This document shows, piece after piece, positions 1-64,000 of a DNA stretch of 64,000 nucleotides. The position numbers and the translations under genes were made by a program. The DNA comes from a candidate division FCPU426 bacterium. GTDB taxonomy: Bacteria; Oederibacteriota; Muellerivitia; Muellerivitales; Muellerivitaceae. A model generated the notes under the pieces. The model was not told the origin of the DNA and did not search any database. It worked only from the letters and a program-made list of their open reading frames with translations. Position 1 is the first letter of the stretch. Each line of letters opens with the position of its first letter. The DNA lies in the NCBI GenBank assembly GCA_963738405.1, contig CAVTWJ010000023.1, positions 64,001 to 128,000 on the forward strand. Direction: 5' to 3'.

Positions 1-2
1 CT

Positions 3-1564
3 GTTTCAATCCCGTCTAAGTCCGGGCACTACAAGCAACTACAATTACCGCGAAGGTTTGATCGACGAGAAGCATGTTTCAATCCCGTCTAAGTCCGGGC
101 ACTACAAGCAACGGTGGATCAACGCCGTCGCCAGTCGTCACGCCAGTGTTTCAATCCCGTCTAAGTCCGGGCACTACAAGCAACCGCAGAAACCGGGCAC
201 AAAAGAGAAGTACAAGGTCAGGTTTCAATCCCGTCTAAGTCCGGGCACTACAAGCAACTGAGTTATTTTCCGCCATTCAAGGATTTGCTTCAAGTTTCAA
301 TCCCGTCTAAGTCCGGGCACTACAAGCAACTAATTTAGTGATCGGTAGCCAAACCCTAGAAGGGTGAGTTTCAATCCCGTCTAAGTCCGGGCACTACAAG
401 CAACCAAGGGGACATTCTCACCATTACCGTGAATCTGGCGGTTTCAATCCCGTCTAAGTCCGGGCACTACAAGCAACTTCGGGTTATGGATGGGTGGAAA
501 AAAATGGTTTGTGTTTCAATCCCGTCTAAGTCCGGGCACTACAAGCAACCCAGCCATTGCACTGTTGGCATCTCCATATGTGGGAGTTTCAATCCCGTCT
601 AAGTCCGGGCACTACAAGCAACTTCGGCTCATCAAGGCGACACCGTGGAGTTCGAAAGTTTCAATCCCGTCTAAGTCCGGGCACTACAAGCAACTCAGTA
701 AAGTCCATCGAACATCCGTTTAGATGGGAGTTTCAATCCCGTCTAAGTCCGGGCACTACAAGCAACGTGTATAATCTGACTCCTTGATTTCTCGATTGGT
801 TTAGTTTCAATCCCGTCTAAGTCCGGGCACTACAAGCAACATCCGGACCATGTTTTTAGGAATAATCGCCATAATGTTTCAATCCCGTCTAAGTCCGGGC
901 ACTACAAGCAACACAAGGTGGAGGACGATATGATCCGTTTAACGCATGAGTTTCAATCCCGTCTAAGTCCGGGCACTACAAGCAACAGACGGCCTCGGCT
1001 TCAACCAGCGGGCAACAGCAGTTTCAATCCCGTCTAAGTCCGGGCACTACAAGCAACTTACCAAGAAGGTATTCCTTACGAGGATTCGAGGGTATGTTTC
1101 AATCCCGTCTAAGTCCGGGCACTACAAGCAACCGAAACTGATTGAAGAATCAAAGGAAGTTTGGGAGTTTCAATCCCGTCTAAGTCCGGGCACTACAAGC
1201 AACATCCGCAAGGGAAAGAGGTAGCTCACTTTCAATTCGTTTCAATCCCGTCTAAGTCCGGGCACTACAAGCAACACTTCGAGCGATGAAGGGATGCACG
1301 AAAACCTAGAGTTTCAATCCCGTCTAAGTCCGGGCACTACAAGCAACTTGACGAGGCCCTCACCGCCTCACCAGAAGCCAGGTTTCAATCCCGTCTAAGT
1401 CCGGGCACTACAAGCAACTGTTACTGAAATCGCATGGGCAGACATGAGTCTGAAGTTTCAATCCCGTCTAAGTCCGGGCACTACAAGCAACCAATATTGG
1501 TACGCGTCAAAGCCAGGGCAGTTTAATGTTTCAATCCCGTCTAAGTCCGGGCACTACAAGCAAC
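3..1564 (-). CRISPR. CRISPR array: 22 identical 37-bp repeats and 21 spacers (34-38 bp); probably continues beyond the left edge
   Basis: Repeat GTTTCAATCCCGTCTAAGTCCGGGCACTACAAGCAAC starts at 3,76,148,222,294,368,441,513,586,658,730,804,876,950,1021,1096,1167,1239,1311,1382,1455,1528. The minus-strand repeat ends in ATTGAAAC (typical 8-nt crRNA handle) and has a CCCG/CGGG hairpin, so it is most likely transcribed from the minus strand. Confidence 0.99.
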
Positions 1565-2713
1565 TCTACCATATTCCCAAGCAATTTGCGTATTTGTCGG
1601 TTCCTTTTGCCGCAAACCGTTTTCCACCTCCAAAACCCGCCCCTTTTGCGGAAACATCATTAAACCTTCAGTTTTTTCAGCTTCATTCACTTTGCTTTCC
1701 CCGTTTCCTATTTCGCTTTTGTTCAGTCTTTTCGGCCTGGGCCATTTACGTCCGTTCTCGAAGTGACAACCCAAAAAATCGAATCCTTCCTCCTGGGCAT
1801 CCACAATCCGGGTTTTTTCTGGGTGCAGTAAAAGACCAGCCTTCACCGTCCAGGCCCGTGCTTCATCAAGGGCTCTTTGGGCTTCCCACTCGCTTCGACA
1901 CAACACCATGAAGTCATCCGCATAGCGGACCATCTCATAGCCCCGGTTTTCCATTTCTCGGTCTAAAGGGTCCAGATAGATATTGGAAAGCATGGGACTC
2001 ACAACGCCACCTTGGGGAGTTCCTGTTTTCCGCCTCCACTTTCTCACTCCATCCGTGACTTCCTGGTTTAAATAAGCCCGGATCAGGTAAAGAACACCCC
2101 CATCGCCTATCTTCGCTTCGACCAGTTTCATGAGTCTCCCATGGGGGATGGTGTCAAAATAACTTTTCAAATCGGCATCCAGCACCCAAACATAACCATC
2201 TCCCAGCAACCGTTCGACCCGCTTCAGCGCATCCTTAACTCCCCGCATCGGCCGGAATCCATAGCTGTGGCTTGAAAAATCACGTTCAAAAATAGGTCCT
2301 ATGACGTTACGCAAAGCCGTCTGGGCCACCCGATCTTCCACCGTCGGTATTCCCAGGGGTCTTTTCGTTGGGCTTCCCGCCTTGGGAATCCATATCCTTT
2401 TAACCGCCTGGGGTATATACCGCCCCGCTCTTAACCTGATCGCGAGATTTTCGAGGTTTCGGGCAAGGCACGCCTTATACATATTGACAGTGGTTCCATC
2501 CAATCCGGCACTCCCATGGTTGGCCTTCACCCTCTTAAAGGCGCTCAGGAGATTCTTTGGTTGGTACACCAAATCCATCAGTCCCAGCCACTTTTCCCCT
2601 TTCATCCAATTTTCCAACTTCGTCAGCATACGATCTGTCCATATACTTGGTTCGACCCACAGCCACCTTTGCTGAATTGCGCCGGTGTTTGCACCCATTC
2701 CCGGCAGGATCAT
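1541..2713 (-). CDS. Group II intron-type reverse transcriptase lacking the thumb/X domain, CRISPR-associated
   Basis: Motifs NHGSAGLDG (RT0), IPKAGSPTKRPLGIPTVEDRVAQ, SYGFRP, DADLKSYFDTIPH, GTPQGGVVSPMLSNIYL, RYADDF, GFDFLG; recognisable similarity stops after WPRPK. Confidence 0.9.
   Translation of the reverse strand: MILPGMGANTGAIQQRWLWVEPSIWTDRMLTKLENWMKGEKWLGLMDLVYQPKNLLSAFKRVKANHGSAGLDGTTVNMYKACLARNLENLAIRLRAGRYIPQAVKRIWIPKAGSPTKRPLGIPTVEDRVAQTALRNVIGPIFERDFSSHSYGFRPMRGVKDALKRVERLLGDGYVWVLDADLKSYFDTIPHGRLMKLVEAKIGDGGVLYLIRAYLNQEVTDGVRKWRRKTGTPQGGVVSPMLSNIYLDPLDREMENRGYEMVRYADDFMVLCRSEWEAQRALDEARAWTVKAGLLLHPEKTRIVDAQEEGFDFLGCHFENGRKWPRPKRLNKSEIGNGESKVNEAEKTEGLMMFPQKGRVLEVENGLRQKEPTNTQIAWEYGRVACSART
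1565..1717 (-). promoter_or_regulatory. Putative CRISPR leader, overlapped by the read-through tail of the RT ORF
   Basis: Non-repeat segment with A/T tracts between the last repeat and the point where RT homology ends; on the cas-proximal side of the array. Confidence 0.6.
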
Positions 2714-3090
2714 AGGTTTAATCCCCCAGAACTAACCGAAGCCAGAAAACTCCGGTCCGATTTATCGCCAACTTCTGTTGCCGATTCAATGTCAGTCTCT
2801 TCCCCCATCAATTTATCAGCCTTCCCCCCATCTCCGATAATGATTGCTTCCATTTTCCCGCCTAAACACCTCTGACTAATAGGTAATAGCATGACCCTTC
2901 CATAGGAAGTCGGCGAAAGCTTGGATTTCAATTGCGCAAAAAATTCTGGGCGCCGATCCGGTTCCATCTCACCCATAAAAACCGAAAGCTGGACGCGGAC
3001 CAAGCCCGCGTCCTTGCAGGCCTCGGCCACCTTGGTCCGAAACTTGGTCTTTTCAATGTCATAAACGACTAGGACGTAGGTATGTTCCAT
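2710..3090 (-). CDS. cas2: Cas2 with a C-terminal extension (ORF track starts at 3126; ATG at 3090 more likely)
   Basis: VLVVYDI...KVAEACKDAGLVRVQLSVFMG motif; immediately after cas1. Confidence 0.93.
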   Translation of the reverse strand: MEHTYVLVVYDIEKTKFRTKVAEACKDAGLVRVQLSVFMGEMEPDRRPEFFAQLKSKLSPTSYGRVMLLPISQRCLGGKMEAIIIGDGGKADKLMGEETDIESATEVGDKSDRSFLASVSSGGLNL

Positions 3091-3161
3091 TTCAGTAAGG
3101 TAACCCGGAAAGGCGCCGGAAAACATTTTGCAATATTACTGAAATTTCGTTCAGGGTAGGA

Positions 3162-4370
3162 TTACCAGACCATTTTCCAGACCTCAAAGCGCGGGGTTTT
3201 CCCGGCCAGGAAACCCTTCAATTCAACCACTTGAGCATGGAAAATCTCGCTTAAAGGCATCCGGGAACCCTGAAAATCCACATCCACTTCCAGCCGGGAC
3301 AGGATCGACTCGGCCAGTTCTTTGCGGCTTTCATCCACCATGAGGCCTTCCTCCGTTCGGGCCAATCGGCCCTGGTTGACGAGCGCAATGACCGTCTTGT
3401 CCACGACCGGCTGGCGGAAAGGTTCCACGAGATCCAAAACCAGGGAAGGTTTTCCAGAGCGGTCGGTATGGAGAAAACCCGCGAAGGGCTCCAGTCCCTC
3501 AAGGACCACCGCCGACCAGACTTTGGCGTAAAGGATGCCGTAACCGTAATTAATCATCGAATTAAAAGGATCCTGGGCTCCGTGCCCTTCCCGGCCCGTG
3601 AATTCGACCTTGTTCCGGACCAGCAGACCAACCCCCGTCCAATAACACCGTGAAGCGGCCCCTTCGTACCCCATAAGACGATCCCTCAGGACCGACCAGT
3701 TGGCGTCCCCCAACTCCCCGGCCATGGACAGGACCGCCTCTCCCCCGTCCTCGATACCCTGAATAAGGCCCCTCAGTTCGTCATATTGGGCGGAGTCCTT
3801 TTCCTTGAGATACTTGCCGGAATACTTGAGCAAAGTGGCTTGGTTCCTGATCTTTCCGAGGATGAGACTGGAAGCAATGACTAGGCCTCTAGAATCTTTG
3901 AAGGCCGCCATTTGTTCCCTGCGGATTTCCACCGACTCATGCCAAGACGGGGAAGAAACAAGGGCATAGGGCTCGCCGGACGGCGAAACGAAGGCGATGG
4001 GGATGCGGCGGACGCAGAGTTCTTCCAGGAGGTCGGACGAAATGGAAACGCCCCTGGAGGAAACCATTACCTCGGCCAATTGGAAAAAGGGTATTTCAAG
4101 TAGGATCTCAACGCGTGGCCTGGGAGGCTTACCCGCCGCCTGTTCCTTCATGTCCCGGGCTTTTCTCAGGGCGCGAAACGGTACGATGGATGGGCCTTTT
4201 TCGTCGAAGGCGATCTCGACATAAGCGCCGACAGGCCGAAGCCCAAGGTCCAGATCGGCTTGGGCAGGCTCGGGCGCCCGCGCCATCACCACCCGGGGCC
4301 CCTTCACCACCAACCGCTCGGATTGCTTGGAAAGCGTTATTCCGAAGTCGTTGAGGATGATGCGTTTCAT
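3162..4370 (-). CDS. cas1: Cas1 with an insertion in the N-terminal domain
   Basis: KIRNQ, LMGYEGAASRCYW, DPFNSMINYGYGILY, GFLH, SLVLDLVEPFR; catalytic E/H/D present. Confidence 0.97.
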   Translation of the reverse strand: MKRIILNDFGITLSKQSERLVVKGPRVVMARAPEPAQADLDLGLRPVGAYVEIAFDEKGPSIVPFRALRKARDMKEQAAGKPPRPRVEILLEIPFFQLAEVMVSSRGVSISSDLLEELCVRRIPIAFVSPSGEPYALVSSPSWHESVEIRREQMAAFKDSRGLVIASSLILGKIRNQATLLKYSGKYLKEKDSAQYDELRGLIQGIEDGGEAVLSMAGELGDANWSVLRDRLMGYEGAASRCYWTGVGLLVRNKVEFTGREGHGAQDPFNSMINYGYGILYAKVWSAVVLEGLEPFAGFLHTDRSGKPSLVLDLVEPFRQPVVDKTVIALVNQGRLARTEEGLMVDESRKELAESILSRLEVDVDFQGSRMPLSEIFHAQVVELKGFLAGKTPRFEVWKMVW

Positions 4371-4467
4371 ATCCGGCCTCTTCCCGGTTTAGCGGGGTGG
4401 GGTAATGTCGAATATCATTTCAATGCGACAGCTTTAATACGCACCATTCGGAAAAATGACAGTTTTT

Positions 4468-5322
4468 TCATTTCGATTGGGTCCGCAAGGGAAGGATCTG
4501 AAGCTGTCCCATACCCATCGTGGAACCCTTGCCTATATGCAGCCATTGAAGGGCCGCGAAAAGAGGCTTGAAAGAACCAGGGCCATCGGGTAAATCCAAC
4601 TTCCCGGATACACCCTGCATATCGATTTCCCGTTCTTGACGGCCCGAATATCGCACTAGATCAAGCCGGTCACCCAACCACAGGTTAGAGGGTATCCCAC
4701 GAGCTTCCGCCAGCATTTCCTTCTGGCCCGAACGAAGAACCTGCTTCATCCCATCCTCCACCAACATTGACACCCGGCGGATACCCGCGACGACCATGTC
4801 GGTGAAACTTGGATTTTCGACAAGAATTCCTTTTCGAACCAACCGGAGGGGGGCGGTAAAGCTGAAGGAACAAGCCTTTTCTTCCAGGGGCCAACGCACG
4901 TTACTCGCCTTCCAACCACTGAAACCCCTATCCCATTCCAGGAATGAACCCGAGGGGCTTATCGGTCGGGTCATCCGGACGTGGAATCGCCTGCGTTCTG
5001 GACCCAAACCCATCCCGGAAGCAACGTCCCATGCCCGCATGAGGGTTACATCATGTTTTGTGGCATCACCCAACAAAATGAATTCCAAGGCGGGAGAGTC
5101 CCCAGGGTCCGGGGATGCGGGGCGAAAAATATAACCCGGGGGCTGATCAATAGAATTCTTGTCACCCTCGAAAACTTCCCGGTAAGCAACCGGGTCCAGA
5201 TCATGTAGCGCCGCACCCCATACACCCCTCAACATGGGGATGGTAGCCCTTACGCCAGGCGTATCCAGGGATATCCTGCGGGGCAAGATGTTTATTCCGT
5301 CTAAAATTCCAGGCCAATCCAT
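4468..5322 (-). CDS. cas6: Cas6 crRNA-processing endoribonuclease
   Basis: MLRGVWGAAL motif, FTAPLRL, RYSGRQ, C-terminal G-rich loop HIGKGSTMGMG. Confidence 0.92.
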   Translation of the reverse strand: MDWPGILDGINILPRRISLDTPGVRATIPMLRGVWGAALHDLDPVAYREVFEGDKNSIDQPPGYIFRPASPDPGDSPALEFILLGDATKHDVTLMRAWDVASGMGLGPERRRFHVRMTRPISPSGSFLEWDRGFSGWKASNVRWPLEEKACSFSFTAPLRLVRKGILVENPSFTDMVVAGIRRVSMLVEDGMKQVLRSGQKEMLAEARGIPSNLWLGDRLDLVRYSGRQEREIDMQGVSGKLDLPDGPGSFKPLFAALQWLHIGKGSTMGMGQLQILPLRTQSK

Positions 5323-5338
5323 AAATCACGCTATCCAA

Positions 5339-5374
5339 GTTTAATCCCGTCTATATCCGGGCACCGTCTGCAAC
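5339..5374 (-). repeat. Solitary degenerate CRISPR repeat in the cas6 5' UTR
   Basis: GTTTAATCCCGTCTATATCCGGGCACCGTCTGCAAC versus array repeat GTTTCAATCCCGTCTAAGTCCGGGCACTACAAGCAAC; hairpin stem and both ends conserved. Confidence 0.9.
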
Positions 5375-5382
5375 TTTATTTC

Positions 5383-5700
5383 CTATGAAACCCTGGTCAA
5401 GATTTTATAGTCGTATCCCAAATCCCTTAACTCTTTCTCGCTCAAGTCTTTCCCCATTGGGGGTCGCTCTTTCAGTTTGAATACTAAGACTTGGTCTCCG
5501 GGTTTCGGATCCCATTGTTGGCGGTTGAATGAGCATTCCACACCCAAATCATCCGCGATCAATTGACAGGTTGCTTCATGTCCGATAAAAGAAACCAGAC
5601 CCGGCTTGGCGAATTCCCTAGCCGTTTCTAATGTAATGGTTTCCAAACGATAAGTTCCATCAGATGGGAGAATCGCGGTATTGATAACAGCCATCACCAT
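5383..5700 (-). CDS. crn2: DUF1874/AcrIII-1-family cA4 ring nuclease (Crn2-like)
   Basis: 105 aa with NTAIL..DGTY, SFIGHEAT, FNR, GDQVLVFKLKERPP; next to a CARF effector. Confidence 0.85.
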   Translation of the reverse strand: MVMAVINTAILPSDGTYRLETITLETAREFAKPGLVSFIGHEATCQLIADDLGVECSFNRQQWDPKPGDQVLVFKLKERPPMGKDLSEKELRDLGYDYKILTRVS

Positions 5701-5742
5701 TGCTTAATTCCTTTCTAATAACGAAGAACAATTAAAAATTAA

Positions 5743-6912
5743 TTATAAGTATTTTCGAAATAGTTCTTGATCATCATAGTTATCCGCAATGGTTTGAATA
5801 TCCCCGCGCAGGATGAGATTAATGCCGTAAACCTTGGCGCGATCAAAAGCCGCTTTCTTCGCCCCTTCATTATTTTGTAAATAGACCGAAGTCGTGATCC
5901 CCCAGATTTTCGTTTTTAAAGCCTTAATGTTTGTAACAATGCTAAAAATCTTAAAAAGAAAATCAGCTTTTTTATCGAACATTTGAAAACCGGATTTACA
6001 CTCAATGCCATATAAAGTCTGATTTTTAATAAAACAAACATCCAATTCTTGATTCTTCTTATGCAAATGGCATCCCGGTAATACCTGGGTTATCCCATTA
6101 AAGGTTTGGTGTTTTACAACCCAATTAAACATGAACGCTTCAAGCCATCCACCTGTTAAAAAATCCCCCGTTTTAGGTGATGTCGTGCCAACTAACCATT
6201 CATTTTCTAAATTAAGCCCCAATAAAGTAGCCATATCATTTGTAAACAAATCCTTATTAACTTTAATTTCACCCGGTCGCACTTCAGTTCCTTTGCGAAT
6301 AATTTCTTTACGATCATTTTTAACCAGAAAAGACCACAAATCTCCGCTAACTTTTGCGGTGGCCAATGCTAAATTTTCTAATTTAGGAAAGTTATTCTTT
6401 TTTCCAGTCACAACGGACCAGTTATCTATTTCTTCCCCATAACCCGCCAAATATTCATTGATATTTAACGGATAATCGCAAAACACATCCTTTTGATCGT
6501 TCTCAAATAAAATCACATCCGGTTTTCCAATATCGATATACAGATAATCCACATTCCCAAATTCACCGTTAGAGAACGTGTCATAAGCAGCAATTGACAT
6601 TAATTTATTACCGCCGGTTAAATTCACGTACCATTCCGTTGCTCCCTTTGCGAGGATTTTTTCGATACCACTTCTTAAATCATTCTCGATTTCCGAGATG
6701 GACAATTCATTAGTAAGAAAAATATCTTCTAAAATTTTCACGCCAGGATTCCCATTAACTTTCAACGCATCCTTTAACCACTGGGTATGATTCGTATTTA
6801 CATCTAGTGTTTTTTGGGTAACCACCAAAACCACCTGGTCAGGTTTTAAACTTTTTATGGGTAAAAAGTTAGGAACATGCTGGGCTGAAACAAGACAAAC
6901 CATTGTTTTCAC
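5743..6912 (-). CDS. card1: Card1/Can2-family CARF + restriction-endonuclease-like cOA effector
   Basis: CARF: LVSAQHVPN, NLTGGNKLMS; nuclease: GGWLE, ELDV, IECKSG; visibly AT-rich. Confidence 0.85.
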   Translation of the reverse strand: MKTMVCLVSAQHVPNFLPIKSLKPDQVVLVVTQKTLDVNTNHTQWLKDALKVNGNPGVKILEDIFLTNELSISEIENDLRSGIEKILAKGATEWYVNLTGGNKLMSIAAYDTFSNGEFGNVDYLYIDIGKPDVILFENDQKDVFCDYPLNINEYLAGYGEEIDNWSVVTGKKNNFPKLENLALATAKVSGDLWSFLVKNDRKEIIRKGTEVRPGEIKVNKDLFTNDMATLLGLNLENEWLVGTTSPKTGDFLTGGWLEAFMFNWVVKHQTFNGITQVLPGCHLHKKNQELDVCFIKNQTLYGIECKSGFQMFDKKADFLFKIFSIVTNIKALKTKIWGITTSVYLQNNEGAKKAAFDRAKVYGINLILRGDIQTIADNYDDQELFRKYL

Positions 6913-6938
6913 GTTAGAACCTTTCTGATTAGCTGGTT

Positions 6939-9359
6939 TTATCTGCCATCCTTCCGGTCATTGCGTCTGGTATCTTGGTTCTGGGACTGATTGCCCCCGC
7001 TATGGTCGTTCGGTCGGGCGTGTCTGGCTGGGTCAAACGGCTCGAATTTTTTGTATTGCTTTCGGTGATCCCCCGTTTCACTAACCCAATCAGGATCACT
7101 GCCCGAGTAAAGGTTATAACCGTATAAAATATCACTCTGAGGTTCCTTGGGATTCAGGATCGGAAGAGGTTGAGCCCGCAGGCGATCTTTCTTTCCCGCC
7201 TTGTCGCTGAGGGGCCCAGCGATATGAAGAGTCTCCAAACCCTGAGGATATTCACCCTCTCTCGGGGATTTGAGCGGCGTTACGTGACGCTGGTACCAAA
7301 TATGTCCGCCCCAATTTTTCTTGTTGTTATTCTCAATGGCAGCTCGGGGATACCGAAGTTTCGCGACGGGCTTTTGAACCTTCTGCCAGATATCTAGCCG
7401 CGACAATAATTGGACGTCCTTGCCTAGTTCTGCTTTGTAATTCCCAGGCAAGTCCGCAATGGTCTCATCAGCCCTGGTCATCACCAGGGGTTCGCCCAGG
7501 GTCCCGTCATCACCCAGGGGACGAAGTGTCGCCCGAACGATCCTGCAATGGCCCAGACCCAGGGGCTTGCCCCCGCCCAAGCGCCAATCCACCGAACAAG
7601 AAGCCAAAACCAATGTCACTTCACGGGGGCTTAAAGCCCGAAGGGTGACACGCAAGTGACCCAATGGGGCGTTTTCCTCCGGCAAAAGATCCCCTGTTTT
7701 ATTTGCCTTTTGGTGGGGATCTTTCATGCGGCCCGCATAATCCGAGATACCTTGATTAGCAAAAAGCCACGGGGCGGCCGAGCCCCTCTCGCTACTGGTC
7801 CGGTAAACCTTATAACCCCTAAGGGGTAAACCATGATTGGCTACCAGGTCCGCCATTGAGTCCCCCGAGACCTCCCTATAGAAAGCCGCGCAGCCTGGAT
7901 GGGGTTGCTGCAATGGGGCCAAACTTACGGCCTTCATCTTGTCCATACAGCTTTTGAAAATCAGGTTACCCAAACGTACCCTTGCCGCGAAAGATTCTGA
8001 TGGTACCTGTTCGCGGTCGGCCCAGATGGGCACCTCCTTGGTCATGTCAGGTCGAGGCACCTGGCCGAATAGGTTGGTTACCTCGTCCACCAAGCCGTCC
8101 GGGTTAAACGCATCAGGTAAAACGTGTGGATGATGAGCCGATACGATGTCCAAGAGGCGCTCACCCGTCCGTCCCCAACGTGCCCATTGAATGGATTTCA
8201 CCTCATCAGCTTTCGTTATGTTATGGCACTTGGGATCAACCGGTTCAAGCCAGACTAAATCACCTTTCATAAGTTCTTTTTTATCCGCATGGCGGTGCCT
8301 GCCGTAAAATGCCGACCATAGTTGAGTTGGCAGAATGATCTCTTCTTTCCCGGCTAAGAAGATCCCCTCCCGCTTCCCCCTGTTATTGATGGGCCCCGAC
8401 AATTTCACCTGCCAAGCATGAGCCTGACTTGGGGTCTTGGACAAACTCGTACCAGCCTCGTTAGACCAAATAGTCTCACCCTTGCTGCCCGGCTTGGGCC
8501 GGTTCAAGGGAACATTGCATTGACGTGACGCTTGTTCAAGGTCTTCCCACTTAATCAATTTCGTTTTTCCCAGCCGGACCCGTCCCGGACGATTCACTTC
8601 GCCCACCTCGACCACTTCCGCCAGAAACGGGTTCTCTGGGACAATTCCCTGCGTGGCCGGCGTGGCGGGTCCCAAACGAGCGTCACGGCCCTGGCACAAC
8701 CAAGCCTCTTCGTCGAGGTGGCCCAAAGTCCCCCCTGTGAGGACTGAAAGGAGAGAACGAAGTGACCCTCGCACGCCGGTTGCGGGAACAACAATGTCCG
8801 TGCCGATGGCCAAAGCTTTGTAGGTCTTGTGGTCGCTTCCCTTGTTGACCGGATCTGATTCGTTGGTCAAGAGGGGGGAAAGCAATTTCACTTCCAGGTC
8901 TAGCACTCCTGTGAAACGATCCTTTTCTACCTCATCTACGCTCAAAAGCGTGGGTTTAACACGCCTGGGGGGTTTGGAAGCGAATGGGATAAAGGTGTAG
9001 GGATTGTGGAATGGTTCTCCTAAAATACTTGGGTCACCCGCACCCGCGTTATCCGCATGCGTGTTGGTCGGAACGGGCCGTCCGGCCCCACCCGGTCGGT
9101 GATTCCTGGCGTTACGGTCGGGCCTAGGCTCCGGTTTTCTCGATGGATTCTGCCCACTTGAACTGGATGCTAGGTTGCTCCCGGACGAAGCCCCTGCTTT
9201 TTCATATTCCGCCCAGAGTTTATCCGCTTCTATTTTCAGGTCGCCTTCGCATTTTTTTCCATTATTGCGCCAGCGATTGAAATCATCGACCTGGCTAGAT
9301 GAAAGCTGGCGTTTCTGAAGGTTTTCTCTAAACAATTTAATGGATGGATGTTCTGGCAT
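6939..9359 (-). CDS. cas7: Type III-D Cas7 with large insertion (Cas7-insertion RAMP)
   Basis: FHNPYTFIP, LLSPLL, VPATGVRGSLRS, LFGQV, RGYKVY, LGGGKPLGLG. Confidence 0.88.
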   Translation of the reverse strand: MPEHPSIKLFRENLQKRQLSSSQVDDFNRWRNNGKKCEGDLKIEADKLWAEYEKAGASSGSNLASSSSGQNPSRKPEPRPDRNARNHRPGGAGRPVPTNTHADNAGAGDPSILGEPFHNPYTFIPFASKPPRRVKPTLLSVDEVEKDRFTGVLDLEVKLLSPLLTNESDPVNKGSDHKTYKALAIGTDIVVPATGVRGSLRSLLSVLTGGTLGHLDEEAWLCQGRDARLGPATPATQGIVPENPFLAEVVEVGEVNRPGRVRLGKTKLIKWEDLEQASRQCNVPLNRPKPGSKGETIWSNEAGTSLSKTPSQAHAWQVKLSGPINNRGKREGIFLAGKEEIILPTQLWSAFYGRHRHADKKELMKGDLVWLEPVDPKCHNITKADEVKSIQWARWGRTGERLLDIVSAHHPHVLPDAFNPDGLVDEVTNLFGQVPRPDMTKEVPIWADREQVPSESFAARVRLGNLIFKSCMDKMKAVSLAPLQQPHPGCAAFYREVSGDSMADLVANHGLPLRGYKVYRTSSERGSAAPWLFANQGISDYAGRMKDPHQKANKTGDLLPEENAPLGHLRVTLRALSPREVTLVLASCSVDWRLGGGKPLGLGHCRIVRATLRPLGDDGTLGEPLVMTRADETIADLPGNYKAELGKDVQLLSRLDIWQKVQKPVAKLRYPRAAIENNNKKNWGGHIWYQRHVTPLKSPREGEYPQGLETLHIAGPLSDKAGKKDRLRAQPLPILNPKEPQSDILYGYNLYSGSDPDWVSETGDHRKQYKKFEPFDPARHARPNDHSGGNQSQNQDTRRNDRKDGR

Positions 9360-9361
9360 GC

Positions 9362-10783
9362 TTATACCCCTTCCGAAAATAGTTTTTGAAACGTGATATT
9401 GGTGGATTCACTCTGCAGACCGGTAGCCCGCGATTCTTTTTCCAATCGCAATCGACCGGAAGCCTTGCTGGTACCCACCCTCAGAACACCGTAATGCAAG
9501 GCCGCCAGGGAAGAGGCAAGCCAGCGCACCTCATCCCCGGAGGGGTTTTGAATGGTGACTTGTGTCTTAAACCTGACCCCGCCAGTCAAAACGTGAGCAT
9601 CAAAAAGAAAGCCCTCGTTGGCCCCCCCTGAAATCCGATCGATGGCCACATGCTTTCGTAGCTGAACCTGGTTATCCGTAGAAGGCTGTTCGGAAAGTGC
9701 GTCGCCTATGTGTACCCGGCCCCGGGAATACAGGCTCCCGAACAACCGCATGATGGGGCAAGGAACTTCTTTTTCCAGGGAACCTGGATCGGCAATCAGG
9801 GCGTCCTGGATATGAACACGTTCATGATTCTCGGCATAACCCCATCCCACTTGATCGCCTTTTGGCGCGAGATCATTCCCGATCATGTCTAAATGCCGTG
9901 CATAGTTATCCGCGACAGGATGCCCTTCTCGGGCGGCCAGACGACTCATCCAACCCCGGAAGACACCACGTAGGCTGGAACCGGGCAATCGCCACCTGGT
10001 CTTGCCGTCGGCACCGACGACTTTTTGGGGGCCAAGATCGAATTCTCCTCCGTCCCCTTCGCCGACTAACAGGTCCTCCCCGGGTGGTATGGAAAGCACC
10101 AAGTCGATCCGCAGGTCCTTATCACCCGCGCCAACAGGCATCAGGGTTTCTCCGGTTATGGGAAAGATCCCCTCCCGGATTTTGTATCGCTCATCCATGT
10201 ACTCGGCCTGCTGATCCAAGTTGGCGCAATCAAAGGCACGATAGGAAGGTTCCCCCACTAGCTGGAGACGACCCAAGCCCCGAGAAGAATGGCCCCCAAC
10301 AGTCAACCCGCCTTTCAAAAGCGCCACCAGGCTTCCCATAAATGCCCTTGCCTCATCCCGCTCATCGCATTCGAGCCAGAGGACTAGGTCGGTCGATGTG
10401 TCCGGTGGCAGGGCCTCGACCTCGAAATGCGCGCCGCCCATGACCGATCCTGTGTGCCGGTCGATGGCGTTATGGGTGCGCCAGCTCTCGCCTTGACCGC
10501 CGGTCTCAAGCCGACAATCGGACACCTTAAGGAGGCTTGGATGGTAAGCGTCGTTCGTGTTGGCGTCGCCGAACCACTTCGTGACAAGGGCGTCTTCCGT
10601 CGCGACCCCGTGATGCCGGGCCCAGGCATGCCGCAGAGCGCCCGCCAGGGCTGTACCCCGCAAGACCGGTCGGCCTATCCCGTCGCGGGCCAGGGCCAAC
10701 CGATTGGCCAATTGCCCTTCACCTGGACTGACGCCTTCCGGAAACACGATTTTGGAGATTAAACGGTGGATGATCTTTGCCAT
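9362..10783 (-). CDS. cas7: Cas7-Cas7 tandem RAMP fusion (ORF track starts at 10822; ATG at 10783 overlaps the upstream stop)
   Basis: Two RAMP units: LRGTALAGALR...HNAIDRHTG...GGHSSRGLG, and LPGSSLRGVFR...LFGS...HVAIDRISGG...GTSKASGR. Confidence 0.88.
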   Translation of the reverse strand: MAKIIHRLISKIVFPEGVSPGEGQLANRLALARDGIGRPVLRGTALAGALRHAWARHHGVATEDALVTKWFGDANTNDAYHPSLLKVSDCRLETGGQGESWRTHNAIDRHTGSVMGGAHFEVEALPPDTSTDLVLWLECDERDEARAFMGSLVALLKGGLTVGGHSSRGLGRLQLVGEPSYRAFDCANLDQQAEYMDERYKIREGIFPITGETLMPVGAGDKDLRIDLVLSIPPGEDLLVGEGDGGEFDLGPQKVVGADGKTRWRLPGSSLRGVFRGWMSRLAAREGHPVADNYARHLDMIGNDLAPKGDQVGWGYAENHERVHIQDALIADPGSLEKEVPCPIMRLFGSLYSRGRVHIGDALSEQPSTDNQVQLRKHVAIDRISGGANEGFLFDAHVLTGGVRFKTQVTIQNPSGDEVRWLASSLAALHYGVLRVGTSKASGRLRLEKESRATGLQSESTNITFQKLFSEGV

Positions 10784-12831
10784 TAGCGCCCCTCCAGACC
10801 CGAAGTTAAAAGGTTGTGCCAAACACGAAGAGCCTTCTTGGCTTTTTTCGGGTCATTCTGGATTGCCTGAATCAGTACCGCCTGGACATGTTTCCAACGG
10901 CCCCAGATCCTCCTCGACCTGGTATCTTTCTGGCGTTCCAGGAAATTGACTGCTTCCTGCCCGCCCTGTTCTTTGATACGCGCCGCGACCGCCGCGACCT
11001 GGGACGCGCTTAACCCGTCGTTCTTGGACATTTCACACCACCCCAAGGCCCATTCACCTGCCTTGTCGCTAGCCAGTGTCGTCAGGCTGGGTTCGGGCAA
11101 GTACAGTCCCTCCGCAATGCCCGGGTGGGGCAAGACGGCCCCGTAACCCTGGATGCGCCCATCCAGATCCCCCCCCGAGTCAACCCCCAGCCCCCGGTTA
11201 ATCTGATTCCAAAGGTTTTCCGGCTCCTTTTCCAGCACAAAAACGGACCCGGGCAGGAAAACCCGGCGAGCCGCCAAACGACCTGCGGGATCGATCCGAC
11301 CGCCCAAGCCGTAGCGGTTCCAGCCAAATCGGACACCGCAAGCAGCCATGTGGCCGACCTCGGCAACCCTCGCCGATTTTTTGGGGGAGGCAATCTTACC
11401 CCACCCGCTTTCCTCCACCAGACGGGCCAGGGCGGTCTCGGCGCATTTCACCTGCCAATCATCGGGAATGGCCGCGGGGGATTGAAGAACGAATACTTTT
11501 TTCTTCCAGCCCTTCAATTGCGTGGCCGGTTCTATGTTCCTTATCAACTTCAAGAGCCCCCCCCCACGAACGGTGCGGGCCTTGCCAAAGACAAATAGCG
11601 GGTTTTTTTGGACCAATGATTGGAGTTTTTCAGCGGCCTGTGGAGGTAGCGTGACCCAACCGGCGTAATTAAGCGGGGCCATCGCCTCGACTGTGAACAA
11701 GTTGCGCTTGTCCTTACCTTCCGGGTCGTAATGAACGGCATGAGCCGTGAGAATGCGAGGCATCTCACCCGACTTCCAGAGGAGGACTTTCCCTGAGGAA
11801 TCGCGAAGTAAGACACCGTCAGTGCCTTTTAAGGGGGAAGCCTTGGGAACCTGCGTCCAGTCATAGGGCTCGACCGCCGAATCGCGGAATTGTTGGTCTA
11901 TTTTGAGCTTGCTCATCCTGTGGCTCAATGAAACCCGCACCGGGTTCATCAGTTCCCCGTTACCCTCCTCTAGGAGGGTCGGTAGGAGGGGCCAGGCCCT
12001 GGTCCTGCGGTCCAAAATAGCGGCATGGGCTAGGGCCGAATCAGCTTGTGCTAACCGAGAAATAAGGGCGCCCAATACCGCCGAGGCAGGGATTCCCAAT
12101 CCGGTTCGCAAGATGTTGTTGCCCATATCAGGTGTTTCCGGGCAGCAAACCGGGTCCTCGGCCGAAAATGTAAGCCTCAATGTCACGGCCGGACCATCCG
12201 GTTCTTTGGCGGCAGGGGTTACCATGGGGTTTGGGGTTTCACCCGGCAATCCCTTTTCCATTTCCCTCGCCAGTTCCCGCAAAAAGGCTCCCGGGGTCCG
12301 CTTTTCGTCCGCAATTTTGACCAGACAGGAGCCGCTTCCACGGTTACGGTTACCGCCCACCGCTTCCATGGTCAATAGGGCCAGGGATACGCCAAGGGTA
12401 ACAACCGGCGATGCGCCTTCCGCAATCTCGATTTTCCCCATAAATTTTGTTCCGACGGCCACAGCTTCCGATGTTCTAAGCGTCTGGTTCACTGCCACCC
12501 CCAGTTCCCCCACGGCGGTCCTTGTGATCGGATGGACAAGACCTTGGGCCCCTTCGGGCAGGCGGGCATCGTGAACTTTCACCTGACCCTGATACCCTGA
12601 ATCCCCCTCCTGGCCTGGACGACCCAGAACCCGATTGGTCAGGGTCGGCCAATCCCGGCTGACGGCGATCCGGCCGAGGGTGTCCCTCAAAAGACCCTTG
12701 AGGTGGCTGCTTCGGACCACCGGGCGGTCCTGATGATCCCGTGCCACGATGTCGTTGACCGTTTCACCACCCTTCCCGCTGCCAATCTCTCCATCGCTTA
12801 ACAACTCGATCTCATATTGGATTGTTGTCAT
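10783..12831 (-). CDS. Cas7-Cas5-(Cas11) fusion, type III-Dv-like
   Basis: Cas7 motifs (SSHLKGLLRD, GGNRNRGSG), then Cas5/Csx10-like motifs (IPASAVLGAL, GKARTVRGGG, PGSVF, QGYG), then a helical C-terminus LSASQV resembling Cas11. Confidence 0.8.
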   Translation of the reverse strand: MTTIQYEIELLSDGEIGSGKGGETVNDIVARDHQDRPVVRSSHLKGLLRDTLGRIAVSRDWPTLTNRVLGRPGQEGDSGYQGQVKVHDARLPEGAQGLVHPITRTAVGELGVAVNQTLRTSEAVAVGTKFMGKIEIAEGASPVVTLGVSLALLTMEAVGGNRNRGSGSCLVKIADEKRTPGAFLRELAREMEKGLPGETPNPMVTPAAKEPDGPAVTLRLTFSAEDPVCCPETPDMGNNILRTGLGIPASAVLGALISRLAQADSALAHAAILDRRTRAWPLLPTLLEEGNGELMNPVRVSLSHRMSKLKIDQQFRDSAVEPYDWTQVPKASPLKGTDGVLLRDSSGKVLLWKSGEMPRILTAHAVHYDPEGKDKRNLFTVEAMAPLNYAGWVTLPPQAAEKLQSLVQKNPLFVFGKARTVRGGGLLKLIRNIEPATQLKGWKKKVFVLQSPAAIPDDWQVKCAETALARLVEESGWGKIASPKKSARVAEVGHMAACGVRFGWNRYGLGGRIDPAGRLAARRVFLPGSVFVLEKEPENLWNQINRGLGVDSGGDLDGRIQGYGAVLPHPGIAEGLYLPEPSLTTLASDKAGEWALGWCEMSKNDGLSASQVAAVAARIKEQGGQEAVNFLERQKDTRSRRIWGRWKHVQAVLIQAIQNDPKKAKKALRVWHNLLTSGLEGR

Positions 12832-14369
12832 GAGTTCACTTCCGTCACCCAGTTCATCCTTGAATCTTCTTCCAGTAGGAGTAGCGCATCTATCACGGGT
12901 GTGGTACGCACGTTATGCCCGTTTTTGACCGATTTTTTCCATTTGCCTCCGGGTTTTTGGGGGCTTTCACCCTCATCCAGGTCGTTACTCAAAACTTCCT
13001 GGTTCTTCGCCAAGCTCTTCGCGAAGATCTTTCGGTCAAAAAAACCGGCCCTCATCCCTTTCAGCACACGGTGGCGGACCGAACCGGGCACTTTGCTGTA
13101 TTCCTGGGCTAACCGAATGAGGTCTCTCAGATCCGCGACCGGATAAGGCCTTTCGGTCAGTTGGATCCTCTCGTTCTGTAGATCGGCGTCCTGAAAAACC
13201 AATTCACGCTGTCGGCGAGCATGGGGTGTGTCGACCAGCCCCTCGGTGACCGATTCCCAGTCCACAAAAGAGGGGGTCGGAAAAACTTTTTGTTCACGGC
13301 CACCGCCCTTGGCGCTCGCCAGAAGCAGCTCGGTATAGGAGATGGCGGTGCTTAGCGGCAGGCCAATCGGGGCGAAGAGAATCCCGGCCGAAAGGGTGAT
13401 GTGGGATCCGGTAGCGGGCCACAGGTCAATGCCCCCCTTTTTCGCAAGGGCTGCCAATTCGGTGCTTTTCTCCTCGAAAACCCTGCAGGCTTCCCTTACA
13501 AAAGTCATCGCGTAACCGACATGACAAAGAAGGATAATGTCGTCCCCGCCGACCACGAGAGGCCGGATAGGCAGGATTATCTCCCCCCCGTCGACATCGA
13601 AACCTTCCTTTAGAGCGCGGATTTCTTCAATAATTAAGTCGATACCCTTCCTGCATGCTTCACGGCTGCAGGTGTCCAGGTCGCGACTCATCCGCCGAAG
13701 CCAACCGGTGAAAACGTCCGCCCGGTCCCCTAATTTTTCCACGGCCTTTCGATGCTGGGTTCCAATGTCGTTCCCATCCATGGCAATCACCGCCCAGCGG
13801 TTTCGGCCACCTAGTCTCTGCAAGGCTATTTTTCCCGCTGGGGTCGATTTATCCACGTCGTGGAAAAAGCTGAATTTCAAACCTTCTCGGCCATGACCAT
13901 TAACCCCCCCCAGCAATTCATCCTCAAAATAACGGTCCATCCGGTCCCCTTTTTGCCAGACCCGTTTTTTAACGATGTCGCTGACGCCGTTATTGGCCGG
14001 GTAGAGCCCGCTATCGGCACAAGGTTTGCCTCCCAGTTCGATGCTGGAAGGTAGCCAGGGATAAGTTTGGTCCGCGCCGTGGATGGCGACCGTGAAGTCA
14101 TCCGAAACGCCGAAACAGATGGTTAAACCATCCCGGTGCGCGGCTTCTACCAACTTGCGTCGTACCCTTTCCACTGCCTGGTCATTGGTACACTTGTAAG
14201 CGCCTTTTCCGCCGCCTGAAAAGAGGTGCTCTCCTTCCGGATCATTTATGCCTGGCGCGGTCACCCTGTCGTAACGGTCAATCAGCGCGCTTGATCCGCA
14301 AATGTATTTAAGGCGTGGGATTGAAAAGATGAAAGATTGAATGCCTTTTAAGTCATAGCAAAGATACAT
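12828..14369 (-). CDS. cas10: Cas10, compact, no HD domain, intact GGDD palm
   Basis: YDLKGIQSFIF, FSGGG, IAMDGNDIG, LVVGGDDIILL, LSAGI, ELLLASAK. Confidence 0.93.
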   Translation of the reverse strand: MYLCYDLKGIQSFIFSIPRLKYICGSSALIDRYDRVTAPGINDPEGEHLFSGGGKGAYKCTNDQAVERVRRKLVEAAHRDGLTICFGVSDDFTVAIHGADQTYPWLPSSIELGGKPCADSGLYPANNGVSDIVKKRVWQKGDRMDRYFEDELLGGVNGHGREGLKFSFFHDVDKSTPAGKIALQRLGGRNRWAVIAMDGNDIGTQHRKAVEKLGDRADVFTGWLRRMSRDLDTCSREACRKGIDLIIEEIRALKEGFDVDGGEIILPIRPLVVGGDDIILLCHVGYAMTFVREACRVFEEKSTELAALAKKGGIDLWPATGSHITLSAGILFAPIGLPLSTAISYTELLLASAKGGGREQKVFPTPSFVDWESVTEGLVDTPHARRQRELVFQDADLQNERIQLTERPYPVADLRDLIRLAQEYSKVPGSVRHRVLKGMRAGFFDRKIFAKSLAKNQEVLSNDLDEGESPQKPGGKWKKSVKNGHNVRTTPVIDALLLLEEDSRMNWVTEVNS

Positions 14370-14425
14370 CGAGAACCCCTTTCAATCATTTGTTCGAGGC
14401 CGCGTAATAACAAGACGTTTGATTC

Positions 14426-15601
14426 TCAAGACAGTAATCCTAATACCTTAATTGAAACCAACGTCCGATCAATCCCCAAAACCGCCTGGAGAGGATGCGC
14501 ACCTGAGCCCCGCCCCAGTTCGTTGACGATCAGCGCTGCTTTCGATGGGCCGAGTTGGGTGATGAGCCGTTTCCCAAGGCGGGACCGCGACGCCCCCCAC
14601 CAATTCGTCTCTAAAATCATGTCTGTATCAAATGGGCCCGTTAATAAATCATCATCGTTTTTGAAAATCCTGTAGGCAATCCTGCAAAACTCCAAATCCT
14701 TGGGTGTTAGCATAATTTTGATCGCATTCCCCGCGTTTGACTGCGCCTGATTGGTTAACCTACAGGGCTTTAACTGACAGGTCTCGCATGACTTAACATC
14801 CCGCGGACAAAGAATTCCATTTTTGCGCCACGCCAAAAGCGCCACCCAGAGGCTCTGTTTCGGGTCCAGGTCAAGCCGTTTCCCGTCCACTTCGATGTAA
14901 CCAGGGGCCTTTTCCAAGTTCACCGTCAAGCTGACCTGCTTCATGTTGAATTCCTCAAAAGCCGTCGTGAGCGAGGTTTTCAATAAATCGAGATGGATAT
15001 TCCTGAAAAAGTTATTGAGGCGAGGAAAAGGCACTTCAAAAAGATTAACCCATTTTATTTCGGCCTTCTTTTTGGGGTCAGGATACCACCCATTCGAAAG
15101 TTTCTTTTCCTTTCCCGGGTCCATGAGAACGTGGTAAAGAGTGTCCCCTTCCCTGGCGAAGGCGGACATACCAAGGGTCAGGTAAGCGGACATGGTTTTC
15201 CGCCCGCCCGCGAGGGAAGCTTGAAGCCCCACCGCCGGGTCTTTTGTGAATTCGTCCAAACGTTGGGCGATTTCCTCTTCCATGGCGGCGTTGGCCTCGC
15301 TGTCGCCAAGATCTTTTTTTATTTTCATTTTGGGGGGAATATGGATTTGAGATTCACCAAAAAGCGGGAAGGTTTTAGCCGGTAATTTCCAATCTTTCCA
15401 AAGCCTGGCAAAAGGGCCTTTCTTCATATCGATCAAGCCGGCTTCCAGAATTTTATTTTTACCTTCGCTGGTCGTGATCACATGAATTTCAGTAAGAATC
15501 ATTTTGTTTCTTACCACCAAAGCCCAAATCGCCTCGGTCAATACGGCCGGTGATTCCCCACCCGTCGCCAGAAAAATACTCTTTTTCTTATTCATAAACA
15601 C
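14426..15601 (-). CDS. NE0113/Csx14-family CARF protein with a Cys-rich and possibly wHTH C-terminus
   Basis: LATGGESPAVLTEAIWAL, HVITTSEG, SLAGGRKTMS, LYHVL; first gene of the cas operon. Confidence 0.8.
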   Translation of the reverse strand: MFMNKKKSIFLATGGESPAVLTEAIWALVVRNKMILTEIHVITTSEGKNKILEAGLIDMKKGPFARLWKDWKLPAKTFPLFGESQIHIPPKMKIKKDLGDSEANAAMEEEIAQRLDEFTKDPAVGLQASLAGGRKTMSAYLTLGMSAFAREGDTLYHVLMDPGKEKKLSNGWYPDPKKKAEIKWVNLFEVPFPRLNNFFRNIHLDLLKTSLTTAFEEFNMKQVSLTVNLEKAPGYIEVDGKRLDLDPKQSLWVALLAWRKNGILCPRDVKSCETCQLKPCRLTNQAQSNAGNAIKIMLTPKDLEFCRIAYRIFKNDDDLLTGPFDTDMILETNWWGASRSRLGKRLITQLGPSKAALIVNELGRGSGAHPLQAVLGIDRTLVSIKVLGLLS

Positions 15602-15761
15602 CCCCCCTTAAATTAGTTTTCAATCTTAAACCCGCCTGTCTTGTCTTTATAAATATCTTTCGCCCGTAAAGTCATTTAACGCTTCCTTAACATTGGTTTT
15701 CTTTTTATCCACTAATTTTAAGCCATTGTCTCAAAAGTCTTTTCCAATTCTAGTTGTGTTA

Positions 15762-16430
15762 TTAACGTCCTCGTCCCGAGCTTCTAAATGAACAACCCAT
15801 CGGCATTCTCATGGGAGGAGGCGCCGAGTAGTACATCACCCGTGGGGCGGAATAAATGACCCTAGCCGGTTGGGGATTAGCGTATCGAACGTAAGCCCGC
15901 CGAATAACCCGCCTTGGCGGGGTTGGGAGATAGACCCGAACATAACGATGGTCAATTACGGGGGGGCGAACAATCGTTCTCCTTTGATGGTATTGGTAGG
16001 ACGGCCTGGTGAAATGCCGGATCGGGTTTGAGATATATCCTCCTGTCTGATGGGTGATCGCTACCACACTAGCTTGGGTATAGGATTGCGACGAATAAGG
16101 ATAAACCGAAGAAGCCATTTGGGCTGAACTAGGTTGATTCGCGTGTCCTACAACTACGTTCCGGGATGCCGAACGCGTGACATGATTTTCACCTTCTGCG
16201 GGTGGATTACTAACGCGATGGGAAAGGGCCTCTAGACCCAAGAGGATGATTCCCCCACCCATTGCCAAGGTGAAAAGGATCGGACCCCAGTTTCGCTGGG
16301 CGCGCGGAACCGGTCGGTAAGGCGCGGTAACTCCCTGAACCGTTCTATGGCTCGGCGAAGAGCCAACGGGATTGATGGTCCCTTGAACCCTGTCGAAAGT
16401 GAACTGATCATTCGTTACGAAGCGTTCCAT
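15762..16430 (-). CDS. Hypothetical single-pass membrane protein with a Pro/Arg/Tyr-rich tail
   Basis: Hydrophobic segment ILFTLAMGGGIILLGL; GGAGG RBS upstream; co-directional with the Clp gene. Confidence 0.6.
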   Translation of the reverse strand: MERFVTNDQFTFDRVQGTINPVGSSPSHRTVQGVTAPYRPVPRAQRNWGPILFTLAMGGGIILLGLEALSHRVSNPPAEGENHVTRSASRNVVVGHANQPSSAQMASSVYPYSSQSYTQASVVAITHQTGGYISNPIRHFTRPSYQYHQRRTIVRPPVIDHRYVRVYLPTPPRRVIRRAYVRYANPQPARVIYSAPRVMYYSAPPPMRMPMGCSFRSSGRGR

Positions 16431-16536
16431 TGGGCCTCCTTTCTTTTTTATCCTTATCCTTTAATTGAATACTACCAGTTCTTCGACATCTTAAAACTTT
16501 TGCAAAATTGCGCCCTCCTGAAAGCCTTCCTGGTGT

Positions 16537-18657
16537 TTACTCATCAGATATCACCAGAGAGAGCCCTACCATCGGCTCGATTCTTTTGAACACCACTTTT
16601 TTGCCCCGCGTCGCCATGGTCTGTTCCGCCAGTTTGTCCAGGATCTCCTTTTGGAGCAGGCGGTTCATGGGCCTGGCCCCGAACTCGCTGGAGAAGCCTT
16701 GTTCGGCCAGCCAATCGACCGCTTCCGGAGTCACCTCCATTTCCACCCGCCCCTTCAAGCGTTCCTGGTACTCCCGGATCCTCATGCGGACAATTTCGCC
16801 GAGGGCTTCCCTGGGCAGAGGTTTGAAAAGTATGATCTCATCCATTCGATTCAGGAACTCGGGACGGAAAAACCGCTTCAGTTCACCGGTCAACCCTTCC
16901 CCCGACGGACGACCATCCCGGCTAGACGCTCCAATATTGCTCGTCATGATGATGACCGTATTCTTGAAATCCACTGATTTGCCCGCACCGTCGGTCAAAC
17001 GTCCATCGCCCAGCACCTGCAAAAAGAGGTTGAAGACATCCGAATGCGCTTTTTCCACCTCATCTAACAGCAGAACCGCGAAAGGCCTGCGGCGGACCGC
17101 CTCGGTCAGCTGGCCGCCCTCGCCATAGCCGAGGTAAGAGGGGGGCGCCCCGACGAGCCGCAAAACGGAATGCTTTTCGCTGTATTCGCTCATATCCAGC
17201 CGGACCATGGCCTTTTCCCCCCCGAAGAAACAATCGGCGACCGCCTTGGCCAATTCGCTCTTTCCCACGCCCGTGGGGCCGGTGAACAAAAGGGAAGCGA
17301 TCGGCCTTTTGGGGTCCGCTAACCCAGTAAGCCCGCGTTGAATGGCCCGGGCGACCACATTCACAGCCCCATCCTGGCCTCGGACTTTTTCCCGCAGTTG
17401 CTCGGCTATATCCGCCAATTTGAATTCTCCCGACCCATTAACAATGGAAAGAGGTATGCCTGTTTTTTCTGAAACCACCTCGGCGATATCAGTTGCAGTG
17501 ACCCTTGCGCTTATATTTTTTGCAGATCGAATATCCGCCCGAAGGCTGACCCTGGTCGCGGCTTCATCCAACAGGTCGATGGCTTTATCCGGCAGGAAAC
17601 GGTCCCCAATGAAACGGGTGGATAGGCTGACTGCGGCTTCCAGGACATCTTCCCCTATTGAAACGCCATGATGAGTTTCATAACTTTCTTTAAGACCTCT
17701 CAATATTTGGATACTGTCCGCAGCGTTCGGTTCCCCCACCCAGACCTTTTGGAACCGACGCGCCAATGCCGGGTCTTTTTCGATATGCTTGTGGTATTCG
17801 TCCAATGTGGTCGCCCCAATGCACCTCAAACCCCGTGCCAAAGCGGGTTTCAATATGTCGGAAACACTCGAACTGGCGTTCAATGCCCTGCCAAAAAGAG
17901 CGTGAAGCTCATCGATGAATAGGATGCTAGATGGCCCCGATTGCGCTATTTCGTTCAGAAGATTTTTAATCCTTTCTTCCATCTCACCCTGCCAAACAGC
18001 CCCACCCATGATTTTCACAACGTCAACCGCCATCACTTTTGTCCCCCAGAGAGGCCTTGGGGCCTGGCCTGAAGCAATGAGTTGGGCTAAACCTTCCGCG
18101 ATGGCCGTTTTACCGACACCGGGCTCGCCTACCAACACGGGGTTATTTTTGGTTCGACGCGAAAGAATGCGAATAACGTTAGCCAATTCTACCTGTCGGC
18201 CGATCATGGGTTCCAAATTGCCCTGGCGCGCTTCTTCCGTAAGATTCCTTAAAAAACTGGAGGCGGCAACTGGGGATGGACCAGACCGGGGCCCTCGGGG
18301 CTCGGGCCTAACTGGATTTCTAAACTCTTGGAGTGCACAGTCCAACAAAGGATCTTCGGGATAATGGCCGTTAATCAGCGTTTCCCAAAGGCAGTTCAGT
18401 TCGACGGTGCCATTAGGCGCCGAGGATTGCATGGCGCGGATGGCATCCTGGGATACGTGAAGCGTTTCAATTGGAAGACCCCCTCCGTTCGCAAACCTTA
18501 AGTTTGCTTTTAATCTAACAACTTTATCGGATGGCCTAACGATTTCACCGTTGTCAGCGATAGCAAGAACCAAATGCCTGGATTTCAAAAATGGGTCAGG
18601 ACCGGCGTGCCGGGCGGCCGTTAATAGCAGGTTTTCAGGAATCTCAATGGGTTGCAT
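16537..18657 (-). CDS. Clp/Hsp100 class I AAA+ ATPase (two NBDs), divergent N-domain, no M-domain, no IGF loop
   Basis: KNNPVLVGEPGVGKT, LFIDELH, IGATTLDEY, RFLPDKAIDLLDEA, GPTGVGKS, LDMSEY, LLDEVEKAH, FRPEFLNR, GARP. Confidence 0.93.
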   Translation of the reverse strand: MQPIEIPENLLLTAARHAGPDPFLKSRHLVLAIADNGEIVRPSDKVVRLKANLRFANGGGLPIETLHVSQDAIRAMQSSAPNGTVELNCLWETLINGHYPEDPLLDCALQEFRNPVRPEPRGPRSGPSPVAASSFLRNLTEEARQGNLEPMIGRQVELANVIRILSRRTKNNPVLVGEPGVGKTAIAEGLAQLIASGQAPRPLWGTKVMAVDVVKIMGGAVWQGEMEERIKNLLNEIAQSGPSSILFIDELHALFGRALNASSSVSDILKPALARGLRCIGATTLDEYHKHIEKDPALARRFQKVWVGEPNAADSIQILRGLKESYETHHGVSIGEDVLEAAVSLSTRFIGDRFLPDKAIDLLDEAATRVSLRADIRSAKNISARVTATDIAEVVSEKTGIPLSIVNGSGEFKLADIAEQLREKVRGQDGAVNVVARAIQRGLTGLADPKRPIASLLFTGPTGVGKSELAKAVADCFFGGEKAMVRLDMSEYSEKHSVLRLVGAPPSYLGYGEGGQLTEAVRRRPFAVLLLDEVEKAHSDVFNLFLQVLGDGRLTDGAGKSVDFKNTVIIMTSNIGASSRDGRPSGEGLTGELKRFFRPEFLNRMDEIILFKPLPREALGEIVRMRIREYQERLKGRVEMEVTPEAVDWLAEQGFSSEFGARPMNRLLQKEILDKLAEQTMATRGKKVVFKRIEPMVGLSLVISDE

Positions 18658-19897
18658 GTTGAGCCCGCCTTATCTTTTTCCCGCAACACTCGCAGGAATC
18701 CAGGGGATCGGTTTTGACCCCATACCACCTAAAAGGCGCCAACCCCTGTTTGAAGCCGGCAGCGCATAAGGGTGTCATCTTTCCTTCATAAGGGCCTTCG
18801 CGTCGGGTTGCCTGGAAAAAGAAACCATGTCCGTCGGCGAAATCTTCCATCCATCCCTCATAGCCACTGGGTTTTCCGTAAGTCAGGGCGATGAGGGCTA
18901 AACGGGCCATGAAGGCAGGCACGGGCGCGATATCCACGGCCAGTCCGGCCCAAATGGCCGTTTCCTTGTCAGCATAAGCGGGCAGGTTTCGATCCGCCGA
19001 GTGTAACGATGAGATTTCTTCGCTTTCATTGGAGAAAAATCCGCCGCCATAAAGACAGGCGAAACAGGCTTTTTGATGCCCCGGCCAAAACCAAAAAACA
19101 TCCCCGCCCACGCCCCTTTGAAGAACCCTTCCAATAACGAGAGGCTTGTTCCCAGTAACGCAGGCCTGATTGGCTTGGAACCGGGTTGGGTTGTTGTCCG
19201 TACCTACGACGCACAAGGAGGATTGTTGGACTAAGGCCGCGAGATTCATTTCGCGCATATCGCCGTGTAGGGTTTGCACATCAACCCATGGGTTTTTTTG
19301 TTGAAGCATAGACTTGACCGCATCAACCTTCCGGCGGCCTAATTGATTCAATCCAGCCGTATGGCGAAATAGATTCTCAAGGGCAATATGGTCTCCATCC
19401 ACCAGTATGAAGCGCATCACACCCGATTGAACTAGCAGTTGCGCTGTTTGGGAACCAAGTGAACCGCAACCCAATATCAAAACGGTTGAATCGGCCAAAT
19501 CGTCTACTTCCAACAAACCCTTTTGTCTGTCAAAAAGGAGTTCCCTTTTAGGCAATTCACTGAGAACCAAATCAGTTTCCTCGTCGTCACGGCAGTGGTA
19601 AACATGGGGATTTTCACCCTTATGGTGTTTTAGAATCACGAAACCCTCTGTGGGCGCAAACTGCTTCGCACGGGCCAACAACCTGGTAGGAATTTCCATT
19701 CCGTCCGGAACCGCGACTAAGGGGCTCGGAAGGCCAACCGACCGCCGGGCTTCCTGGCTGGACGGATCGGGGAAAACGTGCCATACCCGGCCTTCATCAA
19801 GAACCCGGCTACCCGCAGGGAAAAAACAAGGCTCGGGGGGCAAACGATCCAACCCCGGCCAAAGAAAAGCCTTGTTGGGGATTGAAGAAATCTTCAT
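18644..19897 (-). CDS. ThiF/E1-like adenylating enzyme with an N-terminal extension
   Basis: LGCGSLGS, LVDGD...ENLFRH, GRRKVDA, GTDN, CFAC...CECC Zn-binding pairs. Confidence 0.92.
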   Translation of the reverse strand: MKISSIPNKAFLWPGLDRLPPEPCFFPAGSRVLDEGRVWHVFPDPSSQEARRSVGLPSPLVAVPDGMEIPTRLLARAKQFAPTEGFVILKHHKGENPHVYHCRDDEETDLVLSELPKRELLFDRQKGLLEVDDLADSTVLILGCGSLGSQTAQLLVQSGVMRFILVDGDHIALENLFRHTAGLNQLGRRKVDAVKSMLQQKNPWVDVQTLHGDMREMNLAALVQQSSLCVVGTDNNPTRFQANQACVTGNKPLVIGRVLQRGVGGDVFWFWPGHQKACFACLYGGGFFSNESEEISSLHSADRNLPAYADKETAIWAGLAVDIAPVPAFMARLALIALTYGKPSGYEGWMEDFADGHGFFFQATRREGPYEGKMTPLCAAGFKQGLAPFRWYGVKTDPLDSCECCGKKIRRAQHATH

Positions 19898-20106
19898 TCG
19901 GTCACCTGGTTCTTTCCCCCAAAGCCCCGGGCGGCGATCTGCTGGATCGCCAAGTTTTGGGTTTCACGGTTGGGTTCGCCCATCCGGAGTTCACCCGTGG
20001 CGGGATCCATCAAGATGGCTTGGCCGGGGGTTTTACGAGGCAGGGGGGGAGCCGTAACCTCGGGCTGGGAGTTTCTTAACCTGTTGAATTCATCCATCAG
20101 ACCCAT
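19894..20106 (-). CDS. Small 70-aa peptide, candidate conjugated modifier (RGFGG-KNQVTE end)
   Basis: GGAGG RBS; stop overlaps the E1 start; lies between JAB and E1 genes. Confidence 0.7.
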   Translation of the reverse strand: MGLMDEFNRLRNSQPEVTAPPLPRKTPGQAILMDPATGELRMGEPNRETQNLAIQQIAARGFGGKNQVTE

Positions 20107-20133
20107 AAAGCACCTCCAGTTATTTTTCGGTTA

Positions 20134-20880
20134 TTAAACCGACCAGCCTTTTTCTGAATCGTTCAGCGCTCTTCTTGATTCGATATTACCAACTATTTTT
20201 AAACCTACCGGATTTGCAATTTTACATTCCGTTAAATTCTTCCCTTGGCCTATCGATTGTGTTCTGGCGTTCCCTTCCGCAGGCCGAAAATCCTTTGACG
20301 GTGGCTCTGAACACTTTTTTTCGAGGCCGGAATTATTCCTTGAAGCAGGAATGATTTTGATGGGAACCGGAAAATACTCGCCCTTAGGTAAAAACAGTGT
20401 CGCAGTCAAAACCAGTTTGGGTTTAAACGTTTTTGAGATGGAAGCAACAACGGCCATGAGCGGAAGTCCGGTTGATTGAGCGGTTGATTCCATCGTTGAA
20501 ATATCATGGCCGCTCACTGTTGGCAGACCCAAAGAATGGTGGGAATGCCATTGGCCCATATAGGCAAAACCCTGCAAACCATTCAGTTCGGCATTATGAA
20601 TTTCATAAGCAGGATCTTGTGTAAAGAAAGCGACATGCTTCACGGCTTTAGGGCCTGGGCCGGTTATCCGGGATATTAAGAACCATTTCCCCAGGTACAA
20701 CTTTCCGTAGAGGCCGCCCCCCGTTTCGTTTCTGGGGTTGGCAAAAGTTTCTCTTTCGATTTCTTTGTGGGCCGATTCCCTTATAAACAGACGTAAATGA
20801 GTCACGCCCGTCGTTTTGAAAGAAGGTTTTCTTTTGGCTTTGGGTTTGAACAGTTTTATCCAGAACATTACACGCCCCAT
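20134..20880 (-). CDS. JAB/MPN+ metallo-isopeptidase
   Basis: ETGGGLYG, GPGP, GQWHSHH...PTVSGHD (JAMM E...HxH...S..D). Confidence 0.9.
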   Translation of the reverse strand: MGRVMFWIKLFKPKAKRKPSFKTTGVTHLRLFIRESAHKEIERETFANPRNETGGGLYGKLYLGKWFLISRITGPGPKAVKHVAFFTQDPAYEIHNAELNGLQGFAYMGQWHSHHSLGLPTVSGHDISTMESTAQSTGLPLMAVVASISKTFKPKLVLTATLFLPKGEYFPVPIKIIPASRNNSGLEKKCSEPPSKDFRPAEGNARTQSIGQGKNLTECKIANPVGLKIVGNIESRRALNDSEKGWSV

Positions 20881-21329
20881 TCATTAAAAACTTGTTGGAT
20901 CGATTGTCCGGTTCTGAGATGCACGATGAAAGCTTCGGACCATAGCCGGGTTTTTACACACAGGTTGTATATGCTGTCGTTCGGTTTCCAGTCGTGGATC
21001 GTCACACAGAGCCTTAGCCTATTTTTACGGTTTGGCACAAGTCCAAGGACATGAAACGAAGCGTTAGCGCTTACAAACTGATCCCCTTGCCGATCAATGA
21101 CCGGATTAGGCTCATCAACAAGGACAAAGGGTTCAATGGAGCTTTCCTCTGGAAAATCGATGGTGTACCTGAACAAAAAACGCTCATTCGTCGGGATATT
21201 GATCTTAAACACGATAATTTCATTCCTGTCCCGAGATTCAGTTTCAACTCTCGCGTCCTGGAACCCATGAGCCCGTAACATGTTAAGTTCGAAGTCAGCC
21301 CTAATCAGGCGCTCTTGGGTGTAAGCCAT
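20868..21329 (-). CDS. Prokaryotic E2/UBC-like protein
   Basis: Pattern IDFPE..P.V, FHVL....LCV...WKPNDSIYNL resembles the UBC H(P)N...G.IC...W.P signature with the catalytic Cys position filled; operon context with E1 and JAB. Confidence 0.7.
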   Translation of the reverse strand: MAYTQERLIRADFELNMLRAHGFQDARVETESRDRNEIIVFKINIPTNERFLFRYTIDFPEESSIEPFVLVDEPNPVIDRQGDQFVSANASFHVLGLVPNRKNRLRLCVTIHDWKPNDSIYNLCVKTRLWSEAFIVHLRTGQSIQQVFNEWGV

Positions 21330-21724
21330 TGGATTTTCTCCTCTCTACCGCGATTCTCTCTACCCTCGTTTAAACCTTACCGGAATTTAGTCACTGTGTG
21401 TTTATTTGCAATTTTGAGAATTATGGGTCTCCTAACCCGACTTTCGGATGCTACCACTGAATTGTCTGGAGAACGGTTTTGCAAATTTGCGGGGCGGAGA
21501 CCGAAGAAGCGTACAAAAGACTAGAAGCAAAGAAGTAAGCTGGTACGCAACTTTGTGTAAGTTCTGTGTTGATTGGCTTTTATGAGGACATTCCAAACGC
21601 GAAGAAGAGTTTAATGGCAGGGTTTTACTCAACAAGCTTTCATTTAAACGGAAATTGGATGTGCATTAACTGGAAAAAATTATTACAGGGCTTGGAAACG
21701 AGTGATTTCTTAAAAGCTCAAAAT

Positions 21725-21925
21725 TTACGGATCTTCTATATCATTACTTCCCTGGTACAAAACCACATTTGATTCTTCCCAGGTTTGGAGGGGGAGTTGG
21801 TCGCTGGTCCAGACTTTCAGGATAGCTTTCCCGTCATTTTTCGAAAGGATGATCTTCTTGACCTGACCTCTAATCTTGAACCGCAGGTGCTGAACCCAGT
21901 CATTGATTTCGATTTTATTAGTCAT
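21725..21925 (-). CDS. Small hypothetical protein (beta-rich, possibly SH3-like)
   Basis: 66-aa ORF with ATG, co-directional with neighbours. Confidence 0.4.
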   Translation of the reverse strand: MTNKIEINDWVQHLRFKIRGQVKKIILSKNDGKAILKVWTSDQLPLQTWEESNVVLYQGSNDIEDP

Positions 21926-21967
21926 GATTTTGGCATGTGTTTAATTTTATCCATCTAGTTGGACCCT

Positions 21968-22930
21968 CTAAAGAACAGCTCGAAGTTCCGCAAACCGAGC
22001 CAGCACATCCCTCCAATGCGGGTATGGGGCGTAACAAAGAAGTCGGCATTGCTCCTCGTACTCAGCACCAATGACCGTTGCCAATTCCGCAGGTGGAAAA
22101 AGAGCATCGCTAAGCGAAAAACGCATGTCTTCGGGATAGAAATAGCTCTTGGGGAAGGCCGTGCGGCTGATATGGTCGTAATCCGTTTTGATGGTGCCGT
22201 ATTCCTTTGACCAAAGCATGGCGATGACTTCAGGCTGAGACGCCAGTTGGAAAAGATCGTAATAGTGTCGCGCATAACTGCCAATTGGACGCCGGTCGCG
22301 TTTCAACAGCTCCACCTTACTGTGGATGGCAAACATTTTCTCAACAAACGTCCGCCTGAAATGAAGCAACCGGAAGGGAAATCCACCCTCATCCTCCGCT
22401 CCCAAAGACGGACCTTTCTCCTTCAGAAACTGGCCGAGATAGGATTGAAGATTCACGATTGTTGTGGGTTCACGCCCGCTGGCCGTACCGGCCTCCACAA
22501 GAACACGATTGGCGACTTCCCCAGAACCACCGAAGCGCTGCGTATAGGAGAACCTGTCACTACGGCCAAAACCGCCAATCGTTTGACTCTCCTTTTCGAT
22601 GAACGTCAGCGCAGGATGGGCACCAATGGCGTCCCGGAGTTTCTTGAGTTCCCGGTCAATCGCCCGTTTAACCAACGCAGGTTGAAAAGCGGCAGGGTCA
22701 AGAAAAAGGTCTATGTCTTCCGAAAATCGCTGGATCAAATTCCAGCCTTTGAGCAGGCTGGTGCCGCCCTTGAAGATGACTTTGTCCCCTGCCGTGGCCG
22801 CAATAATGCGCAGGGCTTCAGTGACGTAATAGTCTTTCTCGATGATGGCCGGACGCAATCCTTGGGCTCGGAAATGTTCCGCCGCCCGGATAATCGCCTG
22901 TTCGAAATCAGGGTTTTCATACAGTCTCAC
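21968..22930 (-). CDS. AbiEii-family nucleotidyltransferase toxin (GTG start at 22930 likely)
   Basis: IEKDYYVT, FKGGTSL, RFSEDIDL, RTFVEK, RHYYDL. Confidence 0.92.
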   Translation of the reverse strand: MRLYENPDFEQAIIRAAEHFRAQGLRPAIIEKDYYVTEALRIIAATAGDKVIFKGGTSLLKGWNLIQRFSEDIDLFLDPAAFQPALVKRAIDRELKKLRDAIGAHPALTFIEKESQTIGGFGRSDRFSYTQRFGGSGEVANRVLVEAGTASGREPTTIVNLQSYLGQFLKEKGPSLGAEDEGGFPFRLLHFRRTFVEKMFAIHSKVELLKRDRRPIGSYARHYYDLFQLASQPEVIAMLWSKEYGTIKTDYDHISRTAFPKSYFYPEDMRFSLSDALFPPAELATVIGAEYEEQCRLLCYAPYPHWRDVLARFAELRAVL

Positions 22931-22931
22931 G

Positions 22932-23678
22932 TCAACGACGCTCCTTTGCCTGCCATTCGGAAGCAAACTTTAAACTAGAAAAAATTCCAAAGTCGAATCT
23001 AGAGAATGGGTTGAGGGATTCTCGTAAACGGCGCAACACTTTCGGATTTTTTCCAAGCTGTTTCCCCGCCGCACCCAATATCGCCCTAACCCTCGGTGGT
23101 TCGGAGTCCGCCACACTGAGCAAACGCTCAAAGCACCCCTTTTGGGATAACAAATCCATGGTTCGGCTGATGGTTTCGGCAGGGGACATTTCACTCGATT
23201 TCCCCCCCTGGCGCAGAAAATCCAGAAGCGCGGCTTCCTTTTCCGCAAGGTTTCCCCATGCTTCCGGTCTGCGGGTATGAATGACTGTATTCTTCCCAAT
23301 AAGCTTGCGGGGAAGGCTTGAGGCGCTTGTGGCGATCTCGCTTTCCTTAGGGTTCTGGGTTGTGAACCCCAAGAGATTCGCGGCTGCAATCCCTGAAGGA
23401 AACATCGTCTTTCGCTTCGAAGCAAGCATCTGGATTAAAGCCGGATTTGGACGGCTTTTACCAAAGTTGGTTTGCCGTGTCCGGTAATAGACACCTTTGC
23501 TAAGCCGATCAATCATCCCGGCGCGCGTAAGCCGTGAGAGAGCCTGGGCAACTGCTGCAAATGGAAAATCCCGAAAATCCTCCAAACGCCATAATCGTTC
23601 GCCGCCATTTTCGACCCGTTGGCGGACAAGCCCGGAAATTTTGGTTGGATTGGAAGGCGTTTTAAGGATCGTGGACAT
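22932..23678 (-). CDS. AbiEi-like antitoxin / wHTH regulator (ATG at 23678 likely)
   Basis: AVAQALSRL...RLSKGVYY, SGIAAANLLGFTTQNP; directly upstream of AbiEii. Confidence 0.85.
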   Translation of the reverse strand: MSTILKTPSNPTKISGLVRQRVENGGERLWRLEDFRDFPFAAVAQALSRLTRAGMIDRLSKGVYYRTRQTNFGKSRPNPALIQMLASKRKTMFPSGIAAANLLGFTTQNPKESEIATSASSLPRKLIGKNTVIHTRRPEAWGNLAEKEAALLDFLRQGGKSSEMSPAETISRTMDLLSQKGCFERLLSVADSEPPRVRAILGAAGKQLGKNPKVLRRLRESLNPFSRFDFGIFSSLKFASEWQAKERR

Positions 23679-23708
23679 ATTGATAATATCGGGCCAAGGC
23701 AACTTTAC

Positions 23709-23736
23709 GTCAAGTTTTTTTGCTGTAAAACTTGAC
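23709..23736 (-). promoter_or_regulatory. Inverted-repeat operator overlapping a putative -35 of the AbiE promoter
   Basis: GTCAAGTTTT-8 nt-AAAACTTGAC; minus-strand TTGACG followed 17-19 nt later by GATATT/TATTAT. AbiEi autorepression at promoter inverted repeats is established. Confidence 0.65.
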
Positions 23737-23788
23737 ACTTATCAATTAACCCCCTTTTAGAGCCACCTATGCTCAACCTCATCAAGGT

Positions 23789-24613
23789 TTACTTCCCTTC
23801 ATCTACCAACGGGTGATTCAACTGGTGCCAGATCCGTTTGAACGGAAGGGACACGGCCTTCTCATAATCTGATACAAACCATCGGGATCGTTTTCGTTCA
23901 TCGATTCGAGAGCGAAGGATATTGATCATTCTTTTTGCATTTTCCGGATTCGCCGAAACAACGAGCCGAAGTGCATCAGGAAAAGATTCATCTAGGTATT
24001 CAATCATTCTTCTAATTTTCCCTTCTGGGTTTTGAACATGCTCGAATTCCAATGCAAAACCGTATCTCTTCCCTTCCAAATCGGCCTCGAAATACCCATC
24101 AGGAGTTCTACGCCCCTTACTTTGGATATTGACCCAATTAGAACGCCATTTTCCCTTGTCTAATTCCCCCGCCAAAAATGTCTTTTTAACTTCCTGAGTG
24201 ATACCACCCCGCATTTCAAAGTCTGAAAGCCAAAACACCCTTTTAAGTTCAGTATTCGCCTCAAACGCGATTCTTATGGTTTGAACAAGCAAGTCGTGTT
24301 TTCTTTCGTATGGATTAATCTTTACAGGATAATTCACGCTTCGTACAAGAATCTTGCCCATTGCGTCTAAGGCCTTGATGGCACCACCCGTCAGGTAATA
24401 CATAGAATCCTGAAAAGTGGTTCCTTCCGCCTTGGTCACTTCCAAGAACCCTTTTTTCAGATATTGGTTTCTAAGAACATGGCAGGCCATTCGGTAGGTT
24501 CGGGGTTGGATGAACCTTTTGTGGAATAACTCGGGAATGGTGAACTTATTGGAATGAATCCAACCTAAATGCGCAGCTTCTTCTTCCGTTATTAAGAAAT
24601 TCGGCTTCATCAT
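23789..24613 (-). CDS. Replication-relaxation family protein
   Basis: N-terminal wHTH-like region, KHDLLV, RTPDGYF, FALEFE; adjacent to a coupling protein. Confidence 0.7.
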   Translation of the reverse strand: MMKPNFLITEEEAAHLGWIHSNKFTIPELFHKRFIQPRTYRMACHVLRNQYLKKGFLEVTKAEGTTFQDSMYYLTGGAIKALDAMGKILVRSVNYPVKINPYERKHDLLVQTIRIAFEANTELKRVFWLSDFEMRGGITQEVKKTFLAGELDKGKWRSNWVNIQSKGRRTPDGYFEADLEGKRYGFALEFEHVQNPEGKIRRMIEYLDESFPDALRLVVSANPENAKRMINILRSRIDERKRSRWFVSDYEKAVSLPFKRIWHQLNHPLVDEGK

Positions 24614-24618
24614 TTGCT

Positions 24619-26445
24619 TTAACCCTGTTTCCCATGCTCATTGTGCATAGTTAATTCAATTTCCAGTTTTTCGCCCACTGGCGCTTCACCCTTTTTCCGC
24701 TGTTTTGGTTCTTTAGGCACAACAGGAATCTCGATCTTATTGAACTCATTTTTCTTCAAGTGGTTATTTCGGATAGGAACGCAACCCACATAATCGAATT
24801 CCCTCGGAGGAGGTTTGACTTCTTTGAGCTTCATTTTGAAAACCTTCGGGCCTGAGACATAAACGATCCTGCACACCGCTTCCCCACGTTTCATTCCCCT
24901 CAAGTAATTAGGATGAATAATAAACTCCTCATCCTGTTTTTCGGTCCGTCCCCTAGGCTGAGAGATACGGGTGTCATATGAATAAACGTCTTTCTTTGTG
25001 ACTTTGGTCCCGAAAATCGATGCGAAGAAGTCCACCGTGTCTTTCTCAGTGATGTTCATCACGATTTTGTGGTTGGTGTTGGTGAGAATGTCATCCTTGA
25101 ATTCCTGGCTGACGGCCCCCAACTGGCCCAAGCTGTGGTGGGCTAAAAAAAAGCAAACATTTGCTTCGCGCCCTAAGGAAATAAGGTCATTGAGCCCCGG
25201 ATAGGCGGCGGTGTAGAACTCGTCCAAAAAGACGAAAAAGGGCCTTTCCGGCTTCTCAATAAGCCTCCGCCCTATAACCCCCGCCAAGTCAGTTAGGGCC
25301 GAAATAATGACCGGTTTGGAGTCCTCCTGGTTCACAAGTGAAGAGGTTCCAAATAGGAATATCTGTTGTTTCTCAACCACATCCCTCATCTTGATATCCG
25401 GGTTCAGGGTGTTGATAAGGGGTGACCACTCACGGGTGGTGAAACGTGCCAATTTGCTAGTTAGGCCTGAAAGATTAAGCTCCCTGTCCTTCTCCGACAT
25501 ATTGACCCACTTTTCCAGGAAGTATTTCCCCGAGACGGTGTCCTCGTGTTTCCGAGCCAAGACCTTTATCGAATCGAACGATCTGATTTCGTTTGAGATA
25601 AGGTTCTGGTAATCCATCCGGGTAACGTGCTTGAACTCCAAGAAAAGAAGGTTGGTAAGGTTGCTCAAAACGTCGCTGGCTTGGTCCCGATAATATTCCT
25701 GGGTCACAGGGCCGTAAAAGATCGACTTCATGAGGCCATTGAAGACCTCGTCTGGCTTATCCTTGAAATCCGGGTTGTAAGTCTGGCTCCTTTTCACATC
25801 TGCCAAATCAAAATACTTAAGGTCATGGAGCCGTCCATATTTCTGGGCGTAATAGGGAATGTGTTTGTTGTAATTGGATTTGGCGTCGAAAACGAACATC
25901 CCCAAACCGTTCCTGATCCCCTGTTCAATCATGTGGTTGAAAATGTTTGTTTTTCCCATGCCGGAAGATCCGATGACTTCCGTGTGGTACTTGAGCAGTT
26001 CAGCAGGAATGAAAAACTTGTTTTCCGCATCTAGGTATAAAGAGAATTTTCCGCCTTCTTGGCGGGGCGACTCGCCCGGATGCTCTGGGATATGTCTCAT
26101 GAAAAAATGAATAAAATAAATGCAGAAACCTATCAGGATGGAAAGCCCCATCACCACATCCCCCGTGAACCCCTCGGTTCCCAGAAACACCCCGAAAAAG
26201 TCATGGCAAAAAGCTAGGGCAATAACGGCAGGGGCCAAGGCTAAGAGGTGGGTCATTCGGACATGCTTCTCAAACATGTAGAGAAAACCCACGGAGAGGG
26301 CCGCAAGAGTGTCAAAGGGGGTAACGGATGGGGATATGACCCCTAAGACTTCAAGGGTGAATTTAAGGCCCGAATAGACCCCAAATCCAGCTAAGACAGG
26401 AGGGGTGTGCTTCTCAACTGATTTGAAAAAATTCCAGGTACTCAT
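24619..26445 (-). CDS. VirD4/TraD-like type IV coupling protein
   Basis: N-terminal TM helices, HTEVIGSSGMGKT, FDAK, FLDEF, GREANV, HSLGQL, RGEA. Confidence 0.88.
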   Translation of the reverse strand: MSTWNFFKSVEKHTPPVLAGFGVYSGLKFTLEVLGVISPSVTPFDTLAALSVGFLYMFEKHVRMTHLLALAPAVIALAFCHDFFGVFLGTEGFTGDVVMGLSILIGFCIYFIHFFMRHIPEHPGESPRQEGGKFSLYLDAENKFFIPAELLKYHTEVIGSSGMGKTNIFNHMIEQGIRNGLGMFVFDAKSNYNKHIPYYAQKYGRLHDLKYFDLADVKRSQTYNPDFKDKPDEVFNGLMKSIFYGPVTQEYYRDQASDVLSNLTNLLFLEFKHVTRMDYQNLISNEIRSFDSIKVLARKHEDTVSGKYFLEKWVNMSEKDRELNLSGLTSKLARFTTREWSPLINTLNPDIKMRDVVEKQQIFLFGTSSLVNQEDSKPVIISALTDLAGVIGRRLIEKPERPFFVFLDEFYTAAYPGLNDLISLGREANVCFFLAHHSLGQLGAVSQEFKDDILTNTNHKIVMNITEKDTVDFFASIFGTKVTKKDVYSYDTRISQPRGRTEKQDEEFIIHPNYLRGMKRGEAVCRIVYVSGPKVFKMKLKEVKPPPREFDYVGCVPIRNNHLKKNEFNKIEIPVVPKEPKQRKKGEAPVGEKLEIELTMHNEHGKQG

Positions 26446-26714
26446 GGCGGTATATCTTCTTCAAGGGAGAATGGAACACTAAAAACCCCTTAACTTTTAT
26501 TACCGCCACTGCGCGTTGACAAGTTCATATTTGCAGGAATTAGGAAAAATCTTCCTGTCATATACGTGTCATTCGTTTTGCTTTTTAGTGATTTTTTACG
26601 ATCATTGGTGATCACTGATGATCAGTTGAAAAAAATAGCCTTTGCCCTTCGGGATGCGAAATCCCTTACAGGCAAAGGCTTTTAAAATGCGCTGGGAACA
26701 ATAATTTTTTGAAA

Positions 26715-26792
26715 TGGCGGGGTTGACGGGGCTCGAACCCGCGACCTCCTGCGTGACAGGCAGGCGCTCTAACCAAACTGAGCTACAACCCC
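26715..26792 (-). tRNA. tRNA-Asp (GTC)
   Basis: GGGGTTGTAGCTCAGTTTGGTTAGAGCGCCTGCCTGTCACGCAGGAGGTCGCGGGTTCGAGCCCCGTCAACCCCGCCA; cloverleaf with encoded CCA. Confidence 0.98.
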
Positions 26793-26946
26793 TCGCAGGT
26801 AAAGGAAAAAGCAGGAAGGAGAATCCCTCGCTTTGTCACTCGGTCCACATTTGAACCGCCCTTAAGGGAAGCGAAACGGAGGGGTATCGTATAGGGGCAG
26901 GTGGCTTTCGTCAAGCTTAGGAGGTTCCCGGTTTTGTCGCTTGGTT

Positions 26947-27092
26947 GTCATTGCGAGGAAAGTCCCCGAATAGGGGACGCTTATGACGTGGCAATCTCAG
27001 TTTAAATATGCCTTTAAAAAAGCCAACGCGAACGGCGACCTGGGATCACCACGTCGCCAACCGCCCCCATTGGGGCGGCTCCTCGTGATGAC
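26947..27092 (+). repeat. REP-like nested palindromic element
   Basis: GTCATTGCGAGGA...TCCTCGTGATGAC and GACGTGGCAATC...GATCACCACGTC arms plus internal GC hairpins. Confidence 0.7.
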
Positions 27093-27128
27093 GGCATCAA
27101 TTCAAACCGAGTCACTTATCGGGAATCA

Positions 27129-30100
27129 TTAGACCTTTTGAGGGGTTGGGACTTCCTGGGTCTGAGACTTTTGAAGCTTGAATTTCTTTACCGCGAACCG
27201 GGAAACGCTGTTTTTGAGCACGCTTTTGGCTGAGAGTTTATACAAGTATTCCCCATCCCCCAACTTGCCCGCATCCCAAATGGAAACGGCGTAGGCGCCG
27301 CCTTCTTTCTTTTCTTCCACCTTGTCGATCAGGGAACCCGTTGAATCAAAGATTTCCAGCGTCACGTGACAGTCTTCCTTCAGGAAATAATAGGCCCGGA
27401 CCGGGCCTGGCAAAGTCGGGTTTGGGAAAAGCCCCACGTCTTCCGTAAAGGTGGAAAAGGTTTCTTTGGAGGAGGCCACCGCGATATCCCGGATCGCCAG
27501 AACCGGAAATTGATCGCTCAATAGGCGGATTTCAAAGCGGCCCTCGGGCAAATCGGGAAACTTGAACCGGCCCTGGGCGTCAGTGATGGCGACTGCTCCG
27601 TCCCGATGGGCCCGAATCACCTCCACCTTGGCTCCCACGACCGGCGTGGTTCCGTCTTTGCGGAGAAACACCCCCGCTAAGGAACCCATGCGTCGAATCA
27701 GGATGCGCCTTTTCGCCACCAAGCTTCCGGGCTTCCCCTTTTTCGGGGCCGGCGCCACGTGAAGGTACCATGTCCCTTCCGCGATATCCTTGAACTCAAG
27801 TGTCTTCTCGGTGGTGTAGGAATCTTCAACCGTGACCTTTTCAACCTCATTGGCGCTGAGGCGGTAATAGACCCCCCCGCTTTTGAAACTGCCGTCATGG
27901 CGGTCCTCCAACAGGAAAACCGGGTCATGCAGGTTCACCGGCTCGTCTTCCCTGGGATGGGTGGGGCTTTGGATAACGGGCGGGGGAAATTCCCCCGAGG
28001 CGGTTCGCACCGCCATATGGGTCGGCTCGGAAAGGTTTCCCGCCTTGTCCCGTACCACGACATGCAGGTACCAAACCCCGGGGCCCGAGGCGCGAACCGA
28101 AATTTCATCCTCGGTGGTGCGTTGGGATTCGGTTGGGTTGGGCCGAGTTAGGGATTCCTGGTCGAAGAGATAGTAATAGGCGTCAAAGCCGGACAGCTTG
28201 GTAGCCGAGGAAAGTTTGAACTGGACCTTCGCGGGCGAATACCAGCATTGGGAATCGGGATGGGAGGGCGATGAAACCTGGGGCGGGGCGGGTTTTTCCA
28301 CGTCGATCTTCAGGCGGTAATGGGCCGATTCCTCGCTGAGATTCCCCGCTTTGTCCCTGGCCACCACATGGAAATACCAAACCCCGCTTTGAAGGTCTTT
28401 CAGTTCTTGGCGTTTGGCGTCGGTAAAGGCCTTTTCCTCAATTGGAGGGCGGGAGTTGGGACTTTGATCGAGCAATGTGTAATAACCGGCGATGCCGGTG
28501 GCGTCCGCCGGGGCGTCCCAAAGCATGACGACCAGGGGGTTAGAACTCCATTCTTCGTTCGAGTGGGTGGGGCTGGAAAGGGCCGGTACCCCGACCCCAT
28601 GGTCGGAGATACAAACCGCAACCTGATTGCCCTCGTGCTGTTCGTTGCCCATGCGGTCCACGGCCTGGACGCAATAATAGTAGGCGGTGCTGTCCCGCAA
28701 GCCTTCGCCGGGATCAAGGTAAGTCACTCCCTTGATTTCCCCATCGATGGATATCTTTTCCCGAGGACCCCCTTCCACCCAGCGGTAAAGGCGGTAGTAG
28801 TCGGTTCCGGAAACTGAATCCACTACCGGGGTCCATTTCAACTCGATATCGCCGCCCGCCTTGGATACAGCTTTTAATTGGGAAACCGGGGGCGGGGGTG
28901 AAATATCCACCGTCAACGAGGCCATCTCGGTTTCAGGCCAGTTTTCCTGATTTCCGGCCCCGTCCCGGGCCCTGCACCGGAAAGCGAATCGAATACCATC
29001 CTGAGCCTGAAAAGCCGCGCTTCGGTCCGTCACACGGGTCAAATAGTCGCTCCAGTTACCCTTATCCCCCGCCTTCATCTGCACATCGAAAGATTCAATT
29101 CCGCTTAAGTCATCCACCCCTTCCCATTCCAGGGCCACCTGCGTGCGGTCCAGCATGGGCGGGAGTGCCTTCATACGGGATCGGGGAGGGGTGGAATCTA
29201 TCAAGATGGCGTAATGCCCGGCCTCTCGGCTCAGGTTCCCTACCCTGTCCTTGGCCACAATGTGGAAATAATACTTCCCGTCTTTCAAAGCCGGTCCGGT
29301 GAGAGAGGTTTCGGTCGTCCACTTGCCCTGGTTGGGGCCTGGGATGGTATGGGGCTGGCTGTCCAGCGCCACGTAATAGCCTTCCACCCCCGATAATTCC
29401 CGGGGCGCCTCCCAAACCATCTTAGGGATGTTGGCCTTAACCCATTGGTTGGGCGGGTGGGTGGGGCTTTTCACCATGGGCGCCTGGGCTTCCGAATCGA
29501 CCAACACCTTAAATCGCGCGCAAGGGCCAAGGTTTCCGGCCCGGTCCTTGGCGATCACATGCACGAACCATATTCCATCGCCGGGCAGGGTCACCACCGT
29601 TCCACGGGTTGCGGTAAAGGCCATTTCCCGCAGAACCGGCGTCCAGGATTCTTCTTGGTTAGCGAGAAAGTAATAACCCTCGATGCCCGACAAGTCTTCC
29701 GGGTCTTTCCAAACCAGTTCCACCCGGCGGGAGGCGTACCACTTATCCTTTTGGGGATGGGTTACGGATGTTATTTCGGGCGTCCCCGCCGTGGTGTCCA
29801 GCCGAACCCGATAAAGAGCCGGGTCTTTCCCCACGTTGCCCGCCGCGTCCTGGGCCACGACCCCTAATGTAAACACTCCGTCGTGGGGTATCTCAAGGGC
29901 CAGCTCAGTCTTTTCAGTAAAGAAAGCCTTATCCGGTTCCGGCAGAGGCTTCGGGTCTTCGCCGAAGACATAATAAAAGCCCGTGACGCCCGACAAGTCG
30001 TCCGGAGCCGTCAGTTTAAAGAGAATCTTCGGGTTCGCAGTCCAGCGTTCCGGGTCGGGGTGGGACTCGCTAGTGATGAAGGGCTTGGAAACTTCTGAAT

Positions 30101-32702
30101 CCACCCGCACGGGATAATGCACCGCTTTCCAATCCACATTGCCCGCTTTGTCCTTGGTGGTAATGTGGAAATACCAGAGGCCGTCATCCGTCACTTCGAA
30201 GGAGACAAATCGCTGGGTGGTAAAGAGGGAGTTTTTATCGTTCGGGACAGTATCAGCCTTACGGTCGATGTTGTAGTAGTAACCCTCGATGCCCGAATGG
30301 TCAAAGGGGTCTTCCCACTGGATCTCCACCCGCCGGTTTTTGTACCAGCGTTCTGTTTCCCCATGGGTGGTGGAAGCCACCTTGGGGGGGCTGGCCAGGG
30401 TATCCAGGCAAATCTTTAAATGGGCCGCCTGGGGAGAAAGGTTTCCCGCCATGTCCTTGGTGCGGGCGTGAACGTACCAGATGCCGTCCGCCAATTCCTT
30501 AAAAGATAATTGGGGTTTCAGTGTATAGAGGGCGCTGTCGGCCTGGGGCAGGGTCTGGGGTTCCCGGTCGAGCACATAGTAAAAGCCTTCCACTCCCGAA
30601 AGATCGGAAGGGGGCTGGATGAGGATTTCCACCTGATTCACGGGATACCATTGTTCCTGCTGTGGATGGGTTATCGAGGAAAGGGCGGGCGCCAGGGCCT
30701 TGGTATCGATCTTGATAGCCATATGGGCCGCTTCAACCCCCAGGTTCCCCGCCAGGTCCTGGGTTGCCACATGGACAAACCAAAGCCCGTCTTCCAAGGG
30801 GCCCAGAGAAAGCCTGGTATCGGCCACAAAATCCCCCGCCCCGGGGCCGGGAACGGTCTGGGCCTCCCTGTCCGCCTTTACGAAATAGCCTTTCACCCCT
30901 GAAAGGTCCTTGGGTTCTTCCCAAACGACGAGGGGCGTGGGGTTGGCCATCCATTTTTCCGAATCGGGATGGGTGGGACTGGAAAGGTTCGGAGGCGGCG
31001 CCGCCGCGGTGTCGATGTTGACCTGGTAATGGGAAGCCCGGGTACCGATATTGCCTGCCTCATCCACCCCAACGACATGCAGATACCAAACCCCCTCGGT
31101 GACTGGAAGCACCAGACGCCGTTCCTCGGTATAGGTCGCCTGGGGCGGTGCGGGCACCGTGTCGGGAGCCGTATTGAGGATGTAGTAATAGGCACCCAGG
31201 GGCGAAGGGGGCTGTAAAAAATATTCAACCTGTGTGGTTCTTTCCCATTTTCCCGGCTCGGGGTGCGAGGGAGAAGAAAGGGCGGGAGGCATGACGGGCG
31301 GGGTCGTGAAGGACGCGACTTGGCTTGCCGCCAGCGAGGTAGTGCGGTTGGCGCTGACCACCTTGTATTTGTACTCGGTCTCAGCCTTAAGATCGGTCAA
31401 GGCAAAGCGATGTCGCAACCGCTGGGTCTTGTCGGCCACCGATCGGGTTAATTCTTCTTTTTCTCCAGCGATGCCGTAAAAGACTTCCGATGCCGCCGTG
31501 ATGTCGGTGGTCCAGGTCAGAAGGGCGTAAGAAGAAGTGAGCTTTTCAACCATCAGTTCGGTGATTTCGGGAATCCCCGCCCGGTCAAAGGTGGATCGTA
31601 GAAACGCCCCGCCGTTTTCGGTAGAGGCGAAAAGAAAATCGTTAAAGACCATGAAGGCCCTTACGCCTTCCTCGTCGCAAGCGTAAGCCGTGGTCCAGTT
31701 TTCCCCGTCCTGGGTCTTGAGAATACGGCCCGAATTGCCAGTCCCAGCGTAGAGGGCGTTTTCGAACACTTCCAGACAGTAAAGGTTCAATTCCCGGCTG
31801 CTTTCGTAAACAATCTGCCAATCCCGGCTGTTGATGGTGCGGTAAACCCGAACTCCCTTGGGGCTGGAGGTTCCAACATAGAGGGCGCCCCTGAATTCCC
31901 GGAAGCACTGGATGAAATTCTGGCCCGTTGCCGTCACTTCTTCCCAGTTCATTCCATCCTGGGTCGAAAAGATCAGCCCGCTGGGATAGGTCCCCGCGAA
32001 AAGCCTGTTCTTGAAGATGCCGAAGCTCGTCACGGCCACTTCGCTTAAGATTCCCACGGTGTTCCACTGCAGACCATCGAAGGCCACAACCTTGCCCTGG
32101 GAACTGGTTCCCGCGTAAAGGCGGTTTTTAAAAGTAATTAAGGCGTGAACCCGGTCCTCGCCCGTGGAAAAAGCTTCCCGCCAGGTCTCCCCATCCGAGG
32201 TGGCGTAAATGGAGCCGTTCAGGTTGGTACCGGCAAAGAGTGAAGGTTCGGCGCCCGGAGGAGCATAGGTCGTAAGGCAGTAGATTTGGGTTGTGAAATC
32301 CCCCGCCCCATCCTCGGCATCGGAAGTGGGTGTAATGAACTTGGTTTGGTTTTGCGTTACGGGAAAGCCCTTGAAGCTGCCGGGAGCCGCGCTGGAGGAT
32401 CGAAGAACGCTGTCCCGGTTAGTGGCGGCGTAAAGCGAACCCTTGTATTCGGCTAGGGCGTAAAGGGTGGGAATATCGAACTTCTCAAGAACTCCAAAAA
32501 AAGCGGGCGAGGCCGTGGCCAAATGCAGATCAAGTACATTTTTAAGGCGTTCCAGGGCTTCCTTGGCGTTCTTTCCCTGGGCCTGAACCCCAGGCAGGAT
32601 GGGGCACCGGGCCAAAACTTGGCCGTTGGCCCGCGTTTCCATTTCCACCGGGAAATCATAGGGAAAGGTTTTTTTCTGGATTTTATCGTCTTTTTTCAGC
32701 AC
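27129..32702 (-). CDS. Giant multidomain protein: HicB-like N-domain, beta-propeller, ~12 Ig/FN3-like repeats, carboxypeptidase-regulatory-like and FlgD-Ig-like C-terminus
   Basis: N-terminal ARCPILPGVQAQG...EALERL; LYAGT...G..W propeller blades; ~100-aa repeats SxTHP...DLSG..GYYY...DG.WY.H...D.AGN. Confidence 0.8.
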   Translation of the reverse strand: MLKKDDKIQKKTFPYDFPVEMETRANGQVLARCPILPGVQAQGKNAKEALERLKNVLDLHLATASPAFFGVLEKFDIPTLYALAEYKGSLYAATNRDSVLRSSSAAPGSFKGFPVTQNQTKFITPTSDAEDGAGDFTTQIYCLTTYAPPGAEPSLFAGTNLNGSIYATSDGETWREAFSTGEDRVHALITFKNRLYAGTSSQGKVVAFDGLQWNTVGILSEVAVTSFGIFKNRLFAGTYPSGLIFSTQDGMNWEEVTATGQNFIQCFREFRGALYVGTSSPKGVRVYRTINSRDWQIVYESSRELNLYCLEVFENALYAGTGNSGRILKTQDGENWTTAYACDEEGVRAFMVFNDFLFASTENGGAFLRSTFDRAGIPEITELMVEKLTSSYALLTWTTDITAASEVFYGIAGEKEELTRSVADKTQRLRHRFALTDLKAETEYKYKVVSANRTTSLAASQVASFTTPPVMPPALSSPSHPEPGKWERTTQVEYFLQPPSPLGAYYYILNTAPDTVPAPPQATYTEERRLVLPVTEGVWYLHVVGVDEAGNIGTRASHYQVNIDTAAAPPPNLSSPTHPDSEKWMANPTPLVVWEEPKDLSGVKGYFVKADREAQTVPGPGAGDFVADTRLSLGPLEDGLWFVHVATQDLAGNLGVEAAHMAIKIDTKALAPALSSITHPQQEQWYPVNQVEILIQPPSDLSGVEGFYYVLDREPQTLPQADSALYTLKPQLSFKELADGIWYVHARTKDMAGNLSPQAAHLKICLDTLASPPKVASTTHGETERWYKNRRVEIQWEDPFDHSGIEGYYYNIDRKADTVPNDKNSLFTTQRFVSFEVTDDGLWYFHITTKDKAGNVDWKAVHYPVRVDSEVSKPFITSESHPDPERWTANPKILFKLTAPDDLSGVTGFYYVFGEDPKPLPEPDKAFFTEKTELALEIPHDGVFTLGVVAQDAAGNVGKDPALYRVRLDTTAGTPEITSVTHPQKDKWYASRRVELVWKDPEDLSGIEGYYFLANQEESWTPVLREMAFTATRGTVVTLPGDGIWFVHVIAKDRAGNLGPCARFKVLVDSEAQAPMVKSPTHPPNQWVKANIPKMVWEAPRELSGVEGYYVALDSQPHTIPGPNQGKWTTETSLTGPALKDGKYYFHIVAKDRVGNLSREAGHYAILIDSTPPRSRMKALPPMLDRTQVALEWEGVDDLSGIESFDVQMKAGDKGNWSDYLTRVTDRSAAFQAQDGIRFAFRCRARDGAGNQENWPETEMASLTVDISPPPPVSQLKAVSKAGGDIELKWTPVVDSVSGTDYYRLYRWVEGGPREKISIDGEIKGVTYLDPGEGLRDSTAYYYCVQAVDRMGNEQHEGNQVAVCISDHGVGVPALSSPTHSNEEWSSNPLVVMLWDAPADATGIAGYYTLLDQSPNSRPPIEEKAFTDAKRQELKDLQSGVWYFHVVARDKAGNLSEESAHYRLKIDVEKPAPPQVSSPSHPDSQCWYSPAKVQFKLSSATKLSGFDAYYYLFDQESLTRPNPTESQRTTEDEISVRASGPGVWYLHVVVRDKAGNLSEPTHMAVRTASGEFPPPVIQSPTHPREDEPVNLHDPVFLLEDRHDGSFKSGGVYYRLSANEVEKVTVEDSYTTEKTLEFKDIAEGTWYLHVAPAPKKGKPGSLVAKRRILIRRMGSLAGVFLRKDGTTPVVGAKVEVIRAHRDGAVAITDAQGRFKFPDLPEGRFEIRLLSDQFPVLAIRDIAVASSKETFSTFTEDVGLFPNPTLPGPVRAYYFLKEDCHVTLEIFDSTGSLIDKVEEKKEGGAYAVSIWDAGKLGDGEYLYKLSAKSVLKNSVSRFAVKKFKLQKSQTQEVPTPQKV

Positions 32703-32813
32703 AAAGGCCCCTGAGGAATTGCTGGAAGACTAGCCCGTTATTTTAGTCAAACCAAGGGAGCGAGGACAGCACATACCAAAAAAACAAGAACCGAAGGGAA
32801 CACCTATATAATC

Positions 32814-32986
32814 CACCACCAAGACACGAAGACACCATACCGACCTTCTATAGGACATCTAAAGAGGTCGGTATAGTACCGATTCCCATATTGGCTTTTT
32901 TATTGAGAATCGGCACAAGAAAACCTGGTGTTATAAACCCAAATCTTTGATTTTGCCTTACTTGGTGTCTTGATGCCTTGGTGGTG
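32814..32986. repeat. Intergenic imperfect inverted repeat (REP/MITE-like)
   Basis: CACCACCAAGACACGAAGACACCA ... TGGTGTCTTGATGCCTTGGTGGTG. Confidence 0.65.
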
Positions 32987-33013
32987 AAATCGTTTGTTTG
33001 AGGAAGTGGCCTT

Positions 33014-34141
33014 TTGAAAAAGCTAGAAGTCATCGACCTGGTCCGCAGTTTCGCCATCATCAGCGTTCTGGGATACCATCTGGCGGGAGCGAACATCGTC
33101 TCCCTAGCGGGTCTTCCCCTTTGGATTCAATGGTTTTGGTCCAAAATCGCCTATAACGGTTCCCTGGGGGTATCGGCTTTTTTTGTGGTCTCTGGGTTCC
33201 TCATCACCCGCTTGATCGCCCAGGGGGAAGGCGGCCTTGAAAACCCGGGGCTTCGGTATTTCTATTCCCGCCGCATCGGGCGTATTGTTCCCCTCTACCT
33301 GCTTCTTATATTCGTGGGCCTGTTACTCCTCTTCGTTATCCCTGTTCTTAACCCCACCGCTTTTCAGAATTCGATCCAGGTTGGCCGGGGGCCACTTCAA
33401 CCCCTCTTCTGGCTTTCCCTGGCCACCTTTACCGTTAATTGGTATGTGACCTTCTTCTTTAACCATAACCCCGTCGGGGGAGCCTGGGGCATTCTTTGGA
33501 CCATCTGCATCGAGGAACAGTTTTATCTTTTTTATCCCCTTTTGCTCAGGGGCATTAAGAATAAAAAAGACCTAGCGCCTTTTCTTGGCTTTTTCGTTTT
33601 CTTCGGCCTGGTGACCCGGTTCATCAATGTCTGGTTTTATCCGAATGTTATTTCTTATAACTCGTTCCAAAGTTTCGACCAGATCGCCATGGGCTGTCTC
33701 TTGTACCTGGCATCGGAGCGTTGGGGCAAATTATTGGCCGGGAATAAAACCTTTAGCCTCATTCTCATTCTTTTCGGGTTCCTGATTTCCCTACTGGTTT
33801 ATACCCACGTTCCCGAGAGACCCGAATTGCTTTGGGCCATCGGAAACCGCCTTGTCTTTAGCACCGGAATTTTTCTTTTGCTATTGGGAAGTTTGTCCCA
33901 AGATTGGTTTGAAGGCGGCATATTCAAATGGCTTTCCCTGCCAGGGCGCCTCAGTTATGGCATCTACATGCTCCATGTCGTAATTCTTTACCTGGTCTGG
34001 GACTTAATAAGTGGATGGAGTCTCTTGTGGGCCGGGGTAACTTTTGCTGGATTGGCGATAGTCGTGGCTTACGTTTCTTTTCGATTCTTTGAAATGCCGA
34101 TGAATCGCTTCATACGAAAAAATTTAAACCCAACTGTGTGA
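33014..34141 (+). CDS. Acyltransferase family 3 (OafA-like) membrane protein
   Basis: IDLVRSFAI, GVSAFFVVSGFLIT, RRIGRIVPLY, WTICIEEQFY, GRLSYGIYMLH, FFEMP. Confidence 0.92.
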   Translation: MKKLEVIDLVRSFAIISVLGYHLAGANIVSLAGLPLWIQWFWSKIAYNGSLGVSAFFVVSGFLITRLIAQGEGGLENPGLRYFYSRRIGRIVPLYLLLIFVGLLLLFVIPVLNPTAFQNSIQVGRGPLQPLFWLSLATFTVNWYVTFFFNHNPVGGAWGILWTICIEEQFYLFYPLLLRGIKNKKDLAPFLGFFVFFGLVTRFINVWFYPNVISYNSFQSFDQIAMGCLLYLASERWGKLLAGNKTFSLILILFGFLISLLVYTHVPERPELLWAIGNRLVFSTGIFLLLLGSLSQDWFEGGIFKWLSLPGRLSYGIYMLHVVILYLVWDLISGWSLLWAGVTFAGLAIVVAYVSFRFFEMPMNRFIRKNLNPTV

Positions 34142-34148
34142 TAACTCT

Positions 34149-36806
34149 TTATTCCTGAAGCTTCTTTTTCCATTCCACCAGCAGATTCAGGGCTTCACGA
34201 GGCGTGAGGTCGTCGGGATCAATCGACTTGAGTTCTTCCAAAACCGGATGGGCGCCGCCCTGGCCGAAGAACGAAAGCTGGGCCAGGCTCTTTTCAACGG
34301 ATTCCGGCGCGGGGATTTCCCCGGCAAGAGGCGTTACCTCTGGAACCGTTTCAGACCCAGTCTTGTTGGCCCTAAGACCTGTTCCCGACTCAAGAGATGT
34401 AAGAATCTTCTTGGCCCTTTCCACAACCGGTTTGGGCACCCCGGCCAAACGGGCTACCTGGATGCCGTAACTTTTGTCGGCCCCACCTTCCACGATCTTG
34501 TGAAGAAAAAGCACCTGGTCGTTCCATTCGCGTACGGCGATATTGAAATTTCTGACGCTCGGAAAGGTGGCCGCCAGGCGGGTCAATTCGTGGTAATGGG
34601 TCGCGAAAAGGGTGCGGGCTTTGATTTTATTGGCCAGATGTTCCACCACCGCCCAGGCAATTGAAACCCCATCGTAGGTGGAGGTTCCCCGCCCCACTTC
34701 ATCCAAGATTAGAAGGCTCTTTTGGGTAGCGTGGTTGAGGATATTGGCGGTCTCGACCATCTCTACCATAAAGGTACTTTGGCCCTGGGTTAAGGCGTCG
34801 GAAGCCCCCACCCGTGAAAAGATCCGATCCACCACGCCCAGTTTCATTTCCTTGGCGGGCACGAAAAAACCCACCTGGGCCATGAGGGCTAACAAAGCCA
34901 CCTGGCGGATATAGGTGCTTTTGCCAGCCATGTTGGGGCCGGTGAGAACGATAATTTCCACCCCATCGGCGCCCAGCTTGGTGTCGTTGGGCACGAACTG
35001 GTCGGAAGAAAGCAGGCGGTCTAGAACCGGATGGCGGCCATCGGTAATGATCATTTCCCGGGAATCATCCACCTCAGGGCGCACGAAACGGCCACGGTCG
35101 GCTACGGCGGCCATCCCGGCGAAGACATCCAATTCTGCGAGAATTCGCGCGGAACGCTGGAGGCGGGAAAGTTCTTTGGCCACCTCCGCCCGGATGCCGT
35201 CGAAAAGCTCGTACTCAAGCCGATTGGCCTTGTCCTGGGCGCCTAAGACCTTCCCTTCCATTTCTTTGAGTTCGGGAGTGATAAACCTTTCGGCGTTCAC
35301 TAGGGTTTGCTTGCGGTGGTAATCGGCAGGCACCTTGTCCAGGTTGGCTTTGGAGACTTCAATGTAGTAGCCAAAAACTGAGGTGTAGCGCACCTTCAGG
35401 GAGCCGATGCCCGTTCGGGACTTTTCTTTTTCTTCCAGTTGGGCGATCCAGCTTTTCCCCTCAAGGGAGGCGGCCTTTAACTCATCCAGGCGTTCGTCAT
35501 AGCCCTTGCGGATAAGCCCGCCTTCTTTTAAGGCAAGGGGCGGTTCGGGGTCGATGGCCTTATCCAAAAGGCTATGAACCTCAGTAAGGTTATCCCATCC
35601 GTCCCTGCGTTCTTTGACCCATTGGCTCTTGAAGGCTGAAAGGGTACGGTGAATCTGAGGCAAAAGGGCTAGCGTATTTTTAAGGGCCACCATATCCCTG
35701 GCGTTGGCGGTGCCGCAGCCCACTCGGCCTGAAAGGCGCTCCAGATCCGAAACCTGGCGAAATAGTTCCCGAACCGATTCTCTTTCTTCCAGGTGGGCGA
35801 CAAATTCCTCCACCGCGTCCTGACGGCGCTTGATCTCGGAAACGGTGGTGAGGGGGGTGGTCAACCACTGGCGTAAAAGCCGCCCGCCCATGGAGGTTAC
35901 GGTTTCATCCAACACCGAAAGAAGAGTTCCGTCTTTGCCCCCATCCCTCATGTTGCGGAGAATTTCCAAATTCCTTTGGGTAGTGGCGTCTAAAACCATG
36001 CCCTCGCCCACTTGGAAGGTGGTGAGGGAAACGATGTGGGATAAAACACTGTGGGTTGTTTCTTTCAGGTATTGCAGAAGGGCTCCAGCCGCCCGAACAG
36101 CCTGCTCGTCACCCGAGAGCCCAAAACCATCCAGCGTCTTGACCTGAAAATGTTCCAGCAGGGCCTCTTGTGAACTGGCGGAGGAAAACTTCCAATCCTC
36201 GATGTGGGACAACTTGACAGCCTTCAAACCCTGCAAAAGCTGGCGCCATTCGGGGGCCTCGGGCTGATTTTGGGCGGTGAGTATTTCGGAAGGGTTGAAT
36301 TTGAAAATTTCATTGGCGGCCTTGGCGTAACGGGCGGGCCCGTGCAATTCGCAGGTCTTGAATTCGCCGGTACTCACATCCACCACCGCCACCCCTAGGG
36401 AAAGGGGTGCAAAGGCAAGGGAGACCATGTAATTGTTCGACTTCTCATCCAGCATGGAAGCCGAAAGTACGGTGCCGGGCGTGATAACCCGGGATATTTC
36501 TCTTTTCACCAGCCCCTTGGCCAGGGCCGGGTCCTCGGTTTGCTCGCAGATGGCGATTGAAAAACCCTGTTTAACGAGGCGGGAAATATAGTTTTCGGCG
36601 GCATGGTAGGGGATGCCAGCCATGGGAACCTTTTGGCCCTTGCCCCCTTCTCGGGCTGTGAGGGTTAGGTTCAAGACCCTGGCGGCCGTCTTGGCGTCAT
36701 CGAAAAACATCTCGTAAAAATCGCCCAGACGGAAGAAAAGAACTTCCTCTTTATGGACCCTTTTAATGTCCAGGTACTGCCTCATCATGGGCGTGAGGTC
36801 TTCCAT
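34149..36806 (-). CDS. mutS: DNA mismatch repair protein MutS
   Basis: TPMMRQY, FRLGDFYEMF, TGPNMAGKSTY, STFMVEM, DEVGRGTST, FATHYHEL, SYGIQVA. Confidence 0.99.
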   Translation of the reverse strand: MEDLTPMMRQYLDIKRVHKEEVLFFRLGDFYEMFFDDAKTAARVLNLTLTAREGGKGQKVPMAGIPYHAAENYISRLVKQGFSIAICEQTEDPALAKGLVKREISRVITPGTVLSASMLDEKSNNYMVSLAFAPLSLGVAVVDVSTGEFKTCELHGPARYAKAANEIFKFNPSEILTAQNQPEAPEWRQLLQGLKAVKLSHIEDWKFSSASSQEALLEHFQVKTLDGFGLSGDEQAVRAAGALLQYLKETTHSVLSHIVSLTTFQVGEGMVLDATTQRNLEILRNMRDGGKDGTLLSVLDETVTSMGGRLLRQWLTTPLTTVSEIKRRQDAVEEFVAHLEERESVRELFRQVSDLERLSGRVGCGTANARDMVALKNTLALLPQIHRTLSAFKSQWVKERRDGWDNLTEVHSLLDKAIDPEPPLALKEGGLIRKGYDERLDELKAASLEGKSWIAQLEEKEKSRTGIGSLKVRYTSVFGYYIEVSKANLDKVPADYHRKQTLVNAERFITPELKEMEGKVLGAQDKANRLEYELFDGIRAEVAKELSRLQRSARILAELDVFAGMAAVADRGRFVRPEVDDSREMIITDGRHPVLDRLLSSDQFVPNDTKLGADGVEIIVLTGPNMAGKSTYIRQVALLALMAQVGFFVPAKEMKLGVVDRIFSRVGASDALTQGQSTFMVEMVETANILNHATQKSLLILDEVGRGTSTYDGVSIAWAVVEHLANKIKARTLFATHYHELTRLAATFPSVRNFNIAVREWNDQVLFLHKIVEGGADKSYGIQVARLAGVPKPVVERAKKILTSLESGTGLRANKTGSETVPEVTPLAGEIPAPESVEKSLAQLSFFGQGGAHPVLEELKSIDPDDLTPREALNLLVEWKKKLQE

Positions 36807-36833
36807 GAAACTCCTTAATAAGCGCTTAAAATC

Positions 36834-37032
36834 TCACCACAGAGACACGGATAATTAAAACGAAACAAAATTTCGCCACGGATACATGGGATTCATGGGA
36901 TTTTAAACCCATAAATGTTTTTTATCTTATCTGTGTGCATCCCATACATCTGTGGCCAATGAATGATTTTGCTGTTCGCCGTTTATTATTAACTTTTAAT
37001 ATTTTCTCTGTTCCATTGTGTCGCCGTGATGA
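36834..37032. repeat. Nested imperfect inverted repeats (REP/MITE-like)
   Basis: Inner arms GCCACGGATACATGGGAT / ATCCCATACATCTGTGGC; outer arms TCACCACAGAGACAC / GTGTCGCCGTGATGA. Confidence 0.55.
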
Positions 37033-37042
37033 ATTGATTTAC

Positions 37043-38242
37043 TTAATCTTCGACGATGAAAGTTTTAAGCCGTGTTTTTTTCGCGAGGATTTTGGCGACT
37101 TCCTGGGCCGTTTCATGGTCGGGATAATCACCCACCCGAACCTTATAGAGGGGATAGGCCATATCCTCGGTCTTTACCTTTAAAACCTTGGGCTTGTACC
37201 CAGCCTTCTCCAGCGTCTTAAGCGTAAGGGCCATGAATCTCGTTCTACCGTAAACACCTACTTGGATATGAAAAGGTGTGGCCGCGCTGACCCGCTCATC
37301 CGATTGCGCTTCTTCTTCAGTCGTGAAAATCTCGGTTGGGGTCGGATTTTCGGCAACAGTGGTCGTTTCGGTTGAAGAGGGCGTCTGGATGGAAGAAGCT
37401 TCGGTCACGGCCGTGGGTGCCGGGGCGGCCGCGACAGGGGTCAGGGAAGGATTTTGAAGTTCCAGGGCCGCCATTCTTTGCTGGGCATCCTCCGCCTCAA
37501 GAGCGTGGGGGAATTTGTCGATCAAATTGGCGTAGGCCGCATGGGCCTGAACGCCCTTGCCTTCCAATTCATAAACTCGTCCCAAACGGTAGTAAACCAG
37601 GTTCATTTCAGGGAAGAGCGGGTAGCGGTCCATGACCGTCAGATACTGCTTTTCCGCCTTGGGATAGTCGTTCAATTTGACATAGGTGTTTCCCAGGCCT
37701 AACAGCGACTTGGGGGCCCAGGGGCTGTCGGGAGAATCGGAAGTGACCTTTTCAAACTGCTCCGAGGCTTCCTTGTATTTTTCCAAAGAAAAGAGGGAGC
37801 AGGCGTACCAATAGCGGGCCTCGGGGGCGGAGGAGCTGTCGGGGTGGGTCTTGAGAAATTCCTCGTAGGTTTGGGCGGCATCGCCGTACTTGTCCGCCAG
37901 GTAATAGCGGGCGCCCAGGTCCTTCTGGGCTTCCGCCCCCTCGGGTTTATCCGCGTATTCCTTCGACAACTTGGCGAATTCCTGGGTGGAGGCGGAGAAA
38001 TCCTCCTCCATGCGGGCTAAAAGCAGTTTGGCTTGGGGGATCATTTGATCCAGGGGATGCTCTGCCACGAAATGGGTGAGGGCGTCCCGGGCCTGGTCGT
38101 AGTTTTTCTGGTTGAAGTAGCCTTGGGCTTTGGCGAAGAGCGCCTGGGCGTCATCCCCCAGGGATGGGGAGGGGGTGGGCGTTTGAGCCAAGAGGGAATT
38201 CGCGGCGGCCCAAAAACAAAAAATCAAGGTCATGCTTTTCAA
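37043..38242 (-). CDS. Exported TPR protein with C-terminal SPOR domain
   Basis: Signal peptide, TPR repeats, FHIQVGVY...YKVRVGDY. Confidence 0.85.
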   Translation of the reverse strand: MKSMTLIFCFWAAANSLLAQTPTPSPSLGDDAQALFAKAQGYFNQKNYDQARDALTHFVAEHPLDQMIPQAKLLLARMEEDFSASTQEFAKLSKEYADKPEGAEAQKDLGARYYLADKYGDAAQTYEEFLKTHPDSSSAPEARYWYACSLFSLEKYKEASEQFEKVTSDSPDSPWAPKSLLGLGNTYVKLNDYPKAEKQYLTVMDRYPLFPEMNLVYYRLGRVYELEGKGVQAHAAYANLIDKFPHALEAEDAQQRMAALELQNPSLTPVAAAPAPTAVTEASSIQTPSSTETTTVAENPTPTEIFTTEEEAQSDERVSAATPFHIQVGVYGRTRFMALTLKTLEKAGYKPKVLKVKTEDMAYPLYKVRVGDYPDHETAQEVAKILAKKTRLKTFIVED

Positions 38243-39597
38243 ATCTTTTCCTCCAAAACCAATTGGCCGTAAAGGCTGGCGATTTTACTTTTTTCAACAA
38301 GAACCTTCACCTTATCCCCTGCGCTGAAGCCCTTGGCGGGAAAAACCACCGTTCGGTTCTGGCGGGTCTTGCCGTAAAAGGCATCGGGTGTTTTATCCGC
38401 CTCGCCCTCTACCAAAACCTCCTCGACCTGTCCTATGCGGGCGGCGTGCCTTTCGGCGGCGTGCTTCCAGGCTTTTTCATTAAGGCGGACCAAGCGCTCG
38501 TCTTTTACTTCCTCGGGAACCTGGTTCAACATACGGGCCGCGGGCGTGCCCAGACGGGGGGAATATTTGAAGCTATAGACCAGGTCGTAACGGACCTGGT
38601 CCAAAAGTCTCAGGGTGCCCTGAAAATCCTCTTCCGTCTCGCCTGGGAAACCCACGATCAGGTCGGTCGTGAAGGCAAGGTTTGGGATAGCCTTGCGGAG
38701 GGCTTCTACCCTTTCCAAATAATGGGCCGTGGAATATTTACGGTTCATGCGTTTCAAGACGGCGTCTGATCCGCACTGCACCGGCAGGTGGATCATTTCA
38801 CACACCGCCGGGGTTTCAGCCATGGCTCGCACCAGATCGTCCGAAAGATCCAGGGGATGGGATGTCATGAAGCGGATACGCTCGATCCCCTCAATTTTTC
38901 CCGCCTGGCGCAAAAGATCAGGGAAGGTCATGGGACCATGACCACGAAAGGCCAATCCGTAAGAGTTCACGTTTTGGCCCAACAGCATCACTTCTTTGAC
39001 GCCTGCCTTGGCGAGGCGGGTCACTTCAGCCAGAATCTCTTCGGGAGCGCGGGAAACCTCACGTCCCCTCGTAAAGGGCACAACGCAGAAGGTGCAGAAT
39101 TTGTCGCAACCCTTCATGATTTCCACAAAGGCCTTATGGGGTGAGGAAAGGCGATCAGGGTCGTTTTCGGGAAAATAAACGGGGTCGAAGTCGGCCAACA
39201 CTTGCGGACCCGCCCCCTGGGATGCCCGAGAAATCGCCCCTGCGGCCTTGGGGTATTGGTCCGGCCCCAGAACCAAATCCACCTGGGGGGCCCGGTCGAT
39301 GATCTTTTCCTTGTGGCTGGTGGCCATGCACCCCAGAACCCCTAGCACTCTCCCCTGTTTTTCGTTCTTCCAGTCGGTCAATTCGCCCAGGCGGGAAAAG
39401 ATCTTGTCCTCGGCGTGCTGGCGGATGGAGCAGGTGTTAAAGAGGATGACATCCGCGTCGGCGGAAACACCCGTAATGGAATAGCCTTCCTTAATCAGAA
39501 GGCTGGTGACATGGTCCGATTCCACCACGTTGGACTGGCATCCCAGGGTCTCAAGATAGACTTTTTTTGAGGTTTTTTCCGTCAGAAGGCTTTCCAT
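38239..39597 (-). CDS. miaB: tRNA methylthiotransferase MiaB
   Basis: TLGCQSN, NTCSIRQHAE, GCDKFCTFCVVPFTRGRE, TRAM domain. Confidence 0.96.
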   Translation of the reverse strand: MESLLTEKTSKKVYLETLGCQSNVVESDHVTSLLIKEGYSITGVSADADVILFNTCSIRQHAEDKIFSRLGELTDWKNEKQGRVLGVLGCMATSHKEKIIDRAPQVDLVLGPDQYPKAAGAISRASQGAGPQVLADFDPVYFPENDPDRLSSPHKAFVEIMKGCDKFCTFCVVPFTRGREVSRAPEEILAEVTRLAKAGVKEVMLLGQNVNSYGLAFRGHGPMTFPDLLRQAGKIEGIERIRFMTSHPLDLSDDLVRAMAETPAVCEMIHLPVQCGSDAVLKRMNRKYSTAHYLERVEALRKAIPNLAFTTDLIVGFPGETEEDFQGTLRLLDQVRYDLVYSFKYSPRLGTPAARMLNQVPEEVKDERLVRLNEKAWKHAAERHAARIGQVEEVLVEGEADKTPDAFYGKTRQNRTVVFPAKGFSAGDKVKVLVEKSKIASLYGQLVLEEKI

Positions 39598-39689
39598 GGT
39601 TTCCTTAGGATTTTTTCAGGCCGTTTATCAAAAAGGGGCCTTAAGGGAACCCGATTGTAAAGGCTTTAGGGGGCTGTAGCAACCGGGGG

Positions 39690-39974
39690 TTAATGAACGG
39701 GGTGAAGGTATTGGTAGACCATCCAAAGAACCAGAAAAAGAATCACAACCCGTAAAATCCAGCGGGTCCGGGCCACTCCCGAGGGAACGCCCTTTTGACT
39801 TTTCGGCGGGGTCAAATACTGCTTATATAAATCGCCCCCCGTAAAGGCCTTCCCTTCCTCGTCATAAATCAGGGGCAGGCTGGCCCCACAGGCCCCGCAG
39901 ATGCGGTTTTCAGGGATGTTCATTACCCCGCAACGCAGGCACTTGACGTCGAGATTTTTAAGATGGGGTTCCAT
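39690..39974 (-). CDS. Zinc-ribbon membrane-anchored hypothetical protein
   Basis: CLRC...CGAC and a C-terminal TM helix. Confidence 0.7.
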   Translation of the reverse strand: MEPHLKNLDVKCLRCGVMNIPENRICGACGASLPLIYDEEGKAFTGGDLYKQYLTPPKSQKGVPSGVARTRWILRVVILFLVLWMVYQYLHPVH

Positions 39975-40050
39975 TTTTTCCTAATTCCAGAATACCGGCT
40001 ATCGATTCATTTTTTGTCCACGATGGGTCCCCGTCGTGGACAGGTAATTT

Positions 40051-40806
40051 TTAAGTAGTTTCAATTCTAGTTATATTAACGAAAACCACTTTATCATTTT
40101 TAAAATTCAGAGTTATTGTCGCTGTGATGTCGTAAAACGGCTCTTTTCCGCCTTCCCATTTCTTCAGCGATTGATAGTTTCTTTGACCGGGCAAAACCTT
40201 AACTTGGGAATGGTAATAATATGTCCATTCGTCGTTCCGAAAATCTTTTTTGTCCCATTTTATTTCCTTAATCGCATCTCTTTTTGTGCCCGGTTCCGGG
40301 CTATATAAAAAACCATTTGGGTTACCAAATTTTTTTAAAATCCATTCTTTCGTAACGCCGATTCTTAACCCGCCCGCGGTTGAAATATCTTCATTCTTTT
40401 TATCGATGAGAAAATATTTTCTTGCATTTTCACCCTTGTTATCGAAGGGATACATACGCACAAGAGTAATAATTCGCCCCCCTCCGATTTCGCCCGAAAC
40501 AAATTCGATTGCTTGAGGATTTACCGGGTCATTGTTTCGGTAACAGATTTTATTTTCAAAACCTGACGCATCACCCGATTGAATGTTTTCTGCCTTGCCT
40601 AATCTATTAAGAACATCTAAAAGGCTTGTTTCATTTAAGAAAACATTAATTCCAATGATTATCTTTGTGCCTTTATCCATGTCGGCTTTTGACGTCGAAG
40701 ACGCAAATGCAGCACTAAATACACATAAGCCACAAATAAAAAAAGCGCGTAACGAAAAACTTAATATTTTGTCATTTGGCATCAGTCGTCCCCCTCGCAA
40801 ATACAC
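40051..40806 (-). CDS. AT-rich exported hypothetical protein
   Basis: Signal-like N-terminus; more AT-rich than neighbours; start uncertain. Confidence 0.65.
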   Translation of the reverse strand: MYLRGGRLMPNDKILSFSLRAFFICGLCVFSAAFASSTSKADMDKGTKIIIGINVFLNETSLLDVLNRLGKAENIQSGDASGFENKICYRNNDPVNPQAIEFVSGEIGGGRIITLVRMYPFDNKGENARKYFLIDKKNEDISTAGGLRIGVTKEWILKKFGNPNGFLYSPEPGTKRDAIKEIKWDKKDFRNDEWTYYYHSQVKVLPGQRNYQSLKKWEGGKEPFYDITATITLNFKNDKVVFVNITRIETT

Positions 40807-40892
40807 TTTGAAACATTGTCCAATACGGGTCCCCGCCCTGCAGCATGCGCTTGCGCTTAGCTACAGGGCCCGTCGCGGACAATCTTAACCGC

Positions 40893-41245
40893 TTATTCAC
40901 GTACCCTTACCCGTCCTCTTTCAATAATCCACAACCTTTTATCCACCTGTTCTTTGGACAACAGATCCAATACCGGGCGGAAAAGTTCAACCATGGTGGG
41001 TTTGTCCTGGCGGTCCGAACGGATCACCATGATTCCAGGATATTTTTCCGGTGGGTAAGCCCGGATATCCGAAAAATCAAGGTCTGAGGTAATGAAGGCG
41101 CGGTTTTCGGCTAAGCAAACAACGGCTAAATTCGTATCAGGATGGCCGGTTAAATCTTGGTCTTTGACCGTAAGGGCGTCATGACCGGCTTGGATTAAAA
41201 GGTGTTTGATTTCGGAAGGCAGGTTTTCGTCGATTTTGAACTTCA

Positions 41246-41246
<1 letters not shown>
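40893..41246 (-). CDS. DUF5615 PIN-like toxin
   Basis: MKFKIDENLP, GHDA, ENRAFITSDLDF. Confidence 0.88.
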
Positions 41247-41491
<245 letters not shown>

Positions 41492-41580
41492 TCACAGTTC
41501 ATTATAGCCCATTCCATAAACCATGCTCATTATCGGAATCCAGCTAAAGCAAAACAATGAGACACTACCTAAAAGCGGGC

Positions 41581-42837
41581 CTATTTCATCCCGGCCAGGC
41601 GGGTCAAAACCAGGCCCACCTTTTTGGCTTCTTCGAGCATCTTCTTGTTGGTATAGACGGTTTGTAGCTTTTTATAGGTGTCGATGATTTCCTGTTTCTT
41701 GTTTTGTTTCAAATAAACCTCGGCCTTTTTCTTGAGAGCGTCCACGTTGTCTGGTTCGAGCCCCAAGATATTATCCAGATGACTCATGGCCACGTCGTAT
41801 TTGGCCTCTGCGACGGCATGCTGGGCTAATTGCATGTAGATGGAAAGGGCCTCGGTTCTCTTGCCCGTTTGTAACAAAACCCTTGCCTGACGGGGCAAAA
41901 GTTTATTGTCGTTGGGTCGCTGGGCCATAAGTTTGTTCAAATAATCATAAGCGGCGGGCCAATCTTTGGTTTCTTCTGCTAGGGTTAAGAGTTGTTCCAA
42001 GAGGGCTCCGTCCTCGGGGTTCTTCGCCAAAAGCTCGTCAAACTTGGCCTTGGCTTCTTTAGGCTGTTTGAGGCCTATAAGGATCTTCGCCTGAAGCAGG
42101 GCCAAATCGTTGTTTCCCGCCATGATGGCCGCGTCGGCGGAGGATTTGGCTTCCTCGTAATTCATCAAATCATAAGCCGCCTGGGCCAGTTTGGCGCCGT
42201 AGCGGGAAACGCTGTCCCGGTCCCCTTTTTTCTGGGCCAAGGTGAGAAAAAGCCTCAGGGTTTCAATCCCCTCCGGGTCCATCAGGGAAATTTTGCCCGC
42301 CATTTCCTGGGCCGCTTCCAGACGTCCCTCGGCGAGGTGGATGTCGGCGATGGCTTTAAGCTCCGCTGAAGCCTCCGAAACCCGGGCGTGTTCCAGATAA
42401 AGGTTCGAAAGCTTTTCACGGTAGGAAAAGTTGATGGGCTCGGCGGCGATCAGCTGTTGGTAATGCGCGATAGCGTCTTCCACATTTCCCTCGGAGGCTT
42501 TCTTTTCAGCCTCTTGGGATTTAGAAATGGTGAGAAACTGCTTCTTGAGGGGCGGAGGCATCTTTTCAGGGTTGAGCTTGGAAATCTTGCGTTCGATGGA
42601 GCTTATCTTGTTGGTCTGCCCCTGGCGCTCAAAAAGTTCCTTGGTTTTCAGGTAGGCCTGGAAAGCGTCCGCGTCGTCCTGCTTTTTGGCGTAGGCGTCG
42701 CCCATCATGTTGAAGATATGGGCGTCCTCCGGGTTTTCGGCCAAAAGCTTTTTGTATTCCTCGATGGCCTTGTACCATTCCCCCGATTGGACATAGAGGA
42801 AGGCCATCTTAATCATCATCGCCTTGTCCTCGCCCAT
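41581..42837 (-). CDS. Tetratricopeptide repeat protein
   Basis: Multiple TPR-like helical repeats. Confidence 0.85.
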   Translation of the reverse strand: MGEDKAMMIKMAFLYVQSGEWYKAIEEYKKLLAENPEDAHIFNMMGDAYAKKQDDADAFQAYLKTKELFERQGQTNKISSIERKISKLNPEKMPPPLKKQFLTISKSQEAEKKASEGNVEDAIAHYQQLIAAEPINFSYREKLSNLYLEHARVSEASAELKAIADIHLAEGRLEAAQEMAGKISLMDPEGIETLRLFLTLAQKKGDRDSVSRYGAKLAQAAYDLMNYEEAKSSADAAIMAGNNDLALLQAKILIGLKQPKEAKAKFDELLAKNPEDGALLEQLLTLAEETKDWPAAYDYLNKLMAQRPNDNKLLPRQARVLLQTGKRTEALSIYMQLAQHAVAEAKYDVAMSHLDNILGLEPDNVDALKKKAEVYLKQNKKQEIIDTYKKLQTVYTNKKMLEEAKKVGLVLTRLAGMK

Positions 42838-42869
42838 GTCCCTTCCCTACTTTCGATCGTTAAATGGGG

Positions 42870-44519
42870 CTAAACTTTTTGTTTAAGGCCCGTCACGCTG
42901 TAAGCTAGCACCTTGTCGGTCTTGCCCTTGACTTTAATGGGATCAAGCATGACGGCTTCGATCTTATGCTTCACCTTTTCGTAAGTGGCGGCGGATATCA
43001 AAATCTGCCCCTTTTCCGCAACTGATTCGAGCCGCTGGGTCAGATTGACGTTGTCGCCGATGGCGGTGTATTCCATCCGCTCGTTGGAGCCGATATTGCC
43101 CACGACCACCTCACCGGTGTTGATGCCGATGCCGATGTTGACTTCCTTCTTGCCCTCATCGCGCCACTTGGCCTGGAGCTCTTTCATTTTCTCGCTCATT
43201 TCCACCGCCGCTAAAACCGCCCGTTCGGCGTGGTCGGGGTAATCAATCGGCGCCCCATAGACGGCCATGATGGCGTCGCCCATGAATTTGTCGAGCGTCC
43301 CCTCATATTTAAAGATGATGGATGTCATCGCGGTGAAATATTCGTTAAGAATATGAACCACTTCCTCGGCCGTGAGGGCCTCGGACATGGGGGTGAATCC
43401 CCGGATATCAGAGAAGAAAATGGTGACCACCTTTTTCTCGCCGCCCAGTTTCAACCCGTCCTTATGCTCCAAAATGCGGTCCACCACGCTTTTGGTGACG
43501 TATTTGGAGAAGGCGCCCTTGATGACTTCTTTTTCCCGAAGGGACTTGGCCATGTTGTTGAAGGCGTCGGTCAGGTCGCCCAGTTCATCCGCGCGCTTGA
43601 TGTTGATCTTTTGGTCGAAATCGCCCCCGGCGATGGCCGTGACGCCGTTGACCAGAAGGCCGATGGGCTTGACTAGAAGGGTCACGAAGACCGCCATCCC
43701 GATAATGCCGATCAAGAGGAACACCACCGTCGTTAGGATGATGGCGACCGCCACATAGCGCACCACGAGAATGATGGTATTTTGGTTCATCCCCACATGT
43801 ACTTCCCCGACCTTGTCCTTGTGCCCCTCGGCGGTGTTGAGAATGGGGGTGGCGATGTCGTAATAGGTCTTGCCCCCCTTCTCATAGGCTTGGGTTAAAA
43901 CCGATTCCCCCGCGAGAGATTTAATCCCCGCCGGAAGTTGGAAAACAGCGTGTTCCATAACGTTCTTAATGTCGTTATCCGCCAGGTAGGTTCCGTCTTT
44001 GCCGATGATTTTCACGTATTCCATGTCGCTTTTCTTGACCTCGGCCTCGTCCGGCCAAAAGAACTGGCGCACGATCTCGTTCGCCACGTTGGAATAGGCC
44101 AACAACTGTTCTTGGAATGGGGAAAGGCCGGATGGGACTTGCCTGACCGATTCGGTGGCCTCGGTTTGCATGGCATCTTTGACGGATTGGAGCAAGGTCA
44201 GGCTGACATCCTCGCCCATCCCCGCCCCGGCGGTGGTAACGGCACCGGGACCGCTGGGGTTTTGGGCGGTTACCAACTTGAGGACTTCATCCACGCTGTT
44301 GGAAGCCAAACTGCGGGCCTGGGATTCGCCCCGATCCAAGGCCTGTTGGATCAGGATTTGCCGGGTTTGGTCCAACACCATCCATGTCACCACGCCCATG
44401 AGAGCGCAAATCAGGAAGGTCAAAACCATGATAAATTTGAGGCTGAGAGGAAAAAGATGGTGTTTTCGAACCGGCTTGGCCTTAGGGGAGGCTTCAACCA
44501 GCTGGGATTTCGGGCTCAA
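42870..44519 (-). CDS. Membrane class III adenylate cyclase with HAMP domain
   Basis: Two TMs, HAMP (DELGDLTDAFNNM), FSDIRGFT, DKFMGDAIM, YTAIGDNVN..QRLE. Confidence 0.95.
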   Translation of the reverse strand: MSPKSQLVEASPKAKPVRKHHLFPLSLKFIMVLTFLICALMGVVTWMVLDQTRQILIQQALDRGESQARSLASNSVDEVLKLVTAQNPSGPGAVTTAGAGMGEDVSLTLLQSVKDAMQTEATESVRQVPSGLSPFQEQLLAYSNVANEIVRQFFWPDEAEVKKSDMEYVKIIGKDGTYLADNDIKNVMEHAVFQLPAGIKSLAGESVLTQAYEKGGKTYYDIATPILNTAEGHKDKVGEVHVGMNQNTIILVVRYVAVAIILTTVVFLLIGIIGMAVFVTLLVKPIGLLVNGVTAIAGGDFDQKINIKRADELGDLTDAFNNMAKSLREKEVIKGAFSKYVTKSVVDRILEHKDGLKLGGEKKVVTIFFSDIRGFTPMSEALTAEEVVHILNEYFTAMTSIIFKYEGTLDKFMGDAIMAVYGAPIDYPDHAERAVLAAVEMSEKMKELQAKWRDEGKKEVNIGIGINTGEVVVGNIGSNERMEYTAIGDNVNLTQRLESVAEKGQILISAATYEKVKHKIEAVMLDPIKVKGKTDKVLAYSVTGLKQKV

Positions 44520-44599
44520 GGTAAGGTTCCCCTGACAAAGAATGGGTCTAGCGTTGTTACTATAAGGTAAGACCTTTTAGGGTGTCAAACCACGAAAAG

Positions 44600-45292
44600 T
44601 TACGGGTTTGTTTCACTTGGAGAGGTTTTTTCTGCGGGCGATTCGTCCGAAGAACTAGCCGCAACTTCCGTCTCGCCTTCCTCAAAGGGGGCAAGACCCA
44701 GTTTGGTCTCACGGCGGCGAAGCTCCCCTTCCATTTCTTTGAGGAACTCCGGCGAAGGCCGGTCTCCCGCCAATTCCTGTATCTCCGACACCTTGGGAAG
44801 GTCGGAAAGGTCTTTCAAGCCGAAATGAATCAGGAACTCGTGTGTCGTCCCGTAAAGGAGCGGCCTTCCAGGAGTCTCGGCCCTGCCCAGGATGCGGATC
44901 ATTTTCTTTTCAAGAAGAGACTGGATCAGATTGCTGACCTCTACTCCCCGAATTGCCTCCACCTCGGCCCGGGTCACCGGTTGTTTGTAGGCGATAATTG
45001 ACAGGGCTTCCAGCGCCGCCTTGGTAAGGCGGGTTTTGGATATAACCTTATAAAGTTCCTTCGCGTGTTTGTGGAATTCGCCGCGGGTAACCAACTGGTA
45101 CCCTTGGGCTATGGCCACCACTTGGAAACTGCGGCCCAGACTCTCGATTTCTTCCATCAGGGACAAAAAGGCCTTTTCGACCTCATCTTCCTTGGCGTCC
45201 TTTAAAAACGAGGCCACCTTTTTCGCGGAGAGGGGCGTCTCGCTGACAAAAAGCAGACTTTCGAGAATTTTTTTGAGCTGTTCTATTTCCAT
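44600..45292 (-). CDS. scpB: Segregation and condensation protein B
   Basis: LESLLF, ALEALSIIAYKQPVTRAEVEAIRGV, PGRPLLYGTT. Confidence 0.97.
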   Translation of the reverse strand: MEIEQLKKILESLLFVSETPLSAKKVASFLKDAKEDEVEKAFLSLMEEIESLGRSFQVVAIAQGYQLVTRGEFHKHAKELYKVISKTRLTKAALEALSIIAYKQPVTRAEVEAIRGVEVSNLIQSLLEKKMIRILGRAETPGRPLLYGTTHEFLIHFGLKDLSDLPKVSEIQELAGDRPSPEFLKEMEGELRRRETKLGLAPFEEGETEVAASSSDESPAEKTSPSETNP

Positions 45293-45351
45293 GGAGTCAT
45301 TCGTCCTTATTTCTTTTTTTCACCGCCGGAAAACCGGACGGCATTTTATTT

Positions 45352-46212
45352 TCAGACCGTCTCAACCGGAGGTGCCGGGGGAGCGGGAGTGTCCGGCTGC
45401 ATTAAAATGACCTCAATTTCCCCAAACACCTTGTTTTGCACCACCCTTACCAGCTTCAACCTAATCAATTCCAAAAGAGCCAGCAGGGCCACGATTTTCT
45501 CAATTTTTGTACGGCAAGACTCCAGAAAAGGCCGAAAAACCACCCGGGGGTTATCCTGCAAAACATCCATTAAATCATTGATCTTCTGGCTGACGGTAAT
45601 TTCGGGGCGGGTCAGTTCGGCGGTCACGTCTTCCTGGGCGTGGATAAGAATATCTTTATAAGCTGCCAAGAGGCCGAAAAGGGTTACTTCTTCCAGCCTT
45701 TCCTCCGAATCCCCTTCCTTGAGTTCGGAAGAAACAACCCGGGGCAAAAGATGCTGGCGGCTTTTTTCCAGGCCCGACAACTGGTCGGCGGCGTCCCTGA
45801 ACTTTTTATACTCCAGCAGCCGGCGCATCAATTCGAGCCTTGGGTCCTCCTCGGGCTCATCGGGCGTCGAGTCCATGGGAAGGAGGAGACGGCTCTTGAT
45901 CTGCATCAGGGTAGCGGCCATCACCAAAAAGTCCCCGGCGATTTCGAGGTTCATGGCTTCTAATATTTCAAGGTAAGCCAGGTATTCCTTGGTGATGCGA
46001 GAAATGGGAATGTCGTAGATATCAAGTTCATGTTCCTTGATGAGATGAAGCAAAAGGTCCATCGGCCCGTCAAAGGAGGGCAGGGTGATTTGGTAGGTGG
46101 CCCGTTGGTCATCGGGATGCAGTATTTCCCTGATTCCGACATTGAGGGTCGTGGAGGAAAGCTGGATGGCAAAAGAACCCGGCGTCGGGGTTTCGGGTGT
46201 TTCTTCGCTCAC
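45352..46212 (-). CDS. scpA: Segregation and condensation protein A
   Basis: FDGPMDLLLHLI, FLVMAATL..IKSRLLLP, LALLEL. Confidence 0.97.
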   Translation of the reverse strand: MSEETPETPTPGSFAIQLSSTTLNVGIREILHPDDQRATYQITLPSFDGPMDLLLHLIKEHELDIYDIPISRITKEYLAYLEILEAMNLEIAGDFLVMAATLMQIKSRLLLPMDSTPDEPEEDPRLELMRRLLEYKKFRDAADQLSGLEKSRQHLLPRVVSSELKEGDSEERLEEVTLFGLLAAYKDILIHAQEDVTAELTRPEITVSQKINDLMDVLQDNPRVVFRPFLESCRTKIEKIVALLALLELIRLKLVRVVQNKVFGEIEVILMQPDTPAPPAPPVETV

Positions 46213-47255
46213 AAGTCTCCTCCTTTCGACAGTTCTTTTTTGATTTTTGAACTGGGAATGCCGGTCGCCTCATAAACCAGTTCGAGGGTCTGGGCCGCTG
46301 TACGCCGGGCCTTGCGGGCGCTGGCGATTAAAACTTCCTCGACTTCATCGGGCTTCGCGTCCAATTGTTTTCTTTTTTCCCTGACCGCGCCGCCGAAAGT
46401 TTCCTCAATTTTAGCCAAGAGAAATTTTTTAGCGTCGCCATAACCCATGCCGCCCTTACGGAATCCCGCTTCCATCCCCGCGGCTTCCTCCGGCTTGGCG
46501 ATCAATTTATAAAGCTGGTAGATCACGCTGGTATCCGGGTCCTTGGGATCTTCCACACCTTTAGAATCGGTAATGATTCCCATCACCTTTTTCTTGATCT
46601 CTGACGGTTCCCCAAATATAGGAAGCACGCTGGCCTCGTCCGTCTTGCTCATCTTGCCGCCGGTTAAACCCAGCACCTTTGGCGCTTCGCTTAAAACCCC
46701 TTCGGGCAATTTAAAAACATTTCGGCCAAAAGTATTGTTGAAATAACCGGCCATGTCGCGGGTCATTTCAATGTGTTGGACCTGATCCTGCCCCACGGGC
46801 ACCTTGTCGCTTTGGTAAATGAGGATATCCGCTGCCATGAGAACCGGATAAAAGAAAAGCCCCACCGAAGGGGCGATACCCCTTGCTACCTTATCCTTAA
46901 AAGAATGGGCCCTTTCCAGCAACCCCATACCTGTCACGGTCGATAGTATCCAGGCTAGTTCCGTAACTTCGGGCACATCGCTTTGGCGGAAAAGGAGCGC
47001 CTTGGCTGGATCAAGCCCCAGGGCCAGGTAATCGGCAGCGGCCATGAAGGTATAGCGGGTGAGGTCTTCCCTTTTTTGGACAGTCGTGAGCGAATGGTAA
47101 TTGGCGATGAAATAAAAACATTCACCCTGGTCCTGCAGGTGGATATGGTTTTGGATGGCCCCGAAATAATTGCCCAAGTGTAGCCTGCCGCTGGGCTGGA
47201 CGCCGGAAAGGTACCGGACGGGTTTTAAGGGCTCGGAATTGGAGGACAAGTTCAC
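46209..47255 (-). CDS. trpS: Tryptophan--tRNA ligase
   Basis: SGVQPSG.LHLGNY, YPVLMAADIL, VPVGQDQVQH, KMSK. Confidence 0.98.
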   Translation of the reverse strand: MNLSSNSEPLKPVRYLSGVQPSGRLHLGNYFGAIQNHIHLQDQGECFYFIANYHSLTTVQKREDLTRYTFMAAADYLALGLDPAKALLFRQSDVPEVTELAWILSTVTGMGLLERAHSFKDKVARGIAPSVGLFFYPVLMAADILIYQSDKVPVGQDQVQHIEMTRDMAGYFNNTFGRNVFKLPEGVLSEAPKVLGLTGGKMSKTDEASVLPIFGEPSEIKKKVMGIITDSKGVEDPKDPDTSVIYQLYKLIAKPEEAAGMEAGFRKGGMGYGDAKKFLLAKIEETFGGAVREKRKQLDAKPDEVEEVLIASARKARRTAAQTLELVYEATGIPSSKIKKELSKGGDL

Positions 47256-47283
47256 CTCTTGATTATATAAGCGAAGGAATAGA

Positions 47284-47970
47284 TCAGCTTAGGTATTGGG
47301 ACAAATGATCCAGTCCCACCAAGTGCAAGGTGAAGAAAAACACCATTACTACGGGATCAAAGACATAGTTCAGGATATTGCGAAAAAAGACCATAACCCC
47401 AAATAAAAGCATGGCCCCATAACGGTCATATTGGGACAGCTTATAGGCCCAGCGCCCTGGTAACGCGGCCTTTAAAATCCAAGAGCCATCCAAGGGAAAG
47501 ACGGGAATCAGGTTAAAAACGGCCAAGGCGAAATTGGTCCAAAAGAAGGTTTTAAAGAAATTCAAAAGGGTGTATTGGCTGGCTTCCCCCAACTGAAAAA
47601 ACTGGGTCAGGTCCAGAATGGCAAAAGCCCCCAATGAAAGGACGCAGAGGCCCATGTTGGCCATAGGGCCCGCAAAGGCCACCAAGGCGCCGCCCTTACG
47701 GGGGTTTTTAAAATTGTCGGGGGTGATAGGAACCGGCTTGGCCCATCCGAACAGAAAGTTGACTTGGTAGTACATGGAAATAAGAGGAAAGAGTATGGTT
47801 CCAAAAGGATCGGAATGGGCCATGGGATTAAGGGTCAATCGGCCCAGCATGCGCGGGGTGGGGTCCCCCAGGCGGTCGGCCATGGCGGCGTGTCCGAATT
47901 CGTGCAGGCAAAGGGAGAACAAAAGAATGCTGAAATTCATCAAAACATGGAAAATTTTCGACTCGTCCAA
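47284..47970 (-). CDS. Site-2 protease (M50)
   Basis: HEFGH, GDPTP..GRLTLNP, AGP, FNLIPVFPLDG. Confidence 0.95.
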   Translation of the reverse strand: MDESKIFHVLMNFSILLFSLCLHEFGHAAMADRLGDPTPRMLGRLTLNPMAHSDPFGTILFPLISMYYQVNFLFGWAKPVPITPDNFKNPRKGGALVAFAGPMANMGLCVLSLGAFAILDLTQFFQLGEASQYTLLNFFKTFFWTNFALAVFNLIPVFPLDGSWILKAALPGRWAYKLSQYDRYGAMLLFGVMVFFRNILNYVFDPVVMVFFFTLHLVGLDHLSQYLS

Positions 47971-48013
47971 AGCGCTTCCCCTTATTTAAAGGCGGTAAAA
48001 AGAGGGGTTAACT

Positions 48014-49321
48014 TTACTTGATGCGGGCCTTCGGTGCAACTTGCTTTCCAGTTGTCGTGTCTGGGCCGAAAGTTTCCCTAACCCATTTGAGAACTGAGCT
48101 TCGGCCCTTAAATTTACCGTCCAATTGGCCGTTCAAGGCTTCCAGCAAAATAAAGGAATATTGAAACCCCGGCTCGATGCCCATGGCTTGCAGGTCCTTC
48201 CCTCTCACCCACGGCTTTGAGGTTTGGATCTTTTGAAGATAATTTTCCAAACGCTTGCGGAGAGTTGCTGAGGAGGCCGCCAATAGGAAACATTGAACTT
48301 CAGAACGCAAAGGACAAAGGAGTTTATATATTTGGCTAATCGCCATTTTCATTTTGGACAGTCTTTTTAAAAGGGAGGGATAGGCTTGGGCGGATTGAAG
48401 AACAATTTTCTGCTCGGAGCGAGACAGCATCAGGCGCTTGGCCAGTGAATGGGCCTCAGCCTCACGAGGACCCGCTAGAAGAGCCTGAAACCAAACCATG
48501 TTTTCTTCCTCCAGCTTGATCTTCAACTTGTGGAAGACGCCAATCGCGGAGGGAATGCTGGATAAAAACAAGGCTGTCCTTGAGGGCACATCCAGAGAGG
48601 GATGGATATGTCTCAAGACTCCCAGTTCCTTTAGCCTTTTCACGGCCCTTTCGGGATGGGGTTCCTTGAAAATCAGGCGAAGTTCGTTGCGGAGCCTCTC
48701 CCCCGATACCCTTTGGATGAATTCGCCTTTGACGCACTTTAAGAGCCAGTTCTGAGTTTGGGCTTCAATGCGGGTCTTAAACCTTTGCTCGAACCTTACC
48801 GCCCGGAAAATGCGGGTGGGGTCATCCTCAAAGCTTTTGGCGTGCAGGGCGCGGATACGCCCCTTTTTCAAGTCTTCAAGACCGTTAAAAGGGTCCAACA
48901 ATTTAAGAAAGAAGCCCGGTGAAAGGCTCATGGCCATGGCGTTGAGGGTGAAGTCCCGCCGGTAAAGGTCTTGCACGATGCCGCTTTTTTCAACCTTCGG
49001 CAGGGCCCCCGGATGAACATAGCTTTCCGTTCGGGCGGTAGCCACATCCACCTTGCCGAAACCAGGCACCACCACAATGGAGGTGCCGAATTGGGTGAAA
49101 GCTTCCACCTCCGAGCCCGTGGATTGGGCGAACTTTTCGGCAAAGGTGACCCCGTCCCCCTCGATGGTGATGTCGATATCCACCCCATGCTTATTGAGAA
49201 AAAGATCCCGCACGAAGCCCCCCACCGCGTAGGCGGTTTCGCCCCTTTGTTCGGCTAAACGGCCGATCTTTCTAAAAAGAGAAAGGGTTTTGGGGGGAAT
49301 ACGGTTTGTCAGCTTCTGCAT
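48014..49321 (-). CDS. tRNA nucleotidyltransferase (CCA/A-adding family)
   Basis: VGGFVRD, DIDI, DLYRRDFTLNAMA, DDPTRIFRAVRF. Confidence 0.92.
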   Translation of the reverse strand: MQKLTNRIPPKTLSLFRKIGRLAEQRGETAYAVGGFVRDLFLNKHGVDIDITIEGDGVTFAEKFAQSTGSEVEAFTQFGTSIVVVPGFGKVDVATARTESYVHPGALPKVEKSGIVQDLYRRDFTLNAMAMSLSPGFFLKLLDPFNGLEDLKKGRIRALHAKSFEDDPTRIFRAVRFEQRFKTRIEAQTQNWLLKCVKGEFIQRVSGERLRNELRLIFKEPHPERAVKRLKELGVLRHIHPSLDVPSRTALFLSSIPSAIGVFHKLKIKLEEENMVWFQALLAGPREAEAHSLAKRLMLSRSEQKIVLQSAQAYPSLLKRLSKMKMAISQIYKLLCPLRSEVQCFLLAASSATLRKRLENYLQKIQTSKPWVRGKDLQAMGIEPGFQYSFILLEALNGQLDGKFKGRSSVLKWVRETFGPDTTTGKQVAPKARIK

Positions 49322-49356
49322 CGGTAGCCTCGAATGACTTCTGGGATATGCCGCAC

Positions 49357-49740
49357 CTAGACGTTATACCCCTCTTCGGAGATGAAGGCATTGGAAAGAT
49401 GCTGGATTCGCGGTAACCCTAAAAGATTCTTCGATGGATAGAAGGCCACCACATCGAACCGAACGTTAAGCGTTTCCCCCGTATGTCGGGATAAATAAAC
49501 CGCCGCCGCCGCTGAAAGGCGATTCACCTTATGGACCGTCACCGCTTCCAAGGGAGAACCCTTAGAAAGGGTTTTGCGTTTCTTGACCTCTACAAACACC
49601 AGCGTATCACCCTTGCGGCAAACCAAATCGATTTCACCCTGAGGCACCCGATAATTGCGTTCCAAAATTTTATATCCCTTGAGGCGCAGGTAAACGGCGG
49701 CGATAGCCTCTCCCCGAGCGCCTTCCCCGTGGGTGCTCAT
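49357..49740 (-). CDS. yraN: YraN family endonuclease-like protein
   Basis: GARGE..A..YL..KGY.ILERN, GEIDL, FVEVK; ATG at 49740 overlaps the rnhB stop. Confidence 0.93.
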   Translation of the reverse strand: MSTHGEGARGEAIAAVYLRLKGYKILERNYRVPQGEIDLVCRKGDTLVFVEVKKRKTLSKGSPLEAVTVHKVNRLSAAAAVYLSRHTGETLNVRFDVVAFYPSKNLLGLPRIQHLSNAFISEEGYNV

Positions 49741-50714
49741 TTTCCAGAAACCCTTAATTTCCCGGTGCATTGGGAATAGACTTCCCTTAACTGTTCCAGC
49801 TCCGCTTCATTAAGTGTTTCACCCGCGAGTCTTTTGAGGCTCAACCCGGCTTGCCTCAAGCCGGTAAGGGTGACCGCATCCTCTAATTTTCCTTTCCAAA
49901 AACCGAAGTTTCCACGCGGATCTTTGGAGGCAAGATTTTGGGCCACGGGCGCAAAGCTTAATCGGTGTTCGGGGCATAGGCCCTTTTCCCGGATCGCCTC
50001 CAAATGCTCTTGCGTGCCGTAGCCTTTGTGGGAAGCGAATCCGTAACCGGGATAAAGAGAATTCATTTCCACCATCATCCTGTCCCTCGCCACCTTTGCC
50101 AAAATGGAGGCGGCCGCGATGCTTAAGGAAAGTGAATCCCCATGCGCCATGGATTTTCGGGGGATGTTTTTGTAATGCGGGAGGGGCATGGCGTCGGTTA
50201 AAAGCCCATCGGGCGCCATGGGCAGGGCCTGGATGGCCCTTTCCATGGCAAGTCTTGCGGCCTGGTAGATGTTGAGTGCGTCAATTTCTTTGGCGCTGGC
50301 CCGGCCCAGACCAAAACCTAATGCCTTTTCACGGATCACCAAGTCCAGAGCTTCCCGCTTAGCGGGCGTCAGCTTTTTGGAATCGTTCACGCCCTCTAAT
50401 AGCAACCCGACTGGCAAGATGACCGCGGCGGCGACCACCGGGCCTACCAGGGGGCCCCGGCCCGCCTCATCTAACCCCGCAATGAACTTACAGCCCCTCC
50501 CCGCCAATTCCCTTTCAAAGGTCAGGAGGGACTTAAGCCTGTCCTTTTCCTTCGTTTCTTTTTGGACTTTTTTTTCAAATTTGAGGATTAGTTTTTCAGC
50601 GGCGGGCCGTGAATCTCCCGAGAGGAGGGACTTTAAATAATCCAGGGATTCTTGCGGGGAGCCTTTTTGGGAGGCTTCGAGCTCAAGGCTCTTCAGTTGG
50701 GGAAGGCTGGGCAT
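49737..50714 (-). CDS. rnhB: Ribonuclease HII
   Basis: GLDEAGRGPLVGPV, DSKKL, SIAAASILAKV.RD, HKGYGT. Confidence 0.97.
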   Translation of the reverse strand: MPSLPQLKSLELEASQKGSPQESLDYLKSLLSGDSRPAAEKLILKFEKKVQKETKEKDRLKSLLTFERELAGRGCKFIAGLDEAGRGPLVGPVVAAAVILPVGLLLEGVNDSKKLTPAKREALDLVIREKALGFGLGRASAKEIDALNIYQAARLAMERAIQALPMAPDGLLTDAMPLPHYKNIPRKSMAHGDSLSLSIAAASILAKVARDRMMVEMNSLYPGYGFASHKGYGTQEHLEAIREKGLCPEHRLSFAPVAQNLASKDPRGNFGFWKGKLEDAVTLTGLRQAGLSLKRLAGETLNEAELEQLREVYSQCTGKLRVSGK

Positions 50715-52347
50715 TGGCCGCTATTGGAGTGCTTTTCTTTGTGGCGGATTGCGAATCATCCCCCCCGGTCAAGGCCTTGGGAGGTCCGGTTAAAAGGGTC
50801 AGGGGCGCCGCTTCGCTCAAGACACGGTCTTCGACCTTGATGAGGGCCTTCAACACCACGGGATAATCGGGTTTGGCGTCTTTTTTCATGCGAATCAAAA
50901 CATTCACACTCTTGAGTTCGGAGGAGGCGATCGTACCTACTTCCAAATCCATGGCGTTGTCCTTCATTTTCCATTCTCCGGTCACACCAGCCGGCTTTTT
51001 GGCGGCGGGGGGTTGGGCCTGTTTTATGGCCCCAGGGGTTTGTGTCCCAACCGCGGGAACCGTGGGACTGGGGGTGGGGCTTATCGTCGGGCTGGGAGTG
51101 GGGGTAGTAGCTGAGAGCCAAGAAGGCGGAGTGGCGACAGGAGTTTCGGTGGTAGGCGGAACCATTTCAAAGCCCCCAGGGAGGGGCAATTCAAAGGTGG
51201 CGAGAGGCGAGGTTTTAGGGCTTTGATTCTGAAAAGTATAGGTAATGGAATAATTGGGTTTGGCCTTGGTGGGTTTTTGATCCAGCGCCCCCTTGAAGAG
51301 AAAATCGAATTTGGCCATTTCCCCGTTGGGTTGAAACCGAAGGATGGTTCCATTGGCCCCGACGATGAAGCCCAAATCGCCCGAAAAAGCGATGGAATTT
51401 AGGGAGGGTTTTCCTTCCGGTTTAACATGCGAAATCCACCGGGAACCGTCGTAAAAAATCAGGGTTCCATCCTGGCCCACGGCCCATCCATTGCTCTCAT
51501 CCTTCATCCATATGTTGTAGAGGTCAAAACCCGAGAAGGCTGAGCCCATCTTGTTCCAGGTGGTGCCGTTGAAGTTGAGAATAGTCCCAAAGGCCCCCAC
51601 TGCCCAGGCCTGCACGTCGTTGATGGACGACACACTATTTAACCGCTCTGTGGAGGGACTTCCGGGAAAAGGGGTCCAGGTTTGACCGTCGTATTTGATG
51701 ATCGTGCCCAGGTTGCCCACGGCCCAACCGTTGTTTTCGTCCGTGAGGGAGAGGCTATAGAGGTCGCTTTTGACCGTGACGGGGCTGGCCCCCGCCGTGG
51801 CCACGATGATAGTTCCCCAAGATATGCCGTTGAATTTCAAAAGGGTCCCATTGGAACCGGTCACCCATACAGTCCGGGACCTTGTGACCGCGACATCATA
51901 GAGTGTTTCGGAAGTGCCTGAGTCAGGCTGGCTCCATTGGCCATTATTGTAATAAAGGATCGTGCCGTGGGAGCCTACGAACCAGCCCTCGTTTTCATTG
52001 AGAAAGGCCACCGCGAGAAGATTTTCGTTTTTGGCATAGCCGCTATCCACGCGGTTCCATGTGTCGCCGTCCCATTTCAAGATGGTTCCGTTATTGCCGC
52101 AGGCCCAACCCAGCTTCTTGTTAACGAGACAAACGGCATTGAGGGGGTCCGTGACGGTAATAGTCACGGGAAAGCTGACCCAATAGATTACGTCCGAATC
52201 GGCGGATGATTCGGCGTCGGCCTGACTGGCCTTGGATGGAGTGAGCGGGCTGACCGCGCCGCTGCCCGTACAGCCCGCAAAGAGGCATAGGCCAAGGGAA
52301 GTGCCGAGTAGGAGGGCTAAAGTAAGGGAACTTAAAGTGTTTTTCAT
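50683..52347 (-). CDS. Lipoprotein with YCF48-like beta-propeller and Pro/Thr linker
   Basis: Lipobox FAGC; repeated GWAVG..GTIL.YDG..W. Confidence 0.8.
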   Translation of the reverse strand: MKNTLSSLTLALLLGTSLGLCLFAGCTGSGAVSPLTPSKASQADAESSADSDVIYWVSFPVTITVTDPLNAVCLVNKKLGWACGNNGTILKWDGDTWNRVDSGYAKNENLLAVAFLNENEGWFVGSHGTILYYNNGQWSQPDSGTSETLYDVAVTRSRTVWVTGSNGTLLKFNGISWGTIIVATAGASPVTVKSDLYSLSLTDENNGWAVGNLGTIIKYDGQTWTPFPGSPSTERLNSVSSINDVQAWAVGAFGTILNFNGTTWNKMGSAFSGFDLYNIWMKDESNGWAVGQDGTLIFYDGSRWISHVKPEGKPSLNSIAFSGDLGFIVGANGTILRFQPNGEMAKFDFLFKGALDQKPTKAKPNYSITYTFQNQSPKTSPLATFELPLPGGFEMVPPTTETPVATPPSWLSATTPTPSPTISPTPSPTVPAVGTQTPGAIKQAQPPAAKKPAGVTGEWKMKDNAMDLEVGTIASSELKSVNVLIRMKKDAKPDYPVVLKALIKVEDRVLSEAAPLTLLTGPPKALTGGDDSQSATKKSTPIAANAQPSPTEEP

Positions 52348-52400
52348 GAAGGGCTATCCTACCTTTGACGCTTGAGCCGTGCAAGCCGGGCCCCAGACAC

Positions 52401-52436
52401 AAAAAAACCGCCCCCGCATGACACGGAGACGGTTTA
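52401..52436 (-). terminator. Rho-independent terminator after rplS
   Basis: Minus-strand hairpin AAACCGTCTCCG...CGGGGGCGGTTT followed by a U-tract. Confidence 0.7.
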
Positions 52437-52453
52437 AAGGACAGGGGCGAAAC

Positions 52454-52924
52454 TTATGCTTTTGGGGGCGCTTCGCTTGTCGTAGGAGCAGCAACCTCGA
52501 CGGCGGCAGGCGCCGCCGGTTCCACGGCCTGGGCAGCGGTGGTTTCGGAAGCTTCCTCTCCAGGGACCTTGACGACCTTCTTGCTTTCCTGGATGCGGGC
52601 ATCTTTCTTGTTGAGTTTCTCGCGAAGGTAAAACAACTTGGCCCGGCGCACTTTTCCCGAACGCAAGACTTTGATTTCTTTGATCATGGGCGACTGGAAA
52701 TAAAAGGTTTTCTCCACCCCGACCCCGTAGGAAATCTTGCGGACCGAGAAGCGCATACGGGGGCCGCGGCCCTGCAGGCCGATCACCACGCCCTCATAGG
52801 CCTGGATTCTCTCTTTTTCGCCTTCCTTGATGCGAAGGGAAACCTTGACCGTATCCCCCACCTTAAAGGGGATGGCCTTTCGGATCACCTGGGTACTCTC
52901 GAATTGCTTGATAATGGCGTTCAT
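52454..52924 (-). CDS. rplS: 50S ribosomal protein L19
   Basis: [39 protein letters not shown]. Confidence 0.98.
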
Positions 52925-53718
52925 TTTTTCCTCCCGCGCCCTGCCCTGTCCAAACCGGCTCCGCCGGGTTTTTCCCGGTCTATCAGCTCTTCCCTTACTT
53001 CCTGAAGCAGCCGCTTGTCCTCATCGGACAGGCCGACTTCCTCCAGCAGGTCGGGCCTCTTAATCAAAGTGTTCTTCAGGGACTGTTTTTTTCTCCAACG
53101 TTCAATATAGGCATGATTGCCCGAAAGCAGAACTTCCGGCACTTCCATCCCTTTGAAAAGGCGGGGACGAGTATAGTGGGGATAGTCCAATAATCCATTA
53201 AAAAAGCTGTCTTTCTCAACTGACCGCTGGTCACCTACAACCCCTGGCAGGAACCTCACCAGGCTGTCCACAAGGGCGGCCGCGGCCGGCTCCCCCCCCG
53301 TTAAAACAAAATCCCCCAGGCTGATTTCTTCATCAATCTGGGTCATCACCCTTTCGTCCAGACCCTCGTAATGACCACAGACGAGGATCAAGGAAGAGGC
53401 GCATGAAAGCTCCAAAACCTTCCGGTGGTCCAGTTTCTTTCCCTGCGGGGAAAAAAGAATGGTTCTTACGCCCTGACGGCGCCCCTTCAAGACTTTCAAC
53501 GCCTTGAAAAGCGGTTCGGGCTTCATCACCATACCCGCCCCGCCACCGTAGGGTACGTCGTCGGCCTTGTGATGCTTATCCGTCGCCCACTTCCGCAGGT
53601 CATGGAGTTTTAAATCCACGGCCCCTTTTTCCCGAGCCCGTTTCACCATTGAAACGGTAAAAGGCCCCAGAAAGTAATCGGGGAAAAGGGTCAGGATATC
53701 AATCCGTGGTTTCCGCAT
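52921..53718 (-). CDS. trmD: tRNA (guanine-N1)-methyltransferase
   Basis: [42 protein letters not shown]. Confidence 0.98.
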
Positions 53719-54259
53719 CGATCTCTTCCATGGGATCCGCCACTACAACCCGCGTCTTCAGGTCCACGCGCTTCACCACCGACTTCAAAACAGGCAGGAG
53801 AATTTCTTTTCCTTCCTGTCGCACCACCAAAATCGCGTTAGCGGTCTCATCCATGACTTCCGCGACGATCCCTAGGGGAACACCTTCACTGGTTTCCACC
53901 CTCAGGCCCATCAGGTCGCTGACGTAAAACTCATCTTCATTTAGGGGGGCCCGATCCGTCTCCGGAACGGCCAGGACCGCGCCGCGGAGGCTTTCCGCCT
54001 CATCGACCCCCTCGACTTCCAGGAGGCGTACCACCGCGTCCCCGTCGTTGTGCAGGAAAGACCTGCCGACCGTCACTTTTTTTAAGACCTTTCCTTCCCT
54101 CATCAGCGTGAGGTTAGGGCAGTTTTTCAAACGTTCAAGGCCCGAACAGGAAAGGTAAAGTTTCACCTCGCCCTTGAGTCCGTGGGGCCTGACGATCGTC
54201 GCCAGGACGATCCAGTCGTTTCGTTGGGGTTCGGAGGCTGGGTTCCCTGGGTTACTCAA
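53699..54259 (-). CDS. rimM: Ribosome maturation factor RimM
   Basis: PHGLKGEV, DEFYVSDLMGL; operon context. Confidence 0.95.
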   Translation of the reverse strand: MSNPGNPASEPQRNDWIVLATIVRPHGLKGEVKLYLSCSGLERLKNCPNLTLMREGKVLKKVTVGRSFLHNDGDAVVRLLEVEGVDEAESLRGAVLAVPETDRAPLNEDEFYVSDLMGLRVETSEGVPLGIVAEVMDETANAILVVRQEGKEILLPVLKSVVKRVDLKTRVVVADPMEEIDAETTD

Positions 54260-54482
54260 CGACTTCGAGGGAGAACTTGAGTCCGTGCTTGGCGCAGGAG
54301 GCCGAAACCAGGGTCCGAAGGGCCTTAATGGTGCGTCCCTGCTTACCGATGATTTTGCCGTAGTCTTCTTTAGAAACCCTCAGCTCCAGCACCGTTGTAT
54401 CACCTTCCATGCGCTGTTCAAGGGCCACTGCCTCGGGCTTGTCCACAAGGGACTTCGCTACACGTTCAATGAGTTCTTTCAT
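54252..54482 (-). CDS. khpA: KH-domain RNA-binding protein
   Basis: LVDKPE.V, DYGKIIGKQGRTIKALR. Confidence 0.93.
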   Translation of the reverse strand: MKELIERVAKSLVDKPEAVALEQRMEGDTTVLELRVSKEDYGKIIGKQGRTIKALRTLVSASCAKHGLKFSLEVVE

Positions 54483-54557
54483 AAATCAATCATCCTTCCA
54501 TTATGCCTCGGCGAACCCGGTAAATGCCGAGCCGCCCTTCAAGGCCTGAAACCTTGC

Positions 54558-54806
54558 TTAGGCCTTGACCGTGTTCTTTTTTAAAAGTCCCGCCACCGTG
54601 GCGGTGGGAACGGCGCCCTTTTTAATCCATTGTTCCATGGATTCTTTGTTGAAATTAACGATGCTGTTGGTTGCGTTCTTGGGATTGTAGGTGCCCAAAT
54701 CCTCAACCCTGCGGCCCTTGCCGGACATGCGCTCATCTACCACAATCACGCGGTAGTAGGGTTTCTTGCTGCTTCCCATACGTTTCAAACGAATCTTGAG
54801 GGACAC
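54558..54806 (-). CDS. rpsP: 30S ribosomal protein S16
   Basis: KIRLKRMG..KKPYYRVIV, LGTYNP, W..KGA.PT.TV. Confidence 0.97.
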   Translation of the reverse strand: MSLKIRLKRMGSSKKPYYRVIVVDERMSGKGRRVEDLGTYNPKNATNSIVNFNKESMEQWIKKGAVPTATVAGLLKKNTVKA

Positions 54807-54997
54807 AATGCCTCCTAGAAAACATGAAAAATCATTAGCCGATAACGTTCGGCCCCGTTTCCATCCTATAAAACATGGGTTTTAGGGAAAGGAGGAAGGA
54901 TTCTAAAAACCGAACCCGCCTTTGTCAAGGAAATAGGGCCTTTTTCTGGGCTTTGGAGGAATCGAAAGGAATTAAATTCAAAATGGTTGGAGAAAAA

Positions 54998-55073
54998 TGG
55001 AGCTGGGGACCGGGCTTGAACCGGCGACCTGCTGTTTACGAAACAGCTGCTCTACCAACTGAGCTACCCCAGC
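54998..55073 (-). tRNA. tRNA-Thr (CGT)
   Basis: GCTGGGGTAGCTCAGTTGGTAGAGCAGCTGTTTCGTAAACAGCAGGTCGCCGGTTCAAGCCCGGTCCCCAGCTCCA. Confidence 0.97.
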
Positions 55074-55155
55074 ACCGAGGTCACAATGAGGAAGGGTGGA
55101 AGTTTACCTACCCCTATTTCTCCCGTCAACTTCAACAAATCCATTTGATCAGAGC

Positions 55156-55191
55156 AAAAAAAATCCCCGAGTTTTCGTCAAACCCGGGGAT
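55156..55191 (-). terminator. Rho-independent terminator
   Basis: ATCCCCGGGTTT-GACGA-AAACTCGGGGAT hairpin plus U-tract on the minus strand. Confidence 0.75.
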
Positions 55192-55207
55192 CGATCCAAC
55201 TTAACGC

Positions 55208-55798
55208 TTACTGGGCAACGATGTTGTTGACCGCCACACTAAAGGTTCCGACAGACTTGGGCTGGATATTAAATGTTGAAATGGCGCTGAAATCCTTGGG
55301 CGCTCCCTTAATCGCGTCCGGGGGCGTGTAATAGGGGTCCAAATTGAAAGAATCCAAGGACACAGATACCGTTTCCCAACTTCCGCCTTTCGTGGAGGGC
55401 GTTTCGGCCACATATTGGTTTTTATTCTTGTCCTTCAAGGCCAAGCCCAAAACCACCGGGACCTTGCAATAGATAGTAAGCGTGAGGGTTTTGGCAGTGG
55501 CGAGGTTGACTCCCGCCCAATCCTTGCCGCCCGCCCGGCACCACAATCCACAATAGCCGCCCTGGGCCAGAGTGTAATTGATGACCAAATAGTTTTTGGG
55601 AGCCGTTCCCTTGACCGCGATCGCGATTTTGGAACCGTTGGTATCCTGGAAAGTTCCTGCGTTCTTGCCGTCCGTAGGATCCAGATCAGCGAAATTTTGA
55701 ACGACTACCGCCCCGGCCGCGCGGGCCGCCGTCGGACTATAAACCCATCCCGCAAGAAGGGCCAAACCTACCGCCAAAACACTCAAAAGTTTTCTCAT
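55208..55798 (-). CDS. Exported carbohydrate-binding (CBM11/CIA30-like) protein
   Basis: Signal peptide; beta-sandwich pattern W.TVSV.L.SF. Confidence 0.7.
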   Translation of the reverse strand: MRKLLSVLAVGLALLAGWVYSPTAARAAGAVVVQNFADLDPTDGKNAGTFQDTNGSKIAIAVKGTAPKNYLVINYTLAQGGYCGLWCRAGGKDWAGVNLATAKTLTLTIYCKVPVVLGLALKDKNKNQYVAETPSTKGGSWETVSVSLDSFNLDPYYTPPDAIKGAPKDFSAISTFNIQPKSVGTFSVAVNNIVAQ

Positions 55799-55837
55799 CT
55801 TTCTTTCCTCGCTTATGAACGGAATTTTTTAAAAAGA

Positions 55838-56020
55838 TTAAGCCATATCCTCAATGAAACCCAGACACACCAAAGACACAATCATCATGATCGCCGAATA
55901 GACAATAGTCTCAAAGATGCCATGACGTGTGTTTCCAAAAACGTAACTGACCATCGAAATAAAGGTAAAAATGAAGAACCAAAGCACAAAGGCCAAGCGC
56001 GGCAAGCTAAAATTTTTCAT
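55838..56020 (-). CDS. Small two-TM hypothetical protein
   Basis: 60 aa, two hydrophobic segments, GGGAG RBS. Confidence 0.55.
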   Translation of the reverse strand: MKNFSLPRLAFVLWFFIFTFISMVSYVFGNTRHGIFETIVYSAIMMIVSLVCLGFIEDMA

Positions 56021-56049
56021 AGGAATCTCCCTCTGCTTCCAAGAACCTT

Positions 56050-56658
56050 CTAGCTGGAGGCAATTGATTTTAAACCAGCCCTTAAAAGTTCTTCAACCGT
56101 CGATTTCGGCCCCAAAGCCTGGGCCGCCTCTAAAACGACCTTACGCGACTGGGCAGGTGTGTAACCTAGAGACACCAGCGCCAAAACCGCGTCCGAAAGA
56201 TTTTTGGCCTCCGGCCCCAGCGGTGCATCCGCCCTGAAAGGGCTTCCACCGGCTAATTTTGCCACCTTGTCTTTTAATTCAAGAACCAGATGTTGGGCCG
56301 TCTTGGGACCGATTCCCGTAACCGATTTCAAAGCCAATAAATCATTATGAAGAATAGCGTCAAAAAAAGCCTCGGGGGACAGGGCCGAAAGAAGGTTGAG
56401 AGAAGCTTTGGGACCCACGCCTGAAACCGAAAGCGCCAAGAGAAATGCTTGTTTCTCCGAATCGTTGAGGAAACCGTACAACTGTTGAATGTCTTCCCGC
56501 ACATGAAAATAGGTCTTGAGGGTCACGGCCTGTCCTACGGGGGGCAGGGCTTGAAGAGTTCGTTGGGAAACAAATGCCTCGTAACCCACGCCGTTAACAT
56601 CCACCTCGACCCGGTCGGATTGCCGGGAAGCAAGGATGCCTTGAAGAAAGGAAATCAT
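56050..56658 (-). CDS. ruvA: Holliday junction branch migration protein RuvA
   Basis: MISFLQG, VNGVGYE, VRED..LYGF, VSGVGPK, GIGPKTA, ALVSLGY. Confidence 0.98.
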   Translation of the reverse strand: MISFLQGILASRQSDRVEVDVNGVGYEAFVSQRTLQALPPVGQAVTLKTYFHVREDIQQLYGFLNDSEKQAFLLALSVSGVGPKASLNLLSALSPEAFFDAILHNDLLALKSVTGIGPKTAQHLVLELKDKVAKLAGGSPFRADAPLGPEAKNLSDAVLALVSLGYTPAQSRKVVLEAAQALGPKSTVEELLRAGLKSIASS

Positions 56659-56712
56659 TCACGGCTCCTTCCCCCCGGCGTCAGAAATTACCGGCGGAGG
56701 GAATGAAAAGGT

Positions 56713-57282
56713 TTAGTCTTCGAGAAACTTGAGATGAACCAGAATGTGAAGAAGCTCTTCCACCTGGGTCAAGGCCGGGACTTCCTTGTTCTGGGTTGCC
56801 GAGTACCAGAAGGAAATGACGTTGGAATCAAGCCAAATTCCTTTGGTTTCAAAATCCTCGTCAATCACCAGGGCCTTGTAATAATGCTCATCCAGTTCAT
56901 TTTCGGACTCGGGGCTCTTGAGACCCGAAGAGCGAAGCTTAATATGTTCCTTGGCCTGGTTGAAGTATTTTTGATCGTCCTCGTTGAGGTTCTCGAATAC
57001 CACCTGGGCTGCTTCCCGGTCGATGGCTTGAAGGAAGTTATGGTCGATCCAAATCCCTAAGTTTTGGTCATCCCAAAGGTAATCATGCCCCTGGTGCTCG
57101 AGAATCGTCATGGGCTCCCCACAGTCCGGGCTCAGTTTTTCGGATTTTCCCTTCACCACCGTGTCTTTCAGGAAATCCTCGCTGGTAACGTTATATTTTT
57201 CATCGCCTGGATAACCACACTCCGGGCAGTAGCGGGCGCCTTCCGAAATCTTGTTTCGGCAATTTTTGCATTTGATCGACAT
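56713..57282 (-). CDS. Zinc-ribbon hypothetical protein
   Basis: CKNC...CPEC; two GIWxD motifs. Confidence 0.7.
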   Translation of the reverse strand: MSIKCKNCRNKISEGARYCPECGYPGDEKYNVTSEDFLKDTVVKGKSEKLSPDCGEPMTILEHQGHDYLWDDQNLGIWIDHNFLQAIDREAAQVVFENLNEDDQKYFNQAKEHIKLRSSGLKSPESENELDEHYYKALVIDEDFETKGIWLDSNVISFWYSATQNKEVPALTQVEELLHILVHLKFLED

Positions 57283-57291
57283 GTGTTCTCC

Positions 57292-57861
57292 TTAATCTTT
57301 CGGCTTTGCGATTCCCGGTTTTGTCCGGGAGAGCCTCTTTACCATTTCCGAGAGTGGGGTTCCGGCGCTCTGGGCATGCGTGATGGCGATAGCCAGCGCG
57401 TCCGCCGTGTCGTCGGGCCGGGGAATCTCGGAAAGCCCCAGCAATAATTTCACCATCTTCTGGACCTGCCCCTTATCGGCACCGGCCCAGCCCGCCACTG
57501 CTTGTTTGACTTCCAGGGGTCGGTATTCGGCCACCGGCACCCCCGCCACCCCGGAGGCCAATAGGGCCACTCCCCGGGCCTGTCCCACAACGATCGCGGT
57601 TTTGGCGTTGCGCGAAAAAAACAACTCTTCCATGGCCGTTACGTCGGGCCGATGTTTCGTCAAAAGGGCCTGAAGGCCTTCGAAGAGTAATACCAATCTT
57701 TCAGGAAGCGGCTCTCCAGCTTTTGTCTCGAGAGTGCCGTAGGCCAGGGCCTTGAGCGTGTTTCCCTTTTTTTCAACCATTCCCCAACCCATCCGGGCCA
57801 ATCCCGGATCGATTCCCAAAACCCGAAAGGACTTTCCGACTCCGCCAGGCTTAACGGTCAA
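57292..57861 (-). CDS. ruvC: Crossover junction endodeoxyribonuclease RuvC (start uncertain; TTG at 57861 proposed)
   Basis: LGIDPG, EELFF, VGQARGV, DDTADALAIA. Confidence 0.97.
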   Translation of the reverse strand: MTVKPGGVGKSFRVLGIDPGLARMGWGMVEKKGNTLKALAYGTLETKAGEPLPERLVLLFEGLQALLTKHRPDVTAMEELFFSRNAKTAIVVGQARGVALLASGVAGVPVAEYRPLEVKQAVAGWAGADKGQVQKMVKLLLGLSEIPRPDDTADALAIAITHAQSAGTPLSEMVKRLSRTKPGIAKPKD

Positions 57862-58600
57862 GCTTAGCCATGATTTCGTCGCTGATCTCAAAGTTAGCAT
57901 GGACGTTCAAAACATCGTCGTGCTCATCCAAGGCGTCATAAAGACGCAGCATCTGTTCTGCCTTTTTTTCATCCAATACTACAGTGGTTTTAGGAATCAT
58001 CCCCACCTCAGCGCTCTCCATGGGGACCGGCTTGTCTTCCAAAGCTTTTTTCACTTTTTCAAAAACCTCGGGCGCCGTCAGGACTTCGTAAGTTTCAGCC
58101 TTGTCGGTTTTAAGGTCCTCGGCCCCCGCGTCCAATACCAATCCCATCAATTCATCCTCGCTGATGGCGTCTTTTTTGACGGAGATCATTCCTTTTTTGT
58201 CGAAGAGAAAACCTACCGAACCCGATTCCCCCATGTTTCCGCCATGTTTGGAGAACACGGACCGGATATCGGCGGCGGTCCGATTGCGGTTATCCGTGAC
58301 AGCCTCCACCAGGATCGCCACCCCAGCAGGCCCATAGCCTTCATAGACTACTTCTTCCAGGGCCGCGGCCGCTTCCGCGCCGGTTCCCTTGTTGATGGCC
58401 CGCTTGATGGTGTCGGCGGGCATACTGACTTCCTTGGCCTTTAAAATGATCGTGCGTAATTTGAGGTTCGTGTCAGGGTCCCCGCCGGATTTGGCGGCCA
58501 ATTGGATTTCTTTAGAGAGGCGGGAAAAAGCCTGCCCTCGTTTTTGATCCAAGGCCCCCTTGTATCTTTTAACCTTCGCCCATTTACTGTGACCACTCAT
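57851..58600 (-). CDS. yebC: YebC/PmpR family protein
   Basis: MSGHSKW, YEGYGPAG, TDNRNRT, DDV.NV. Confidence 0.97.
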   Translation of the reverse strand: MSGHSKWAKVKRYKGALDQKRGQAFSRLSKEIQLAAKSGGDPDTNLKLRTIILKAKEVSMPADTIKRAINKGTGAEAAAALEEVVYEGYGPAGVAILVEAVTDNRNRTAADIRSVFSKHGGNMGESGSVGFLFDKKGMISVKKDAISEDELMGLVLDAGAEDLKTDKAETYEVLTAPEVFEKVKKALEDKPVPMESAEVGMIPKTTVVLDEKKAEQMLRLYDALDEHDDVLNVHANFEISDEIMAKLDR

Positions 58601-58897
58601 GTCCAAACCTCGGCAATCAACGAATGAAAATTTTTAAATAAATCTTTAAAAACAAACCCCTTCAGCGCTGACCATTCCCCTTTTGAGACGGCAAGGAAGG
58701 CTTTTTCGGGGGTTTTCGGCCTTTAAAAAAGCCCCTAAAACAAGAAAAGGCCGTTTCTTTGGCGGAATCTCCAAAAAAACGAACCTTTCGGCAGGTGATT
58801 ATATCGAAGTCTCTTTAAGGATGGCTACAAAAAACAGACCGACTATGCGATTTAACCCAAGATTTTCAGAAGGATTCGGCTTAAATCTATCGGGCGG

Positions 58898-60139
58898 CTA
58901 ATTTTTCGGCAGGATTTTCAAAAAAACTTTTCCCGATCGTATGAGCCCCGTTTCCTCGGGTGAAATTTCGATGACCTCGTTAAAAGCCGTGATCTTCCTT
59001 TTCTCTTGTTTCCCTTTGACCCATTCCACCGCGCCTTGATCAATCAAACGTTTGGCGTCACTTTTGGTTTTTGAAATACCCACCAATAAAAGAAAATCAG
59101 CGGCTTTGTGGGGGCCGAGCGGCACTAAAACCTCAGGATAATCGACCGAAGCATTTAATTCGTGACGGCTTTCAAAGTAAGTCCAAGCGTCCTTGGCTTG
59201 TGCGAGTCCGTGAAATCGGGCGGTGATCTCCAGGGCCAGTTCCTGCTTGGCTAATTTGGGGTGATATTCACCGTTCTCGACCTTCCTCTTTTTATCGGGC
59301 CAAGTAGAATCATCGGACAAAAGTTCGTAATAACGCCACATGAGAGGATCGGAAATGCTCATGAGCTTAGAAAACTTCTCATTAGCCACTTCAGCTACCC
59401 CTACATAATTTCCCAAACTTTTCGACATCTTTTTAACCCCATCTAAACCCTCCAAAATCGGCATCGAAAGGATGACTTCAGGAGCCTGTCCCGCTTCCTC
59501 TTGAAGAGCCCGTCCCACTAGGCAATTGAACTTCTGATCGGTTCCGCACATCTCAATGTCGGATTGGAGCTCCACCGAATCGTAGCCCTGGATCAAAGGA
59601 TAAAGTAGCTCATGTAGGCTAATGGGCTTTTGCTCTTTCATACGATTCGTAAAGTCGTCGCGTTCCAAAATACGGGCCACCGTGTATTTAGAAGCCAAGC
59701 GAATCACATCGTCAAAAGCCATGGGACGACACCATTTGCTGTTGTAGAAGATTTGGATCTTAGCCGGATCTCTGTCCAATACTGCAAAGACTTGTTCTAG
59801 GTAGGTCTTAGCATTTACTTCTACTTCTTCTCGGGTCAGAGGTTTGCGGGTAGTGGATTTTCCGGTTGGGTCGCCGATCATGGCGGTGAAATCCCCGATC
59901 AAAAACTGCACCTGATGGCCCAAGTCTTGGAATTGACGTAATTTGCGAAGCACGACCGTGTGGCCCAAGTGGATATCGGGGGCGGAAGGATCCGCTCCCC
60001 ACTTCACTTTCAAAGGCTTGCCCTCTTGATAGGATTTTTTCAACTTCGCGAGGAGTTCGGCCTTGGAAATGACTTCGGCGGTCGAGCGCAGAAGAATTTC
60101 CAATTGTTCTTCAGGAGATTGTTTAAAAGGTTGGCTCAT
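58898..60139 (-). CDS. tyrS: Tyrosine--tRNA ligase (ATG at 60139 likely)
   Basis: [40 protein letters not shown]. Confidence 0.98.
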
Positions 60140-62468
60140 GGGGTCACATAATATAACAAACCGTTTTGGCGGGCTGTTGAAAAGTTCCACCCTTGATATA
60201 ATAAGCCCCTCTTGTTGTCCTCCATCCCCTGGCCTGAGGAAATCCTTGTCTCCAGTCAAAACCGAAACATCCCTGAAGCCCTTGCTCTATACGGTTTTCG
60301 TTCTTCTTTTCGCGGTTGTCGGGGTCGTCATGGGCATCCTTTACGCCCAGCTTCGTGAGTTGCCCGACATCACCAACCTCAACGAATTTAAACCCTCCGA
60401 AGCCACCCGTATTTACGATGTGAACGGCGATCTGATCAGCCAATTGGCCCTGGAACAGCGCACCATCGTTCCGCTGGATAAAATTCCCCAAAATCTCCAA
60501 AATGCCGTCATTTCCATTGAGGATGAGCGTTTTTACAAGCATTGGGGCATCGACATCATTGGTACAACCCGCGCCTTTATCACCAACATCCTCCACCACG
60601 GTGAATCCATCCAGGGCGGAAGCACCATCACCCAGCAATTGGCCCGGAATCTCTTTCTTACCCCGGAAAAAAGAATCATCCGCAAAATCAAGGAAGCCCT
60701 TCTGGCCATTCAGATCGAGAAAAACTACTCCAAACAGCAGATCTTGGAAATGTACCTGAACCAAATTTACTTTGGTGAGGGCACCTACGGCTGCGAATCC
60801 GCCGCCCGCTCCTATTTTGGGAAACACGTGGAAGACCTAACCCTTCCCGAATGCGCGATGCTGGCCGGCCTGCCCAAGGCGCCCACCACCTATGACCCCT
60901 ACAAAAACCCGCTGGAAGCCCTTCAGCGAAGAAACACCGTTTTAAACGCTATGGCGGGCACGGGCGTCATCACCCTTCAGGAAGCCACAGAAGCTAAGAA
61001 CACGCCCATCGAGCTAAAAAAGATCGAGGTTCAAAACGCCCCCTATTTTGTGGAATACATTGCCCAACAGTTGGAAACCCGCTATGGCACCAACGCCGTT
61101 TATAAGGGCGGCCTTTCGGTTTACACCACCTTGGATTTGAAATTACAGGACGCCGCCCAAAAGGCCCTGCAAAGAGGAGTAGCCAACGCGGAAATTGTGG
61201 CCCAAAAAACCCGTCAAACCAGCATTCCTGTGGATCAGCCAATCCAAGGCGCCCTCTTGTCGATCGATCCCCACACCGGAGCCATCCGGGCCATGATTGG
61301 CGGCATCGACTACCGCAAAAGCGTCTTTAATAGGGCTATCCAGGCCCGCCGCCAGCCAGGCTCCGCCTTCAAGCCCATCATCTACGCGGCTGCTATTGAA
61401 AATGGATTCACCATGGCGGATGTTTTTCTGGATTCACCGGTGGTTTATACCGATCCGGCCACCGGCAAGGCCTGGAGACCGCTTAATTTTTCCGGTAAAT
61501 TCCGAGGGCCCACCACGCTCCATACCGCCCTGATGTATTCCATCAACGTCGTCACTATCAAACTATTGGAAAAACTTGGGGTCCAGGCTGCCGTTAACAT
61601 GGCCCATCGCTTAGGGATATCCACCCCCATCCGGAACCCCAATTATTCGCTGGGACTTGGGACCTACGAGGTGACTTTGGCTGAAATGGTGCAGGCCTTT
61701 TCGGTCTTCGCCAACCAGGGCATCCGGGTGGAACCTTTTGGGATTTTAACCGTGAAGGACAGTTCGGGAAAAATATTGGAAAACAACGCGCCTGCAGGCC
61801 AGGAAGTCCTTGACCCCGATACGGCCTACATCATGGTCAACACGATGAAGGATGTGGTGGATCATGGAACGGGACGGGTCATCCGCAAGATGGGGTTTAC
61901 CTATCCAGCTGCGGGGAAAACCGGAACCACCAACGACAACGTGGACGCTTGGTTTATCGGGTTCACGCCCGATTTGACCTGCGGGGTCTGGCTCGGTTAT
62001 GACGAACGCCAAAGTTTGGGAAAAAAACAGACCGGCGGCGAGGCGGCGGCGCCCATTTGGGCGGAATTCATGAAATCCGCAATGGAAGGAAAACCGATTA
62101 AAGACTTTCCGACGCCCCAGAATTTCGATACCGAATTCGTGAAAAAGAAGATTTGCCTGGATTCGGGGCTGCTGGCTTCGGTTTACTGCCCCCATACCCA
62201 GGATGAGATTTTCAAAAAAGAAACCGCCCCCACCAAGATCTGCAACCTTCATACAGGGACCGGGGCTAATTCCAGACATCCAGAGGACAATGGGGTTGGC
62301 AACTCAACCGCGAGCGGGGATCTTTTGGAGATGGATACGCAACCCGTCATGAAATCAGCCTCGACCCCATCCTCCGAAGCGACACCCGGAGCGGCCGAAG
62401 AAACAGGCTCCGCGCCCGCCACCACCAGCCCCTCCGATAAAGAAAATTATCCGGACCAGGGGTTCTAA
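60063..62468 (+). CDS. Class A penicillin-binding protein (PBP1A); true start probably downstream near 60270
   Basis: [45 protein letters not shown]. Confidence 0.95.
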
Positions 62469-62473
62469 AACTT

Positions 62474-62953
62474 CTAAACCGCCGCTCCCTTGACCTGGTC
62501 TACCGCGTGGCGCAGGACCGGGCGAAGGATATCAAAAGCATCCTTAACCGCGGTGGGGGTTCCCGGAAGGTTAATCAGGAGTGTCTTTCCTCTTAATCCT
62601 GTCATTCCATTCGTCAAGGCGACACCGGGGGATTTCTCGAAGGCCCGATGGCGGATCATTTCCGCCAAGCCCGGTATCCATTTTTCGCAAACCTGGTGCA
62701 TCGCTTCCGCCACCCGGTCTCCCGGTAAAATACCGATTCCATCAACAGTAAAGATGACATCCACTCTTCCGCTATCCACCAATTGAAGCATGAGACCGGC
62801 CAGGGCTTGGGGGTCATCACCCAGCATTTGGCGATGAACTAATTCCCATCCCATTTTCCGACAGGTGGATTCCAGGATGTCGCCCGCTTCGTCGTTCACC
62901 AACCCGGTTTGGTATTTATCACCCACCGTCAGAATGGAAGCTTGAATGGCCAT
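62474..62953 (-). CDS. MogA/MoaB-family protein (divergent)
   Basis: ILTVGD, GDD, IPGLAE, LINLPG.P.AV. Confidence 0.8.
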   Translation of the reverse strand: MAIQASILTVGDKYQTGLVNDEAGDILESTCRKMGWELVHRQMLGDDPQALAGLMLQLVDSGRVDVIFTVDGIGILPGDRVAEAMHQVCEKWIPGLAEMIRHRAFEKSPGVALTNGMTGLRGKTLLINLPGTPTAVKDAFDILRPVLRHAVDQVKGAAV

Positions 62954-63042
62954 GGGACGCTCCCCAAAAACAAATCCGGAAGGGGGATGGAATCGGCGCG
63001 CCCTTTGGGCCGCCTAGAAAAGTGGAACCGGAATGTTAGGAA

Positions 63043-64000
63043 TTATTTGTTTCTTGAGTCGAGATTCACGTTACCCAAATCGTCCGTCGGAGGCAAGTCC
63101 AAATCCTTCGGCGGCTTGACATCCGAATCTTGAAGCGGAGGAAGGGCCAGATTCGAATCATCGGGGGCAGGGGCGGCTTGGCCCGGTGCTGGAGCCGCGT
63201 TGGTGGCGGGCGCGGATAATCCCACGCCCAAATCCAAGGGCGGAGCCTGCATCCCGTCAATGTCGCCGTTCACGCCCTGGAGGGCATCCATGGCTTTCTT
63301 TTGATCCGCCGTGGGTTGGTCCGGAGTCGGCACGGTCAGCGGAGCCGTCGTGGCTAGCGCAGGGACGGGCGGAGCTGGAACCGCGCTACTGGTATCGGGA
63401 ATGGAAGGCGGAGGTACGATATCGGCGGCGGCGGGAGGAGCCAAAACCGCCGGGGCCGCGGGCGCTGGGACATTGGTATTAGAATCAATACTCGGAGGCG
63501 GCGGAATTTCTCCATTGTCGGTCGAGGGTGCTGAAACCGATCCGGCGGGGACATTATTGACAACCGGTGCCGGCTGGGTGGAAGCCACCGAATCGTTCAC
63601 CGGCGGAAGGGGCACGGACTCCACGGAGGGCGGAGGCGGCGCCATGAGATCCATATCGGGTATCACGGGAGGCGCCGGGGACGAGGAAGCAGCGTTATTC
63701 GCTGGGACTTCCGGAACAGGAGGTGCGGTGGAAGCCACGGGGGCGGTTTCCATATTGGCCGGAGGCGGAGCCGCGGCGGATTGAGCTAAGTCACCTTGAT
63801 CCGGAGGCAGCACCACAGGGGTGAGTTGATGGGGAGCAGCGGGCAGGGCTTTCACCTTGACGGTTCCGCTGGCCGCGCTTGTTTCCAATTCGGGGGCCAC
63901 AGATTCCTCAGCCGCGGGAGCGGTCGCTTCCACAGGCTGGGGCAAAGCGGGTTGGGAGACAGCGGGTTGAGGCACCGCAGGAGAGGAAGAAACCCCCGAG
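63043..64000 (-). CDS. Pro/Ala-rich low-complexity protein, C-terminal part only
   Basis: Long open frame running off the window edge. Confidence 0.6.
   Translation of the reverse strand, partial: SGVSSSPAVPQPAVSQPALPQPVEATAPAAEESVAPELETSAASGTVKVKALPAAPHQLTPVVLPPDQGDLAQSAAAPPPANMETAPVASTAPPVPEVPANNAASSSPAPPVIPDMDLMAPPPPSVESVPLPPVNDSVASTQPAPVVNNVPAGSVSAPSTDNGEIPPPPSIDSNTNVPAPAAPAVLAPPAAADIVPPPSIPDTSSAVPAPPVPALATTAPLTVPTPDQPTADQKKAMDALQGVNGDIDGMQAPPLDLGVGLSAPATNAAPAPGQAAPAPDDSNLALPPLQDSDVKPPKDLDLPPTDDLGNVNLDSRNK

Follow-up and report, generated by a model that had tools for sequence, protein, structure and literature searches.

Organization of the type III-D-like locus

The window, by which we mean the whole 64-kb stretch of DNA that was analyzed, carries a CRISPR-Cas locus whose cas genes all lie on the minus strand. 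Read along that strand, the locus opens with a gene for a Csm6-like CARF protein (14426-15601), followed by genes for a short Cas10 (12828-14369), three fused RAMP proteins (10783-12831, 9362-10822, and 6939-9359), and a Card1-like CARF nuclease (5743-6912). This effector and accessory gene set (5743 to 15601) is type III-D-like, and the effector genes are closest to those of the related loci L004 and L049, with which they share 34-44% identity and an identical gene order. The next gene (5383-5700, minus strand) is Csx16-like and encodes a small type III accessory protein of 105 amino acids, which matched both the Pfam STIV_B116-like family (E = 8.2e-20) and the PADLOC Csx16 model (E = 3.7e-16). 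We take the Csx16/STIV-B116-like family to which this protein belongs to be ring nucleases.

Downstream of the Csx16-like gene lies cas6 (4468-5322, minus strand), which encodes a protein of 284 amino acids. It is followed by an adaptation block, also on the minus strand, made up of cas1 (3162-4370), cas2 (2710-3126), and a gene for a stand-alone reverse transcriptase (RT; 1541-2713). From the Csm6-like gene through the RT gene a single strand is used, and the intergenic gaps measure 0-97 nt. The CRISPR array (3-1564, minus strand) closes the locus and extends past the left end of the window. It contains 22 identical 37-nt repeats and 21 spacers of 34-38 nt, with a start-to-start period of 71-75 nt. 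When targets of all 21 spacers were sought within the window, only short chance matches were obtained.

On the minus strand, the array repeat reads GTTGCTTGTAGTGCCCGGACTTAGACGGGATTGAAAC and its 3' end is ATTGAAAC. The 33 related repeats that we collected all close with a comparable tail of 8 nt when read on the cas6 strand. Because the array repeat ends in ATTGAAAC and its 33 relatives carry similar tails, the minus strand was taken as the crRNA strand. An Rfam scan of positions 1-17000 (E <= 1) detected no CRISPR-DR family and no group II intron; its lone match, a snoRNA at E = 0.38, is implausible.

A solitary CRISPR repeat precedes cas6

The Csx16-like gene and cas6 are separated by 60 nt, of which 36 belong to a CRISPR repeat derivative; without the repeat the gap would measure 24 nt. 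This solitary repeat (5339-5374) reads GTTGCAGACGGTGCCCGGATATAGACGGGATTAAAC on the minus strand. The TAG stop codon of the Csx16-like gene lies 8 nt ahead of it, and a 16-nt spacer (5323-5338) separates it from the cas6 ATG. It is oriented like the array, sharing a strand with every cas gene and with the crRNA, and is 3775 nt away from the array. Neither an adjoining copy nor a regular periodicity, as would be expected of a member of an array, was found.

A covariance model was trained on 34 repeats of the window's Cas6 family and run against the 64-kb window. The solitary repeat scored 28.8 bits (E = 1.1e-5), the array copies scored 37.6 bits, and the next match outside the array scored 21.5 bits. 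We also scanned the window with a 22-nt core pattern that has two free positions, allowing up to three mismatches. This pattern matched 23 times, at the 22 array copies and at 5343-5364, in every case with no mismatch, whereas 100 shuffles gave a chance expectation of 0.00 matches. By the core-pattern scan, the window has no copy of the repeat core beyond those in the array and the solitary repeat. The first-pass annotation had described a 36-nt repeat variant at this position, oriented as the array, about 3.8 kb from it and 16 nt from cas6, with a CCCG/CGGG stem and an ATTAAAC end; the covariance model and the core pattern confirmed the repeat, and each of these particulars proved correct. 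The unit at 5339-5374 is a genuine CRISPR repeat derivative.

The 36-mer folds into a hairpin (5346-5361) with a 4-bp stem (5358-5361 paired with 5346-5349) and an 8-nt loop, on which the minimum free energy (MFE) and centroid folds agreed at -7.3 kcal/mol; the hairpin of the array repeat is identical. The stem is intact, at family columns 14-17 and 26-29, and the bases beside it are kept, including the three located 5' of the stem. At columns 17/26, the solitary repeat and the window's array share a flip from C-G to G-C that sets both apart from most of the family. Alignment to the family model, together with column conservation, delimited a handle of 7 nt, ATTAAAC (5339-5345), as against 8 nt in the family, and the missing base is G33. 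Handle positions 30 and 32-36, G33 among them, are invariant in 34 of 34 family repeats. Compared with the array repeat, the unit differs in its 5' flank (columns 6-10), in its loop (columns 20-21), and in its handle, where G33 has been lost.

An in-frame TGA at 5328-5326 rules out any earlier start for cas6 than the ATG at 5322. The first three codons are ATGGATTGG, an opening that is shared by cas6 of L033, L034, L042, and L056, and no strong Shine-Dalgarno sequence is visible in the 16-nt spacer at 5323-5338. The stretch separating cas6 from the Csx16-like gene showed no terminator-like site on the minus strand. A sequence scan pointed to a promoter-like site, TTGACC-16-TAAAGT (5373-5400, minus strand), which abuts the repeat and overlaps its first two bases. 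We regard it as a weak lead only, because the scan found 6 such sites in 16.6 kb, no excess over the 12.6 +/- 3.5 found in shuffles. In the fold of 5290-5400, a helix pairs the stop region of the upstream gene with the cas6 AUG, but it was given no weight because the z-score is just -0.55.

A second, faint repeat had also been claimed within cas6 codons 1-11 (5290-5314, or 5290-5327 at full length, minus strand), and with it a mini-array whose pseudo-spacer would be excised as a mini-crRNA. In gapped local alignment, 5290-5314 scored 12 against the solitary repeat and 11 against the array repeat, which ranks in the top 0.02% and 0.17%, respectively, of 8284 background windows of 45 nt. We nevertheless rejected it as a repeat. 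With filters off and a search space of 351 nt, the family model scored it at 0.7 bits (E = 3.5), no hairpin was formed (MFE of -1.6 kcal/mol, z-score of +0.6), and the start-to-start distance to the solitary repeat is about 47 nt rather than the 71-75 nt of the array. When the same 15 codons were recoded synonymously 4000 times, equal or better scores were reached in 21% (array repeat) and 29% (solitary repeat) of the recodings, so that the likeness stems from the encoded peptide, MDWPGILDGIN. The mini-array and the mini-crRNA fell together with the second repeat, since it failed the model, fold, and recoding tests. The 40 nt following the solitary repeat had only 13-nt chance matches (92% identity, E = 5.8) in the 64-kb window, so that the search of the window for complementarity to the pseudo-spacer spoke against the CreA/CreR-like guide role that had been suggested for it.

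The cas6 product and the predicted cut in the operon message

The product of the gene at 4468-5322 matched Pfam PF10040 with 41.5 bits (cut-off 25), and its homologues are named Cas6 at NCBI. Its AlphaFold model had a pLDDT of 94.2, and the top fold matches in the PDB were all Cas6 proteins (4c9d_B, 6fjw, and 4c8y), foremost Thermus thermophilus Cas6 bound to RNA. The best match, T. thermophilus Cas6 4c9d_B, was found at E = 2.2e-10 with TM scores of 0.62/0.66. A search of the PDB by sequence with the Cas6 profile returned nothing at E <= 0.01. The profile and the two-domain RAMP fold of the predicted structure both identify the protein as Cas6.

According to the TtCas6A/B study (PMC3902920), these enzymes need a 4-bp stem-loop and unpaired bases 5' of it, and they are single-turnover enzymes that retain their product. 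Since the solitary repeat keeps what these nearest structural relatives need, cleavage by the window's Cas6 is plausible. Because the stem, the three bases preceding it, and the cut-site context are all kept, and because no terminator-like site was detected between it and the upstream gene, we consider a cut likely on operon read-through; by analogy with TtCas6A/B (PMC3902920), it would fall between G5346 and A5345.

Whenever transcription of the operon passes through the repeat, Cas6 would then bind it and cut between these two residues. The upstream product would be an effector and accessory mRNA ending in a hairpin held by Cas6, and the downstream product would be an RNA of cas6, the adaptation genes, and the array that starts with the defective 7-nt tag. 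The predicted cut would thereby separate the effector and accessory genes from the cas6-cas1-cas2-RT-array block. Because the downstream 7-nt tag lacks a base that is invariant in 34 of 34 family repeats, the unit would be expected to serve as a processing site and to make a poor guide.

Repeats upstream of cas6 in related loci

A homology search gave 256 Cas6 homologues at E <= 1e-3, and the best non-self match was 55% identical; the nearest homologues, at 53-55% identity, all came from metagenomes. For comparison we used 80 loci from a one-genome-per-species scan, with Cas6 proteins 36-52% identical to that of the window, and analyzed them by array detection, with an nhmmer profile of the 34 family repeats, and with a weight-matrix scan. 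Sequence upstream of cas6 was available for 77 loci. In 18 of them, nhmmer placed a same-strand family repeat in the 300 nt preceding cas6, with 12-285 nt between the last repeat and the gene. For most of these 18, the gene order is cas1-array-cas6 and the repeat belongs to the trailer end of a complete array. Another 13 of the 77 loci carry same-strand family repeats farther upstream, and 46 had none.

A second layout has effector and accessory genes before cas6, and cas1 and the array after it; the layout of the window resembles this one. Homologues of the window's RAMP806, Card1, or Csx16-like protein are encoded upstream of cas6 in L003, L004, L006, L031, L032, L049, L058, and L060, and a repeat-like match within 150 nt before cas6 was found in none of these eight window-like loci.

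Units abutting the start codon were sought in the 110 nt before cas6 using a weight matrix of the hairpin and handle. A unit within 16 nt of the cas6 start was detected only in the window (score 20.3), in L001 (15.1), and, weakly, in L063 (7.4), that is, in 3 of 78 loci with the window and the weak L063 case counted. No background position of the same locus reached the score of any of the three units. L001, which has the highest Cas6 identity among the compared loci (51-52%), carries a degenerate unit with L001's own stem type that ends 0-12 nt before the first possible cas6 start. The stem's 3' half is found 8-9 nt before the start in L001 (GAGGGG) and L063 (GGAGGG), and the stem of the window's unit is 24 nt away from the cas6 ATG. 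The first-pass annotation had let its reading hinge on conservation of the repeat before cas6 in homologous loci, and on this point the outcome was mixed. Such conservation holds within 300 nt of cas6 for the 18 of 77 loci, mostly as array trailers; directly abutting the gene, it is confined to L001 and, weakly, L063, and in the loci of window-like gene order (0 of 8) it fails.

Isolated family repeats are also common here: 12 of the 80 loci contain them, with 13 units in all. In L024, a solo unit is located 47 nt before the cas6 reading frame and 430 nt from that locus's own array. L057 has an isolated repeat between a CARF gene and a gene for a CRISPR-associated PrimPol, 44 nt before the latter, which heads the adaptation block; the 5' part of this unit is unlike the array repeat of L057 and resembles repeats of other loci. 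The isolated repeat of L061 adjoins a transposase fragment, and some others lie at variable distances from genes. An apparent pattern, in which orphan units keep the stem and lose the end of the handle, was dropped, as its detection was biased and several units also had a stem mismatch. A tblastn search of a plasmid collection with Cas6 gave four records, all at 47% identity or less and mostly at 22-28%, which were uninformative on context.

Decay or constraint

We compared the solitary repeat with the array repeat using a family weight matrix from which the window's repeat had been left out. The solitary repeat scored 28.0 and the array repeat 25.3, and over columns 1-12 the scores were 7.7 and 0.4, respectively. 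The 5' part of the solitary repeat matches the repeat of L001 at 11 of 13 positions, as compared with 8 of 13 for its own array. The 5' third of the solitary repeat is thus more typical of the family than that of the resident array repeat. All seven of its substitutions fall in columns that are less than 90% conserved in the family, and when decay of the array repeat was simulated 5000 times (7 substitutions and 1 deletion), only 0.2% of the products scored as high.

These data argue that the solitary repeat is not simply a decayed array copy and that it has had a different history or been under constraint. They are no proof of selection, because the array repeat, rather than the solitary unit, may be the one that changed in columns 6-10, which would account for part of the preservation.

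Cas6 trees and the origin of the repeat

In a quick tree, the window's Cas6 grouped with those of L001, L002, and L013 (SH-aLRT 92), and in a careful tree it grouped with those of L017, L001, L013, L002, and L038 (support 86/81). Three of these five careful-tree companions (L001, L002, and L017) have an array directly upstream of cas6. The window's Cas6 fell outside a 30-row clade (support 95 in the quick tree) that holds most of the other-layout loci and consists of 19 other-layout loci, 10 unclassified loci, and 1 with a distant upstream array. The supports of these groupings were all below the starred level. An AU test did not reject a tree in which the window joins the 30-row clade (p = 0.71), and this constrained tree even surpassed the quick free tree by 11.8 lnL units. 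L053, L060, and L074, whose translations are shorter than 200 amino acids, are omitted from both trees, and L080, which has a very long branch, is omitted from the careful tree as well. A firm placement of the window's Cas6 among the array-upstream loci was not reached, given support below the starred level and an AU test that did not reject the alternative.

Because loci of this Cas6 family very often have same-orientation repeats directly upstream of cas6, we favor an array-derived origin for the solitary repeat. It would be what is left of a collapsed array, or a terminal repeat that was carried along with cas6. A mosaic origin of the locus is plausible, though not established, in which the repeat would mark the seam between the two blocks: the window would have retained one repeat where the effector and accessory block meets the cas6-cas1-cas2-RT-array block.

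Interpretation of the solitary repeat

Our preferred reading, to which we assign a probability of roughly 0.55, is that the unit is an orphan repeat, derived from an array and located at the junction of two modules, and that Cas6 probably still cleaves it and so splits the operon mRNA. It builds on the observed identity and position of the repeat, on its intact determinants, and on its family context, and it extends them to a probable origin, a probable cleavage, and the consequences that cleavage would have.

Several observations touch on the orphan reading. The abutting unit of L001 speaks for it, as do the isolated repeats that recur in 12 of 80 loci, for example in L057, and a precedent from Sulfolobus, where a repeat-like motif near cas6-3 is cut by Cas6-3 in vitro (PMC4041471). 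Against it stands the rarity of abutting units, which were seen in just 3 of 78 loci and, where the gene order is the window's, in none of 8. The absence of the family-invariant G33 may count against cutting of the unit. As for its origin, an array-derived unit leans on the grouping with L001, L002, and L017, which has support below the starred level and faces the AU result of p = 0.71.

The repeat could instead be a selected autoregulatory operator, kept because free Cas6 cuts or occupies its own 5' untranslated region. Such an operator would match the expression of Cas6 and of the adaptation genes to the crRNA load and uncouple it from that of the effector genes. The position of the unit, in a tight 60-nt gap and 16 nt from the ATG, suits this reading, as does a preservation that beats random decay (0.2% of simulated decays scored as high). 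In L001 and in the weak L063 case, the stem halves 8-9 nt before the start resemble ribosome-binding sites that a Cas6 cut would remove. A defective tag favors a pure processing or binding site over a guide, and a full-text literature search found no published description of such a device. However, in the window the stem lies 24 nt from the ATG, beyond the range of a ribosome-binding site. The position is also variable, at 12-285 nt among the 18 loci, which are mostly array ends, and no such unit was found in the eight loci with the window's gene order. The good preservation may, moreover, largely reflect change of the array repeat in columns 6-10. We consider a selected operator unlikely.

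An extended form of the same idea is just as unlikely in our view. The cas6 message of this lineage, in which the array precedes cas6, would normally be made by Cas6's own cut at the preceding repeat, and the window would have kept a dedicated repeat after the array moved. This repeat would act as a feedback operator at the protein level that senses free Cas6 and sets the ratio of the effector and accessory genes to cas6, the adaptation genes, and the array, with a tag deliberately crippled against guide loading.

It is also doubtful, in our judgment, that the repeat is an inert relic. On that reading, an array lost not long ago, or a recombination event, would have left it behind, and it would go uncut or be cut without consequence. 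The loss of the invariant G33 would fit a relic, and isolated repeats are common (13 units in 12 of 80 loci), one of them beside the transposase fragment of L061. For type III, the published view is that such units are degraded (PMC10120712). However, the determinants known for the nearest Cas6 structures are all intact (PMC3902920), and with read-through of the operon, an element transcribed in the sense direction would meet any competent Cas6 in the cell.

Least of all do we believe in a crRNA-like guide or mini-array of the CreA/CreR/crlRNA type, in which a small RNA made from the solitary repeat and the faint copy would steer the effector to a regulatory target. In its favor, one 5' repeat suffices for a type III-style RNA (the ncRNA60 product occurs in Csm; PMC4041471), and the local likeness of the faint copy ranks among the top 0.02-0.2% of windows. 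Against it, this second repeat does not pass the family model, fails to fold, is wrongly spaced, and owes its likeness to the peptide it encodes. What would be the spacer is the start region of cas6 itself in the sense direction, matched elsewhere in the window only by the 13-nt chance hits. The tag of the solitary repeat is defective, and the known CreR/CreA examples work via DNA-binding type I and type V effectors.

Standalone repeats of type III systems have been dismissed as decay products, whereas this one is intact by the family model. It directly precedes the gene of the enzyme that recognizes it, in a compact operon, and in its family cas6 often follows an array. If Cas6 cuts here, the locus would provide a natural case of a CRISPR nuclease that processes its own operon mRNA, and a simple device for feedback and for uncoupling parts of an operon. 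Synthetic devices of this kind have been made with Cas6-type enzymes. Should the repeat go uncut, it would remain a useful marker of how the effector and adaptation modules were joined.

Comparison with known systems

Our full-text literature search found no report of Cas6 acting on its own mRNA or of a solitary repeat before cas6. The closest case comes from Sulfolobus solfataricus: its ncRNA60 has one repeat-like motif near cas6-3, is cut by Cas6-3 in vitro, and yields a product that was found in the Csm complex (Sokolowski et al. 2014, PMC4041471). The window's unit resembles ncRNA60 in being one repeat-like unit outside arrays and near the cas6 of a type III-containing locus, in its handle-like 3' part, and in having the cognate Cas6 as its obvious processing enzyme (PMC4041471). 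Unlike ncRNA60, a separate small RNA with demonstrated cutting, the window's unit lies inside an operon, and its cutting is predicted; its tag also lacks an invariant base, and it is located 16 nt before the cas6 start.

Standalone repeats were surveyed by Shmakov et al. (2023), who saw no enrichment between type III cas genes and judged type III mini-arrays degraded; their functional cases are type I and V-A mini-arrays with spacers that match cas promoters (PMC10120712). Like their elements, the window's unit is intergenic in a cas locus and matches the array repeat over more than their 16-bp threshold, but it is solitary, placed between cas genes, and undegraded by the family model. In CreR/CreA, a spacer guides Cascade or Cas12 to promoter DNA in type I and type V systems (bioRxiv 10.1101/2023.03.10.532045). 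The likeness to these is that of a repeat-derived element adjoining cas genes, with regulation of Cas expression having been proposed for CreA/CreR. In contrast to them, the window has no second repeat and no target within it, the system is type III, and any regulation would proceed by RNA cleavage or binding.

Viral solitary repeat units, or Racr, are likewise solitary repeat mimics, but they are encoded by phages and plasmids and sequester Cas proteins (PMC10651486), whereas the window's unit lies in a chromosomal-looking cas operon of the host. The 78 nt around the solitary repeat had no match among 50,697 phage records. Terminal array repeats, such as those at the array ends of 18 of 77 related loci, have the same orientation as the unit and the same position with respect to cas6, and several of them, for example in L015, L033, L039, and L053, show a similar handle defect. 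They differ from it in that no array is attached in the window, where the nearest repeat is 3.8 kb off, beyond cas6-cas1-cas2-RT. Taken together, these comparisons place the solitary repeat in a known class of standalone repeat-like elements, of which it is an unusually intact and unusually placed member.

Isolated repeats and array position in related loci

Isolated repeats of the Cas6 family, lying in the sense orientation 21-50 nt upstream of ORF starts, were found in five of the related loci (L057, L051, L033, L075 and L024), which were collected by their Cas6 similarity from one genome per species. The repeat in L057 (3212-3239) precedes a CRISPR-associated PrimPol gene, the first of the adaptation genes there, and in L051 a small unannotated ORF comes after each of two such repeats (10443-10478 and 10849-10883). 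Those in L033 (8841-8865), L075 (6123-6153) and L024 (7855-7889) each stand before an ORF start. One gene order recurred among 18 of the 77 loci with sequence upstream of cas6 (for example, L016, L019, L021, L035, L039 and L056), in which cas1, the array and cas6 follow one another on one strand. Because the last repeat in these 18 loci lies 12-285 nt before cas6, the row of cas genes has cas genes on both sides of the array, which occupies its middle.

A second repeat-model match and a predicted fold in the window

A second match to the covariance model of the family repeats was detected outside the array, on the minus strand at 42260-42300 (21.5 bits, E 0.0012). This match carries the family ending GGGGATTGAAAC unaltered and is enclosed by an ORF of 418 aa (41581-42837); it is probably due to chance. 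At the solitary repeat before cas6, a fold was predicted in which 5382-5390, around the stop codon of the gene upstream, pairs with 5316-5325, the region of the cas6 AUG, spanning the repeat hairpin; this fold was no better than those of shuffled sequences (z -0.55).

The reverse transcriptase and the start of the array

The reverse transcriptase (RT) ORF overlaps the first repeat of the array, with its TAG stop codon falling in the loop of that repeat (1541-1564). On the crRNA strand, the RT gene and the array are therefore not separated by a gap large enough for a leader, and a leader, if there is any, would have to lie within the RT coding sequence. The stand-alone RT (1541-2713) scored 326.5 bits against the curated NCBIfam model of group II intron RT/maturase, passing its cut-off of 300. 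An Rfam scan of window positions 1-17000 found no group II intron RNA, and a tblastn search (E <= 1e-5) found a homologue of this RT in none of the 80 related loci.

Neighbouring defence genes and the effector

Several further defence-type genes adjoin the CRISPR locus on the minus strand at 16537-22966, encoding a ClpB-like double AAA+ protein, an E1/ThiF-like protein with CBASS-type E1-E2 matches, a JAB-domain protein and an AbiEii-like protein, which together suggest a defence island. The effector itself (6939-14369) comprises a short Cas10 of 513 aa together with three large fused RAMP proteins. Two Pirellulaceae loci, L004 (265-7864) and L049 (5-4871), share this effector order, at 34-44% identity. 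The effector of the window is a type III-D-like fused variant.

Follow-up and report, generated by a model that had tools for sequence, protein, structure and literature searches.

Introduction

In type II CBASS, Cap2 and Cap3 prime and restrain the CD-NTase. Cap2 is an E2-E1 fusion with two catalytic cysteines, and the E2-only CdnG-E2 is a further CBASS variant. A different kind of tag is Pup of actinobacteria, a small modifier, roughly 60-70 aa long and for the most part disordered, that carries Gly-Gly near its C-terminus, undergoes C-terminal processing and depends on the carboxylate-amine ligases PafA and Dop; an AAA+ unfoldase, Mpa (ARC), is encoded alongside. In the ubiquitin/Cdc48-p97 pathway, E1 and E2 write the tag, a JAB-type enzyme erases it and a non-degrading AAA+ unfoldase reads it. 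Types I and II of both Bil and Bub encode an E1, an E2 and a peptidase and are found in defence or mobile contexts; their modifiers are beta-grasp proteins whose conserved C-terminal residue has variable residues behind it. The Bil E1 consists of tandem IAD-AAD plus a CYS domain; in Bub, the E2 is of the Ser type and a DUF6527 protease, BubE, is present. The available excerpt of PMC11601596 describes a Bub JAB that cleaves a fused precursor and a Bub E1 that uses a crossover-loop Tyr in place of Cys.

Here we describe a six-gene operon from a 64,000-nucleotide stretch of DNA of a candidate division FCPU426 bacterium (the window). It contains a CBASS-type but non-canonical cassette. In common with type II CBASS and CdnG-E2, it combines a ThiF-type E1 with a JAB protein and a UBC-like E2 of the CBASS type, and the E1 probably acts on a disordered tail and not on a beta-grasp domain. 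In contrast to Cap2, however, E2 and E1 are separate genes, the E1 lacks a conserved catalytic Cys, the putative substrate is a free peptide of 64-70 aa with a family of its own, and the partners, in an operon without CD-NTase or cyclic-nucleotide effector, are a membrane protein and a Clp ATPase. The operon resembles the Pup system in its small modifier candidate with GG near the C-terminus and in the neighbouring AAA+ gene, but it carries E1, E2 and JAB instead of PafA/Dop, enzymes of unrelated chemistry, and there is no sequence similarity. Compared to Bil and Bub, which share the three enzyme activities and the C-terminal pattern of the modifier, the peptide has no Ubl match, the E1 has a single ThiF domain, unlike that of Bil, and the E2 has an invariant Cys, unlike that of Bub.

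Results

Operon structure and genomic context

An ORF listing recovered six genes, all on the minus strand, in the order and at the coordinates given by a first-pass annotation of the window (Table 1). The tight packing and overlaps that it described were also found: the E2-like and JAB genes overlap by 13 nt, the peptide and E1 genes by 4 nt and the E1 and Clp genes by 14 nt, with a gap of 27 nt between JAB and peptide genes. The distance from Clp to the membrane gene, given there as 107 bp, was measured as 106 nt. The membrane gene is preceded by a good Shine-Dalgarno-like AAGGAGG and is a putative member of the operon, as judged from strand and proximity.

Table 1. Positions in the window of the genes and segments discussed in the text
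Feature	Position	Strand	Remarks
E2-like protein, 153 aa	20868..21329	-	UBC fold; candidate catalytic Cys108 and His93, Trp114
JAB/JAMM metallopeptidase, 248 aa	20134..20880	-	Glu52 and H112-x-H114-x8-S123-x2-D126
Peptide gene, 70 aa	19894..20106	-	family member; homologues adjoin or are fused to E1
Proposed mature modifier, residues 1-64, ending GFGG	19915-20106	-	from family C-termini
6-residue peptide tail, proposed to be trimmed	19897-19914	-	from family C-termini
ThiF/MoeB-type E1, 417 aa	18644..19897	-	Pfam ThiF 8.5e-33
ClpC/ClpB-type double AAA+ (Hsp100), 706 aa	16537..18657	-	Pfam AAA_2 1.3e-60
Single-pass membrane protein, 222 aa	15762..16430	-	predicted TM segment; matches no family
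Predicted TM segment, about aa 48-70	16221-16289		part of the membrane protein
CARF protein gene	14426-15601		downstream of the operon

Placement in a defence island next to a type III cas operon, also proposed earlier, was borne out. Downstream of the operon lie the CARF gene, a type III cas operon (Cas10, RAMPs, Card1, Cas6, Cas1, Cas2, RT) and a CRISPR array; AbiEii/AbiEi, a TraD/TraG-like coupling protein and tRNA-Asp are located upstream. The nearby Card1 and CARF proteins were assigned to the type III CRISPR locus and not to the six-gene operon. From this genomic context, the operon probably serves to defend the cell against phages or other mobile elements.

Searches of the six proteins against Pfam, PADLOC and NCBIfam gave no match to a CD-NTase/SMODS protein, to a cyclic-nucleotide-activated effector (SAVED, STING, patatin etc.) or to a Ubl family, in agreement with the claim that CD-NTase and a recognizable beta-grasp Ubl are missing. 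Nor did any of the six match PafA/Dop, Mpa/ARC or the 20S proteasome, DUF6527 (Pfam) or the Dodola partner DolA (PADLOC). PADLOC and the literature yielded no printed description of the gene combination and no matching named system, as the first-pass annotation had supposed. The six-gene operon is rare.

E1, E2 and JAB

All enzyme identities proposed earlier hold. A UBC/E2 fold was recognised in the 153-aa protein, whose closest structural match is CdnG-E2, a CBASS E2, and whose Atlas clusters carry PF26395. His93 and Cys108 are invariant in 20 aligned sequences and form a candidate catalytic site. The JAB protein was matched by PADLOC JAB (1.9e-12), by the JAB part of NCBIfam 6A-MBL cap2_3 (1.4e-10) and by Pfam Prok-JAB (0.0099, weaker than the cut-off of that model), and a motif search together with reading of the translation found its metal motif intact.

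Besides its one Pfam domain, the E1 matches the PADLOC CBASS E1-E2 models (1.2e-30). Its A1 profile retrieved ThiF (3e-31) and Cap2 (7e-16) from the PDB, and also UBA5, MoeB and MccB. GxGxxG is found at 143, TDN at 233 and CxxC zinc motifs at 278 and 402, and with its adenylation residues intact the sequence is that of an adenylation-competent enzyme. The N-terminal ~120 aa are lineage-specific, and in the E1 tree the window groups with the L021/L027 clade (98/95). No conserved non-zinc (catalytic) Cys was found among 10 or 29 aligned E1 sequences, which makes a classical thioester relay uncertain; Tyr308 in the crossover loop is invariant.

Among the E1's matches by structure and profile are MccB and PaaA, which modify peptides, and the small peptide gene overlaps the E1 start. 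Both observations would fit a RiPP or microcin C-like pathway: the C-terminus of the peptide would be modified by the E1-like protein for export. This is extremely improbable: the E1 is always accompanied by JAB and an invariant-Cys E2, a transporter, an immunity gene and a C-terminal Asn are missing, and the contexts are those of defence and conflict loci.

The small-protein family

The 70-aa peptide has a single relative (88% identity) among 1.84 billion representatives, no Pfam family and no Atlas look-alike (0.78). Over 64 codons, the peptide genes of the window and of the related locus L014 have 37 identical codons, 21 synonymous and 6 non-synonymous differences. This excess of synonymous differences indicates that the gene evolves under purifying selection. 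The two peptides part ways directly after G64 (GG64).

In 27 of 33 related loci, a homologous small protein adjoins the E1 or is fused to it, and five more stretches beyond these loci also hold family members. This conserved small-protein family is new here. It divides into subfamily 1 (19 loci) and subfamily 2 (8 loci), the latter including the window; the subfamily 2 profile picks up subfamily 1 at E-values of 4e-4 to 0.03. The best-conserved motif is internal (h-x-[FY]-D-P-x-T-x-x-h). An AF2 model of a natural peptide-E1 fusion, with a homologue of the window's peptide, shows helix, hairpin and helix at pLDDT <50, and the peptide part is undocked.

Subfamily 2 has the C-terminal motif ARxGF[F/G][A/G/S], in which A, G and F are invariant; most members are predicted to end in Ala or Phe, not Gly. 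The motif is the end of the protein in L021, L027 and L031 and is followed by unrelated short tails in the window, L014, L013, L050 and L056. In L011 another peptide unit comes next, with a membrane domain rich in Gly and Ala, and in L019/L022 the motif runs straight into E1. Because the motif stands either at the very end of the protein or ahead of such varied continuations (variable tail, peptide unit, E1, membrane domain), the C-terminal pattern of the subfamily fits a JAB-processed modifier. The earlier proposal that the short peptide serves as a modifier thus gains a conserved family with processing-type C-termini. A precedent for such processing is BubAB, where JAB frees a fused modifier according to the available excerpt of PMC11601596.

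In-frame fusions to the E1 N-terminus occur in L007, L020, L023/L036, L034/L035, L055, L019/L022, P0008 and P0010, and these can also be read in another way. The small protein could belong to the E1 itself, as a subunit or as an accessory domain at its N-terminus (for E2 or substrate docking, or as a pseudo-substrate), with the C-terminus of another protein being adenylated. The C-terminal residue of subfamily 1 is not conserved and several of its members are permanently fused ahead of E1; for this subfamily, an E1 subunit therefore fits as well as a modifier. On the other hand, the conserved subfamily 2 motif falls where proteins naturally stop, where units are repeated in tandem and where fusions join, which argues against a subunit, as do the tandem copies in L011 and L028. 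JAB was detected by tblastn in 21 of the 33 loci, that is, wherever the locus is complete enough, and JAB-cleaved Ubl-enzyme fusions are known from Bub. Taken as an account of the family, the subunit reading is quite unlikely. A free-standing disordered modifier, activated and transferred by E1/E2, produced by JAB from precursors (tails, tandem repeats, fusions) and read by a private Hsp100 in this lineage, is itself somewhat unlikely when claimed in full.

The Clp-type ATPase and the membrane protein

In addition to AAA_2, Clp matches Pfam AAA_lid_9, AAA and ClpB_D2-small, and its best PDB matches are ClpC (6e-178) and ClpB (2e-176). Walker A motifs are located at 177 and 460 and Walker B motifs at 245 and 528. 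The NCBIfam ClpB profile aligns in two stretches with 743 bits against a cut-off of 1232, and pup_AAA (2.4e-6) covers the generic AAA core only. Deletions were judged by alignment with the 828-aa ClpC-like paralogue of the same genome. ClpA/ClpC-type partners of ClpP carry [LIV]-G-[FL] in D2 as the ClpP-docking loop motif. In Clp this loop is deleted where the paralogue has LGF, and [ILVM]G[FL] is matched only in the C-terminal tail (VGL, residue 697); a link of the operon to a proteasome or ClpP is missing for this reason. The coiled-coil middle domain of ClpB/Hsp104 is also absent, with ~55 residues fewer than in the paralogue. The N-domain (aa 1-~130) has no PDB match and occurs otherwise in one protein only, at 99% identity, among 5.8 billion clusters.

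The D2 ring is matched by the PADLOC models PDC-M37B (5.9e-38) and DolB (6.7e-26), and the defence-island setting is likewise shared with Dodola and the PADLOC candidate system PDC-M37. However, these profiles span about 375-518 positions and cover only the D2 half, whereas Clp has both Hsp100 rings and a private N-domain, and its gene overlaps that of E1.

The membrane protein has a top Kyte-Doolittle 19-residue window of 2.04 at residue 51. Its C-terminal 152 aa are rich in Arg, Ser, Pro and Tyr, and no family was matched in Pfam, PADLOC or NCBIfam.

The first-pass annotation named rare carriage of the Clp gene by homologous E1/E2 operons as an outcome that would speak against it, and this outcome was obtained: Clp stands beside the cassette in one of the 33 related loci (L014) and in none of 8 further stretches. 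L014 is a close relative (E1 73% identical), so that the co-occurrence is not independently replicated; its sequence stops short of the membrane-gene position. The 32 loci without Clp, the CARF gene and cas10 directly downstream and the gap ahead of the membrane gene would suit the Clp and membrane genes being mere island neighbours, e.g. type III CRISPR-Cas accessories or an independent Dodola-like unit. We consider this very unlikely, since the 14-nt overlap of Clp start and E1 stop is kept in L014 and thus in both known instances, the N-domain is found elsewhere in a 99% copy alone, and in L021/L027 the cassette is likewise trailed by an AAA+ and TM protein pair.

Partners of the cassette in related loci

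The survey covered the 33 related loci and then the 8 further stretches. As in CBASS, the cassette behaves as a modular add-on in defence islands. A HerA/mad8-like NTPase adjoins it in 18/33 loci, mostly together with a WD40 protein (12 loci) and a kinase (11 loci). It is joined to a SMODS CD-NTase and TIR-SAVED in L006 (1/33), and an unrelated AAA+ (PF00004 and AAA_lid_6) and a small membrane protein lie directly behind it in L021/L027 (2/33). The contexts of the related loci are defence and conflict loci. Cap2/Cap3-type modules are described as likewise modular in the available part of PMC11601596.

This range of partners also suits CBASS-like regulation: the cassette would control its own partner module instead of tagging invaders, and the peptide or its cleavage by JAB would switch on Clp and/or the membrane protein as toxic abortive-infection effectors, through unregulated unfolding or membrane damage. 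ClpB-domain ATPases are known in defence systems, as seen in the DolB and PDC-M37B matches and in the accessible portion of PMC11514479. Furthermore, L011 has its two peptide units ahead of a membrane domain, and in L010 a peptide-like module forms the end of a 207-aa protein; partner proteins can therefore themselves carry the module. In the window, however, the peptide is free-standing and the family motif is not found at the end of Clp or of the membrane protein. We regard such regulation as possible, if doubtful.

Discussion

Our tentative preference is a Cap2/Cap3-related E1-E2-JAB cassette that has its own non-beta-grasp peptide tag and is coupled to a dedicated Hsp100 unfoldase and a membrane protein in a mobile defence island. 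In the proposed mechanism, JAB would remove the last 6 residues and leave Gly64 as the C-terminus of the peptide, as suggested by the family C-termini. The E1 would then adenylate this C-terminus. Because the E1 lacks a conserved catalytic Cys, transfer to Cys108 of the E2 may proceed directly from the adenylate or via an oxyester on Tyr308, and the E2 would join the peptide to lysines of target proteins.

The Clp N-domain might read the tag, and Clp might unfold or extract the tagged proteins. The conserved overlap in L014, the cassette-specific N-domain and the analogous AAA+ of L021/L027 speak for this tag-and-extract role, which we put forward with reserve. Lacking the ClpP-docking loop, Clp would unfold without degrading. 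The membrane protein could act as anchor, target or effector. Tag reading by Clp would follow a Pup/Mpa-like or ubiquitin/p97-like logic. The likeness to ubiquitin/Cdc48-p97 in writing, erasing and presumed reading is conceptual only, as the AAA+ belongs to another clade, the tag has no ubiquitin fold and adaptor proteins are missing.

If the somewhat unlikely full reading, with a free-standing disordered modifier read by a private Hsp100, is true, the peptide would be the first non-beta-grasp tag in a ubiquitin-type cascade, and the operon would represent a bacterial tag-and-unfold immune pathway, ubiquitin/p97-like or Pup/Mpa-like, built from Cap2/Cap3-type parts.

Operon layout and genomic setting

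The positions of the six minus-strand ORFs in the first-pass annotation proved exact when compared with the ORF listing, and its description of the operon was confirmed overall. In operon order (E2-like protein, JAB, peptide, E1, Clp-type AAA+ protein, membrane protein), the intergenic spacings are -13, +27, -4, -14 and +106 nt, and Shine-Dalgarno-like sequences are located ahead of the E2-like, peptide and membrane genes. A scan for promoter-like sites (1 versus 6.0 expected) and terminator-like sites (14 versus 10.6 expected) gave nothing useful. Downstream of the operon, a CARF protein (PADLOC CARF5, 1.1e-49) is encoded, followed by a type III cas operon with a Cas10 palm domain, RAMPs, a Csm3/Cas7-like fusion, Card1, Cas6, Cas1, Cas2 and RT. 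The upstream side holds AbiEii/AbiEi along with a TraD/TraG-type coupling protein and tRNA-Asp. The locus appears to be situated on a mobile defence island.

Within the type III locus, RT adjoins Cas1-Cas2, the RAMP proteins are large fusions (806 aa, Csm3/Cas7-IIID-like), the Cas10-like protein is short (513 aa), and roughly 17 repeats make up the array, at a period of 72 bp. The upstream gene set, which also includes a 274-aa protein without family, is likely the border of an integrated mobile island. Just past the tRNA, a 1857-aa protein carries Big_13, fibronectin type III and CarboxypepD_reg domains.

Coordinates of features in the window and in related loci (L handles) that carry members of the E1 family
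Feature	Sequence	Position
Type III CRISPR-Cas locus	Window	222-14369
CRISPR array	Window	222-1564
Six-gene operon	Window	15762-21329
Membrane protein, N-terminal FTFDRVQGTI (region of residues 4-13)	Window	16391-16420
E1 gene	Window	18644-19897
AbiEii/AbiEi to tRNA-Asp	Window	21968-26792
tRNA-Asp	Window	26715-26792
1857-aa multidomain protein	Window	27129-32702
CBASS-like operon with split genes	L006	5749-11003
207-aa partner protein	L010	3083-3706
274-aa ORF directly after E1	L011	8895-9719
Small N-terminal-TM protein	L021	4680-5024
Small N-terminal-TM protein	L027	3567-3890
Larger system with HerA/mad8-like protein	L034	5847-16334

Putative conjugation enzymes and the Clp-type protein

The operon encodes an adenylation-competent E1. 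The protein matches Pfam ThiF (8.5e-33) and PADLOC CBASS E1-E2 models (up to 1.2e-30), and a profile of ten family members matches ThiF, UBA5, MoeB, MccB and Cap2 in the PDB. The nucleotide/adenylation residues F122, R124, GxGxxG at 143, D167, D169, N175, R178, K190 and D234 are invariant, as are two CxxC zinc motifs. Outside the zinc motifs, no conserved cysteine was found in alignments of 10 or of 29 sequences, and Tyr308 in the crossover-loop region is invariant in the 29. According to Ye et al. (2024; PMC11601596), a crossover-loop tyrosine is used by Bub E1s. The Bub E1 with its Tyr-oxyester thus parallels the E1 family described here, which combines an invariant crossover-loop Tyr with the lack of a conserved catalytic Cys; we regard this likeness as a lead only.

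The E2-like protein is a UBC-fold protein with an invariant cysteine. It matched no family in the three libraries searched (Pfam, PADLOC and NCBIfam), retrieved only itself in a word-indexed search, had no match in plasmids and, among 99 genomes of the phylum, was found solely in the window's own. Homologues were recovered through E1 neighbourhoods (24 ORFs in 23 loci), and P67, P74, H93, C108 and W114 are invariant in their alignment. With this alignment, AF2 gave a model with a pLDDT of 84 and a pTM of 0.81. Nearly all of the top 50 Foldseek hits of the model are E2/UBC proteins, although the E values are weak: the best is 0.034, for CBASS CdnG-E2, and none reaches 1e-3. The nearest ESM Atlas clusters belong to PF26395 E2-CBASS (score 0.95), with 24 of 30 matches in that set. 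The UBC fold that had been proposed for this 153-aa protein is supported by the model and by both comparisons. In two further stretches (L052, L054; G175:C40, G335:C237), E2-family genes adjoin a Ser/Thr kinase-like gene, and tblastn found neither E1 nor JAB in the stretch. The JAB of the operon is intact, with a PADLOC JAB match of 1.9e-12 and the motif Glu52 plus H112-x-H114-x8-S123-x2-D126; no sequence match to the PDB was found.

The AAA+ protein is a two-ring Hsp100 that has the active-site motifs and lacks the ClpP loop. Its closest PDB matches are ClpC (6e-178) and ClpB (2e-176), and the two Walker A and two Walker B motifs are all present. The only other Hsp100 of the genome, an 828-aa ClpC-like protein, was used for alignment. 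Compared with this paralogue, the operon Clp has no middle domain and no D2 loop at the place where the paralogue carries LGF. A D2 tripeptide is the rule for ClpP docking, and the operon Clp is therefore read as a ClpP-independent unfoldase. Residues 1 to ~130 retain just a faint Clp_N-like stretch in this alignment and had no match in the PDB. A search of 5.8 billion clusters with this N-domain returned one other protein, 99% identical and located on a 2.7-kb contig; the copy in L014 was too short for this search. No similarity was found between the N-domain and the N-region of the L021 AAA+ protein.

A conserved peptide family with a processing-type C-terminus

With phmmer, the window peptide had one relative among 1.84 billion representatives (88% identical). 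Family profiles were built from small ORFs adjoining E1 and fall into two subfamilies. Subfamily 1 is characterized by an N-terminal helix, K-L-x-Y-D-P-x-T-K-x-I, D-P-D and I-T-P-E-D, and is represented in 19 loci, all with E below 1e-16. Several of these loci, like the fusion sequences P0008 and P0010, have the peptide fused in frame to the N-terminus of E1. Subfamily 2 comprises the peptides of the window, L014, L013, L021, L027, L031, L011 and L019/L022 (E below 1e-12), to which L050 and L056 were added later. Its profile reaches subfamily 1 members at E values of 4e-4 to 0.03.

In the subfamily 2 alignment, D34, A58, G61 and F62 are invariant, and the C-terminal motif is A-R-x-G-F-[F/G]-[A/G/S]. 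The proteins of L021 and L027 (both GFFA) and of L031 (GFF) naturally end with this motif. Short, unrelated tails come after it in the window (6 residues), L014, L013, L050 and L056, and in L019/L022 the E1 itself continues from it. Over 64 codons, the window and L014 peptides differ by 6 non-synonymous and 21 synonymous changes, and similarity is gone immediately after G64. Judged by sequence, this divergence is the pattern of a putative JAB-trimmed modifier precursor. The peptide is conserved and has a processing-type C-terminus. That it belongs to a RiPP pathway seems highly improbable.

In an AF2 model of the natural fusion L019, residues 1-106 have a pLDDT below 50 and the peptide is undocked, and the E1 core is above 90. 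The undocked state speaks neither for nor against binding. In the peptide part, the model shows only one helix, a hairpin formed on the DPxTG motif and a second, short helix. A beta-grasp is thus not predicted for it, with the reservation that low confidence does not prove disorder. The ESM Atlas held no look-alike of the window peptide (0.78). That the peptide is a subunit of E1 is considered unlikely.

Peptide-like segments also occur in other proteins. The ORF directly after E1 in L011 contains two tandem peptide units, each ending in a GFF motif, and then a glycine-zipper-like, Gly/Ala-rich hydrophobic domain. This ORF resembles a polyprotein or pro-toxin that would have to be cleaved. The L010 partner protein ends in ...YDPATRSVI...AFA, with the peptide-type internal DPxTG motif at its own C-terminus, and the small TM proteins of L021 and L027 end in ...LNPATGEWENG and ...LNPVTGKWE; these three C-termini were judged by eye and are not significant by profile. 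The N-terminus of the operon's single-pass membrane protein likewise resembles the DPxTG motif. Neither peptide profile gives this segment a significant score (E 0.02-0.4, single sequence), and the regular expression behind the likeness was made post hoc, its third match, in E1, being an ordinary ThiF N-terminal motif. It is therefore a lead only.

The cassette is combined with different partner modules

A word-indexed search found only 11 E1 relatives at E up to 1e-3, one 73% identical and the others 38% or less. A single-protein scan of the genome contigs gave no match, whereas an alignment-based scan identified 9 genomic and 24 metagenomic loci. These 33 loci include near-duplicates (L008/L017, L024/L025, L034/L035, L023/L036, L015/L016, L019/L022 and L007/L012). 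Searches of viral contigs with the E1 and E2 alignments returned no relatives. In the E1 tree, the window and L014 are on a long branch that joins the L010/L021/L027/L031/L015-16/L019-22/L011-13 clade (support 98/95), apart from a 19-row NTPase-type clade.

The window's six proteins were compared by tblastn with the 33 loci. The expectation that homologous E1/E2 operons regularly carry the Clp gene did not hold: Clp was found in L014 only, the 73% E1 relative. This 3.3-kb contig has the order E2, JAB, peptide, E1, Clp with an identical 14-nt overlap. The membrane protein had no relative in any of the 33 loci, the L014 contig stopping before that position. That Clp and the membrane gene are simply unrelated neighbours of the cassette appears quite improbable. 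In an additional survey, the E2 family was present in 6 of 401 Myxococcota genomes, and Clp in none of 8 stretches examined. By the searches run, the operon is rare (the window, the 99% copy of its Clp, and L014). The Clp coupling is lineage-specific and attractive for experiment, but unreplicated.

The tblastn comparison detected JAB in 21 of the 33 loci. In 18 of the 33, a P-loop protein of ~900-1000 aa directly follows E1 (in L034, PADLOC mad8 1e-20 and HerA 2e-11); its usual companions are a protein of ~175 aa, seen in 15 loci, a WD40 protein, in 12, and a Ser/Thr kinase, in 11 (mad6 3.7e-39). L021 and L027 carry orthologous PF00004/AAA_lid_6 AAA+ proteins, 51% identical, each preceded by a small TM protein, and in L006 the partners are a CD-NTase and TIR-SAVED. 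The remaining loci have assorted or truncated contexts, including CHAT-TPR, cNMP-binding, Csm6-like CARF and metallophosphatase.

A larger conserved system, as in L034, consists of JAB, E2-like protein, small peptide (free or fused to E1) and E1, then the HerA/mad8-like P-loop protein, a ~175-aa acidic protein, a ~213-aa protein, WD40 and a mad6-like Ser/Thr kinase. It likewise occurs in L005, L007/L012, L008/L017, L018, L020, L023/L036, L024, L028 and L029, and no description of it was found in the literature searched. The L006 operon encodes HTH-JAB, a separate E2, a 60-aa subfamily 1 peptide, a separate E1, the CD-NTase (PADLOC cyclase, 1e-77) and TIR-SAVED (8e-49); the peptide is thus present despite a CD-NTase in the operon.

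Relation to described systems and interpretation

On the operon, PADLOC matched no models beyond CBASS accessory JAB, CBASS E1-E2 and ClpB-like models. Operon classes 6a-6e, Bil, Bub, type II CBASS/Pycsar/MBL and FtsH-ternary Ubl systems have been described (Chambers et al., 2023, preprint, 10.1101/2023.09.26.559546; Ledvina et al., 2022, preprint, 10.1101/2022.03.31.486616; Kaur et al., 2020, PMC7159879; Ye et al., 2024, PMC11601596). As described there, all of them use beta-grasp Ubls or CD-NTase-type substrates, and neither a Clp gene nor a free peptide is part of any of them. In the full-text literature covered on JAB, ThiF, Cap2/Cap3, ClpB, AAA+ and disordered modifiers, no paper with this operon architecture was found.

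A peptide tag trimmed by JAB, conjugated by E1 and E2 and read by the Clp unfoldase would constitute a tag-and-unfold pathway. We favour this reading tentatively, its steps being inferred. The tag-and-extract interpretation of the first-pass annotation is partly supported: the UBC fold speaks for it, whereas the near-absence of Clp from related loci speaks against it. On the other hand, the modularity of the cassette, together with the L011 and L010 partner proteins to which the peptide module is fused, suggests that the cassette may control its own effectors in a CBASS-like manner, which is possible, if somewhat unlikely.

What is most valuable here is not Clp itself but the peptide family, together with the modular Cap2/Cap3-like cassette of which it is part. 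The substrates that bacterial immune E1/E2/JAB modules have so far been seen to conjugate are of two kinds, a beta-grasp Ubl in Bil and Bub and a CD-NTase tail in type II CBASS. If the conserved, unfolded peptide of 55-70 residues is the modifier, it would be a third kind, travelling with a Cap2/Cap3-like cassette and encoded by a single gene, in tandem units or in fusions that require cleavage. The Cys-less E1 with its invariant crossover-loop Tyr bears on how thioester-free E1 chemistry of the kind established in Bub is distributed. Through its pairing with a ClpP-independent Hsp100, the cassette offers a directly testable link between protein tagging and unfolding in prokaryotic defence. 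If the peptide is indeed a modifier, the cassette would be a portable control unit, attached to no fewer than four different partner modules, namely Clp, a second type of AAA+ protein, HerA-like NTPase/WD40/kinase, and CD-NTase/TIR-SAVED.

Follow-up and report, generated by a model that had tools for sequence, protein, structure and literature searches.

Pup is ligated through the side chain of its C-terminal Glu by the glutamine-synthetase-like enzyme PafA, and not by E1 and E2 enzymes. Known bacterial conjugation by E1, E2 and JAB proteins, as far as the openly available texts of the reports describe it, acts either on a beta-grasp ubiquitin-like modifier (Ubl), as in the Bil and Bub systems, or on the tail of the cyclase itself, as in type II CBASS. 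According to the accessible text of one preprint, CdnD from E. cloacae, a proven Cap2 substrate, has the C-terminus ...KTGRFA (bioRxiv 10.1101/2022.03.31.486616). Bil is described, in the accessible part of its report, as comprising separate genes for a small modifier, an E2, a JAB and an E1, with the modifier pre-processed by the JAB (bioRxiv 10.1101/2023.09.26.559546). The Bub (6E) modifier, in the same partial sense, is made as one chain with an enzyme of its pathway, from which the JAB of the operon frees it, while the E1 has no catalytic cysteine; cleavage of the BubAB Ubl-E2 fusion by the JAB provides a precedent for modifier-enzyme fusions (PMC11601596). Ub-like domains are also described at the N-termini of E1-like proteins, in the available portion of a further source (PMC1779556). 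Within the literature covered, mainly openly available main texts, neither a small non-beta-grasp protein in E1/E2/JAB cassettes nor such a cassette as an accessory of type III CRISPR has been described.

The stretch of DNA analysed here (64,000 nucleotides, the window) carries an operon in the order E2-like protein, JAB peptidase, small ORF, E1 and ClpA/B-like AAA+ ATPase, located directly upstream of a gene for a CARF protein and a type III CRISPR-Cas locus (Table 1). We give a probability of roughly one in two to the reading that the 70-aa product of the small ORF is a peptide tag, processed by the JAB and conjugated by the E1 and the E2. Since the start of the ATPase gene overlaps the end of the E1 gene by 14 nt, it is assigned to the same operon; the ATPase lacks a long M-domain, and its NCBIfam scores (743 bits for ClpB, 652 bits for ClpA) are both below the cut-offs. 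No CD-NTase was found in the window, the cyclase present being the Cas10-like protein (Pfam, PADLOC). Upstream of the E2-like gene, a 66-aa ORF (21725-21925) was considered as a Bil-style Ubl and set aside on weak grounds, namely that it shows no Shine-Dalgarno sequence by inspection and lies about 400 bp from the E2 gene. Nearest to this ORF are unnamed clusters of 62-72 aa and small SH3-like families, the SH3-like neighbours being DfrB, DUF3104 and DsrB at 0.87-0.88.

Table 1. The operon, its downstream neighbours and the sequence elements of the small ORF (positions in the window)
Feature	Position	Strand	Remarks
E2-like protein, 153 aa	20868..21329	(-)	unannotated family; invariant Cys108, Trp114
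JAB/JAMM peptidase, 248 aa	20134..20880	(-)	PADLOC JAB 1.9e-12
Small ORF, 70 aa	19894..20106	(-)	MGLMDEF...IAARGFGGKNQVTE (translation of sequence)
E1-like adenylyltransferase, 417 aa	18644..19897	(-)	PF00899, 8.5e-33; ThiF domain 127-286
ClpA/ClpB-like double AAA+ ATPase, 706 aa	16537..18657	(-)	Pfam AAA_2, AAA_lid_9, AAA, ClpB_D2-small
222-aa protein with hydrophobic segment	15762-16430	(-)	downstream neighbour
CARF protein, NE0113/Csm6 type	14426-15601	(-)	downstream neighbour
Short Cas10-like cyclase	12828-14369	(-)	downstream neighbour; rest of type III CRISPR-Cas locus beyond
Shine-Dalgarno GGAGGTG of small ORF	20111..20117	(-)	read from DNA; 4 nt before ATG
ATG start of small ORF	20104-20106	(-)	read from DNA
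C-terminal motif and tail of small ORF	19894..19923	(-)	tail K65-E70 plus stop
F62 codon; G63-G64 codons	19921-19923; 19915-19920	(-)	F62 is the aligned conservation boundary
E1 Shine-Dalgarno AGGTGA	19902-19907	(-)	within small-ORF tail codons; read from DNA
ATGA overlap	19894-19897	(-)	small-ORF TGA stop/E1 ATG; read from DNA

The small ORF is a real gene, because it has a close homologue, P0001 (69 aa, 87% identity, E 6e-31), because its frame has the best codon-usage score (26.2 bits, against -15.6, -11.7, 17.4, 7.7 and -17.5 for the other five), because it fills the gap between the JAB and E1 genes on the operon strand, and because small-domain genes are syntenic in related loci. The features listed in the earlier note are all found in the sequence: a Pro-rich linker (residues 15-27, 5 Pro in 13 residues), DPATG (residues 34-38, within a predicted beta-hairpin spanning 30-43), and the end ...IAARGF(62)GG(63-64)KNQVTE(65-70), with six residues after RGFGG. 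The gene's own ribosome-binding site and its translational coupling to E1, which that note had also claimed, are likewise read directly from the DNA. P0001 was the only homologue found by direct searches of two large protein sets with the 70-aa protein, and tblastn against plasmids gave a single chance-level match (E 0.6). The two proteins are conserved exactly to RGFGG, where their tails begin to differ (GLKVK versus KNQVTE). It is extremely improbable that the ORF is an untranslated chance open frame in the JAB-E1 spacer. Similar-sized frames are indeed frequent, as 91 ORFs of 40 aa or more overlap the 13 kb from 14000 to 27000, so that size by itself is not significant; the protein also has no match in Pfam, NCBIfam, PADLOC or PDB, and its recognition by Protein Atlas is low (best score 0.78, uninformative). 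Chance would not, however, account for the identity to P0001, the strong Shine-Dalgarno sequence combined with the ATGA overlap, the codon score, the synteny, or family-profile scores that beat 1987-1998 of 2000 shuffles.

Related E1 loci carry an ORF of 57-78 aa just upstream of the E1 gene, often with a stop/start overlap. A profile of these syntenic ORFs picked out, from 115 candidates, 65 proteins at E <= 0.01, of which 57 are stand-alone L002-type forms; the family as a whole is defined by the L002, L009, L004, L001 and L005 types. All 65 clusters are unnamed or called 'hypothetical protein', and no Pfam, NCBIfam or PADLOC model exists for them. The common order of elements is a helix, a hydrophobic-D-P-x-T-x hairpin, a strand, a C-terminal aromatic motif and a tail. 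The window ORF shares the E1-adjacent position and the predicted element order, and it probably belongs to this unannotated family of small non-ubiquitin-fold proteins, although its homology to the family is only modestly supported by the sequence comparisons. Profiles built without the window sequence scored it at E 0.32 (rank 1 of 861), E 1.4 (rank 1 of 1272) and E 7.1 (rank 6), and the scores were equalled by 2, 3 and 13 of 2000 shuffles. BLASTP aligned 14 residues with the L009 ORF (E 0.012), and a reverse profile search with the window ORF and P0001 recovered none of the syntenic ORFs at nine loci. This weak similarity to the family counts against the tag reading.

The small domain and an E2-like gene were found together in 10 of 12 sources (the window, L001-L005, L007-L009 and L011), and neither was detected in L006 and L010. 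That these two relatives of the E1 have no detectable small domain is a further observation against a tag. A 74-aa ORF in the JAB-E1 gap of L006, which ends in DPGG+LKQYFNI, was rejected as a relative, since it neither aligned at E <= 100 nor matched the HMM, and was included in alignment A2 only. L010, an E1 on an Acaryochloris plasmid, was also set aside, its context being a different one. The cassette accompanies unrelated systems, namely CBASS, type III CRISPR, and loci with a large ATPase plus a kinase. The L002 locus is of the CBASS type, with a CD-NTase and TIR-SAVED; its CD-NTase is short (295 aa) and ends in ...FSPREE, with no Gly/Ala end by inspection, so that another substrate of the E1 is needed at this locus.

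The earlier note had proposed a masked C-terminal Gly-Gly. The divergence of P0001 right after RGFGG agrees with such a mask, but the conserved C-terminal residue of the family is Phe (F62 in the window, nearly invariant in A6), and the GG of the window aligns to the variable tail. GG occurs in the window, P0001, P0013 (VGG+TTD) and P0035 (AGG+RS), and is absent from the other clades; no Gly is conserved at the C-terminal boundary in the family alignment, which speaks against a tag. The L002-type clade, the largest, shows the last 12 motif positions as GLNISSEDADMF in its 57 proteins, with entropies of 0-0.9 bits and Phe at the motif end in 57/57, while positions +1 and +2 after the Phe have 3.3 and 3.2 bits. 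The residue after Phe has 13 different identities in this clade, bulky ones included; bulky, non-Gly residues after the boundary are unusual for known E1 and JAB substrates. The tails comprise 2-8 aa in 56 of these proteins (mostly 2-3) and 42 aa in one, and their last residue is Ser in 37 and Leu in 8 of the 57. The L009-type proteins end in ...ARSGFF, followed by ADKR, AGGRS or GSRV. Such a sharp conservation boundary with variable tails behind it appears to be the behaviour of a processed modifier.

The small domain is fused to the N-terminus of the E1 in L003, P0008, P0010 and L011 (the last a locus on a Bradyrhizobium plasmid), through 2-10 linking residues, and L008 has the same arrangement with a frameshift. 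The L011 junction, DADMF-SV-VTLSS, matches its L002 counterpart, DADMF-YLS(stop) followed by MITITT, and the domain therefore passes between split and fused states over a short evolutionary distance. Such fusions with short linkers also fit a detachable domain of the E1, an observation that goes against the tag. As the main alternative to a tag, it is possible, though on balance unlikely, that the small protein is such a detachable N-terminal accessory domain, serving, for example, to dock the separate E2 or to recruit the true substrate, which gene fission or fusion has moved and whose tail is an unconstrained domain end or a linker to the E1. The interchange of split and fused forms would be expected of it, as would the invariable position next to the E1, often with translational coupling, and the lack of a conserved terminal Gly. 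The strict co-occurrence with a separate E2-like gene (10/10 together, 0/2 otherwise) is also the pattern that an E2-docking piece would give, and in Cap2, according to the accessible text of the report, the domain preceding the E1 is what positions the E2, in the manner of the ATG7 N-terminal domain (bioRxiv 10.1101/2022.03.31.486616). Even the frequent Ser and Leu at the tail end are expected from the overlap with the E1 start (xxA-TGA), as inferred from one L002 junction. On the other hand, L007 encodes two tandem copies of the small domain after the E1, fused to a Gly/Ala-rich hydrophobic domain (an ORF outside the training set, E 8.6e-9), an arrangement that an E1 subdomain could hardly explain. 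Also counting against a subdomain are the abrupt end of conservation at one residue per clade with tails of 2-8 aa, the resemblance of the motif to the end of a proven Cap2 substrate, the lack of a detectable copy of the domain in P0012, a canonical Cap2-like E2-E1 fusion, and the intact JAB kept in 8/8 aligned loci. The idea that the small ORF is a fragment from within a split Cap2 found no support, given that P0012 shows no match to the domain and that there is scarcely space for it in the PADLOC profile coordinates.

The same fusions bear on a further, improbable explanation, in which the domain is a handle by which the JAB recognises and cleaves its substrate, a pro-domain that controls a downstream cargo such as the membrane-active domain of L007 or the fused E1. 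Stand-alone forms, the one in the window among them, would then be a decoy, an inhibitor or a remnant, with the E1 and E2 acting on the cyclase, CARF or Cas10. The L007 protein, with its two copies ahead of a hydrophobic C-terminal domain, and the E1 fusions would suit such a handle, and the JAB is always present (8 aligned loci); in type II CBASS, as far as the accessible source goes, the cyclase itself can be the substrate of E1/E2 enzymes of this kind. Yet 57 of the 65 proteins are stand-alone forms with tails of mostly 2-3 residues, free of any cargo and still strongly conserved, the C-termini of the Cas10-like, CARF and AAA+ proteins of the window show no related motif on inspection of the translations, and the L002 CD-NTase has no Cap2-type tail. 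Taken together, the fusions, tandem copies and variable tails of the family resemble the gene architectures of ubiquitin-like modifiers; as in ubiquitin genes, what comes after the motif differs from case to case.

The small protein is predicted to have a non-beta-grasp fold, as the earlier note had proposed; AF2 secondary structure and a Foldseek search agree with this, as a weak negative based on low-confidence models. AF2 on the single sequence gave H3-12, E31-33, E40-42 and H47-59 (pLDDT 67), and on a 34-row alignment H3-12, E30-33, E40-43 and E52-54 (pLDDT 56). Because these models are of low confidence, the prediction is mainly based on the order of secondary-structure elements and on the length. 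Foldseek of the single-sequence model against PDB gave no match at E <= 0.001, the best match of family profile A6 among PDB sequences was at E 0.79, and Pfam on all 34 A6 members gave scattered matches in 1-2 members each (E 0.01-0.2) and no family. A complex prediction of two E1 chains, ATP and the small protein, made with no controls, gave ipSAE values of 0.67, 0.00 and 0.11 (median 0.11, against a mark of 0.32) and weighs on neither side of the question of binding.

The catalytic motifs of the E1, the JAB and the E2-like protein are intact, and judging from their sequences the enzymes look active. The E1 has an extra N-terminal domain of about 120 aa ahead of its ThiF domain, and its nucleotide-site and Zn-site residues are invariant in 15/15 aligned sequences; four invariant Cys (278, 281, 402 and 405) form a Zn-site pattern, and the alignment contains no further conserved Cys. 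It matches the PADLOC CBASS E1-E2 models at 1.2e-30 over the E1 part only (profile positions about 250-515), its NCBIfam scores are all below the cut-offs, and its matches among PDB sequences include MoeB, ThiF, Uba4, Cap2, MccB (E 2e-12) and PaaA (E 4e-6). The JAMM motif of the JAB (E52, H112, H114, S123 and D126) is invariant in 8/8 aligned sequences, and the protein matches the JAB part of the NCBIfam 6A-MBL cap2_3 model at 1.4e-10, below the cut-off. The E2-like protein has no match in Pfam, PADLOC or NCBIfam, but in 8/8 aligned sequences its Cys108 and Trp114 are invariant, and an HMM of its family matches 10 of the 12 sources. Its profile against PDB ranked the RWD domain of RNF25 first (E 0.004), and the other matches listed are mostly UBC-type E2s at E 0.1-1.5.

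In the tag reading, the small protein would be a largely unstructured, non-beta-grasp, dedicated substrate of the adjacent split Cap2/Cap3-like machinery. Its precursor would end in a tail that can be dispensed with, (GG)KNQVTE, and the codons of this tail also provide the ribosome-binding site of the E1. The JAB would trim the precursor at or just past the ...ARGF motif, after F62, G63 or G64; the E1 would hold the helix-hairpin part and adenylate the new C-terminus. Cys108 of the E2-like protein would next accept the tag, before its transfer onto amino groups of target proteins, an attachment that the JAB could undo. Since the cassette forms an operon with the unfoldase and lies directly upstream of the CARF and type III CRISPR-Cas genes, the tag might, speculatively, regulate cyclic-nucleotide immunity or deliver targets to the ClpA/B-like unfoldase. 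A broader version appears doubtful to us: a portable, non-ubiquitin-fold 'Cap2-substrate tail' of about 60-70 residues, trimmed by a JAB, activated by a Cap2-like E1 and attached by a new E2 family, with the four-gene cassette plugging into CBASS, type III CRISPR/CARF and large-ATPase/kinase systems, and read in the present locus by the co-operonic ClpA/B-like unfoldase.

If true, a dedicated small tag outside the beta-grasp fold would add a third solution for bacterial conjugation to the two described, one in which E1/E2 chemistry needs just a recognisable C-terminal tail, and it would constitute a compact and portable tagging module. Combined with the unfoldase, it would make a pathway of the ubiquitin-plus-unfoldase type that does without ubiquitin and is connected to CRISPR signalling. 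The link of the cassette to a type III CRISPR-Cas/CARF locus and to a Clp-like unfoldase suggests that cyclic-oligoadenylate immunity is under a further, new level of control. If instead the small protein is an accessory domain, split Cap2-like enzymes would gain a new domain of this kind together with a new E2 family. Because the family is unannotated in all 65 clusters and has no Pfam, NCBIfam or PADLOC model, blindness to small ORFs may have kept one component of many defence operons from view.

Compared with the known systems, the likeness to Pup suggested by the earlier note holds only as an analogy: both are small tags or candidate tags, about 60-70 aa long and by prediction mostly disordered, and the operon of the window includes an AAA+ unfoldase gene. 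However, Pup ends in GGQ/GGE while the window protein ends in ...GFGGKNQVTE, and a Pfam scan of 22 window proteins in the neighbourhood showed no PafA/Dop homologue. Cap2/Cap3 offers the closer precedent. MccB (with MccA) and PaaA are E1-like enzymes that adenylate non-beta-grasp peptides, and both are among the PDB matches of the window E1. MccB has a 'peptide clamp', and the extra N-terminal domain of the window E1 could similarly hold a peptide. Yet these are RiPP pathways without an E2 or JAB, in which the peptide is chemically modified and not conjugated. Ubiquitin, ThiS, MoaD, BilA and BubA share the beta-grasp (beta-beta-alpha-beta-beta, a fold of at least about 65 aa), and the window protein is predicted otherwise. 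The C-terminal Gly that is conserved and adenylated in these modifiers, usually as Gly-Gly, is likewise no conserved element of the small-protein family. What the window protein and its probable family have in common with ubiquitin-like modifiers is the coding with E1, E2 and JAB, and the variable tails, fusions and tandem repeats.

The Bil system is similar in its four separate genes for a small modifier (here a candidate), E2, JAB and E1. BilA is nevertheless a beta-grasp protein with a C-terminal Gly, in contrast to the predicted fold of the window protein and its lack of a conserved Gly, and the Bil order is Ubl-E2-DUB-E1, whereas here the small protein lies between the JAB (or the E2) and the E1. 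The type II Bil E1 is described in the accessible text as having IAD, AAD and CYS domains, while the window E1 has a single ThiF domain and its conserved Cys are the four of the Zn site. Bub, within the available portion of its report, is alike in having enzyme-fused forms of the modifier and an E1 without a catalytic cysteine. It differs in that its modifiers consist of 1-3 beta-grasp domains with a conserved Gly end, neither of which is seen in the small protein of the window, in an E2 that uses Ser, where the Cys of the window E2-like protein is invariant, and in a DUF6527 protease, for which the window proteins scanned against Pfam gave no match.

The CBASS Cap2/Cap3 models are those that the window E1 and JAB match best (PADLOC E 1.2e-30 and 1.9e-12). 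In both cases the substrate, or candidate substrate, is a non-beta-grasp C-terminal tail, and the JAB can, or in the window would, cut whatever comes after it; the ...GRFA end of CdnD combines an aromatic with a small residue, like ARGFG(G) in the window and ARSGFFA in the L009-type proteins. There is also a common link to cyclic-nucleotide immunity, through the CD-NTase and TIR-SAVED in L002 and through Cas10 and CARF in the window. Unlike the E2-E1 fusion of CBASS Cap2, the E2 and E1 of the window are encoded by separate genes, the E2 being of an unannotated family, the NCBIfam scores of the cassette are all far below the cut-offs, and the candidate substrate is a free-standing protein of 57-78 aa, not the cyclase's own tail. 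By analogy, the window cassette would work in the way of type II CBASS Cap2/Cap3, of which it is not a member, and the closest precedent for the proposed tag is the handling of the CD-NTase C-terminal tail by Cap2/Cap3, rather than Pup.

The small ORF on the minus strand at 19894..20106 encodes 70 residues, MGLMDEF...IAARGFGGKNQVTE. Its size alone is unremarkable, as the region 14000-27000 is overlapped by 91 ORFs that reach 40 aa or more. That it is a gene follows from a codon-usage score trained on the flanking genes (26.2 bits in the annotated frame, against -15.6, -11.7, 17.4, 7.7 and -17.5 elsewhere), from its GC content at codon positions 1, 2 and 3 (0.61, 0.46 and 0.69) and from a 69-aa homologue on an independent contig, P0001 (87% identity, E 6e-31), so that a spurious ORF is very improbable. 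P0001 was the sole match both in a word search of 5.8 billion clusters and when 1.84 billion representatives were scanned in full with HMMER; the two proteins run together up to ...IAARGFGG and end in KNQVTE here and in GLKVK in P0001. The earlier note had described an ORF with its own ribosome-binding site, coupled translationally to the E1 gene, and both points hold: a GGAGGTG Shine-Dalgarno sequence lies at 20111-20117 (minus strand), 4 nt 5' of the ATG, the TGA stop and the E1 ATG share the tetranucleotide ATGA (19894-19897), and the E1 Shine-Dalgarno sequence, AGGTGA, is contained in the final codons of the small ORF, AAG AAC CAG GTG ACC GAA.

Every gene from 21329 down to 1541 is carried by the minus strand (see table). 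The type III locus (1541-14369) is unusual in make-up; its reverse transcriptase, Cas2 and Cas1 genes adjoin the CRISPR array, and the STIV-B116-like family is one that we take to be ring nucleases. With the AbiE pair, coupling protein and tRNA-Asp upstream, the cassette heads a type III CRISPR-Cas locus within an apparent integrated element; these upstream features suggest that locus and cassette belong to an element inserted at tRNA-Asp. The ClpA/ClpB-like ATPase lacks a long M-domain and scores under the NCBIfam cut-offs for both ClpB and ClpA; none of the related loci with scanned ORFs yielded an ATPase of this kind. The Atlas neighbours of the 66-aa ORF are unnamed clusters of 62-72 aa (0.91-0.92) and SH3-like DfrB, DUF3104 and DsrB (0.87-0.88).

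Features around the small ORF, with the basis of each assignment
Feature	Position	Strand	Basis or remark
tRNA-Asp	26715-26792		upstream of cassette
TraG/TraD-type (type IV) coupling protein	24619-26445		upstream of cassette
274-aa protein	within 21968-26792		no assignment; between AbiE pair and coupling protein
AbiEii/AbiEi-like toxin-antitoxin pair	21968-23738		upstream of cassette
66-aa ORF	21725-21925	-	all-beta-looking; between AbiEii and E2-like gene; no Shine-Dalgarno on inspection
E2-like protein, 153 aa	20868-21329	-	no family match
JAB peptidase	20134-20880	-	PADLOC JAB 1.9e-12
Small ORF	19894-20106	-	ORF call
ThiF-type E1	18644-19897	-	PF00899 8.5e-33; CBASS 'E1-E2' models 1.2e-30, E1 part only
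ClpA/B-like double AAA+ ATPase	16537-18657	-	start overlaps E1 end by 14 nt
222-aa protein with hydrophobic segment	15762-16430	-	sequence
CARF protein, NE0113/Csm6 type	14426-15601	-	114.9 bits, cut-off 80.65
Short Cas10-like protein, 513 aa	12828-14369	-	family matches
RAMP protein, 682 aa	10783-12831	-	family matches
RAMP protein, 486 aa	9362-10822	-	family matches
TIGR03986-like RAMP, 806 aa	6939-9359	-	NCBIfam; weak gRAMP/Cas7-11 match
Card1-type CARF nuclease	5743-6912	-	family match
STIV-B116-like protein	5383-5700	-	family match
Cas6	4468-5322	-	family match
Cas1	3162-4370	-	family match
Cas2	2710-3126	-	family match
Reverse transcriptase	1541-2713	-	family match
CRISPR array	222-1564		repeat ~37 nt (GTTTCAATCCCGTCTAAGTCCGGGCACTACAAGCAAC), period ~72 nt, ~16-18 units

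The small protein is probably part of a wider, hidden family. Eleven E1 relatives, the window protein included, were retained at E <= 1e-10 among 5940 candidates, and nine genomic loci were recovered from an alignment of ten of them. In five related loci (L001, L002, L004, L005 and L009) an ORF of 57-74 aa stands directly upstream of the E1 gene and after the E2-like gene; in L002 and L009 its stop codon and the E1 start codon overlap, and a Shine-Dalgarno-like sequence precedes the ORF in L001, L004 and L005, as also in L003, L006 and L008. In L003 the small domain forms the N-terminal part of the E1 itself, a fusion that is frameshifted in L008, a second copy from the same MAG. Two further E1 fusions, P0008 and P0010, both outside the training set, match the family HMM over residues 1-57 at ~3e-7. 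On a plasmid of cultured Bradyrhizobium barranii (L011), an annotated 483-aa ThiF protein carries the small domain at its N-terminus (E 4.7e-26; a second B. barranii plasmid record gave equal figures), and its junction DADMF-SV-VTLSS corresponds to DADMF-YLS(stop) followed by MITITT in L002. L007 has no ORF between E2 and E1; directly after the E1 stop begins a 274-aa ORF (8895-9719, plus strand) with two tandem small-domain copies, ...ELFFDRGSGRLVV...EMARTGFF and ...ELVFDPSTGKLIV...TMARTGFF, and then a Gly/Ala-rich, glycine-zipper-like hydrophobic region of ~100 residues ending ...EALFG. This ORF, outside the training set, matches the family HMM at E 8.6e-9 as a whole and at 6.7e-4 and 0.012 by domain, and could encode an effector that acts on membranes and is synthesised as a precursor. 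With a profile built from eight members, 65 of 115 candidates passed E <= 0.01, each of them without a name or called 'hypothetical protein'. Small domain and E2-like gene were detected together in 10 of 12 sources (the window, L001-L005, L007-L009 and L011), eight of the ten E2-like matches having been in the training alignment and L008 and L011 outside it; in L006 and L010 neither was detected.

The four-gene cassette occurs in such varied settings that it acts like a portable module. In the window it stands with a type III CRISPR locus, in L002 with a CD-NTase and TIR-SAVED protein (Pfam), and in L011 with an annotated TIR protein and nuclease-domain protein. L001, L003, L004 and L008 (about 8750-16600) have a ~1000-aa protein downstream of E1, with weak HerA/STAND ATPase-type Pfam matches in L003 and L004 and none in L001 (L008 lay outside the scan), together with two proteins of 170-220 aa; a Ser/Thr kinase is also encoded in L001 and L004, and weak beta-propeller-type matches occur in L001 and L003. 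These neighbours look like a separate, uncharacterised system. L006 offers a second CRISPR-linked context (1187-1468, 3953-8073), in which Cas2 and a Cas_APE2256 CARF protein adjoin an E1 relative and a JAB, with an unrelated 74-93-aa ORF ending DPGG+LKQYFNI between JAB and E1.

Conservation within the family bears directly on the C-terminus. In 57 L002-type proteins the positions G-L-N-I-S-S-E-D-A-D-M-F have entropies of 0-0.9 bits, the Phe being present in all 57, and the two positions that follow rise to 3.3 and 3.2 bits. The tail is 3 aa long in 48 proteins, 2 in four, 4 in one, 8 in three and 42 in one; its last residue is Ser in 37/57 and Leu in 8/57, as fits the stop/start overlap xxA-TGA read at the E1 ATG in L002. 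L009-type proteins, a second clade, end in ...ARSGFF followed by ADKR, AGGRS or GSRV, and P0013 in ...LIVGG followed by TTD. In the family alignment F62 of the window protein is matched with the conserved Phe and GGKNQVTE with the tail, so that Gly-Gly, which is limited to the window, P0001, P0013 and P0035, is not the conserved element. The emphasis placed earlier on a masked Gly-Gly is accordingly not supported; of the proposed GF(G/x) ending, the Phe stands and the residue after it is variable. In ARGF-G(G) and ARSGFF-A a small residue comes after an aromatic one, which resembles the ...KTGRFA end reported for E. cloacae CdnD, a bona fide Cap2 substrate (bioRxiv 10.1101/2022.03.31.486616).

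The window protein is probably a member of this family. It agrees in position, size and predicted element order (helix, hairpin at hydrophobic-D-P-x-T-G, short strand, ...A-R-(x)-G-F, tail), and support from sequence comparison is modest. It ranked first of 861 six-frame segments (E 0.32) with an HMM of eight relatives from which it and P0001 were left out, first of 1272 (E 1.4) with one of L009-type proteins and L007 repeats, and sixth (E 7.1) with one of 64 mostly L002-type members; 3, 2 and 13 of 2000 composition-matched shuffles, respectively, equalled the real score when the ORF was taken as one candidate fixed beforehand by position. BLASTP against the L009 ORF aligned only the 14-residue hairpin (E 0.012), and the reverse search, with a profile of the window protein and P0001, recovered no syntenic ORF in the nine loci. 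AF2 predicted a helix, a hairpin and a second helix from the single sequence (pLDDT 67), and a helix, a hairpin, a third short strand and a disordered end from a 34-row alignment (pLDDT 56). No structure matched the model at E <= 0.001, and no PDB sequence matched the family profile. Folding probably requires a partner. Element order and length both speak against a beta-grasp, in keeping with the earlier note, the AF2 models being weak.

The partner enzymes look intact. JAB residues E52, H112, H114, S123 and D126 and E2-like Cys108 and Trp114 are invariant in 8/8 aligned sequences. Searched against PDB sequences, the E2-like profile placed the RNF25 RWD domain at the top (E 0.004), the remaining rows being mostly UBC-type E2s (E 0.1-1.5), which is consistent with a UBC-like fold. 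The E1 is closest among solved sequences to MoeB, ThiF, Uba4 and MccB, and Cap2 matches it at E 7e-6; all 15 aligned E1s share its Gly-rich loop residues and D167, R178, K190 and D234. The only invariant cysteines among these 15 E1s, C278, C281, C402 and C405, form a Zn-site pattern, and the E1 thus has no conserved catalytic cysteine. The EE[VI]SS loop that comes behind the first CxxC (residues 292-297), conserved in 80% of the 15, presumably occupies the place of the catalytic Cys in other E1-like enzymes, and by analogy with the Ser-based chemistry of Bub its Ser may be functional. The Bub E1 is likewise reported to lack a catalytic cysteine (PMC11601596), and the E1 cysteine of Cap2 to be dispensable in vitro (bioRxiv 10.1101/2022.03.31.486616).

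On this solid gene family and architecture we infer a chemistry in which the small protein would serve as a peptide tag for the adjacent E1, E2 and JAB, a reading to which we give a probability of about 0.5. It is favoured by four family features that are hallmarks of genes for peptidase-processed ubiquitin-type modifiers: conservation stops sharply before a variable tail; what lies beyond the boundary ranges from 2-8 variable residues to the E1, a further copy or a membrane-like domain; co-occurrence with E2 is strict; and an active-looking JAB is retained. Published precedents point the same way, namely a BubAB Ubl-E2 fusion cut by its own JAB (PMC11601596), E1-like proteins with N-terminal Ub-like domains (PMC1779556) and the cutting of a cGAS-GFP fusion by Cap3 after the last cGAS residue (bioRxiv 10.1101/2022.03.31.486616). 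So does L002, whose CD-NTase is short and ends in ...FSPREE, so that in this relative, which is of CBASS type, the cyclase is no obvious E1 substrate. The main rival, possible though doubtful, is a separable domain that assists the E1 or docks the E2. It would suit the fusions by short linkers to the N-terminus of the E1, the want of a conserved Gly and the reported positioning of the E2 by the domain N-terminal to the Cap2 E1 (same preprint), and it is a poor fit with the L007 architecture. A pro-domain cleaved off by JAB appears improbable.

In the literature covered by our search, which left subscription journals and supplements outside, neither such a small protein nor a role of this cassette as an accessory to type III CRISPR is described. 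Type II CBASS Cap2/Cap3 is the most similar in working, yet the cassette is not a member: it has separate E2 and E1 genes, an E2 of a new family and a candidate substrate that stands on its own, and its scores with curated models all fall under cut-off. Unlike Bil/Bub, it has a Cys-type E2, no predicted beta-grasp and no conserved Gly. The earlier note spoke of a Pup-like tag handled by E1/E2 rather than PafA; the protein is not Pup, no PafA/Dop having turned up among the 22 window proteins scanned.
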